This document shows, in pieces, positions 1-32,000 of a stretch of 32,000 nt of DNA (positions are counted from its first letter, which is position 1; each line of letters begins with the position of its first letter). A program made the position numbers and the translations under genes. The notes beneath the pieces are model-generated. The model searched no databases. It saw only the letters and a program-made list of their open reading frames with translations, and was not told the DNA's origin. Source of the DNA: Candidatus Nanogingivalaceae bacterium (GTDB lineage Bacteria; Patescibacteriota; Saccharimonadia; Saccharimonadales; Saccharimonadaceae); contig CP072208.2 of assembly GCA_015257795.3 (NCBI GenBank), positions 180,001-212,000 of the forward strand. The letters run 5' to 3'.

Positions 1-1188
1 CCAATCCTTTCATTGTTTACAATTGTTGCTATAATCAAGAGTGTGCTTTCAATCATTGACGGCTTAACGGGCGGTAATCTACGTGGAACTCTTGACCGAA
101 TGTCTGGTAGAATAAATAATGGTATTAAAGAAAGTAGCCCTATACAGCATTGGAAAGATGCAGAAAATAGGCGTACTGTAGGTGATATTAGTTTTAGAGG
201 GCATAAACTTGGTAATGTTATTAGTGACGATAATAAATTCGGCCGCTATGTTAAGGGGATGGGTCTAACTAGAGCTAGAAGGCAATATAATTATGAACAG
301 AAAAGAGCTGCTCAGGAGTATGATAGGGATGGTGCGGCTATAGATAAGATTCTATCTAAAGAAAATCTAACACCAGAAGATTATCGAGAATTGGCGGCTA
401 GATCAAATAGCAGGGCTGCATTCGAGAAGAGCCAGACTGAAGGTATGACAGCTGTAATAGCTAGAGCAATATCTGGTAATGTCAATAACCTCGGAGGGCA
501 GTTAGATAAAATTGATAATGTATCTGATCCGAATCAGAAGGCGTTATTGTATGGTTCGGCTGCTCAAGCGGCTACAAAAGCTGGCTTAAGTGCTGCTGAT
601 CAGGAAGTAGCCATGAATAATATTGTCAATAGAGCTTTGAGTATCAAAGACGATACTCAAAGACAAGCGGCAATGACACAGATTGCTTCAAGAGCTGGTT
701 CTGATATGAAGAGCGCTAACCCAGCTGCAGCTAAGGCTGCTATGCAAGATGTTTCAAATTCTAATAACATCAAGAGTGTTTCCGATTTCGCAAAAGAGGC
801 TTCGACCTATGCTGGTGCTAGCGCCCAACAAATGTCTAGTTGGTCAACAATGTCAAGTAATAATACAGCAGATAATAAGGTTGTTGGTGCTATTAAGGAA
901 GCCTTTAAAAATGGTGATCAAGCACAAATTGCTCATGCACAGAATATAGGTAAGATTGCCGATCAAGCGCTTAAAGCGCATAACGAAGGTAAGATGTTCT
1001 TAACACCTGCGCAGGAAAGAAACTTTAAGGATGTATCGAATACTGTTAAAGTAAATACTCCTGCACCTGTAAGCTCACAAAATGTGCAGACAAGTGTAAA
1101 TTATAACACTCAGAGCCAATATACATATGGTGCTCCAGCGCCAACACCAAAATCGGTTGTAGGCCAGTATAAATCAAATAAACCATAG
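1..1188 (+). CDS. hypothetical protein, 5'-truncated by window edge; Ala/Ser/Asn/Gln-rich low-complexity C-terminal half
   Basis: The frame is open from base 1; the track ORF 13..1188 begins at an internal TTG. Stop is TAG 1186-1188, followed by a strong terminator. No family recognised. Arg codons are mostly AGA/AGG, unlike the CGA-rich neighbours. Confidence 0.55.
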   Translation, partial: PILSLFTIVAIIKSVLSIIDGLTGGNLRGTLDRMSGRINNGIKESSPIQHWKDAENRRTVGDISFRGHKLGNVISDDNKFGRYVKGMGLTRARRQYNYEQKRAAQEYDRDGAAIDKILSKENLTPEDYRELAARSNSRAAFEKSQTEGMTAVIARAISGNVNNLGGQLDKIDNVSDPNQKALLYGSAAQAATKAGLSAADQEVAMNNIVNRALSIKDDTQRQAAMTQIASRAGSDMKSANPAAAKAAMQDVSNSNNIKSVSDFAKEASTYAGASAQQMSSWSTMSSNNTADNKVVGAIKEAFKNGDQAQIAHAQNIGKIADQALKAHNEGKMFLTPAQERNFKDVSNTVKVNTPAPVSSQNVQTSVNYNTQSQYTYGAPAPTPKSVVGQYKSNKP

Positions 1189-1206
1189 CGTTCTAAATAA
1201 ATAAAA

Positions 1207-1232
1207 ACGCCCCGCTTAAGGGGTGTTTTTTC
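1207..1232 (+). terminator. rho-independent terminator
   Basis: ACGCCCC-gcttaa-GGGGTGT hairpin (7 bp, one G-U) followed by a T-run. Confidence 0.75.
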
Positions 1233-1241
1233 TATGTAAGT

Positions 1242-1250
1242 GTGCTAAAA
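1242..1250 (+). promoter_or_regulatory. extended -10 promoter (TGcTAAAAT) for murD
   Basis: TGnTAAAAT lies about 34 nt upstream of ATG 1284. SD GGAGAG at 1276-1281. Confidence 0.45.
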
Positions 1251-1283
1251 TAAAGATAGAATTCAACCTAAAAAAGGAGAGAT

Positions 1284-2618
1284 ATGAAAATTGCATTAAT
1301 TGGTTTTGGCCTTGAAACAAAAAGTGCTTACGAATATTTTAAAAAGTTAGATAAAAATACCGTTTTTGAGGTTTACGATGAACATGAAAACGGAAAGCTC
1401 AAATTACCAGAAGGCGTGGAATTTTTTGGTAATTTTCACGATTTTTCAAAAATTCAGGCAGATTTAATCGTACGAACTCCTGCAGTTAACCCTTCACGAT
1501 TGCCAAAAAATGTTAAAGTCACATCTGTTACGAATTTATTTTTCGAAAACTGCCCAGCACCAATTATTGGTGTGACGGGTTCAAAAGGTAAGGGTACGGT
1601 CTCGAGTTTTATTGCCGAAATTCTGCGAGCCGCAGGATTGAGAACCCACTTACTCGGTAATATTGGTATCCCTGCGCTAGATAAAATAAATGAAATCAAC
1701 GATCAGGATGTGGTTGTTTATGAATTAAGTAGTTTTCAGCTTTGGGATGCGCAAAAATCGCCGCACATTTCGATTTTAAACAATATTGAACCAGATCATC
1801 TAGACGTTCATAATGATTTCGAAGATTATGTTCAGGCCAAATTGAATATTGCAAAAAACCAAAAAGAAGGTGATTTCTTTATATTTAACCAAGAAAATTC
1901 AACGGTTTTGAATATGGTAGAAAGAATAAAATCAAACTTAAAATCCGAACTTCAACCATTTCCGAATTATGATCTGGCGCATGTTCAGGATGGTTATTTC
2001 TTGTGGGGTGATGAACTAATTTTTAGTACAGATATTCTGAAAATCCCTGGCGAACATAATCAAAAAAATGCTTGCGCGGCAATGATTGCAACTTTTGATT
2101 TATTACGTGAAAAAGGTTTTACACTTGAAGAAATCTTTGATTTTTGGCAAAAAGGACTTTCGAGTTTTACTGGATTGCCACACCGATTGAAATTCGTGAG
2201 AGAGGTTTCAGGAGTGCGTTTTTATGATGATTCTATTGCGACAACTCCTGGCAGCGCAATTGCAGCACTCAATGCTTTTAGTCAACCAAAAATTTTAATT
2301 CTTGGCGGTAGCGATAAGGGTGCAGACTTGAGTGAATTGATTGATAAAATTTCTAATTCATCCGAAGGCGAGCTTCGAGAGGTGATTTTAATGGGCGCAG
2401 AATCTTCAAAATTGGCTCAAAAATTAACTCAAGCAGGTTTTGAACGATTCATAAATTTGGGTCGAGAAACAAATATGCAAGAAGTTGTAAAAACTTCTTT
2501 CGAAAATGCCCAAAGCGGCGACGTGGTTATTCTAAGCCCAGCGCATGCCAGTTTTGATATGTTTAAAAGCTATACTGACCGAGGTGAACAGTTTATTGAA
2601 AATGTAAACCTTTTATGA
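1284..2618 (+). CDS. murD: UDP-N-acetylmuramoyl-L-alanine--D-glutamate ligase
   Basis: N-terminal Rossmann-like MKIALIGFG. Mur-ligase P-loop GVTGSKGKGT. C-terminal HRLKFVREVSGVRFYDDSIATTP is typical of MurD. 444 aa. Confidence 0.88.
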   Translation: MKIALIGFGLETKSAYEYFKKLDKNTVFEVYDEHENGKLKLPEGVEFFGNFHDFSKIQADLIVRTPAVNPSRLPKNVKVTSVTNLFFENCPAPIIGVTGSKGKGTVSSFIAEILRAAGLRTHLLGNIGIPALDKINEINDQDVVVYELSSFQLWDAQKSPHISILNNIEPDHLDVHNDFEDYVQAKLNIAKNQKEGDFFIFNQENSTVLNMVERIKSNLKSELQPFPNYDLAHVQDGYFLWGDELIFSTDILKIPGEHNQKNACAAMIATFDLLREKGFTLEEIFDFWQKGLSSFTGLPHRLKFVREVSGVRFYDDSIATTPGSAIAALNAFSQPKILILGGSDKGADLSELIDKISNSSEGELREVILMGAESSKLAQKLTQAGFERFINLGRETNMQEVVKTSFENAQSGDVVILSPAHASFDMFKSYTDRGEQFIENVNLL

Positions 2619-2624
2619 TAGAAT
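2616..2624 (+). promoter_or_regulatory. extended -10 promoter (TGaTAGAAT), leaderless-type, for mscL
   Basis: The -10 ends at 2624 and the in-frame ATG at 2632 is 7 nt downstream. The track start ATG 2623 sits inside the -10 box itself. Confidence 0.45.
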
Positions 2625-2631
2625 GTATGAT

Positions 2632-3078
2632 ATGAGTAAAAAAGATAATACAGTTAAGAAAACTACAAAGGTGAAGGCGGTTAAAAAAGCAACTGCTAAG
2701 CTTAAAAAAGTAGATCCAAAAGCACAGCTTGCAGGCTTTAAGAAGTTCATTAAAGACCAAGGATTAATCGGTATGGCTATCGGTTTGATTCTCGGAACTG
2801 CCTCTGGTGATCTTGTGAAATCTCTAATTAACAATATCATTATGCCTCCACTAGGCTTCGTTCTTGGTTCATCTGAAGGACTTAAGGGTGTTGTTTGGCA
2901 TATGGGAAAAACTCCAGCCGGAAAAGATGCGGTTCTTTCTTATGGTACATTCCTAAACGATGTAATTAACTTTTTGGTTATTGCTTTCGTTGTTTACTTT
3001 GTGCTTTTGTTCATTGAAAAACTTTTTGTTGACGATGAAGAAGAAGCAGCAGAAGCTGAAAAGGCGGCTAAAAAATAA
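2632..3078 (+). CDS. mscL: large-conductance mechanosensitive channel
   Basis: FKKFIKDQGLIGMAIGLILGTASGDLVKSLINNIIMPPLG matches the conserved MscL TM1/periplasmic-loop signature. A second TM and a charged C-terminal helix follow. The start could alternatively be 2623. Confidence 0.85.
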   Translation: MSKKDNTVKKTTKVKAVKKATAKLKKVDPKAQLAGFKKFIKDQGLIGMAIGLILGTASGDLVKSLINNIIMPPLGFVLGSSEGLKGVVWHMGKTPAGKDAVLSYGTFLNDVINFLVIAFVVYFVLLFIEKLFVDDEEEAAEAEKAAKK

Positions 3079-3084
3079 TTTTTT

Positions 3085-4164
3085 ATGGATAGGCTGAAAG
3101 CTCGCACGGGCAATATTTTAGATGAGCTTGAAAAAGCGAGCTTGAAGCTTAATCTTGAAGATAAGAAACAGCAACTAAATAACCTCGAAAGCGAAGTTTC
3201 AAATCCCGAAATTTGGTTGAATCCTTCTGTTGCGCAAGAAAAAATTAAAAAACTTGCCAATCTAAAGAAGGAAATTCATCCTTGGGTTGTTTTGAGAACG
3301 CAGGTCGAGGATATTTTTGAGTTGATAAATCTTGGTGATGAAGATCTCATAGAGGAATTCGAAAGTCAAATTTGTCAGTTCGAAAATGATTTTAAAGAGT
3401 TGCAAAAACAACTTCTTTTTAGCGGAGAATTTGATCACGGAGATGCAATTGTGCGTATTACGTCTGGTGTTGGCGGAACCGACGCACAAGATTTTGCCGA
3501 AATGCTTGAGCGAATGTATTTGCGCTGGTCGGAGAAAAATGAATTTAAAACTGAGCAGATTGAGCGCAGTACTGGTGAAGAAGCTGGAATAAAAACCAGT
3601 GTTTTTGAGGTTCAAGGGTTAAACGCTTATGGTAAACTTCGCAGCGAAAACGGAGTGCATCGTTTGGTACGAATTTCACCATTTAATAGTGCTGGAAGCC
3701 GTGAAACTTCTTTTGCACTGGTTGAGATTTTACCAAAAATTGATGCACCCGAACAAGTTGAGATTGCCGAAAAAGACTTACGAGTTGATGTTTATCGTTC
3801 TGGTGGAAAAGGCGGGCAGGGCGTGAACACGACTGATTCGGCAGTTCGAATCACGCACTTGCCAACCGGAATTGTTGTAGCGATTCAAAATGAGCGTTCG
3901 CAGACTCAAAATAAAGAGACCGCTATGAATATTTTACGTGGAAAGCTTGTGCAGATGAAAATGGAACAGCATGCGCAAAATCTAAGCGAACTTCAGGCTG
4001 GAAAGTCTGCTGATTGGGGCTCACAAATTCGAAACTATGTTCTCAACCCTTATAAATTAGTGAAAGACACTCGAACAAAATATGAAGAAAAAGATGTAGA
4101 TAAAGTCCTAAATGGTGAAATCGACGGATTTATTTACGCCTTTTTGGAATATTCTGAAGAGTAA
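3085..4164 (+). CDS. prfB: peptide chain release factor 2 (single uninterrupted frame)
   Basis: GGQ motif (SGGKGGQGVNTTDSAVRITHLPTG) and RF2-specific SPF tripeptide (RISPFNS). 359 aa in one frame. Confidence 0.92.
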   Translation: MDRLKARTGNILDELEKASLKLNLEDKKQQLNNLESEVSNPEIWLNPSVAQEKIKKLANLKKEIHPWVVLRTQVEDIFELINLGDEDLIEEFESQICQFENDFKELQKQLLFSGEFDHGDAIVRITSGVGGTDAQDFAEMLERMYLRWSEKNEFKTEQIERSTGEEAGIKTSVFEVQGLNAYGKLRSENGVHRLVRISPFNSAGSRETSFALVEILPKIDAPEQVEIAEKDLRVDVYRSGGKGGQGVNTTDSAVRITHLPTGIVVAIQNERSQTQNKETAMNILRGKLVQMKMEQHAQNLSELQAGKSADWGSQIRNYVLNPYKLVKDTRTKYEEKDVDKVLNGEIDGFIYAFLEYSEE

Positions 4165-4178
4165 AAAACTTAAGCATA

Positions 4179-4207
4179 TTGACAAAATGCTGTTTTTGTG
4201 ATATTAT
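4179..4207 (+). promoter_or_regulatory. sigma70-type promoter (-35 TTGACA, 17-nt spacer, TGaTATTAT)
   Basis: Canonical hexamers about 30 nt upstream of ATG 4238. Confidence 0.55.
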
Positions 4208-4237
4208 TTAAGTATTAATAAAAAATAAAACAAAAAT

Positions 4238-5620
4238 ATGAAAAAATTTAATACACTACAAATAGCAGAAACTTCCGAAAACGTGCAAGAATCAATAGAT
4301 AACCCGCTTCCAAAAGAGAAAGCGCGAGGTTTAGGTGGTGCAATTTTGGAAATTTCTGAAAAAACTAAGCATTTTTCGAAAAAGCGCGAACGGTTTACGT
4401 ATTTAAACAATCCAGATAGCCAAGAAGCGAAAGAGCATCTTGAAGATGAAATTGCGCTTAAAAACCGTCGTCAAGAAGAAATCGAAAATGGCTATTTTGA
4501 CGAGAAAGATGATTTCATCGTAAATCCAAAAGACTATAGAATTCTTTCGAAACAATTAGTTAACGGTGCTGGAAAAGCCGGAATCGATCTGGTTGCTTCA
4601 AAATATCTAAAACATGGAATTGCGCTTGCAGATATGGCTTCTCGATATGATACGGTTGTTTATCTCGACAAATCTGCACGACCGCTTGATGGCCTAGCTC
4701 GAAAAGTTCTTAAAAATGTAATGCCAGATAAAAAACGGCCAGATTCAAAATTTTTGAACATCGACAGAAATCAGATTTTCACGGAGCTTGGGTTTGGTAT
4801 TCGTGATGGCTATTTTAGTGATGGAACGGAAGGGAATAAACTGGCTGAAACAAGTCACTTTATTAACCGTTGGCAAATGGGAACTTCTCAAGAAACGAAA
4901 GACCGAATTTTAGCAGCGGTTCGTTCACAATTTTTAGACAAAGATGCTGAAATTGACATGAACGCATCAGAGGGTGAGATTATTCAGCAGATTTTGAAAG
5001 CGAAAACAACAGTTGAAGGTAAAAAAGTGATTGCGGTTGATGAAACTAGCTTTTCGGGTGCTACAATTGGCGTAGCTGGATTTCTGCTTAAGAAAGCCTT
5101 GCCGGAAGCTAAAGTTAACGAAAAAGGTTTTACTTTTTGGGAAAGTGAAGACAAGCAAGTTAAGTCTGAAGTTAATGGCGAAGTTAAATTAGTTCACGGT
5201 TCCGTGCCTGTTTGGTATGATAAAAATGACGATTTTGGCCGTGGTATTGGTGAGCGTAGCGAAAGCTATCACACTCGTCGTTTCGAAAATAATCCAACGC
5301 GATTAAACCTACTTCGAAAAGTTGGTGCTTCTGTTTTAGCTTCACCGCACCGTGATATTGATGAAAAATATCTTCGAGATGATAAATATGAAGATTTAAT
5401 GTATGACTTTGACCAGTTAATACATGACTATAAAGCTAATAAAATTTTAATTTCAGCGCCAATAACAAATTATGAAAGTCTAGATATTTTTTACGATTTG
5501 ATGGACGCGCAAGCTGAAAGTAAAAACTTAGAATTTAAAGATTTAGTTGAAATGAATAAAGTTCGAAACGAACATCGTAAAGAGATTTCCGAATTTGAGA
5601 CATTTAAAAAGCCCATGTAA
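4238..5620 (+). CDS. hypothetical protein with phosphoribosyltransferase-like (PRT) core
   Basis: KKVIAVDETSFSGATIG resembles the PRPP-binding loop of type I PRTases (hydrophobic-x-VD[DE]-x-x-x-[ST]G-x-T). YDTVVYLDKSARPL lies upstream. Long unrecognised N- and C-terminal extensions. Confidence 0.5.
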   Translation: MKKFNTLQIAETSENVQESIDNPLPKEKARGLGGAILEISEKTKHFSKKRERFTYLNNPDSQEAKEHLEDEIALKNRRQEEIENGYFDEKDDFIVNPKDYRILSKQLVNGAGKAGIDLVASKYLKHGIALADMASRYDTVVYLDKSARPLDGLARKVLKNVMPDKKRPDSKFLNIDRNQIFTELGFGIRDGYFSDGTEGNKLAETSHFINRWQMGTSQETKDRILAAVRSQFLDKDAEIDMNASEGEIIQQILKAKTTVEGKKVIAVDETSFSGATIGVAGFLLKKALPEAKVNEKGFTFWESEDKQVKSEVNGEVKLVHGSVPVWYDKNDDFGRGIGERSESYHTRRFENNPTRLNLLRKVGASVLASPHRDIDEKYLRDDKYEDLMYDFDQLIHDYKANKILISAPITNYESLDIFYDLMDAQAESKNLEFKDLVEMNKVRNEHRKEISEFETFKKPM

Positions 5621-5630
5621 AATGGGCTTT
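5608..5630. terminator. bidirectional hairpin terminator shared by convergent genes
   Basis: AAAGCCCAT-gtaaa-ATGGGCTTT is a perfect 9-bp stem. It overlaps both stop codons (TAA 5618-5620 on +, TAA complement 5629-5631 on -). Confidence 0.7.
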
Positions 5631-5880
5631 AGCTTTGTGCAATTTTTTTAATTTTGATTTTAGCTTCAGTCTGATCGTTTAAAAGATTTAATTCAAATCG
5701 CTGTTTTTCGTTTATAGCGATTTTTCCTTCAATGCGAATATAGTTTTCATACTGTTTTAAAAAATCAATTACAGCAGAGAATTCGCCATTCTCGGTTTTT
5801 AGTCGAACTCTATGCGGCAGTTTGATTCCGCTCGAAGCTAGATTACGAAAAATTTGCACATTTTTTATGGTTAACAACAA
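5629..5880 (-). CDS. hypothetical small protein (83 aa)
   Basis: TTG start preceded by AGGAGG (complement, about 9 nt upstream) and a canonical promoter. No family recognised. Confidence 0.55.
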   Translation of the reverse strand: MLLTIKNVQIFRNLASSGIKLPHRVRLKTENGEFSAVIDFLKQYENYIRIEGKIAINEKQRFELNLLNDQTEAKIKIKKIAQS

Positions 5881-5911
5881 ATAAAAGAACCTCCTTTTTT
5901 GGAATACCTAT

Positions 5912-5940
5912 ATAATAACATTTTTTATATAAAAAGTCAA
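5912..5940 (-). promoter_or_regulatory. sigma70-type promoter (-35 TTGACT, 17 nt, TGtTATTAT) for the 83-aa gene
   Basis: Read on the complement strand: ttgact-17nt-tattat, then a leader containing AGGAGG. Confidence 0.55.
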
Positions 5941-5982
5941 TATGTAGATTATTTAGCTAAAATTAAAAACTTTAAAAAACTC

Positions 5983-6011
5983 TTGCAATAAAAAAGCGTA
6001 TACTGTATAAT
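5983..6011 (+). promoter_or_regulatory. sigma70-type promoter (-35 TTGCAA, 17 nt, -10 TATAAT) for tRNA-Phe
   Basis: The -10 ends 10 nt before the tRNA 5' end. Confidence 0.6.
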
Positions 6012-6021
6012 TAAAAAGGTT

Positions 6022-6097
6022 GGCTCTTTAGCTCAGTTGGTAGAGCAGAGGCCTGAAGAGCCTTGTGTCCCCAGTTCGAGTCTGGGAGGAGCCACCA
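6022..6097 (+). tRNA. tRNA-Phe (anticodon GAA), CCA encoded
   Basis: Cloverleaf read by hand. Acceptor GGCTCTT/AGGAGCC, D-arm GCTC-AGTTGGTA-GAGC. Anticodon stem GAGGC/GCCTT with loop CTGAAGA. T-arm CCCAG-TTCGAGT-CTGGG, then ACCA. Confidence 0.93.
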
Positions 6098-6112
6098 ATT
6101 TTTTGATAAATT

Positions 6113-6135
6113 CCGCTTTGGCGGTTTTTTTTATT
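6113..6135 (+). terminator. rho-independent terminator after tRNA-Phe
   Basis: CCGC-tttg-GCGG followed by T8. Confidence 0.6.
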
Positions 6136-6160
6136 TTTTCGAAAATCAAATTAAAAGCAC

Positions 6161-6188
6161 TTGAAAATTTTAAAAACATAAGTATAAT
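6161..6188 (+). promoter_or_regulatory. promoter (-35 TTGAAA, 16 nt, -10 TATAAT), leaderless-type
   Basis: The -10 ends 6 nt before ATG 6195. No SD possible. Confidence 0.55.
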
Positions 6189-6194
6189 GGTAGT

Positions 6195-6872
6195 ATGAAT
6201 AGATTCAAAAAAGGTGCAGTAGAAGGCTCAACAATTGCAATTATTCTTTTGAGCATTGGATTTGCTGGTGCGGGTTCATTTGGTATTTGGGCTTATATTC
6301 AATATAATAATTCTAAAACCGATGTTGATGGTCAAATCAGCCTTGCCGTAGCTGATGCAAAAAGAAAACAACAAGAAGATGATGAAAAGAAATACAACGA
6401 GGAAAGGCGAAAAACTGTTAAAGAATTTCGTGCCCCAGAAGATCTAGGAAAAGTAACGTTTAGTTATCCAACATTCTGGAACCAATACGTTGAATCAAAC
6501 GGTTCTGACCGTAAAGGCTTCTTTGCTTATTTTTACCCTGAATCAGTCCCACCAGTTCCAAAGGACGAGCGAACTACACAACGATTTGGATTGCGAGTAT
6601 TCATCTACGAAAAGAACATGGACGAAGTTCTCAAAGAATTCAACGAAGCAATTAAAAAAGGTGAGCTTTCTTCTGAGACGGTAACTGTTAATGGTTATCC
6701 AGCAACCAAGATTGCAGGTTTGTTCCCAGGACCAGAAAAGAACAATCGAATCCGTGGAACAGCTTATTACTTTAAATTAAACAACAAAACGTTAATGATT
6801 CGAACAGACGCTGATACTTACAATAATGTTTTGAATGAAAACGTTTTGAGCACTCTAAAAATTAATGACTAG
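6195..6872 (+). CDS. hypothetical membrane-anchored protein (N-terminal TM, extracytoplasmic domain)
   Basis: One N-terminal hydrophobic helix (STIAIILLSIGFAGAGSFGIWAYI), then a charged linker and a ~150-aa globular region. No family recognised. Confidence 0.6.
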   Translation: MNRFKKGAVEGSTIAIILLSIGFAGAGSFGIWAYIQYNNSKTDVDGQISLAVADAKRKQQEDDEKKYNEERRKTVKEFRAPEDLGKVTFSYPTFWNQYVESNGSDRKGFFAYFYPESVPPVPKDERTTQRFGLRVFIYEKNMDEVLKEFNEAIKKGELSSETVTVNGYPATKIAGLFPGPEKNNRIRGTAYYFKLNNKTLMIRTDADTYNNVLNENVLSTLKIND

Positions 6873-6893
6873 CTTTAAAAAATAGCAAAAATT

Positions 6894-6902
6894 TGCTATA
6901 AT
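6894..6902 (+). promoter_or_regulatory. extended -10 promoter (TGcTATAAT), leaderless-type
   Basis: The -10 ends 6 nt before ATG 6909. Confidence 0.5.
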
Positions 6903-6908
6903 AAAAGC

Positions 6909-7625
6909 ATGAATGAGCGGGAGTTTTTAAATCTGGTAGCAAAAGAAAGTAGTTTTCTTGTTGCTGCTCACGAGATGAAAACCCCGCTTTCTATTATCCG
7001 GCAACTTTCGTTAACTTTAAATGATGATGGTACTGAAATTTCGGATGATGAACGATCGCGAATCCTTCGCCAGATCGATATAACTAGCGAAAGAGCTTTA
7101 CGATTAGTTCAGGATTTAACTAAAATTTCAAAGCTTGAAGATGCGATGTTTGAGCTGGAGCCAATAAATTCTAAAAAAATTTGTTGCGATGTTGTTTCTG
7201 AAATTTCAGATGTATTTAAACTCCACAATCGAGTTATCAGATTTAAAAATGTACGAAAAAATGAACTTATTGTTGCAAATTATGAACTTTTGCGTTCAGT
7301 TTTGATGAATTTTTCAGATAACGCGCTTTATTCTTCGAACGAAAAAACTGAAGTTGAAATCAAGGTTTCGAACATTGGTGAAAAGGTTCGAATTTCTGTG
7401 CGTGATTTTGGTGATGAATTGCCACTTTCAATTTGGCGCGCCGTTAAAAAGCAAAATCATCAACCCGTGCAGGCCAGCTCACGTCCGCAAAGTTCGGGTT
7501 TGGGTATTTTTATTGCGCAAAGTTTTGCTACGGCAATGGGTGCTAAAATTGGTGTAATTCGCCACCGCAACGGAAGCACATTTTATATAGATTTAAACCG
7601 TTCTGGTCAATTGAGTTTGTTGTGA
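6909..7625 (+). CDS. sensor histidine kinase core (HisKA + HATPase), no TM or sensor domain
   Basis: H-box FLVAAHEMKTPLS, N-box NFSDNALYSS, G-boxes VRDFGDEL and SGLGIFIAQS. Only 238 aa and no hydrophobic segment. Confidence 0.8.
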   Translation: MNEREFLNLVAKESSFLVAAHEMKTPLSIIRQLSLTLNDDGTEISDDERSRILRQIDITSERALRLVQDLTKISKLEDAMFELEPINSKKICCDVVSEISDVFKLHNRVIRFKNVRKNELIVANYELLRSVLMNFSDNALYSSNEKTEVEIKVSNIGEKVRISVRDFGDELPLSIWRAVKKQNHQPVQASSRPQSSGLGIFIAQSFATAMGAKIGVIRHRNGSTFYIDLNRSGQLSLL

Positions 7626-7987
7626 AAAAAATTTTAATTATTGAAGATAATGTGATTTTGGCTGAAAATTTTGAGCGAATTCTACGCAAGAATTTTGAAA
7701 TTTCGCACGCCAATTCAGCCGAAAAGGCAATTTTAAAAATTAATAAAAGGTTGCCAGATTTGATTCTTTTAGATATTCTGCTTGAAGGTCATTCGGCATT
7801 TGCGCTACTAAACGAGCTCCAAAGTTATGCTGATACGGCAAGGATTCCAGTTGTCGTTTGCTCAGACTTAGCAGCTGAACTCGAAATGGAAAGTTTAAAA
7901 CATTTTAACGTTCGGGATATTTTTGAAAAATCACAGTTTCAACCACGAGAGTTGCGAGAAAGAATAAGTGAGATTATAAATGAATAA
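7622..7987 (+). CDS. single-domain response regulator (receiver only)
   Basis: MKKILIIEDN...PDLILLDILL receiver signature. The GTG start overlaps the kinase stop (GTGA). Confidence 0.8.
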   Translation: MKKILIIEDNVILAENFERILRKNFEISHANSAEKAILKINKRLPDLILLDILLEGHSAFALLNELQSYADTARIPVVVCSDLAAELEMESLKHFNVRDIFEKSQFQPRELRERISEIINE

Positions 7988-8660
7988 CACACGAAAAAAA
8001 ACTTTAGCGATAGTCCTGCGACGAACTGATTTTGGCGAGGCTGATCGAATCGTAAATTTATTAACACCAAGCGGAAAAGTGAGCGCAATGGCGCGTGGTG
8101 TTCGAAGACCAAAATCGAAACTTGCTGGTGGAATCGAATTTTTTGCGCTAAACGAGGTTGTTCTAATTGAAGGGAAAAGTGAAATGCGCACACTTTCCTC
8201 GGCGCGAATGCGAGAATTTTTTGGTGAAATTTTAAAGGACTTCGAGCGAACCGAGTTTGCATATCAGGCGATAAAAACGATTTCTTGGCTTTGCGAACAG
8301 ATTGAGAGTGGTGATTTTTTTGAAATTCTATTAACAGTTTTTCGAAGTTTAAATAATTTTGAGATTGACTTAAGTCTAACGAAAAAATGGTTTAATTTAA
8401 AGATGGCTGAATTTTCTGGTGATGAAATCAACCTTGAAAGCGACAAGAATGGTAAACCCCTGCAGGCAGATTTAACTTATAGCTTCGATTTTTATGATAA
8501 AGTTTTTGTTGAAGATAGTGAAGGTGATTTCAATGCTAATCATATAAAATTTTTAAGATTAATGCTTTCTAGTCAGCCGCAAATTATCTCAAAAGTAAAG
8601 GGTAATGAGAAGATTTTAGAAGATTTAAAAGAGGTGTTTTTTATGCTGAATAAAAAATAA
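7980..8660 (+). CDS. recO: DNA repair protein RecO
   Basis: N-terminal OB-fold signature LAIVLRRTDFGEADRIVNLLTPSGKVSAMARGVRRPKSKLAGGIEFF. 226 aa. 8-nt overlap with the receiver gene. Confidence 0.8.
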   Translation: MNNTRKKTLAIVLRRTDFGEADRIVNLLTPSGKVSAMARGVRRPKSKLAGGIEFFALNEVVLIEGKSEMRTLSSARMREFFGEILKDFERTEFAYQAIKTISWLCEQIESGDFFEILLTVFRSLNNFEIDLSLTKKWFNLKMAEFSGDEINLESDKNGKPLQADLTYSFDFYDKVFVEDSEGDFNANHIKFLRLMLSSQPQIISKVKGNEKILEDLKEVFFMLNKK

Positions 8661-8688
8661 AAAAACGCTTGCGTTTATTTTTAAAAAA

Positions 8689-8697
8689 TGATATACT
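8689..8697 (+). promoter_or_regulatory. extended -10 promoter (TGaTATACT)
   Basis: Lies upstream of SD AGGAGAG (8734-8740) and ATG 8744. Confidence 0.45.
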
Positions 8698-8743
8698 TGG
8701 GGTAAGATAAGTGTTTTATTTAAATAAAAAAATAGGAGAGAAG

Positions 8744-10084
8744 ATGATTTCTAGAAGCAAAACATTAATAATTGCCGCAGCTGCGGTTTTATCGGTGGTC
8801 GGGTTTAAGTCTGCTTTGGCGGCACCACAAGATGTTACTAACCAAATAAAAGTTACACCAACACAAATCAAGTCAGATGGTCGTGAATGGACTATTGAGG
8901 TTTCTGGTGTTACTGCTCATGAGGGCGACTGGGCAACTTTCCGCGCAGAGAATGTCTCATTAATTCCTGGCGGAAAAGCAGACTTAAAATACAACAATGA
9001 TAAAATTGGTGAAGTTATAGTTGATAAGCAATTCAATAAAGGTCAAAACCTCAACTTTGAAACTGTTCCTCGTGATGATGAAGATGCAAAACCTGCTGCA
9101 GATATTTGGCAAGGTAAAATTATATTCAATAAAAATATTGAGAAATATACAAATTTCCGAACAACAATTTCGAACAATAACGCAAATTATTTTATCTACT
9201 CTGATCACGATGTAGTTGTGGAAACAAAGATTATCGGAACAACAACCCTTAAGGGTAATGACGTTACGGTTAAGAAGCCAAACTTGCTTGTTGTTAACAA
9301 AACACAAGTTGCGCGAGGCAGTGTATTTTTAAACACTAATGACGGAAGTTCAGTTTTTGGCCCAACTATTAATCAATCAAAGAATGAGCCAGTTAAGGCT
9401 GGAACAAAGCTAAAAATCACAATGAGTAACGATTCGCCAATTCGTTTTGATGATAAAAACTATCCAGTTGGAACAAATTTGCGGTTGGGAAGAATGCGTG
9501 AAAGTATTTCAGCATCTACTCCCGTGAACAAATATGGTGTTTATTTTGCCGGTGGTCCATCAATGGATGTAAAAATTATTTCTACATCAGATACTGAAAT
9601 TGTAATTGAAGTAACTAAAGATATGCCGGCAATGGATGGTATTTATCGAAACTGGATTTCTTCAATTAAAGTTGTTGATGGTTCGAAGATTGCAAACGGC
9701 AAAATTAACGATATCAAATATACTGCCGAATTAATTGCACCAAACGGTAATACTATAGATAAATCTACTTTTAGCCAGAGCGGTGAAATTTCTGGAAGTA
9801 ATGTAGAAACTTATGCTAGAATCAAGCCAGTTAAGCCAGTTAAACCAGTGGAGCCAGTTAAACCAAAGGATCCTGAAAATAAGCCAGCTGTTGTTGAACC
9901 GGCAGAACCAGCTAAAGAAGATCCTAAAAAGGAAGATGCTCCAAAGGAAATCAAGGCACCAAACACTGGTTTCGAAAAGGTTGCTAACGTATTAGCTTGG
10001 GCGGTTCCAGCTCTTGGAGTTGTTGGCGCTTTGACTGCTGTAGTTTTTCGAAAGAAACTACTTGGCTCAAAAGTTAAATTCTAA
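8744..10084 (+). CDS. cell-wall-anchored surface protein (signal peptide, Pro-rich stalk, APNTG sorting signal)
   Basis: Start moved to the SD-preceded ATG (MISRSKTLIIAAAAVLSVVGFKSALA|AP signal peptide). The C-terminus is KPVKPVKPVEPVKPK...KAPNTG (9956-9970) + hydrophobic helix + RKKLLGSKVKF, the classic sortase-substrate tripartite signal with an A-for-L variant. Confidence 0.8.
   Translation: MISRSKTLIIAAAAVLSVVGFKSALAAPQDVTNQIKVTPTQIKSDGREWTIEVSGVTAHEGDWATFRAENVSLIPGGKADLKYNNDKIGEVIVDKQFNKGQNLNFETVPRDDEDAKPAADIWQGKIIFNKNIEKYTNFRTTISNNNANYFIYSDHDVVVETKIIGTTTLKGNDVTVKKPNLLVVNKTQVARGSVFLNTNDGSSVFGPTINQSKNEPVKAGTKLKITMSNDSPIRFDDKNYPVGTNLRLGRMRESISASTPVNKYGVYFAGGPSMDVKIISTSDTEIVIEVTKDMPAMDGIYRNWISSIKVVDGSKIANGKINDIKYTAELIAPNGNTIDKSTFSQSGEISGSNVETYARIKPVKPVKPVEPVKPKDPENKPAVVEPAEPAKEDPKKEDAPKEIKAPNTGFEKVANVLAWAVPALGVVGALTAVVFRKKLLGSKVKF
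9824..9868 (+). repeat. five imperfect 9-bp tandem units (AAGCCAGTT) encoding (KPV)n stalk
   Basis: aagccagtt aagccagtt aaaccagtg gagccagtt aaaccaaag. Confidence 0.85.
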
Positions 10085-10102
10085 ACACTTAAAACAGTTA
10101 TA

Positions 10103-10136
10103 AAAATAGCTTTCGAAAGAGGGCTATTTTTTGTGT
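10103..10136 (+). terminator. rho-independent terminator
   Basis: AAAATAGC-12 nt loop-GCTATTTT stem with a T-run. The loop contains CTTTCGAAAG. Confidence 0.65.
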
Positions 10137-10150
10137 TTTTAGGATTTTTT

Positions 10151-10159
10151 TGATATAAT
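10151..10159 (+). promoter_or_regulatory. extended -10 promoter (TGaTATAAT) for glyQS
   Basis: Followed by a leader with SD GGAGG (10177-10181) and ATG 10186. Confidence 0.5.
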
Positions 10160-10185
10160 ATTAGGTAGATTTTAATGGAGGAAAA

Positions 10186-11535
10186 ATGAAGAACGAAGAC
10201 TTAATGGACAGAATTGTTAGCCTCGCGAAACGGCGTGGTTTTATTTGGCAAGGTAGTGAAGTTTATGGCGGCATGCGTGGAACTTGGGATTACGGCCCAC
10301 TCGGCTTGGCGTTAAAGCGCAAAATAATGAACGAATGGTGGGAGTTTTTCGTTGAAAATCGCGAAGATATGTTTGGTGTTGATGCAGCGATTATTATGAA
10401 CCCAAAAGTTTGGAAAGCTAGTGGTCATGCTGCAACTTTTGCTGATCCTTTGGTTGAGGATTTAAAAACTGGTGAGCGCTATCGAGCGGATCACCTTTTG
10501 AAAGATGCTGGAATTGAAGCCGAGGGTCTTTCGAATGAAAAAATTACTGAAATTATTCGTGAAAAAGGTTTGAAATCGCCAAAAGGCAATGATTTGAGTG
10601 ACGTTCGTAGCTTTAACATGATGTTCCAGACTAATGTTGGCGCAGTTGTTAATGAAAACTCTGTAGCTTATCTTCGCCCAGAAACTGCTCAGGGAATTTT
10701 TACGAACTATAAAAATGTAGTAGATGCTTTTTATCCAAGCTTGCCGTTTGGGCTTGCGCAACAGGGAAAAGCTTTTCGAAACGAGATTAGTCCGCGTGAT
10801 TTTGTATTCCGTTCGCGAGAATTTGAACAAATGGAAATTGAGTATTTCGTAAAACCTGAAAACTGGGAATCTGAGTTCGAAAAACTTCTTCAACTAGTTC
10901 GAGAATTCTTAACTGAAAAAATGGGTCTTCCAAAAGAGTCTTTGTTTGAGCTTGAAGTTCCGGCCGAGGATCGAGCGCACTATTCAAAACGAACAGTAGA
11001 TTTCGAATTTAATTACCCAATCGGTAAAGAAGAATTGATGGGGATTGCTTATCGAACCGACTTCGACCTTGGAAATATTCAACGGGCAAGTGGTAAAAGT
11101 ATGGAATACACAGATAAACAAACTCGCGAAAAGTTTATTCCGCACGTGATTGAGCCAAGCTTTGGTGTTGAGCGATTATTGATGGCGGTTCTTTCAAATG
11201 CTTATACCGAGGTTGAGTCTGAAGGCAAAACTCGAACTTATCTAGCCTTACCAGAAAACCTTGCACCAACTAAAATCATCGTGGCTCCACTTTTGAAAAA
11301 TAAAGAAGCTTTAGTTGAAAAAGCTAAAGAAGTTTATTCTGAGCTTCGCAAAAAATACAAAAATGTAGAATTTGATTTGAGTGGAAAAGTTGGTAAAGTT
11401 TATGCTAAAGCAGATGAAATTGGTGTGCCAAAAGTTGTTGTGATCGATTTCGAAACAGTTGAAGGTGATGGCTTAGTTAGCGTCCGAAACCGTGATGACG
11501 CTTCACAGATTCGTGTAAAATCAAGCGAGATTTAA
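10186..11535 (+). CDS. glyQS: glycine--tRNA ligase (dimeric class II type)
   Basis: IVSLAKRRGFIWQGSEVYGGMRGTWDYGPLG, class II motifs (FRNEISPR, YRTDFDL) and a C-terminal anticodon-binding domain. 449 aa. Confidence 0.9.
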   Translation: MKNEDLMDRIVSLAKRRGFIWQGSEVYGGMRGTWDYGPLGLALKRKIMNEWWEFFVENREDMFGVDAAIIMNPKVWKASGHAATFADPLVEDLKTGERYRADHLLKDAGIEAEGLSNEKITEIIREKGLKSPKGNDLSDVRSFNMMFQTNVGAVVNENSVAYLRPETAQGIFTNYKNVVDAFYPSLPFGLAQQGKAFRNEISPRDFVFRSREFEQMEIEYFVKPENWESEFEKLLQLVREFLTEKMGLPKESLFELEVPAEDRAHYSKRTVDFEFNYPIGKEELMGIAYRTDFDLGNIQRASGKSMEYTDKQTREKFIPHVIEPSFGVERLLMAVLSNAYTEVESEGKTRTYLALPENLAPTKIIVAPLLKNKEALVEKAKEVYSELRKKYKNVEFDLSGKVGKVYAKADEIGVPKVVVIDFETVEGDGLVSVRNRDDASQIRVKSSEI

Positions 11536-12338
11536 TGAAGAAGATTAGTTCGGCGCAAAATCCATTGGTTAAAAAACTTGTTCAGCTTTCAGAAAAGCAA
11601 AGTTTTCGAAACAAGCAAAAAATGACCATTATTGAAGGTGCGCACTTGACGGCCGAGTGGCTTAAGCGCTTCGGTGCGCCGGATTTTTGCGTGATTTCGA
11701 GTTCTTCAAAAAGAAGCGAAGAAGTTGAAGGAATTATTCAAAAATGTGAAGAATTAAATACTGAAATTATTGAGCTTGAAGCTAAAATATATTCAAAGAT
11801 TAGTCCTGTTATTGAGGGCGTTGGTGTTCTGTTTGTTGTGAAAATACCAGAAAATCAAGGTGTTGATTTTTGTGAAGATTCAATTATTCTCGACAGGGTT
11901 CAGGATCCGGGAAATTTGGGAACAATTTTACGTAGCGCAGTCGGTTTTGGTGTTAAACAAATAATTTGTTCAAAAGGGACTGTTTCGGTTTGGTCGCCAA
12001 AAGTTTTGCGAGCAGGGATGGGGGCGCATTTTCAACTAGAGATTTTTGAGAATGAGGATTTAAAAGATGTTATCGAAAAGCTTAAAGTTCCAACTTTTGC
12101 AACAAGCTTAAAAGCCCAAAAAACAATTTATGATGAGGATTTTACAGTAAAAACTGCTTGGATTTTTGGCAATGAAGGTTCTGGTGTTTCAGAAGAAGTT
12201 CTTTCGAAAGTTAGGAAGAAGGTGATAATTCCGCAAATTGGTGAAATCGAAAGTCTGAATGTTGCGATGGCTGCAACGGTTTGTCTTTCAGAACAATCTC
12301 GGCAACGACTAAAATATAAGCATCTTGGCAACAGTTAA
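11535..12338 (+). CDS. TrmH/SpoU-family RNA 2'-O-methyltransferase (RlmB-like)
   Basis: SPOUT motifs LDRVQDPGNLGTILRSA, IFGNEGSGVS and IESLNVAMAATVCL. TAATG overlap with glyQS. Confidence 0.8.
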   Translation: MKKISSAQNPLVKKLVQLSEKQSFRNKQKMTIIEGAHLTAEWLKRFGAPDFCVISSSSKRSEEVEGIIQKCEELNTEIIELEAKIYSKISPVIEGVGVLFVVKIPENQGVDFCEDSIILDRVQDPGNLGTILRSAVGFGVKQIICSKGTVSVWSPKVLRAGMGAHFQLEIFENEDLKDVIEKLKVPTFATSLKAQKTIYDEDFTVKTAWIFGNEGSGVSEEVLSKVRKKVIIPQIGEIESLNVAMAATVCLSEQSRQRLKYKHLGNS

Positions 12339-12344
12339 AATATA

Positions 12345-12353
12345 TGATATAAT
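12345..12353 (+). promoter_or_regulatory. extended -10 promoter (TGaTATAAT), leaderless-type
   Basis: The -10 ends 6 nt before ATG 12360. Confidence 0.5.
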
Positions 12354-12359
12354 CAAGCT

Positions 12360-12920
12360 ATGAAAAAAGTTATTGTAAAAGCAAAAATTAAAAATAAGGT
12401 TGATTTTATCAAGCGCTTAACAGATACGGGGCATGATTTTGGTCGTGTTATTTTTCAGAATGACCGCGTTTTTTTGCCGCGTGGTTACCAACCAAGTCGA
12501 AACTTGCCAAAATTGATGATTCGAACAGAGATTATTGATCCAAAGCGTAAGCCGTGGTATCAGCTAATCCAAAAACGACACATTCAAAGTGAAAATGTCG
12601 ACTTAATTCATGAAACACCTGTTTTGAACTATTCTGAAACTGCACACATTGTTCAACAACTAGGCTTTGAAATGAAAGTTGAAGTTCTCCGAAATCGTCA
12701 AAAGCTTCAAGTAGAAGATACAACTTTTTACTTAGATGATGTTGAAAAACTTGGAACATTCATTAAACTTGAAAGAGAAGTTAAAAAAGGTGATAATCCA
12801 GATGCGATTCGTCAAGAGTTGTGGGATGTTTTGGAAGTTCTCGGAATTGATAAAACCGCAAACTCTCCAGAAAACTATACTGCACAACTTCTTCGAAAGA
12901 AAGAAAAGTCTAAAAAATAA
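12360..12920 (+). CDS. CYTH-domain protein (class IV adenylyl cyclase / triphosphatase-like)
   Basis: Layout matches CyaB-like CYTH: N-terminal beta strand VIVKAKI, QNDRVF, LMIRTE, and FYLDDVEKLGTFIKLERE near the C-terminus. Confidence 0.6.
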   Translation: MKKVIVKAKIKNKVDFIKRLTDTGHDFGRVIFQNDRVFLPRGYQPSRNLPKLMIRTEIIDPKRKPWYQLIQKRHIQSENVDLIHETPVLNYSETAHIVQQLGFEMKVEVLRNRQKLQVEDTTFYLDDVEKLGTFIKLEREVKKGDNPDAIRQELWDVLEVLGIDKTANSPENYTAQLLRKKEKSKK

Positions 12921-12986
12921 AATAAAATAATGCGGTTAACTTTGACCGCTTATTTTTACATGTAAAAATAAAATATATAAATAAGC

Positions 12987-13015
12987 TTGAACGCTTTACG
13001 AAAAGCTGTTATAAT
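12987..13015 (+). promoter_or_regulatory. promoter (-35 TTGAAC, 17 nt, TGtTATAAT), leaderless-type
   Basis: The -10 ends 5 nt before GTG 13021 and 8 nt before ATG 13024. Confidence 0.55.
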
Positions 13016-13020
13016 AGAAA

Positions 13021-13707
13021 GTGATGATATTATTAGATCGTGTAACTAAAGTTTATGGGAATTCAAACACTCCTGCAATCAACAGGATCAGTCTTCATAT
13101 TAAACCAAAAGAGTTTGTGATTTTGGTAGGAACTAGTGGTGCTGGAAAATCATCACTGTTAAAGATGCTAACTCGCGAAGAGAAGCAAACTAGCGGTAAA
13201 ATTGTAGTTGGCGGAATTGACTACGATAAACTTCGAGATAAAGATATTCCACTTTTGCGTCGTCGAATTGGTGTGATTTTTCAGGATTTTAAACTTTTAC
13301 CAAATCGAACTGTTTTCGAAAATGTTGCTTTTGCGCTTGAAATTGCTGGAATGACAAATCATGAAATCAAAGCAACGGTTCCAAAAGTTATTAAGCTTGT
13401 TGGGCTTCAAGGTAAAGAGAATAATTTCCCGCATCAGTTAAGTGGTGGTGAACGTCAGCGTGTTGCGATTGCACGTGCACTCGCTCGTCAGCCGAAAATT
13501 CTAATCGCCGATGAGCCAACAGGAAATCTCGACCCAAAACACAGTTGGGATATTATTCGCTTGCTTGAAAAAATTAACGATTACGGAACAACAGTGGTGC
13601 TAACTACGCACAATGTTGAAATTGTTAACAGATTAAAGCGCCGTGTTATTACATTGAGTCACGGAAAAATTACTCACGATCAGTCACAGGGGGAATATAG
13701 ACAGTAA
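13021..13707 (+). CDS. ftsE: cell-division ABC ATPase FtsE
   Basis: Walker A GTSGAGKSS, signature LSGGERQR, Walker B ILIADEPTGNLD. Followed directly by ftsX. The start may be ATG 13024. Confidence 0.88.
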   Translation: MMILLDRVTKVYGNSNTPAINRISLHIKPKEFVILVGTSGAGKSSLLKMLTREEKQTSGKIVVGGIDYDKLRDKDIPLLRRRIGVIFQDFKLLPNRTVFENVAFALEIAGMTNHEIKATVPKVIKLVGLQGKENNFPHQLSGGERQRVAIARALARQPKILIADEPTGNLDPKHSWDIIRLLEKINDYGTTVVLTTHNVEIVNRLKRRVITLSHGKITHDQSQGEYRQ

Positions 13708-14804
13708 TGAAAGAAGATTTTTCAAACTCTCCAGCAGCAAAAGCACAAAATGACGATGAAAAACGTTTGCATGCTTCTTCAAAAGTTCAAAGCTTGAGAC
13801 ATCATCGAAAACCACAAACATCTCAAGGACGAAAGAAGCAAAATTCGAAAGTTATAATGCAACAAAAACAGCGTCGCCGCAAGGCTCTAACTTTTTGGAG
13901 AATTACAAAATATGGTGCAAATAGTTTTGTGCGAAACGCTTGGCTTTCGGTTGCCGCAACAGCAGTGATGACAGTTACTTTGGTTATTATCTTTGGTTCA
14001 TTATTAGCTCGCTCAATCTTGATGGATACAGTTGAAGATATCAAGAATAAGGTTGACATGTCGATTTACCTTAAAAAAGGTGTGTCCGATAAGGATATCG
14101 CCAAGATGAAAAAATCAATTCAAAATTTGAAATCAGTAACAAGCATTACATACACGTCACCGCAACAAGCACGTGAAAAATTCGCAAGCAAGAATTCTTC
14201 CGATGCAGATATTCGAAAAGCCTTGCTTGAGTCAAATAATGAATTTTTTGGAATTTTCAATATTAAACTGGTTAATATTTCGGATACAACAGAACTTAAG
14301 AGTCTCGTTGACAGTGATAAACTAATTAAATCGAGTCTTGACCCTGACCACCCACCAACATATGCGAGCGATCGCAACGAGATAATCAAGAATATTTCTA
14401 ATACGATTAATTTTGCCGAAAAAGTTGGACTTTTGGCTGGTTCGATCTTTGTTGTTATTGCAAGTTTGATTATCTTTAATACAATTCGAATGGCAATTTT
14501 TAACCGTCGAGAAGAGATTTATATGATGAAACTAATTGGTGCGAATAAGAGCTTTATTGCAGGACCTTTTCTGGTCGAAGCAATAATTTGTGGAACGATT
14601 GCAGCAGTTTTGGCGACAATCATTGGTTACACAATAGTTTTCTTGTCAAAATCAAAGCTTGAAGCATATGGAATTATCGTTTCTCCGATTATTTCATTCT
14701 TGCAAGTATACGGGGTTGTGGTTGTTCTTGGGCTAATTCTAATAGGTTCAACAATTGGTGTAATCTCTGCATTTACTGCAACAAGGAAATATTTAAAAAT
14801 ATAA
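13707..14804 (+). CDS. ftsX: cell-division permease-like FtsX with ~70-aa basic N-terminal extension
   Basis: TAATG coupling to ftsE. One TM, a large extracytoplasmic loop, then three C-terminal TMs (FtsX topology). Confidence 0.8.
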   Translation: MKEDFSNSPAAKAQNDDEKRLHASSKVQSLRHHRKPQTSQGRKKQNSKVIMQQKQRRRKALTFWRITKYGANSFVRNAWLSVAATAVMTVTLVIIFGSLLARSILMDTVEDIKNKVDMSIYLKKGVSDKDIAKMKKSIQNLKSVTSITYTSPQQAREKFASKNSSDADIRKALLESNNEFFGIFNIKLVNISDTTELKSLVDSDKLIKSSLDPDHPPTYASDRNEIIKNISNTINFAEKVGLLAGSIFVVIASLIIFNTIRMAIFNRREEIYMMKLIGANKSFIAGPFLVEAIICGTIAAVLATIIGYTIVFLSKSKLEAYGIIVSPIISFLQVYGVVVVLGLILIGSTIGVISAFTATRKYLKI

Positions 14805-14816
14805 TAGGAAAGGGGC

Positions 14817-14845
14817 TTGTCTTCACAAATAAAGTGTGGTATACT
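14817..14845 (+). promoter_or_regulatory. promoter (-35 TTGTCT, 17 nt, TGgTATACT)
   Basis: The track start GTG 14834 lies inside this promoter. The likely start is ATG 14885. Confidence 0.5.
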
Positions 14846-14884
14846 GTAAACAGTAATAAAATAAAAGCAAAAAGAAAAACAACT

Positions 14885-16075
14885 ATGAAGAAAATCAATA
14901 AGAAGAATTTACTTATCAATGGTGCGATATCTGTGGGTGTCGCGGCTGCTGGTGTTGTTGCAGTTTTGCCTAAAAACAACGCTCAAGCTGAAAAGAGTAT
15001 TGATCAGCTTGATAAAGAAATCAAAGCAATTCAGTCACAAATTAGTGATGCGGAATCTCAAGCGAGCCAATTACGAAACAAGGCTCAGACTCTTCAAAAC
15101 GAGTTGAATGGAATTGAAAACGAAAAGACTATGATTCAGTCTCAAATTTCAATCTATCAAAAGCAATTCGAAAAGCTTCAGATTGAGATTAAGAATAATG
15201 AAGATAGTATTCAGAGAAACCGGAATGCGCTTGGTTCTATTTTGGCAACAATGTCTCTTGATGACGATATAACACCTATTGAACGAATTGCCGGAAGTAG
15301 CAATCTTTCGAAAGCACTTGATAACTTCGAGTACCAGAGTGCGGTTAAGAATCAATTGGTTGAAAAAGTTGACAGCATTAAGCGGGCTAAAGCAGAACTT
15401 GAAAAACAACGCGATGAAACTAAGGTTGCGTTAACTAATCAAAAACAAGCGGAGTCTGCATTGCAAGAAAAGATTCGTCAGCAGAATGATTTGATTGCTA
15501 AAACTAAGAACGATGAAGCTGAATACACTAAATATGCTAGTGAACGTTCTTCACAAAAAGCAGAACTTCAAAAGCAGCAACAAGATATGATTCAGGCGCA
15601 AATTTTACGCGCTGCTCGTGCTGCCGGCGGTGGTACTATCCCACAAGCTATTGCTGGAACAAGTAGTTATCCTTGGAACGACGCAAACTGTTATGTTGAC
15701 GGTAACGCCGTAAGTCATGGTGGCGCAGATGGAAATGGCGGTGATGGTTATGGTTATGGTTGTCGTCAATGTGTGAGCTATGTCGCTTGGAAGTTGCGCG
15801 CAACAAAAGGTATTAACGCTGCGTATTGGGGGAATGCTAAGAATGTCCCAGCTAGTGCGCGTAATGCCGGATTCCGAACCGGAAGCACACCAAAAGCAGG
15901 ATCGTTCGGTGTTATGACCGGTGGTCAATACGGTCACATCGTTTGGGTTGAATCTGTTAACGGTAATATGGTTACAATTTCTCAATACAATTACCTCGTT
16001 AACGGACGCTGGGGGCAATTCTCTACAATGACTGTTCCTGCAAGCACTTACGATACTTACGTGTATTTTGATTAA
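14885..16075 (+). CDS. secreted coiled-coil + CHAP-domain peptidoglycan hydrolase (PcsB-like)
   Basis: Signal peptide MKKINKKNLLINGAISVGVAAAGVVAVLPKNNAQA. About 230 aa of heptad-rich coiled coil. C-terminal CHAP with catalytic Cys (CRQCVSYVAWKL) and His (GHIVWVESV). Confidence 0.8.
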   Translation: MKKINKKNLLINGAISVGVAAAGVVAVLPKNNAQAEKSIDQLDKEIKAIQSQISDAESQASQLRNKAQTLQNELNGIENEKTMIQSQISIYQKQFEKLQIEIKNNEDSIQRNRNALGSILATMSLDDDITPIERIAGSSNLSKALDNFEYQSAVKNQLVEKVDSIKRAKAELEKQRDETKVALTNQKQAESALQEKIRQQNDLIAKTKNDEAEYTKYASERSSQKAELQKQQQDMIQAQILRAARAAGGGTIPQAIAGTSSYPWNDANCYVDGNAVSHGGADGNGGDGYGYGCRQCVSYVAWKLRATKGINAAYWGNAKNVPASARNAGFRTGSTPKAGSFGVMTGGQYGHIVWVESVNGNMVTISQYNYLVNGRWGQFSTMTVPASTYDTYVYFD

Positions 16076-16078
16076 AAA

Positions 16079-16103
16079 ATAAGCTCCTAGGAGCTTATTT
16101 TTG
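16079..16103 (+). terminator. rho-independent terminator
   Basis: 20-nt perfect palindrome ATAAGCTCCTAGGAGCTTAT followed by a T-run. Confidence 0.75.
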
Positions 16104-16121
16104 TTGCGCTTATGTTTTTTG

Positions 16122-16130
16122 TGGTATAAT
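16122..16130 (+). promoter_or_regulatory. extended -10 promoter (TGgTATAAT), leaderless-type
   Basis: The -10 ends 6 nt before ATG 16137. The track start TTG 16101 lies upstream of the promoter. Confidence 0.5.
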
Positions 16131-16136
16131 AGTTTT

Positions 16137-17318
16137 ATGGATAGAGGTAAAAAAGTTGAACGCTCAACGCTTATCATTGTTTCGACGTTTATGTTGGTTT
16201 TGGGATTTGCTGGTGGTTCACGAATAGATGACATTAAAAATTTAATTGCACCGGTTTTCGGAATGAAGAGAGTTGAGAAACTTGATCTTTCGGCGGTTGA
16301 AAAAACATATAATCAATTAGCTTCAAACTTTGATGGTAAATTAGATCAACAAAAGTTGACAGAGGGTGCTTCAAAAGGTTTAGTTGAAGCCGCTGGAGAT
16401 AAATATACAGAATATATGACCGCAAAAGAAGCTGAAGAATTTAATAAAAGCTTAAGTGGTGATGTTGGCGCTGGGATTGGAGTTGAGCTCGCAAAGGATG
16501 GTCAGTCTGTTAAGGTAGTACGCGTTTTAGCAAAAAACTCCGCTCAAAGTGCTGGGATTTTACCAGGAGATATAATTTTAAAAGTTAATGATGAGGATGT
16601 GTCCAAAAAGAGTACGGCAGAAGTTAGCTCAAAAATTCGAGGCGATGCTGGTACCACTGTTAAAATTAGCTTACTAAGAGGTCAGGATATAAAAGAATTC
16701 TCGGTAACTCGAGCAAAAATCGAAAATCCAAGTGTAGAGCTTTCGAAAAATGGGGACGTTGCAATTCTTTCAATCTATCGCTTCGATAGTGAGACAGGTG
16801 CCTTAGCTAAAAAATACGCCGAAGAAATTAAGAATGAAGGATTTTCGAAGGTTATTCTAGACTTGCGTGGAAATGGTGGTGGCTACGTTCAAGCTGCAAA
16901 AACTGTTGCAAGTTTATGGCTTGAAAAAAATGCGTTAATTGTTAGCGAAAAAACAGGTTCAAAAACTATCGAAGAAATTCGAGCAACAGGCAATAATCCG
17001 TTAAAGGGTATGAAAACCGTTATTCTTCTTGATGGAACATCTGCAAGTGCTAGCGAAATTGTGGCAGGAGCGCTAAAAGAGAATAAAGCAGCAACGATTG
17101 TTGGCGAAAAATCTTACGGAAAGGGAAGCGTTCAGACTACGGTTGATATGCCCGGAGGAGCTTTACTGAAGGTTACTATTGCAAAATGGTACACACCAAA
17201 TGGAGAAAATATTTCAAATAATGGAATTTCACCAGATGTTGAGGTTAAGGCTCCAGAAAATCAAAGTTATTTGTTAAATGATATCCAGAAAAATAAAGCA
17301 CTAGATTTGTTAAAATAA
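16137..17318 (+). CDS. S41-family C-terminal processing peptidase (Ctp/Prc-like) with PDZ domain
   Basis: N-terminal TM anchor, PDZ (GIGVEL...GDIILKVND), and S41 core LDLRGNGGGYV...SASASEIVAGAL...GKGSVQ. Confidence 0.85.
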   Translation: MDRGKKVERSTLIIVSTFMLVLGFAGGSRIDDIKNLIAPVFGMKRVEKLDLSAVEKTYNQLASNFDGKLDQQKLTEGASKGLVEAAGDKYTEYMTAKEAEEFNKSLSGDVGAGIGVELAKDGQSVKVVRVLAKNSAQSAGILPGDIILKVNDEDVSKKSTAEVSSKIRGDAGTTVKISLLRGQDIKEFSVTRAKIENPSVELSKNGDVAILSIYRFDSETGALAKKYAEEIKNEGFSKVILDLRGNGGGYVQAAKTVASLWLEKNALIVSEKTGSKTIEEIRATGNNPLKGMKTVILLDGTSASASEIVAGALKENKAATIVGEKSYGKGSVQTTVDMPGGALLKVTIAKWYTPNGENISNNGISPDVEVKAPENQSYLLNDIQKNKALDLLK

Positions 17319-17327
17319 GGAGTTAGT

Positions 17328-17717
17328 ATGCAAATTAAGAAGAAAATTTTACTAGTTGAAGATGATGAAGTGTTGGCAAGTATTTATCGTGCTCGACTTG
17401 AGATGGAAGATTTTGAAGTCATTGAGGTTCATGATGGCGAGCAGGCTCTAACGGCTGCCCTTAAATATCGTCCAGATTTAATTTTGCTCGATGCGATGAT
17501 GCCAAAAATATCTGGTTTTGATGTTTTGGATATTTTACGAAATACGCCAGAAACAATGAATCTTCAAATTATTATGCTTACAGCCCTAAGTCAAGAGAGT
17601 GACAGAAAACGTGCTGAAGAGCTGGGTGTTGATGATTATCTTGTGAAATCTCAAGTTGTTATTTCTGATGTAATCGAAAAAATTCGTGAGCATCTAGGTC
17701 TTGATGAAAGCTATTAG
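17328..17717 (+). CDS. single-domain response regulator (CheY/DivK-like)
   Basis: KKILLVEDDE...PDLILLDAMMPKISGFDVL...IIMLTA...YLVK receiver motifs. SD AAGGAG upstream. Confidence 0.85.
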   Translation: MQIKKKILLVEDDEVLASIYRARLEMEDFEVIEVHDGEQALTAALKYRPDLILLDAMMPKISGFDVLDILRNTPETMNLQIIMLTALSQESDRKRAEELGVDDYLVKSQVVISDVIEKIREHLGLDESY

Positions 17718-17726
17718 AGAATAAAT

Positions 17727-17762
17727 AAAAATGAGTCGATCGATACGAAAGACTCATTTTTT
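17727..17762. terminator. bidirectional rho-independent terminator
   Basis: AAAATGAGTC-13 nt-GACTCATTTT (10 bp), with an A-run on one side and a T-run on the other, between convergent genes. Confidence 0.75.
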
Positions 17763-17770
17763 ATTGCAAA

Positions 17771-18049
17771 TTACGCAGCTACAACTTCTACAACTGTACG
17801 TCGTTCAGTCTTGCCAGTAAATTTGCGTTTTTGGATTTGTTTAAATTTCACAACACCGTCTTGTTTGGCATGAATCGTGAAATTTCGGCTCATGTAAGTT
17901 CCTTCACCAGCCAATTTAGTTGCACCAGTTTGTCGAACGAGAACTTCACCCTCGTTAACTTTTTGGCCACCAAATCGTTTAACACCAAGGCGTTGACCGG
18001 CGTTATTGTGGATGTTCTTACTTGAACCACCCGATTTAACGTGTGACAT
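17771..18049 (-). CDS. rpmA: 50S ribosomal protein L27
   Basis: MSHVKSGGSSKNIHNNAGQRLGVKRFGGQ...G..LVRQ.G matches the L27 signature. 92 aa. Confidence 0.9.
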   Translation of the reverse strand: MSHVKSGGSSKNIHNNAGQRLGVKRFGGQKVNEGEVLVRQTGATKLAGEGTYMSRNFTIHAKQDGVVKFKQIQKRKFTGKTERRTVVEVVAA

Positions 18050-19262
18050 TTTTACTCCTTATTAGTACTAATAATTCACGCGCCACAACTTGATTTTCGC
18101 GATAATATATTAAATCTTGTGGTTTAACGCGCATAAATTCTTTTCTATTATACCCCAGCTCATTTAAAAAGTCAACAAGTGGAAGGTGTGAAAAATGGCC
18201 ATTTTGTGTTCTCCAAGCGGGGACGGCAATGCAAATCTGGGTTCCGGCTGGAATTTGTGAGGCAAGGTTTTTCAAAAAATTTGAAATTATACGATTACAA
18301 TTTTCACGAACTTCTGTTAATTTTTTTGGTGAAGGCGGAGCGGAGAACGGTTGTCCTAGATAAGTTTCGCAAACAACAGTTGAAAGTGTATCAGCAAAAG
18401 TCCATTTTTCATCTGTTGCGTCAGCTTGATAAATTTCGCCAAGTTTGCCGTGCGGTTTAAATTCTTGCAAAAACCACTCGCTGTTTTCTTTCGAAAATTC
18501 TATCATTTTTTCACTTAAATCTGTTCCGTTAACTTCAAAACCTTTTAAGAGTGCTTCTTGAAGAACTGTGCCTGTTCCACAAAACGGATCAAGGATTTTA
18601 GGGTCTTCGAAAGTTTTTTCACCCAAAAAAGCTTTAATTTGTGGCTGATTTTTACCAGCGCCAAAATTAATCATTGTTTGTGCAAGTTTTGGTGGTAGCA
18701 TTCCTACAAAAGCATCGCGCTTTGGTCTATTTTGGTCACGTCTAGCGTAGCTTGTGATATTTTGCGCACCTTCGCTTAAGGCAATAATTGTTTTTTTGCC
18801 GCCACGAACTGCTAAAATTTCAATCTTTTTTTCACTTAAGCCAAGTTTGTTGTTGTGTGAAATTGCGGTTGAAAGCGCTAGTTGCTTTGAAGGAATAATC
18901 CGCACAGAAACATCACGATTTTTAAGTTTTTGTTTAATAACCGAGCTTGTTTTTGAAAGTTCATTTGGTCGAAGTTTTAGTCCGTAAGTGGAGATTCCCA
19001 AGGTGATTTTTCCTTTAAAGTTTGAAAAATCTTGTTCAAAAATTTTAGTCATCTTTTTTGAAACTTCTCGCCAATCTGTTGAGTTAATTTCGAAAGCTAC
19101 TTGACCAGTTTTTAGGATTGAACCAAAATGTGAAACATTAAGTTTTTCAGTTTCGATAAGACAGGCATAATCACCAAGCACGCGAATTTTTTCTCCGCCA
19201 AAAACACTTTCGAGTTCGGCAATTCCTATGCTCGGCTGTCGCCCTAAAATTGCAATTTTCAT
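18036..19262 (-). CDS. SAM-dependent methyltransferase (Trm11/UPF0020-like, probably RNA)
   Basis: Motif I LDPFCGTGTVLQEAL followed by GTDLSEKMI. The N-terminal ~180 aa are unrecognised. Overlaps rpmA by 14 nt in the same operon. Confidence 0.55.
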   Translation of the reverse strand: MKIAILGRQPSIGIAELESVFGGEKIRVLGDYACLIETEKLNVSHFGSILKTGQVAFEINSTDWREVSKKMTKIFEQDFSNFKGKITLGISTYGLKLRPNELSKTSSVIKQKLKNRDVSVRIIPSKQLALSTAISHNNKLGLSEKKIEILAVRGGKKTIIALSEGAQNITSYARRDQNRPKRDAFVGMLPPKLAQTMINFGAGKNQPQIKAFLGEKTFEDPKILDPFCGTGTVLQEALLKGFEVNGTDLSEKMIEFSKENSEWFLQEFKPHGKLGEIYQADATDEKWTFADTLSTVVCETYLGQPFSAPPSPKKLTEVRENCNRIISNFLKNLASQIPAGTQICIAVPAWRTQNGHFSHLPLVDFLNELGYNRKEFMRVKPQDLIYYRENQVVARELLVLIRSKNVTR

Positions 19263-19268
19263 TTTAAA

Positions 19269-19297
19269 ATTATAACATAAAATAAGCTTAATATCAA
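19269..19297 (-). promoter_or_regulatory. promoter (-35 TTGATA, 17 nt, TGtTATAAT), leaderless-type, for the methyltransferase-rpmA operon
   Basis: Read on the complement strand. The -10 ends 6 nt before ATG (19262). Confidence 0.55.
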
Positions 19298-19309
19298 AGC
19301 AAAAACATG

Positions 19310-19338
19310 TTGATATTTTTTTCGATTAATGATAAAAT
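19310..19338 (+). promoter_or_regulatory. promoter (-35 TTGATA, 17 nt, TGaTAAAAT) for paralog A
   Basis: The -10 lies inside the direct repeat and the -35 lies outside it. SD AGGTGG at 19370-19375. Confidence 0.55.
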
Positions 19339-19774
19339 CAAATAGACATAAGAGTAATGGAAAAAAGTAAGGTGGAATAAACAAATGCAAGATTTAAAAC
19401 TCAAAAAGCTTATCTGTCTAGATAAGCCTGCAGAAAACAATTTGGTTTCTGCAGCTCCATCCCCAACAACAGATGGAAAAACAGAAACTGTAGCTGTTCA
19501 ACCAGCTCCAAAAAACATCCAAGCTCCAAACACTGGAGTGCAAAACACAACGGGAATTATTACAACAATCCTTGTTCTAGCTCTAATCCTTGGACTAACA
19601 ACTCTCATTGTTTCAAAGCTAAGCAAGAAATCTAAAAAGATTGTTCTTTCAATCTTCATGCTAGCTACAGCTACATTCGGTGGAATTAACGCTTTCTCAA
19701 AACTATCTTACGCCGAAACCCTAGTTGACGGCAAACCCTGCCAAACTACTGGCTACACTGACTATGAGGTTGGG
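19328..19774 (+). repeat. direct repeat copy 1 (promoter -10, SD and codons 1-130 of paralog gene)
   Basis: Aligned by eye to 22860-23305. In the 57-nt leader there is 1 indel (A6 vs A5) and 1 SNP. Codons 1-104 have 0 differences. Codons 105-131 have 6 differences, all synonymous. Confidence 0.95.
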
Positions 19775-20134
19775 GCGGATGTTTCAGTAGGAATTGATGT
19801 TACAGGCGCATCTTACAATAAATCGCAAATCTTCATCAAAGTCAAAGGTACTGGTGATCCAGAAAAAGACAAAGCAGCCCTAGCTGCAGAAATCGACAAG
19901 CTAAAGGATGACAAAGATTTGTTGAAGAGTGCTGTAAGAAATTTTAATGACAGCAATCCTACGCTTAAACACCCTAATGGTACGGATATTGTTGCTGAAG
20001 ACTTTAACAACGGAGGAATCAAACAAAATATCTCTAAATCTCCAAAACAAGATGATGAAAAGCAGGTATATCAGGTTTATGCTGATTTTACAACTTCGAC
20101 CGGTATTCCAGTTTCGCCGGTAGATTATCTATAG
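19385..20134 (+). CDS. 2-TM membrane protein, paralog A (N-terminal APNTG sorting-signal-like segment, internal signal-peptide-like TM, variable C-terminal ectodomain)
   Basis: Residues 1-131 are identical to the product of 22916..23695. IQAPNTG + TM + KKSKK lies at residues 45-85, then IVLSIFMLATATFGGINAFSKLSYA|ET. The C-terminal ~120 aa diverge apart from a conserved DPEKDKAALAAEIDKLKDDKDLLK helix. Confidence 0.75.
   Translation: MQDLKLKKLICLDKPAENNLVSAAPSPTTDGKTETVAVQPAPKNIQAPNTGVQNTTGIITTILVLALILGLTTLIVSKLSKKSKKIVLSIFMLATATFGGINAFSKLSYAETLVDGKPCQTTGYTDYEVGADVSVGIDVTGASYNKSQIFIKVKGTGDPEKDKAALAAEIDKLKDDKDLLKSAVRNFNDSNPTLKHPNGTDIVAEDFNNGGIKQNISKSPKQDDEKQVYQVYADFTTSTGIPVSPVDYL
19832..19927 (+). 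repeat. second conserved block shared by the paralogs (copy 1)
   Basis: About 96 nt nearly identical to 23387-23482. Differences are mostly synonymous. Embedded in otherwise unalignable sequence. Confidence 0.85.
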
Positions 20135-20149
20135 TATCAACTACTAAAA

Positions 20150-20177
20150 ATAGCACCAAAAGGTGTTATTTTTATTT
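20150..20177 (+). terminator. rho-independent terminator
   Basis: ATAGCACC-aaaa-GGTGTTAT (8 bp, one G-U) followed by a T-run. Confidence 0.65.
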
Positions 20178-20185
20178 TGCGTTTA

Positions 20186-20194
20186 TGCTATAAT
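20186..20194 (+). promoter_or_regulatory. extended -10 promoter (TGcTATAAT), leaderless-type, for the KwaB-like/helicase operon
   Basis: The -10 ends 7 nt before ATG 20202. Confidence 0.5.
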
Positions 20195-20201
20195 ATAATA
20201 C

Positions 20202-21278
20202 ATGGAAGATGAAATTAGAACTGAATATTCAGAAAATACCGAAAACAAACAATACGAAACAGAAGAAAAAAACCACAAGGTTGAATCTTCTTCAGAAAAA
20301 GATGAATCAACTGATATTTTTCAATGGGCGAATTTAACAGATGGTATTAAAGGCGAGCTTGATGTCGAGTTTTTCCTTTTCAATAAAAATTTCGCTCCTT
20401 TCACTACAAGCTTTGCGGGTGAATTAAACTCACAAATTAAGCCACTATTTTTGTATGACATGATTAATTTCGTAAATATGGGGGCGGGCACTGGCTTGAG
20501 TGTGCGTAATTACGAAACTGATGGTGGTGCAAGTAAAGATGTGCTTTTAAAAACTGAGTTGAAAAAAGTTCAACATGCGGATGCGCTTTTGAATGTGATT
20601 GAAACGCAATATTCTGACATTCCTGAATTTAATGAAAACGAGCACGACTTTAAACGGATTAAAGGAATTTTGGCGCGCTTCACAAATTCAAAAGGTGAAA
20701 AGTTCTATGTTGCCAAACAAATTATGCAAGGGCAAGTTTTGCGCGGTGCAACAGCTTGGGAATTTCGAAACGGTAAATTTGGCGCTTTCGAACCTGAATT
20801 TGGTTTAAAAATCCAGCCAGATAACCAAGTTTTAATTGTGAATAACGACATCTTTATTTTTAACCAAAGTAAATTCGAAAAACTCTTCAATTATGATTAT
20901 AAGAAACAAGTTTTGGCTGATCAAAAAGTGCTTGAAATCGAACGAAAATATAAACTGAGTTTTCCAGACGGTTTAGATTTGCAAACCTTAGTTCGTGATC
21001 ATAAAAAAGCCGCAACAAAACTACAAAAAATGGATGAAATTGGTGAAATTTCACAAGAAAAAGTGGTTGAATATGCTGATGAAATGCAGCTTGAACTTAT
21101 GACAGATGACAATGGCGCGATTATTATTATGGACGGCAATGATTTGGATATGTTCGTAAATCTGATTAACGAAGATTATATCATGAGTGAAATTACTGGT
21201 CGTCGATACGAAATTAAAAGCAAAAAATTACTTGATGAACCAGAGGGTGAACCACCACGAATGATTGGGAGCGAATAG
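20202..21278 (+). CDS. soluble hypothetical protein, tentatively DUF4868/KwaB-like, with acidic N-terminal tail
   Basis: No TM. A 45-aa Glu/Ser-rich N-terminus, then a ~310-aa body. Its segment pattern (FFLFNKN..., IKGILARF...FYVAKQI, LIVNNDIFIFNQSKFEKLFNYDY, C-terminal DMFVNLINEDYIMSEITGRRYEIKSKK) resembles DUF4868 proteins as I remember them. Not verified by any search. Confidence 0.4.
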   Translation: MEDEIRTEYSENTENKQYETEEKNHKVESSSEKDESTDIFQWANLTDGIKGELDVEFFLFNKNFAPFTTSFAGELNSQIKPLFLYDMINFVNMGAGTGLSVRNYETDGGASKDVLLKTELKKVQHADALLNVIETQYSDIPEFNENEHDFKRIKGILARFTNSKGEKFYVAKQIMQGQVLRGATAWEFRNGKFGAFEPEFGLKIQPDNQVLIVNNDIFIFNQSKFEKLFNYDYKKQVLADQKVLEIERKYKLSFPDGLDLQTLVRDHKKAATKLQKMDEIGEISQEKVVEYADEMQLELMTDDNGAIIIMDGNDLDMFVNLINEDYIMSEITGRRYEIKSKKLLDEPEGEPPRMIGSE

Positions 21279-21287
21279 TCTTCGAAA

Positions 21288-22838
21288 ATGAAACAAGCGC
21301 TAGCTTTAGAAATTATGCTTTCGGGCGAGAACGTCTTTTTAACTGGGGCGGCGGGAAGTGGAAAAACCTTCACGCTTAACCAGTTTATTAAGCTTGCAAA
21401 AAATTCTGGAAAAAAAGTTAGTGTCACAGCCACCACTGGTTTGGCGGCAAGTCATCTTGGTGGAAACACAATTCACGCTTGGAGCGGAATTGGAATTTAT
21501 GATTATCTTTCTAAGAAGTTTTTCGAAAAAATTCCTAAAAATCGTGCGGAAATTATTAAAAATACTGATATTCTAGTGATTGATGAAATTTCAATGTTGC
21601 ATGATTTTCGGCTTGATATGGTTGAAGAAATTTGTCGCACAATTCGCCAAAATGACAAACCTTTTGGTGGAATTCAAGTAATTTTGTGTGGCGATTTTTT
21701 TCAGCTACCGCCAATTAATCGAAGTGGTAGCCGAACTGGTGGTTTTGCGATTCATTCTGAAGCTTGGCGTCTAGCGGATTTTACGGTTTGTTATCTTGAG
21801 GAGAATTATCGCCAGAAAGATAGCGAGTTGACTGAAATTTTAAACGCACTTCGGGCGGATGATTTGCGCCGAAAGCACGCTGAAAGCTTGCTTAATCGTG
21901 TTGATGCTGAGCCAGAATTCGAAAATGAAGATTTTTCGAAAAACCTAACCGAACTTCACACTACGAATATTGATGTCGATAAAATCAACGAGCAAAAACT
22001 TGCCGAACTTGAGGGCAAAGAGTTTCATTTTGCTCAAACCACAACGGGCGCAAAAAATTATGTTGAAACTTTGCAAAAATCAGTTCTTGCGCCAGAGCTT
22101 TTGCGGCTTAAAAAGGGTGCTTTAGTTATGGCCGTAAAAAATGCACAAAATCGTCAATATGTAAATGGCTCAATTGGCGAGGTGATTGATTTCGAAACTT
22201 TAACAGATTATCCGATTGTGCAATTTCAAAATGGAAAAGTCGTTACAATGGTTCCAGATACCTGGGAGATGCGCGATGGTGAAAGAAAACGAGCAAGTAT
22301 TATGCAAATTCCACTACGGCTGGCATATGCAATTACCGTTCATAAAAGTCAAGGAATGACCCTTGATGCTGCACGAATTGATCTTCGAAAAGCTTTTGCT
22401 GAAGGAATGGGCTATGTGGCTCTTTCACGAGTTCGATCGTTAGATAGGTTGTATTTAATTGGGATAAATCGAATGGCATTAGTTGTTAGTGAAGAAGCGC
22501 AAAGAATTGATACGCGACTAAAAAATGAAAGTCAAAGGGCGGAGAAACGTTTTGCCCATCTGTTAGAAACTGCCAAAAAGCGCGAGGCGGGTGAGATTAT
22601 TGAAAAGGCTCCAGCAAAAACAACCTGGGCGCAAAAACTAGAAAAAATGCGAGAAGAATTTCCAAATGCGTATCGACCATGGAAGCTTTCCGATGATGCA
22701 CGTCTTCAAGAAGCGATTTTCAAAAACGGCAAAATAGATGAAGCGTTAATATTAAAATTAAGCAAAGAACTTGGCCGACATAAAGGCTCGATTGAGGCGC
22801 GTATTAAAAAGCTTTTTGGCGAAGATTCTTTGCAGTAA
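21288..22838 (+). CDS. Pif1-family SF1B DNA helicase with C-terminal HTH-like extension
   Basis: Walker A GAAGSGKT, Walker B ILVIDEISML, Pif1 signature GGIQVILCGDFFQLPPI, ENYRQ, LKKGALVMAVKN, AYAITVHKSQGMTLD, YVALSRVRS. An extra ~110-aa helical tail (WAQKLEKMREEFPNAYRPWKLSDD...). Starts 9 nt after the upstream gene. Confidence 0.85.
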   Translation: MKQALALEIMLSGENVFLTGAAGSGKTFTLNQFIKLAKNSGKKVSVTATTGLAASHLGGNTIHAWSGIGIYDYLSKKFFEKIPKNRAEIIKNTDILVIDEISMLHDFRLDMVEEICRTIRQNDKPFGGIQVILCGDFFQLPPINRSGSRTGGFAIHSEAWRLADFTVCYLEENYRQKDSELTEILNALRADDLRRKHAESLLNRVDAEPEFENEDFSKNLTELHTTNIDVDKINEQKLAELEGKEFHFAQTTTGAKNYVETLQKSVLAPELLRLKKGALVMAVKNAQNRQYVNGSIGEVIDFETLTDYPIVQFQNGKVVTMVPDTWEMRDGERKRASIMQIPLRLAYAITVHKSQGMTLDAARIDLRKAFAEGMGYVALSRVRSLDRLYLIGINRMALVVSEEAQRIDTRLKNESQRAEKRFAHLLETAKKREAGEIIEKAPAKTTWAQKLEKMREEFPNAYRPWKLSDDARLQEAIFKNGKIDEALILKLSKELGRHKGSIEARIKKLFGEDSLQ

Positions 22839-22841
22839 TTA

Positions 22842-22870
22842 TTGACCTTTCCTCCAAACAATGATAAAAT
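22842..22870 (+). promoter_or_regulatory. promoter (-35 TTGACC, 17 nt, TGaTAAAAT) for paralog B
   Basis: An independent -35 outside the repeat, at the same 17-nt spacing as in copy 1. Confidence 0.55.
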
Positions 22871-23305
22871 CAAATAGACATAAGAGTAATGGAAAAAGTA
22901 AGGTGGAATAAATAAATGCAAGATTTAAAACTCAAAAAGCTTATCTGTCTAGATAAGCCTGCAGAAAACAATTTGGTTTCTGCAGCTCCATCCCCAACAA
23001 CAGATGGAAAAACAGAAACTGTAGCTGTTCAACCAGCTCCAAAAAACATCCAAGCTCCAAACACTGGAGTGCAAAACACAACGGGAATTATTACAACAAT
23101 CCTTGTTCTAGCTCTAATCCTTGGACTAACAACTCTCATTGTTTCAAAGCTAAGCAAGAAATCTAAAAAGATTGTTCTTTCAATCTTCATGCTAGCTACA
23201 GCTACATTCGGTGGAATTAACGCTTTCTCGAAACTATCTTATGCCGAAACCCTAGTTGATGGCAAACCTTGCCAAACTACTGGCTACACTGATTATGAGG
23301 TTGGG
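22860..23305 (+). repeat. direct repeat copy 2
   Basis: See 19328-19774. Confidence 0.95.
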
Positions 23306-23695
23306 GCAAACATTTCGCTAGGTCTTAAGGTTAATGAAGATAGAGAGATACAAGGTGCTAGCGTAGCTGCTGGTGTAGAAAAGTTTTTCATCAAAGTCAA
23401 AGGCGCTGGTGATCCAGAAAAAGACAAAGCAGCTCTAGCCGCAGAAATCGACAAGCTAAAGGATGACAAAGATTTGCTTAAAAAATTCAAAGATAACTAT
23501 AATGCGGTAAAATGTACTGGACATGCTGGAAATGATGAATATTGTATAGAAACTGATATAGATATTTTTCCTCTAGAGGTAGGTAAAAATATTACTACAG
23601 AGCCTAAAGTGAGTGACGAAAAACAACTTTATGAAATTAGTGCATTAATCCAGCAAGAAGGTGGTTTTGGGATTATTGCAACTCCACACATCTAG
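22916..23695 (+). CDS. 2-TM membrane protein, paralog B (same N-terminal module, different Cys-containing C-terminal ectodomain)
   Basis: 259 aa. Residues 1-131 are identical to paralog A. The C-terminal region is unalignable except for the conserved helix and a DEKQ[VL]Y motif. Confidence 0.75.
   Translation: MQDLKLKKLICLDKPAENNLVSAAPSPTTDGKTETVAVQPAPKNIQAPNTGVQNTTGIITTILVLALILGLTTLIVSKLSKKSKKIVLSIFMLATATFGGINAFSKLSYAETLVDGKPCQTTGYTDYEVGANISLGLKVNEDREIQGASVAAGVEKFFIKVKGAGDPEKDKAALAAEIDKLKDDKDLLKKFKDNYNAVKCTGHAGNDEYCIETDIDIFPLEVGKNITTEPKVSDEKQLYEISALIQQEGGFGIIATPHI
23387..23482 (+). repeat. second conserved block shared by the paralogs (copy 2)
   Basis: See 19832-19927. Confidence 0.85.
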
Positions 23696-23706
23696 AAATA
23701 AATTAA

Positions 23707-23737
23707 AAGACGACCAAGTGAGGTTGTCTTTTTTTAT
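23707..23737 (+). terminator. rho-independent terminator
   Basis: AAGACGACC-aagtga-GGTTGTCTT (9 bp, one G-U) followed by T7. Confidence 0.75.
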
Positions 23738-24021
23738 TTTGCTTGTAAGAAATAAAGGAGAAAGGTCTGATTGAAGGGGCGGATTTCAAACAGGGATTAT
23801 TTAATATTGTGCCCAAGTTTATTTTAGTTTTATCTTTTTACGCAAGGCGGTTAATTCTATGGCATTAGCTACTACAAAAGAGGCGTAAAGCAGGTTTATT
23901 ATAAACACAATAAAAACAGATAATGTCAAAAAAATAAATAAAATAAAACAATAGAAAGTCAAGCGAACAAAGTTTTGGCAAGGAAAAACGAAATGTTTTA
24001 GAATATTGTAAAACAAAACTA

Positions 24022-24050
24022 TTGACTTTTTAAAAAACTTATGCTATTAT
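24022..24050 (+). promoter_or_regulatory. promoter (-35 TTGACT, 17 nt, -10 TATTAT)
   Basis: Canonical spacing. It places the track start ATG 24041 upstream of the transcription start site. Confidence 0.5.
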
Positions 24051-24106
24051 ATAAACATACAAAACAATTAAGATTAAATAAGTCAAATAAAATAAAAAGG
24101 AATAAA

Positions 24107-24391
24107 ATGACAAAAAAACAAACAGAAACTAAAATTATTAAAGAGACTTCAACTAAAAAAGTTTCAAAAAAAGATAATGAAATTAAAAAAGCTAAAACTT
24201 TATTAACAAATAATGGAATTATGATTGCTGAAGATGGAACAGTAGTTGTAGATCAGGTCACTCAAGACTTTCGAAGTGCCGTTTTGGTTCTTTCACTCGC
24301 AATTAATCTCGTTATTTTTGTAACTTACTTGATTCTTATGTCTACAAGTAAGTATGACGCAGCATTAATTAGCGCTTTGTTGCCACGATAG
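24107..24391 (+). CDS. hypothetical small Lys-rich protein with C-terminal TM (94 aa)
   Basis: ATG after AAAGGA. Lys/Thr-rich N-terminus and one hydrophobic helix (AVLVLSLAINLVIFVTYLILM). AT-rich context makes this uncertain. Confidence 0.4.
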   Translation: MTKKQTETKIIKETSTKKVSKKDNEIKKAKTLLTNNGIMIAEDGTVVVDQVTQDFRSAVLVLSLAINLVIFVTYLILMSTSKYDAALISALLPR

Positions 24392-24417
24392 TCTGGTTTT
24401 CAACAACTAAACGTAAG

Positions 24418-24479
24418 CTTTGTGGAAAAACAGGGAATATCTGTTATTAGCCTTGCTTTTCCACAAAGTTGTGGAAAAA
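24418..24479. promoter_or_regulatory. three DnaA-box-like 9-mers (TTTTCCACA) arranged as nested palindromes
   Basis: TGTGGAAAA at 24421-24429, TTTTCCACA at 24457-24465, TGTGGAAAA at 24470-24478. All fit TTWTNCACA. 24418-24429 pairs perfectly (12 bp) with 24457-24468. 24457-24478 is itself a 10+2+10 palindrome. Confidence 0.45.
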
Positions 24480-24875
24480 TATATAAAAAATTATTTCTAT
24501 ATTTGCGTGTTTGTCAAAAATAGGTCTTGCGAAAAAAATAAATTCGCGGTAAACTTGAATCAGTGGAAACGACAGAAACCAACAGAAAAACCCACTAAAC
24601 AAAAACAAAAGCACGTTAAAAATAGATGTAATTTTTTAGTTTAAGGTCAACTACCTGGTGATTAAACAACTGGACAAATACCAGTAACCAGGTTAAAATA
24701 ATAGCTGGAGCACATTCTAAAACCTCCCAAAATAAAACTCCACCTCATATATAAGTCTCTCAAACAGCAATATGGTTGGCTATACGCCAAGCAAAAGGCT
24801 AAACTTATAATGAATCTTAAAACAAAAAATAAACAAAAACAAAAAGTTTAATCATCAGATAGGTGGCTTTAAATT

Positions 24876-25772
24876 ATGAATTACACAGAAAAATCAGTTC
24901 ACATACCAGTTCTATTGCAGGCTAGCTTAGCACAAATCCAGCCAAAAAAAGGGGAAAGTTATCTCGATTTTACGGCAGGATATGGCGGACACGCTGGCGA
25001 GTTTTTAAATATTACTAAAAATTTTGAAGACTCAGTTTTGGTAGATAGGGATGAAAATGCAATTCGCACGCTTCAACGGTTTAAAAATGAAGGCGTAGAG
25101 CTTTTGCATATGGATTTTCTTTCTGCGGCAAGGGAATTAGTGAAAGAAGGTCGAAAATTCGATATAATTTTGGCGGATTTGGGTGTTTCTTCACCTCAGT
25201 TAGATATTGCCGAAAGGGGATTTTCTTTTCGAAAAGATGGACCACTTGACATGCGAATGAATCCTGCCCAAGAAAAAACGGCAGCGGATATTGTTAATTT
25301 CGCAAATAAGAGTGAGTTAATGCAAATTTTAATTGAATTTGGCGAAGAGAAACGCGGGTTTGCTGAAAGAATTGTTTCGAAAATAATAGAAGTTCGAAAA
25401 AGGCAGAGAATTGAGACCACAACACAATTAGCTGATTTAATTTTAAGCGTGCATAAAGGCGGATGGCAAAAAACACATCCCGCAACGCGCACTTTTCAGG
25501 CGATTCGAATCGCAGTAAATAACGAACTTCAACAGGTTGAAGAAGTTTTAGGATTGCTTCCAAAACTTTTAAATCATGGCGGAAGAGTTGGAATTATTAC
25601 TTTTCATAGCCTCGAGGATAAGCTCGTGAAGAATTATTTTAAAGAAGATTCGAAAAAAGGTTTGGAATCGAAATTTCAAATTATTACTAAAAAACCGCTT
25701 GATGGCGCGAAAGAAGACGCTAACAATCCGCGAGCTCGTAGTGCAAAATTGCGAGTAAGCATTAGAAAATAA
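24876..25772 (+). CDS. rsmH: 16S rRNA (cytosine1402-N4)-methyltransferase
   Basis: HIPVLLQ, DFTAGYGGH, DLGVSSPQLD, FHSLEDKLVK. SD AGGTGG at 24861-24866. First gene of the dcw block. Confidence 0.9.
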   Translation: MNYTEKSVHIPVLLQASLAQIQPKKGESYLDFTAGYGGHAGEFLNITKNFEDSVLVDRDENAIRTLQRFKNEGVELLHMDFLSAARELVKEGRKFDIILADLGVSSPQLDIAERGFSFRKDGPLDMRMNPAQEKTAADIVNFANKSELMQILIEFGEEKRGFAERIVSKIIEVRKRQRIETTTQLADLILSVHKGGWQKTHPATRTFQAIRIAVNNELQQVEEVLGLLPKLLNHGGRVGIITFHSLEDKLVKNYFKEDSKKGLESKFQIITKKPLDGAKEDANNPRARSAKLRVSIRK

Positions 25773-25791
25773 AAAAACAAAAGGAGGCGAG

Positions 25792-25857
25792 ATGCCAAAA
25801 ACAATCAAAGTAAGCTACGCTAACGAACAAGCTCGCGTAAAAGTTAATTTTCGATAG
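25792..25857 (+). CDS. candidate 21-aa micro-ORF (MPKTIKVSYANEQARVKVNFR)
   Basis: The strongest SD in the window (AAGGAGG 25781-25787) lies 4 nt before the ATG. A terminator follows. No homology recognised. Confidence 0.3.
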   Translation: MPKTIKVSYANEQARVKVNFR

Positions 25858-25912
25858 TATTTAAAGCTTTCGAAAAACAAAAACAAAAATTTGAAACAAA
25901 AAATTAAACTTT

Positions 25913-25950
25913 AAAGCACCAGCCAATGACTGGTTTGGTGCTTTATTTTA
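25913..25950 (+). terminator. rho-independent terminator between rsmH and ftsL
   Basis: AAAGCACCAGCCA-loop-TGGTTTGGTGCTTT hairpin with a small internal loop, then TTTATTTTA. Confidence 0.6.
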
Positions 25951-25997
25951 TTGAACAAAATTAAAATAATATTAAATTTAAACGCAACAAAAAATCA

Positions 25998-26360
25998 ATG
26001 TATAAGACAAACACAAATTATGTTAGTCGCCGTCGTCAAACACAGGCTTCGTCGCGATCATATGGAAGAAATAACAATATCGCTATTTTTCAACCTACAG
26101 CAAAACTTGGTGCGGTAACGCAATTTTTGATGCTTGGTATTTTGATTGCGGTACTTGGAATTATCTTCCTAATGAATTCTTCAAAACCAGCGCTTTATGG
26201 AAATGAAATTCAACAAATTGATTCAAAGATTTCAGATTTAGAGACAAAAAAGGCTGATTTAGAAGTTGAGAACGCGCGACTTACGGCGCTTTCGAATATT
26301 GAAAATAGCGAAGTTGCAAAGAAAATGACAACTCCGGCGTCAGTTTCTTACGCAAAATAA
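25998..26360 (+). CDS. ftsL: FtsL-like cell-division protein (basic tail, one TM, coiled coil)
   Basis: Position between rsmH and ftsI. TM is VTQFLMLGILIAVLGIIFLM, followed by a heptad region (KISDLETKKADLEVENARL). Confidence 0.55.
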   Translation: MYKTNTNYVSRRRQTQASSRSYGRNNNIAIFQPTAKLGAVTQFLMLGILIAVLGIIFLMNSSKPALYGNEIQQIDSKISDLETKKADLEVENARLTALSNIENSEVAKKMTTPASVSYAK

Positions 26361-26399
26361 GAATAAGTTTAAGCTTTTTCGAAAAAAATCACAAAACTG

Positions 26400-26408
26400 T
26401 GATACAAT
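26400..26408 (+). promoter_or_regulatory. extended -10 promoter (TGaTACAAT), leaderless-type
   Basis: The -10 ends 8 nt before ATG 26417. The track start GTG 26399 overlaps the promoter. Confidence 0.45.
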
Positions 26409-26416
26409 ATAAATAT

Positions 26417-28159
26417 ATGATTTTAGGTTTTAAAAGTAAAAGTCGAACTGGTTATCTAGCGGTCTCAATTTTGAGTATTTTTGCGATAATCGTTATGCGA
26501 CTTTTTTTCTTGCAAGTTATTGAGGGCGCAGATTATCGTGCGCGCGCAGACAAGGGTCAGAGGAAGCAATTTGAAATTAAATCTCAAAGAGGTTTAATTT
26601 ATGCTATGGATGGCAAAAAGCTTACAAAAATGGTTTTGAATGAGACTGTCTACACTCTCTGGATCGATCCGCAAGAAATTGCTAATGCAAAAAAAGTAAA
26701 GAAAAGTGAAATTATTTCAGAATTTAGAAAAGTTGCTGGCGGAAATCTAAAAAATGATTTCGAGAAACTTTTCGAAAAAACAGATACAAGATATCAAGTT
26801 GTTGGAACGAAACTTTCATTAAAACAGGCTAATGCAATTCGTGAAAAAAAGTTCCACGGAATTGGGTTTACAGCTGAAGCGAGAAGGGTTTATCCGGAAG
26901 GTAATTTAGGTGCGCAGATTCTAGGTTTTGTGAATGATAACGGTGGAAACTATGGTATCGAACAGGCAATGAATAAAGAATTAACCGGAACTGATGGCTA
27001 CAAAAAAATTACGACAGATGCGTTCAACCAAACGATTGAAGTCGGAAGCGAAAATATCGAAAAACCAGCTGTGAATGGAAAAAATATTGCGCTTTCAATA
27101 GATCGAAATATTCAAGCAAAAGTTGAAAAGGTGCTAAAAGCACAAATGGAAGCCAAAAAAATGAAGCACGGTGCAGTTTTGGTTATGGATCCAAAAACTG
27201 GCAAAATGATGGCAATGGCAAATTATCCAACATATGATCCAGCGGCTTATGCTAAGGTTGAAAACGGCTCAGTTTACAATAACAATACAACAACAATGGC
27301 TTATGAAAATGGTTCGGTAATTAAATCATTTACGATGGCAACAGGTATTAATGAAGGTGTTGCGAATGCAAATACTCGTTATTACAATACTGACTCGATA
27401 AAGATTGAAGATATTACAATTAATAATGCTGCGCTTGGTCATACGGGTTCAATTACACTTCAAACAGCAATGAACTATTCGTTGAATACCGGAATGGTGA
27501 CTATTGGAAAATTGCTTGGTGGTGGATCGCTGAACGATACTGCTCGAAATAAAATTTATGATTATTTCCACAATAGGTTTGGGTTTGGTCGCGAAACAGG
27601 AATCGAGGTTCTCGAAAGCAAGGGCTCGTTAGTTTCACCAAAAGACGCAGAAGGAAATGCGGTTCGATATTCAAATATGATTTTCGGTCAGGGTATGGCT
27701 ACAACAATGCTACAAACCGCAACAGCTTTTTCATCACTTGTTAATGGTGGAACATTATACAAACCAAGCATAGTAGCTGGAACTGTTGATGAAGATGGTA
27801 ATCTTTCGAAAAAATCGCCAGAGATTAGTCGTGAGGGCGTTATTTCTAAAGAAACTAGTCAGCAAATGAAACAAATTCTTGAAGGCGTTCGAAAAGTTGG
27901 TGGCGCAAAAGATCCAGCTGGTTACCAAATTGGTGGAAAAACCGGAACTAGCCAAACAATTGTTGGCGGAAGATATGTCGATTATCAAACAATTGGTAGT
28001 TATGTTGGATTTGGTGGCGGAGATCAGGCGGAATATGTTATAATGGTAGCTGTTTGGGGTGAAAATCAAAACTTACAGGGTTCTAAAGATGCCGCACCAA
28101 TTTTTACGGAAATTTCAAACTGGCTATTGAATTATTTAGAAGTTAAACCAACGAATTAG
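26417..28159 (+). CDS. ftsI: class B penicillin-binding protein / peptidoglycan D,D-transpeptidase
   Basis: N-terminal TM, PBP dimerisation region, and SxxK (SVIKS), SxN (SLN) and KTG (GGKTGTS) motifs. dcw position. Confidence 0.85.
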   Translation: MILGFKSKSRTGYLAVSILSIFAIIVMRLFFLQVIEGADYRARADKGQRKQFEIKSQRGLIYAMDGKKLTKMVLNETVYTLWIDPQEIANAKKVKKSEIISEFRKVAGGNLKNDFEKLFEKTDTRYQVVGTKLSLKQANAIREKKFHGIGFTAEARRVYPEGNLGAQILGFVNDNGGNYGIEQAMNKELTGTDGYKKITTDAFNQTIEVGSENIEKPAVNGKNIALSIDRNIQAKVEKVLKAQMEAKKMKHGAVLVMDPKTGKMMAMANYPTYDPAAYAKVENGSVYNNNTTTMAYENGSVIKSFTMATGINEGVANANTRYYNTDSIKIEDITINNAALGHTGSITLQTAMNYSLNTGMVTIGKLLGGGSLNDTARNKIYDYFHNRFGFGRETGIEVLESKGSLVSPKDAEGNAVRYSNMIFGQGMATTMLQTATAFSSLVNGGTLYKPSIVAGTVDEDGNLSKKSPEISREGVISKETSQQMKQILEGVRKVGGAKDPAGYQIGGKTGTSQTIVGGRYVDYQTIGSYVGFGGGDQAEYVIMVAVWGENQNLQGSKDAAPIFTEISNWLLNYLEVKPTN

Positions 28160-28171
28160 AAAAGAGGGAAT

Positions 28172-29197
28172 ATGTTAAACATCACAAATCACTTAATAGT
28201 TTCGGCATTGTTTAGCCTCGCTGGATTTATTCTTGCGATGGGGTTAACACCGTTATATACATTTTTTGCATACAAATATGAGTTTTGGAAGAAGCAAAAA
28301 ACAGCTTCCGTTACGGGTGAAGCTCTAACTGTGGTGAATAAGCTTCACGCTAAAAAGATCGCAAGACATATTCCAACAATGGCTGGAGTTATTGGCGTTA
28401 TTGCGGTTGTCGTACTTACAGTTCTATTGAATTTGAAGCGCGAACAGACTTGGTTGCCATTGGCTGGTCTTGCTGGTGGTGCGGCTATTGGTTTGATTGA
28501 TGATATTCTGAATGTATGGGGTTCAAATCGTAAAGATGCCGGGCTTCGTGCTCCTGTGAAATTTGCGATGATTATTGCACTTTCTGGTTTTTTGGCATGG
28601 TTTTTCGCATTTAAGCTTCATTTTACAACTGTCATGATTCCATTCATTGGTAACTTTGAAATTGGTTACTGGATGGTTCCGTTGTTTATTTTTGCCATCG
28701 TAGCGACAAGTAATGCGGTAAATATTTCTGATGGTCTTGATGGTCTAGCTGGCGGATTGTTAAGCGCAGCCTTTGGTGCTTTTGGAATCATCGCTCTCGT
28801 GCAAAATCAACATAATCTAGCAGCCTTCTGCTTCACTGTCCTTGGGGCGCTTCTTGCGTATCTATGGTTTAATGTATATCCAGCTCGTTTCTTTATGGGT
28901 GATGTTGGTTCTTTCGCTTGGGGGACGTCTCTTGGCGTCGTAGCAATGCTAACTAACTCACTTCTTCTTTTGCCTGTAATTGGATTAATTTTTGTGATTG
29001 AAGCTGGCTCGAGTGCTATTCAGATTTTTTCGAAAAAAGTTTTTAAGCGGAAAGTGTTTATTTCAGCACCAATACATCACCATCTTGAAGCAACAGGCTG
29101 GGAAGAGACTAAAATTACAATGCGATTTTGGATTATTGGAATGGTTACAGCATTCGTTGGCATAATTTTGGCGCTGGCAGAGCATAAAATCCTGTAA
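28172..29197 (+). CDS. mraY: phospho-N-acetylmuramoyl-pentapeptide transferase
   Basis: NAVNISDGLDGLAGG, MGDVGSFAWG and PIHHHLE motifs. About 10 TMs. Confidence 0.92.
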   Translation: MLNITNHLIVSALFSLAGFILAMGLTPLYTFFAYKYEFWKKQKTASVTGEALTVVNKLHAKKIARHIPTMAGVIGVIAVVVLTVLLNLKREQTWLPLAGLAGGAAIGLIDDILNVWGSNRKDAGLRAPVKFAMIIALSGFLAWFFAFKLHFTTVMIPFIGNFEIGYWMVPLFIFAIVATSNAVNISDGLDGLAGGLLSAAFGAFGIIALVQNQHNLAAFCFTVLGALLAYLWFNVYPARFFMGDVGSFAWGTSLGVVAMLTNSLLLLPVIGLIFVIEAGSSAIQIFSKKVFKRKVFISAPIHHHLEATGWEETKITMRFWIIGMVTAFVGIILALAEHKIL

Positions 29198-30771
29198 TGG
29201 AAACTCGAAGAAGACAACCTGTGCGCGATAGTGCTAGGCGTAATCCTGGACGTCTGGCAGTTTCGGATTCGCCGCGCCGAAACAACCTAAGTAGTCAAAA
29301 AAGAACTATTCAGAAAAATAGTTTCTTTGATGGTGATTTGAAGAATGATAGCTTTATGGCTGTTATTCAGGATTTTTTAAAGGGTCAGTTTGGTAGCTTG
29401 CTGGAAAGAATTTGGTTTTTAGTAAGGTCGTCAATTATAATTTTCATTATAAACCCTTGTGTTCGAATTCGTGAAAGTGTTAAGGCTGATAATAAAAAAC
29501 GCTTAAACCTTGAAGGTTTCGAGAAGATTCGAAAACACCGAGCAAACTATATATTATTCCTATTTATTGGTTTGTTGCTTTTGATTGGACTCGTCGTGAT
29601 GTTTTCATTGAGCCCGCAAAGAGCGAACTCTCTCAATATTGCCAAGGGCACAAATTATGATGACTACTACTTTTTCTGGCGACATCTTACGTATATTGTT
29701 ATCGGGCTTTTATTCTTTTTTGGAATGAAAGCAATCCCGTTAAACTGGATTTTTTCGAGATCTTCGCAGATTTTTGTATTTTCTTTAATTTTGTGCGTTG
29801 TTCTTGCGGGATTAGCAATGTTCAACTTACCACCAGTAATTTGTGAAAATGGTGCTTGTCGTTGGTTTGGTTTTTCTGGGTTTAGCTTCCAGCAGGCTGA
29901 ATTTTTGAAAATCGGTGCAATATTGTTACTTTCAACATTTCTTGGTGCACAGGCTTCTAAGGGTAAAATCAATAGTTATAAGGAAACTATTTTGCCTGCA
30001 GGTGTTATTATCATTGCAGTGTTGTTGGTTGTAGCTGGTTTTCAAAAGGATCTTGGGACAGCGACTACGATTATTATTGCGATAGCTTTTCAGTTTGTTG
30101 TTGCTGGCATGAAGTCAGATAAGCTTGTTCCCGTGGGTTTGGTGATTCTAGCTGGAGTTGTTTTATTGATTGTTTTTGAACCACACCGAATTTCGCGTAT
30201 TTTAACATTTTCGAAAGGCGATTGCAGTAATATCTTAACGGAAAGTGGAAAAGATCAATATCATATCTGTAATGCTAAGCTTGCAATTGGTTCAGGTGGA
30301 ATTTTAGGCTTAGGAATTGGAAATTCAGTTCAGTCTGCAGGATATTTACCTGAAACCATTAATGACTCAATTTTTGCGGTGATGGGTGAGATGTTTGGTT
30401 TTGTAGGGCTGTTTGGAATATTAGCAATTTATTTTGGGCTAATATATCAACTTCTTAAAGTTATTTCAAGAATGGAAAACCCTGCAAGTAGACTTTTTGT
30501 CGCTGGGGTTACTGGGTGGATAACTTCACAAACAGTAATTAATGTGGCGGCGATGGTTGGACTTTTCCCACTAAAAGGAATCACAATTCCATTAATTTCT
30601 TACGGAGGAACAAGTCTGGTTGTGATCTTGGGCGTTCTCGGAATCGTTTTCAATATTTCAAATTACACATCGTTTAAGCAAGTTGAAGATTTTAAGGAGG
30701 AAAGCTATGAAAATACTAGCAATCGGCGGCGGGTCGGGCGGTCACGTGGTGCCCGTAGTAGCAGTTTTTAA
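29197..30771 (+). CDS. ftsW: SEDS-family peptidoglycan glycosyltransferase FtsW with ~115-aa Arg-rich N-terminal extension
   Basis: TAATG coupling to mraY. Conserved SEDS C-terminal motifs (AIGSGGILGLGIGNS, ETINDSIFAV, PLISYGGTSL). Confidence 0.85.
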   Translation: METRRRQPVRDSARRNPGRLAVSDSPRRNNLSSQKRTIQKNSFFDGDLKNDSFMAVIQDFLKGQFGSLLERIWFLVRSSIIIFIINPCVRIRESVKADNKKRLNLEGFEKIRKHRANYILFLFIGLLLLIGLVVMFSLSPQRANSLNIAKGTNYDDYYFFWRHLTYIVIGLLFFFGMKAIPLNWIFSRSSQIFVFSLILCVVLAGLAMFNLPPVICENGACRWFGFSGFSFQQAEFLKIGAILLLSTFLGAQASKGKINSYKETILPAGVIIIAVLLVVAGFQKDLGTATTIIIAIAFQFVVAGMKSDKLVPVGLVILAGVVLLIVFEPHRISRILTFSKGDCSNILTESGKDQYHICNAKLAIGSGGILGLGIGNSVQSAGYLPETINDSIFAVMGEMFGFVGLFGILAIYFGLIYQLLKVISRMENPASRLFVAGVTGWITSQTVINVAAMVGLFPLKGITIPLISYGGTSLVVILGVLGIVFNISNYTSFKQVEDFKEESYENTSNRRRVGRSRGARSSSF

Positions 30772-31864
30772 AGAGATATTAAAGAAAAAACCTGATACTG
30801 AGTTGTATTTTTGGTGCGATAAAAAATTTGCACCACAAGCTACAAAAATTATGCAGCAGTCTTTTGGTGAGCAAGTTAGTGTTTCGAAAATTTCAAGTGG
30901 TAAATTTCGTAGATATAATCATCTAAGTTTTTGGCAACATTTAACGGTTCCGAGTGTTGTATTTGGTAATTTTATTGATATCTTTAAGAATATTGCAGGT
31001 ATTTTTCAGGCTTTTACAAAATTAGTCGTTAACCGTCCAGATGTTATTTTTTGTAAAGGTGGGTTTGTTTGTGTTCCAGCCGGATTGGCGGCGTGGGCGC
31101 TGAGAATTCCAATTGTTATTCATGATTCTGATGCGCACCCTGGTTTGGCAAATCGCATAATTTCAAGATTTGCTAAAAAAATTGCAACAGGTGCACCATT
31201 GGAGTTCTATAATTATCCTATTGAGAAAACTGAATATGTGGGTATTCCGGTTCTAGATAAATTTAAGAAGTATAGTAAAAGTGAACGACAACAGTTTAAA
31301 AAAGAGCTTGGATTTTTAAGTGAAAAGCCACTAGTTTTAGTAACGGGCGGCGGTCTTGGTGCTGCTCGATTAAATAATGCTGTGGTTTATGAAGGCACTA
31401 AGCTTTCAAGAAAAGCTCAAATTATTTTAATATCGGGCGTTGCTCAATTTGAAGAGCTTCAAAAAGAAATTGAAGGATTTCCTGAGGATTTTCATCTTCT
31501 AAGTTTTGTCTCAAAAGATATGTGGAAATTTCTAGCTGCTGCGGATTTAGTCGTTGCTAGAGCCGGGGCAACGTCTAATCTTGAGCTTGCATCATTACAT
31601 AAACCTACAATTTTAGTTCCTAATGCAAGATTGACTGGTGGTCATCAGCTAAAAAATGCTCAGGTGTATGAAAAGTCTGGTGCGGTTGAAGTTGTTTCAG
31701 ACGATCTAATAGAAGAAAATCCTGAAATTCTTTCAAATAAAATTATTCGAATATTAGATGATCCAAACAGGATGAATAAATTGGGTGAAGAATTTGGTAA
31801 TTTTGCTAAACCGAATGCGGCAAAAGATGTTGCGAAATTAATTTTTGAATCAATAGATATGTAA
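30707..31864 (+). CDS. murG: UDP-N-acetylglucosamine--N-acetylmuramyl-(pentapeptide) pyrophosphoryl-undecaprenol GlcNAc transferase
   Basis: MKILAIGGGSGGHVVP N-terminus preceded by AAGGAGG (30694-30700). The track TTG 30683 is rejected as the start. Also TGGGLGA and GGHQLKNA. Confidence 0.9.
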   Translation: MKILAIGGGSGGHVVPVVAVFKEILKKKPDTELYFWCDKKFAPQATKIMQQSFGEQVSVSKISSGKFRRYNHLSFWQHLTVPSVVFGNFIDIFKNIAGIFQAFTKLVVNRPDVIFCKGGFVCVPAGLAAWALRIPIVIHDSDAHPGLANRIISRFAKKIATGAPLEFYNYPIEKTEYVGIPVLDKFKKYSKSERQQFKKELGFLSEKPLVLVTGGGLGAARLNNAVVYEGTKLSRKAQIILISGVAQFEELQKEIEGFPEDFHLLSFVSKDMWKFLAAADLVVARAGATSNLELASLHKPTILVPNARLTGGHQLKNAQVYEKSGAVEVVSDDLIEENPEILSNKIIRILDDPNRMNKLGEEFGNFAKPNAAKDVAKLIFESIDM

Positions 31865-31879
31865 AAAACATCAAGCTTA

Positions 31880-31888
31880 TGGTATAAT
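31880..31888 (+). promoter_or_regulatory. extended -10 promoter (TGgTATAAT), leaderless-type
   Basis: The -10 ends 8 nt before ATG 31897. Confidence 0.45.
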
Positions 31889-31896
31889 TTAAAGAG

Positions 31897-32000
31897 ATGA
31901 AAGAAGCGGAAAACTTAACGCGTCGAGAAAAACGCGAGCAAATTCTAAAAAAGCACTCCGAAGAGAAGGGTGTTTTTCGCCGCGGTGTAACTATTTCTAA
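31897..32000 (+). CDS. 3'-truncated ORF with basic N-terminus (possibly FtsQ/DivIB-like, from position only)
   Basis: MKEAENLTRREKREQILKKHSEEKGVFRRGVTIS... remains open to the window end. Located after murG. Confidence 0.35.
   Translation, partial: MKEAENLTRREKREQILKKHSEEKGVFRRGVTIS

What the first reader, a model, noticed from the sequence alone, without database searches (positions are those of the whole stretch)
20186..22838. KwaB-like (DUF4868-type) protein fused into an operon with a Pif1-family helicase: candidate undescribed nucleic-acid defence module
Seen: a self-contained unit with its own TGcTATAAT leaderless promoter, terminators at 20150-20177 upstream and 23707-23737 downstream of the next gene, and two ORFs 9 nt apart. 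ORF1 (358 aa) is soluble, with a 45-aa acidic tail. Its body resembles DUF4868, the domain of KwaB, the effector of the Kiwa anti-phage system; this is recollection only, not a search. ORF2 is an unambiguous SF1B Pif1-type helicase (GAAGSGKT, DEISML, GGIQVILCGDFFQLPPI, VHKSQGMTLD) with an extra HTH-like C-terminal tail. Established: canonical Kiwa pairs KwaB with the 4-TM KwaA and has no helicase. Inference: I know of no described system with a KwaB-like + Pif1 pairing and no KwaA. Here it sits between two 2-TM membrane-protein paralogs that could substitute for a membrane sensor. Arg codon usage (CGN) and TTCGAA density in both genes look native, so this is not a recent insertion.
Basis: partly seen in the sequence, partly recalled or inferred. 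Interest (0 to 1): 0.8.

Follow-up and report, generated by a model that had tools for sequence, protein, structure and literature searches.

The report
Conserved KwaB-like–PIF1 pair in Saccharibacteria
A relative of the phage-defence DNA-binding protein KwaB sits next to a PIF1 DNA helicase, but the pair is not a mobile defence island: it is a strongly conserved, fixed-position chromosomal feature of a whole class of tiny epibiotic bacteria (Saccharibacteria), which points to an undescribed DNA-handling module.

Summary
ORF1 (20202-21278) is a full-length KwaB/DUF4868 homologue: Pfam PF16162 scores above its cut-off, PADLOC KwaB models match, the PDB KwaB profile gives E 1e-15, and the AF2 model matches only KwaB structures. 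ORF2 (21288-22838) is an intact PIF1 helicase 9 nt downstream.

The defence-island reading is not supported. There is no KwaA, and the flanking 2-TM paralogues are unrelated to KwaA. They evolve fast and occur only in the window's own genus. The pair itself is found in at least 199 species-level Saccharibacteria genomes, always just upstream of the dcw (RsmH-PBP-MraY-FtsW) cluster. PIF1 lies within 2.6 kb on the same strand in 146 of 149 informative loci. The KwaB-like protein is better conserved than RsmH and PBP (dN/dS 0.02-0.07). The Southlakia orthologues are non-essential in published Tn-seq.

Deeper relatives of the same subfamily pair instead with KwaA (a true Kiwa) or with RecT or terminase in phages.

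Best reading: a vertically inherited DNA-binding protein plus 5'-3' helicase module for DNA repair, recombination or incoming-DNA processing. A lineage-fixed, KwaA-independent immunity role is not excluded. The pairing appears undescribed.

The parts
20145..20174 (+). Terminator-like hairpin ending the upstream paralogue gene; it isolates the pair's own promoter
   Evidence: 13-bp stem, T-run; sequence
20186..20194 (+). Extended -10 promoter element TGcTATAAT, ending 7 nt before the ATG (a leaderless arrangement)
   Evidence: TGnTAnnnT placed 6-8 nt before the ATG is conserved in two clades with divergent flanking sequence (L005-L035 and L100-L167); a third clade has a leadered TACAAT...GAAAG arrangement. 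No transcript data.
20202..21278 (+). KwaB-like (DUF4868) protein, 358 aa. Residues 1-35 are a disordered acidic leader of variable length, about 36-347 are the two-domain KwaB fold, and the C-terminal EPEGEPPR motif is invariant in the close clade.
21288..22838 (+). PIF1-family SF1B helicase, 516 aa, with intact Walker A/B and Pif1 signature motifs and a 2B/SH3 domain
   Evidence: orthologue SEML1_0264 is assigned K15255
22575..22835 (+). C-terminal tail of PIF1 (aa 430-516): a conserved Myb/SANT-like tri-helical motif (W..K..KMR..P.AY.PW...D..L...S..LGRH.GS...R..K.FGED)
   Evidence: Conserved in 103 distant orthologues; ECOD tri-helical domain assigned to residues 436-505 of the Southlakia orthologue; no Pfam family hit
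19310..20134 (+). Upstream flanking paralogue (promoter plus a 249-aa 2-TM/secreted protein). It is NOT part of the conserved module; it is a lineage-specific, fast-evolving accessory gene.
22842..23695 (+). Downstream flanking paralogue (promoter plus a 259-aa protein). It is NOT part of the conserved module. Its first ~450 nt (22861-23307) form a near-identical direct repeat of 19329-19776.
23705..23732 (+). Terminator-like hairpin after the downstream paralogue

Best explanation
The pair is a vertically inherited, non-essential DNA-transaction module of Saccharibacteria (class Saccharimonadia), not a mobile defence island.

Proposed mechanism:
1. The KwaB-like protein, by homology a dimeric and sequence-nonspecific binder of ss/dsDNA through its DUF4868 domain, binds a DNA end, a stalled fork or incoming linear DNA.
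2. It works with the co-expressed PIF1 5'-3' SF1B helicase, which unwinds or strips that DNA.
3. This feeds RecFOR/RecA-type recombination or repair in a lineage with no annotated RecBCD/AddAB or RecQ.

Shown here: homology and fold of both proteins; conserved linkage and chromosomal position; strong purifying selection; non-essentiality of the orthologues; other members of the subfamily sit in recombination and packaging contexts in phages.

Inferred: DNA binding by this particular protein, physical or functional coupling to PIF1, and the identity of the substrate.
For: Linkage and position:
- At least 199 species-representative genomes carry the KwaB-like gene.
- PIF1 follows on the same strand in 71 of 73 informative species-representative loci and in 146 of 149 informative loci overall. 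The median gap is 13 nt and the maximum 2.6 kb.
- RsmH/PBP (dcw) always lie downstream. The rest of the window is core housekeeping.

Selection:
- Mean identity to the window across loci is KwaB-like 70% > PIF1 67% > RsmH 65% > PBP 56%, and KwaB-like and PIF1 identities co-vary (Spearman 0.78).
- dN/dS is 0.016-0.068 for KwaB-like and 0.03-0.10 for PIF1, equal to or lower than the housekeeping neighbours.

Coupling of the two genes:
- Adjacency survives a gene-order swap (PIF1 then KwaB-like in 10 loci and in Southlakia).
- In the swapped clade the KwaB-like protein groups with phage-type relatives rather than with the main clade (100% bootstrap). This suggests a second, independent recruitment next to an orthologous PIF1.

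Recombination context elsewhere in the subfamily:
- Relatives sit next to RecT, a PD-(D/E)XK-FtsK fusion and RusA, or next to terminase and HNH, in phage contigs.

DNA binding and genome repertoire:
- E. coli KwaB binds ss/dsDNA through DUF4868. Invariant K172, K203, D207, K224 and K273 lie within 1-2 residues of the mapped contact positions.
- Southlakia has RecA, RecFOR, RecJ, RecG, RuvB and PriA, with no RecQ/RecB/AddA/RecD by name.
- Both Southlakia orthologues are non-essential, as are RecA, RecJ and RecF early in the time course.
Against: - There is no direct functional evidence of any kind.
- In many genomes 1-3 unrelated genes lie between the two, so strict co-transcription is not universal.
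- The whole region is broadly syntenic, so part of the adjacency could be historical.
- Two loci with 10 kb of downstream sequence (L048, L050) and the deeper relatives L089 and L174 lack an adjacent PIF1.
- The only experimentally characterised family member (KwaB) is an immune effector.
- Mapping of the DNA-contact residues at about 15% identity is only approximate.
- The fraction of all Saccharimonadia species that carry the pair could not be measured.
Confidence: 0.5

Rival explanations
1. A lineage-fixed, KwaA-independent immune system. The KwaB-like protein binds invading phage or plasmid DNA as Kiwa's KwaB does, and PIF1 replaces the membrane sensor logic, either as a helicase that gives access or specificity or as one that removes KwaB from self DNA. 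The system became fixed in the chromosome of Saccharibacteria.
For: - The only characterised homologue is an anti-phage effector that blocks replication of ejected DNA.
- A genuine KwaA+KwaB pair whose KwaB belongs to the same 'DIFxWAN' subfamily exists in a Saccharibacteria-type locus and sits basal in the subfamily tree, so a defence ancestry is plausible.
- Both genes are dispensable in phage-free co-culture.
- SF1B helicases occur in several PADLOC candidate systems.
- RecBCD shows that one machine can serve both repair and immunity.
Against: - Fixed chromosomal position, near-universal presence and vertical co-divergence with the neighbours.
- dN/dS as low as ribosome- and division-associated genes.
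- No defence-island or mobile-element neighbours.
- Canonical Kiwa behaves in the opposite way (HGT, mobile elements).
- Scores below NCBIfam's KwaB equivalog cut-off.
- Phages themselves encode members of the subfamily.
Confidence: 0.25
2. A dedicated processor of transforming DNA. Saccharibacteria are naturally competent. The KwaB-like protein would capture incoming linear DNA at the membrane, and PIF1 would help unwind or integrate it.
For: - Natural competence and ComEC are reported for this lineage.
- KwaB in Kiwa acts on DNA entering the cell.
- Type IV pilin-like (N_methyl) genes lie beside or between the two genes in some loci.
- A DNA-level TTCGAA enrichment in the window's lineage could be an uptake-type signal.
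Against: - This is entirely circumstantial.
- The pilin-like neighbours are not conserved.
- TTCGAA enrichment is restricted to a few genera, whereas the pair is class-wide.
- The protein has no membrane anchor or partner.
Confidence: 0.1
3. The two genes are functionally unrelated neighbours, kept together only by the generally high synteny of this chromosomal region.
For: - The whole region from RecO and GlyRS through to dcw is syntenic.
- Unrelated genes are inserted between the two in many genomes.
- L048 and L050 keep the KwaB-like gene without a nearby PIF1.
Against: - Upstream neighbours change between lineages (CYTH, RNase H or the methyltransferase), while the link between the KwaB-like gene and PIF1 persists.
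- Adjacency is kept in both gene orders and apparently with two different KwaB-like lineages.
- In large clades the gap is only 7-15 nt under a single promoter.
Confidence: 0.1

Closest known systems
Kiwa anti-phage system (KwaA + KwaB; E. coli O55:H7; PDB 9mrx, 9mtn, 9nyu, 9o0i)
   Same: ORF1 shares the full two-domain KwaB fold (Rossmann-like N-terminal domain plus the DUF4868 DNA-binding domain). Profile, Pfam, PADLOC and Foldseek all point uniquely to KwaB. Basic residues lie near the mapped DNA-contact positions.
   Different: - No KwaA is present.
- Identity to E. coli KwaB is about 15%, and the NCBIfam equivalog cut-off is failed.
- The protein carries a subfamily-specific N-terminal DIFxWAN helix and a different sequence at the KwaA-contact loop.
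- Its partner is a PIF1 helicase.
- It is vertically inherited at a fixed core locus under strong purifying selection, whereas Kiwa is HGT-dominated and often on mobile elements.
Bacterial PIF1-family / RecD2-type SF1B helicases
   Same: PF05970 plus the Pif1 2B domain; Walker A GAAGSGKT, Walker B DEISML and the Pif1 signature region are all present. The best NCBIfam similarity is to RecD2 and RecD.
   Different: It has an extra conserved Myb/SANT-like tri-helical C-terminal domain, and it is consistently linked to a KwaB-like gene across a whole bacterial class.
Phage-encoded KwaB-like proteins next to RecT or terminase (seen here in L169, L173, L176, L185)
   Same: They belong to the same 'DIFxWAN' KwaB subfamily (30-43% identity), have no KwaA, and sit among DNA-recombination and DNA-end-handling genes.
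   Different: They lie on phage or mobile contigs, and their partners are RecT, a PD-(D/E)XK-FtsK fusion and RusA, or terminase and HNH, rather than PIF1. Their function is equally unknown.
RecBCD / AddAB end-processing machines (an analogy, not homology, apart from RecD being an SF1B helicase)
   Same: A DNA-end-binding activity combined with an SF1B 5'-3' motor. RecBCD serves both repair and immunity, and both RecBCD and KwaB are targets of the lambda Gam DNA mimic. Southlakia has no annotated RecBCD or AddAB.
   Different: No nuclease domain was detected in either protein, there is no RecB/RecC homology, and no activity has been demonstrated.

Membership tests
Kiwa defence system | KwaB component carrying the DUF4868 domain (Pfam PF16162 above its gathering score) | tested here: met
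   42.9 bits against a gathering score of 26.3, covering profile positions 3-186 of 186; nine PADLOC KwaB models match
Kiwa defence system | KwaB three-dimensional fold (Rossmann-like N-terminal domain plus DUF4868) | tested here: met
   An AF2 model with pLDDT 86.8 matches only KwaB structures, E 5e-14, probability 1.0. The global TM-score is only 0.4-0.5, so the relative domain orientation differs.
Kiwa defence system | Equivalog-level sequence similarity to KwaB (NCBIfam NF041623 cut-off) | tested here: not met
   56.3 bits against a cut-off of 200
Kiwa defence system | Adjacent KwaA, a 4-TM membrane protein (Pfam PF28043) | tested here: not met
   Neither flanking gene hits KwaA in Pfam or PADLOC, and there is no BLASTP similarity to a genuine KwaA. 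No KwaA was called in related loci L001-L004. The positive controls L087 and L174 do show KwaA.
Kiwa defence system | Patchy, HGT-driven distribution, frequently in mobile elements or defence islands | tested here: not met
   Fixed position upstream of dcw in at least 199 species, with co-divergence with neighbours and low dN/dS, compared with the Kiwa paper
Kiwa defence system | Sequence-nonspecific DNA binding through DUF4868 contact residues | tested here: inconclusive
   Invariant K/D residues lie within 1-2 positions of N134, R142, R167, D169, K187 and R233 of E. coli KwaB, but the alignment is uncertain at about 15% identity
Kiwa defence system | Protection against phage or plasmid | not testable with these tools
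   Requires infection or conjugation assays
PIF1-family SF1B helicase | PF05970 PIF1 domain above its gathering score, plus the Pif1 2B domain | tested here: met
   136.9 bits against 25.9; PF21530 scores 25.2 against 23.9
PIF1-family SF1B helicase | Intact catalytic motifs (Walker A, Walker B, Pif1 signature, motif V/VI) | tested here: met
   GAAGSGKT, DEISML, PFGGIQVILCGDFFQLPP and VHKSQGMTLD are present in the translation
PIF1-family SF1B helicase | 5'-3' ATP-dependent unwinding activity | not testable with these tools
   Requires a biochemical assay
Named defence system containing KwaB plus a helicase (PADLOC-DB v2 / literature) | An existing model or description of a KwaB-like + PIF1 system | tested here: not met
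   PADLOC gives only generic helicase-domain hits for ORF2, partial matches to much longer PDC-S68, RecD-like and PDC-M16A profiles. No paper in the library links KwaB/Kiwa/DUF4868 with Pif1. DefenseFinder could not be run.
Lineage core (persistent) gene pair of Saccharimonadia | Conserved synteny and linkage across the lineage | tested here: met
   71 of 73 informative species-representative loci and 146 of 149 informative loci overall
Lineage core (persistent) gene pair of Saccharimonadia | Purifying selection comparable to housekeeping genes | tested here: met
   dN/dS 0.016-0.068 for KwaB-like and 0.03-0.10 for PIF1, against 0.027-0.115 for PBP and RsmH
Lineage core (persistent) gene pair of Saccharimonadia | Presence in (nearly) all genomes of the class | tested here: inconclusive
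   At least 199 species representatives were found with two strict peptide patterns. The number of Saccharimonadia species in the collection, and MAG completeness, are unknown.
Lineage core (persistent) gene pair of Saccharimonadia | Essential for growth | tested here: not met
   Published Tn-seq scores Southlakia SEML1_0264 (PIF1) and SEML1_0265 (DUF4868) as NE/NE/NE, while the neighbouring RsmH is ES

The most novel reading that the evidence does not exclude
The KwaB fold may not be primarily an immune effector. It may be a general DNA(-end)-binding accessory factor that has been wired to different partners: PIF1 in the core chromosome of all Saccharibacteria, RecT or terminase in their phages, and KwaA in Kiwa. 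On this reading the Saccharibacteria pair would be a previously unrecognised two-protein DNA end- or fork-processing machine (end binder plus SF1B motor). It would substitute for the missing RecBCD/AddAB/RecQ functions and, like RecBCD, could double as innate immunity against incoming linear DNA.
Probability: 0.3. Interest if true: 0.75.

Novelty: new variant of a known kind. Interest (0 to 1): 0.6.

Why it matters
KwaB is known only as the effector of a mobile, membrane-triggered anti-phage system. This work finds a KwaB subfamily that is KwaA-free, vertically inherited, more conserved than cell-division genes, and locked to a PIF1 helicase across an entire class of ultra-small, genome-reduced epibionts, with sister copies in phage recombination modules.

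That bears on two open questions. The first is what defence effectors were, or become, outside defence islands. The second is how Patescibacteria, which lack the standard end-processing machinery, handle DNA breaks and incoming DNA.

It is directly testable. Saccharibacteria are now genetically tractable, and transposon insertions in both orthologues are already viable.

Tried and rejected
1. A single-sequence phmmer search of ORF1 against PDB sequences found nothing meaningful. A family profile was needed.
2. I tested whether the 340-aa gene after PIF1 in L002 is a second DUF4868 paralogue, as the Southlakia gene order suggested. This was rejected: no Pfam KwaB hit and no BLASTP similarity.
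3. The idea that the flanking 2-TM paralogues act as a KwaA substitute was rejected.
4. A search of GenBank phage records for ORF1 found no match. IMG/VR did yield distant relatives.
5. A Pfam search of the PIF1 C-terminal tail and of the ORF1 N-terminal half alone found no family.
It was repeated with A4, which mostly recovered the main clade again.
7. The first tree attempts failed, once on a time-out and once on saturated distances that produced NaNs. Only the Poisson-distance NJ tree is used, and it remains a rough tree.
8. Residue-level mapping of the KwaB DNA-contact and KwaA-contact residues is only approximate and is not used as firm evidence.
9. The Tn-seq 'NE' call does not discriminate repair from defence, because RecA, RecJ, RecF and ComEC are also NE, at least early in the time course.
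Full report
**What is there.**
The window is a low-GC (about 37%) stretch of a Saccharibacteria (TM7, Patescibacteria) chromosome. Its closest public match is an oral Saccharibacteria MAG of the Nanogingivalaceae group (L005 and L011). ORF1 (20202-21278, 358 aa) and ORF2 (21288-22838, 516 aa) are real and 9 nt apart.

ORF1 matches Pfam KwaB/DUF4868 (PF16162) at E 7e-11, 42.9 bits against a gathering score of 26.3, and it matches nine PADLOC KwaB models. A profile of the family finds the solved E. coli KwaB chains (9o0i, 9mrx) at E 1e-15 across residues 43-316. An AlphaFold2 model (pLDDT 86.8, pTM 0.78) matches only KwaB structures in the PDB (E 5e-14, probability 1.0; the next hit is at E 0.17).

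It is nevertheless a distant member. Identity to E. coli KwaB is about 15%, and NCBIfam's KwaB equivalog model gives 56 bits against a cut-off of 200. ORF2 is an intact PIF1-family SF1B helicase: PF05970 E 1e-39, the Pif1 2B domain, and all catalytic motifs.

- The acidic segment of ORF1 is a disordered N-terminal leader of about 35 aa, variable in length among homologues, not a 45-aa tail.
- The helicase's C-terminal tail has no Pfam family. It does carry a Myb/SANT-like motif conserved in 103 distant orthologues, and the published annotation of the Southlakia orthologue assigns an ECOD tri-helical domain there.

**Promoter and terminators.**
TGcTATAAT lies at 20186-20194 and ends 7 nt before the ATG. 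The same extended -10 placed 6-8 nt before the start codon recurs in two separate clades of relatives whose surrounding sequence has diverged. A third clade uses a leadered TACAAT...GAAAG arrangement. This supports a leaderless transcript, although no transcript data exist. Terminator-like hairpins at 20145-20174 and 23705-23732 are confirmed.

**The flanks.**
The two flanking genes (19385-20134 and 22916-23695) are paralogues. Their promoters and first ~130 codons are 99-100% identical in nucleotide sequence (19329-19776 against 22861-23307), and the remainder has diverged. They have no Pfam, NCBIfam, PADLOC or PHROG family and no similarity to a genuine KwaA.

They occur only in the window's own genus-level clade. 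Both copies are present in L007 and L008. L005 and L006 have only the downstream copy plus a 32-aa remnant of the upstream one. The paralogues are 62-91% identical between strains whose KwaB-like proteins are 98-100% identical. They are fast-evolving accessory surface or secreted proteins, not a conserved partner of the pair.

**Comparative genomics: the decisive evidence.**
ORF1 has more than 2,500 relatives in the 90%-clustered protein collection. The best 120 are all 71-89% identical and come from Saccharibacteria assemblies. A scan of one genome per GTDB species found relatives in at least 199 species, using only two strict peptide patterns.

In the 80 species-representative loci retrieved, a PIF1 orthologue (62-99% identity) lies downstream on the same strand in 71. 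Seven of the other nine end less than 1.4 kb after the gene. Only L048 and L050 genuinely lack it within 10 kb. Adding the metagenome loci gives 146 of 166 loci with PIF1, 17 truncated, and three true exceptions. The median gap is 13 nt. In environmental clades 1-3 unrelated genes (pilin-like, HD-domain, DUF5663 and others) can be inserted, up to 2.6 kb.

RsmH, FtsL, PBP, MraY and FtsW always follow. The wider frame, ExoVII-HK-RR-RecO-GlyRS-(RNase H/CYTH), is shared, and the rest of the window is entirely housekeeping.

At large evolutionary distance the KwaB-like protein is better conserved than its housekeeping neighbours. Mean identity to the window is KwaB-like 70%, PIF1 67%, RsmH 65% and PBP 56%, and KwaB-like and PIF1 identities co-vary with a Spearman coefficient of 0.78. 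dN/dS is 0.016-0.068 for KwaB-like and 0.03-0.10 for PIF1, against 0.027-0.115 for PBP and RsmH.

Canonical Kiwa is the opposite. Its phylogeny is reported as dominated by horizontal transfer, and more than 53% of loci lie in prophages, plasmids or islands. A classical KwaB relative retrieved here (P0186, 24% identity) indeed sits behind a KwaA (PF28043) next to a resolvase. The caveat is that the denominator, all Saccharimonadia species, could not be counted.

**Published genetics.**
In the Tn-seq of Southlakia epibionticum (Wang et al., Cell 2023, PMC10633639), SEML1_0264 (K15255, PIF1-type, 1530 nt) and the adjacent SEML1_0265 (DUF4868, 1014 nt) are both scored NE/NE/NE. The nearby RsmH is essential. 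The pair is therefore dispensable in phage-free co-culture. RecA, RecJ, RecF, RecG and ComEC are also scored NE, at least early in the time course, so this does not separate a repair role from a defence role. The same table lists RecFOR, RecA, RecJ, RecG, RuvB, PriA and two UvrD-type helicases. It lists no RecQ, RecB, AddA or RecD by name, and PIF1 is the only SF1B helicase annotated.

**Is the linkage functional?**
Three observations argue that it is more than inherited synteny:
- The upstream neighbours differ between lineages (methyltransferase/L27 and paralogue in the window, CYTH in L004, RNase H in L002), while the link between the KwaB-like gene and PIF1 persists.
- In 10 loci, and in Southlakia, the order is reversed (PIF1 then KwaB-like, gap 25-637 nt, same strand), still upstream of dcw.
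- In a neighbour-joining tree the main PIF1-linked clade is monophyletic (100% bootstrap). The KwaB-like proteins of most reversed-order loci group instead (100%) with phage-type relatives, although their PIF1 is orthologous (59-63% identity). This suggests a second, independent placement of a KwaB-like gene next to PIF1.

The tree is a rough distance tree and should be redone by maximum likelihood.

**The wider subfamily.**
An exhaustive search of 1.84 billion cluster representatives finds only 206 at E <= 1e-3. The family is a compact subfamily marked by an N-terminal DIFxWAN helix, with classical KwaB proteins at 23-27% identity. Deeper members of this subfamily occur in three other settings:
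- **With KwaA.** P0145 (31% identity) lies directly behind a genuine KwaA in a Saccharibacteria-type locus (ExoVII-HK-RR-RecO-GlyRS-KwaA-KwaB). A second KwaB-like gene (43% identity) lies 5 kb further on, with no PIF1 in the 3.6 kb that follow.
- **With RecT.** P0140, P0135 and L176 sit next to RecT-like annealing proteins, together with a PD-(D/E)XK-FtsK fusion, a RusA resolvase, a DNA methyltransferase and a LysM-CHAP lysin. This is a phage-like recombination module.
- **With terminase.** About 16 IMG/VR contigs carry a copy beside the small and large terminase subunits and an HNH endonuclease.

Phages therefore encode KwaA-less KwaB-like proteins in DNA-end and recombination contexts. The subfamily as a whole separates from classical KwaB (79-93% support), and the KwaA-linked member is basal.

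**Mechanism.**
E. coli KwaB is a dimer that binds ssDNA and dsDNA without sequence specificity through DUF4868 and stalls replication of incoming DNA. KwaA supplies localisation and triggering. In the window protein, clade-invariant K172, K203, D207, K224 and K273 fall within 1-2 residues of the mapped DNA-contact positions. The loop that contacts KwaA in E. coli (P100/N101/Q103) aligns to a different, clade-conserved sequence. Both mappings are approximate.

My best-supported reading (confidence about 0.5) is a housekeeping-type DNA-transaction module. A KwaB-like DNA (end or fork) binder would work with a 5'-3' PIF1 motor, feeding RecFOR/RecA recombination or processing incoming DNA in a lineage that lacks RecBCD/AddAB and RecQ.

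The rivals are:
- A lineage-fixed, KwaA-independent immune system (about 0.25).
- A dedicated role in natural transformation (about 0.1).
- Functionally unrelated neighbours (about 0.1).

None can be settled without experiments. Suitable experiments are feasible because both orthologues tolerate transposon insertions in a tractable Saccharibacterium.

**Novelty.**
No PADLOC model and no paper in the searchable library describes a KwaB-like plus PIF1 pairing or KwaB homologues outside Kiwa. The Cell 2023 supplement merely labels the Southlakia gene as DUF4868. I classify the finding as a new variant of a known kind: a known fold in a new partnership and a new evolutionary mode. It fails the defining Kiwa features (KwaA, equivalog similarity, mobility), so it should not be filed as Kiwa. 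It may still share Kiwa's core biochemistry, DNA binding by a KwaB dimer.

Noticed in passing
whole window; e.g. 20764, 20787, 20874, 21281, 21522, 21918, 21935, 22191, 22384; none in 19095-20763 or 22390-24269: The palindrome TTCGAA occurs 71 times, against 21.1 +/- 4.6 in dinucleotide-preserving shuffles (0 of 100 reach it) and about 10 expected from base composition. It is spread evenly over all three reading frames and intergenic DNA, so it is a DNA-level signal. It is 7-13x enriched in near relatives (L005, L009, L023, L030) and about 3x in L026, but not in L035 or more distant Saccharibacteria, and it is absent from both flanking paralogues. It could be an uptake-sequence-like or methylation-related signal in a naturally competent lineage.
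   Followed up: partly
whole window: The palindromes ATGCAT and TGTACA are completely absent (0 against about 10.5 expected each), and AGTACT is strongly depleted (2 against 10.5). This is consistent with restriction-site avoidance.
   Followed up: no
window 19329-19776 and 22861-23307; genes 19385-20134 and 22916-23695: Two paralogous genes flank the pair as a ~450-nt near-identical direct repeat (promoter plus the first ~130 codons) with diverged 3' halves. This suggests gene conversion or recent duplication, and the repeat could mediate loop-out of the 3.5-kb pair. The shared N-terminus reads APNTG, then a hydrophobic stretch, then KLSKKSKK, then a second hydrophobic stretch ending SYA|E (sorting-signal-like followed by signal-peptide-like). 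The proteins are hypervariable between strains, and L005 and L006 keep only a 32-aa remnant of the upstream copy.
   Followed up: partly
L174 7466-8945 and 14202-15281 (also L171, L172): A genuine KwaA (PF28043) + KwaB pair lies directly after GlyRS in a Saccharibacteria-type syntenic frame. It is followed by a variable 5-kb stretch (S51 peptidase, Zeta toxin) and a second KwaB-like gene with no adjacent PIF1. Kiwa proper therefore exists in this lineage at the same chromosomal neighbourhood.
   Followed up: partly
L169 4761-9516; L173 886-2832; L176 4401-8930; L185 2453-6173; L177-L193: Phage and IMG/VR contigs encode KwaA-less KwaB-like proteins. They sit either next to RecT, a PD-(D/E)XK-FtsK fusion and RusA, or next to the small and large terminase subunits and an HNH endonuclease. 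This appears to be an undescribed phage use of the KwaB fold.
   Followed up: partly
L128, L130, L131, L147, L149, L150, L156, L159, L168 (and Southlakia SEML1_0264/0265): In this clade PIF1 precedes the KwaB-like gene. The KwaB-like protein (47-49% identical to the window's) groups with phage-type relatives rather than with the main chromosomal clade, although its PIF1 is orthologous. This may be a xenologous replacement.
   Followed up: partly
L048 and L050 (KwaB-like at 10001-10969): These two species-representative loci keep a 70%-identical KwaB-like gene but have no PIF1 within 10 kb on either side. They are the only clear exceptions to the linkage in the main clade.
   Followed up: no
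window 12920-19262 compared with L004: Relative to L004 (SpoU-CYTH-KwaB-like), the window has a block of FtsE-FtsX-CHAP-S41 protease-response regulator-L27(-)-methyltransferase(-) between CYTH and the pair. This is a local rearrangement that left the KwaB-like-PIF1-dcw order intact.
   Followed up: no
window 23700-24870: An AT-rich (29-31% GC) spacer lies between the downstream paralogue and RsmH. It holds only a 116-aa ORF with a C-terminal hydrophobic segment and no MraZ, whereas environmental relatives have MraZ directly before RsmH.
   Followed up: no
window 21230-21260 (ORF1 aa 344-353): The C-terminal peptide L..EPEGEPPR of the KwaB-like protein is invariant across the 23 aligned homologues of the close (>=70%-identity) clade, yet it is predicted disordered. 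It is a candidate docking motif. It is lost in deeper relatives.
   Followed up: no
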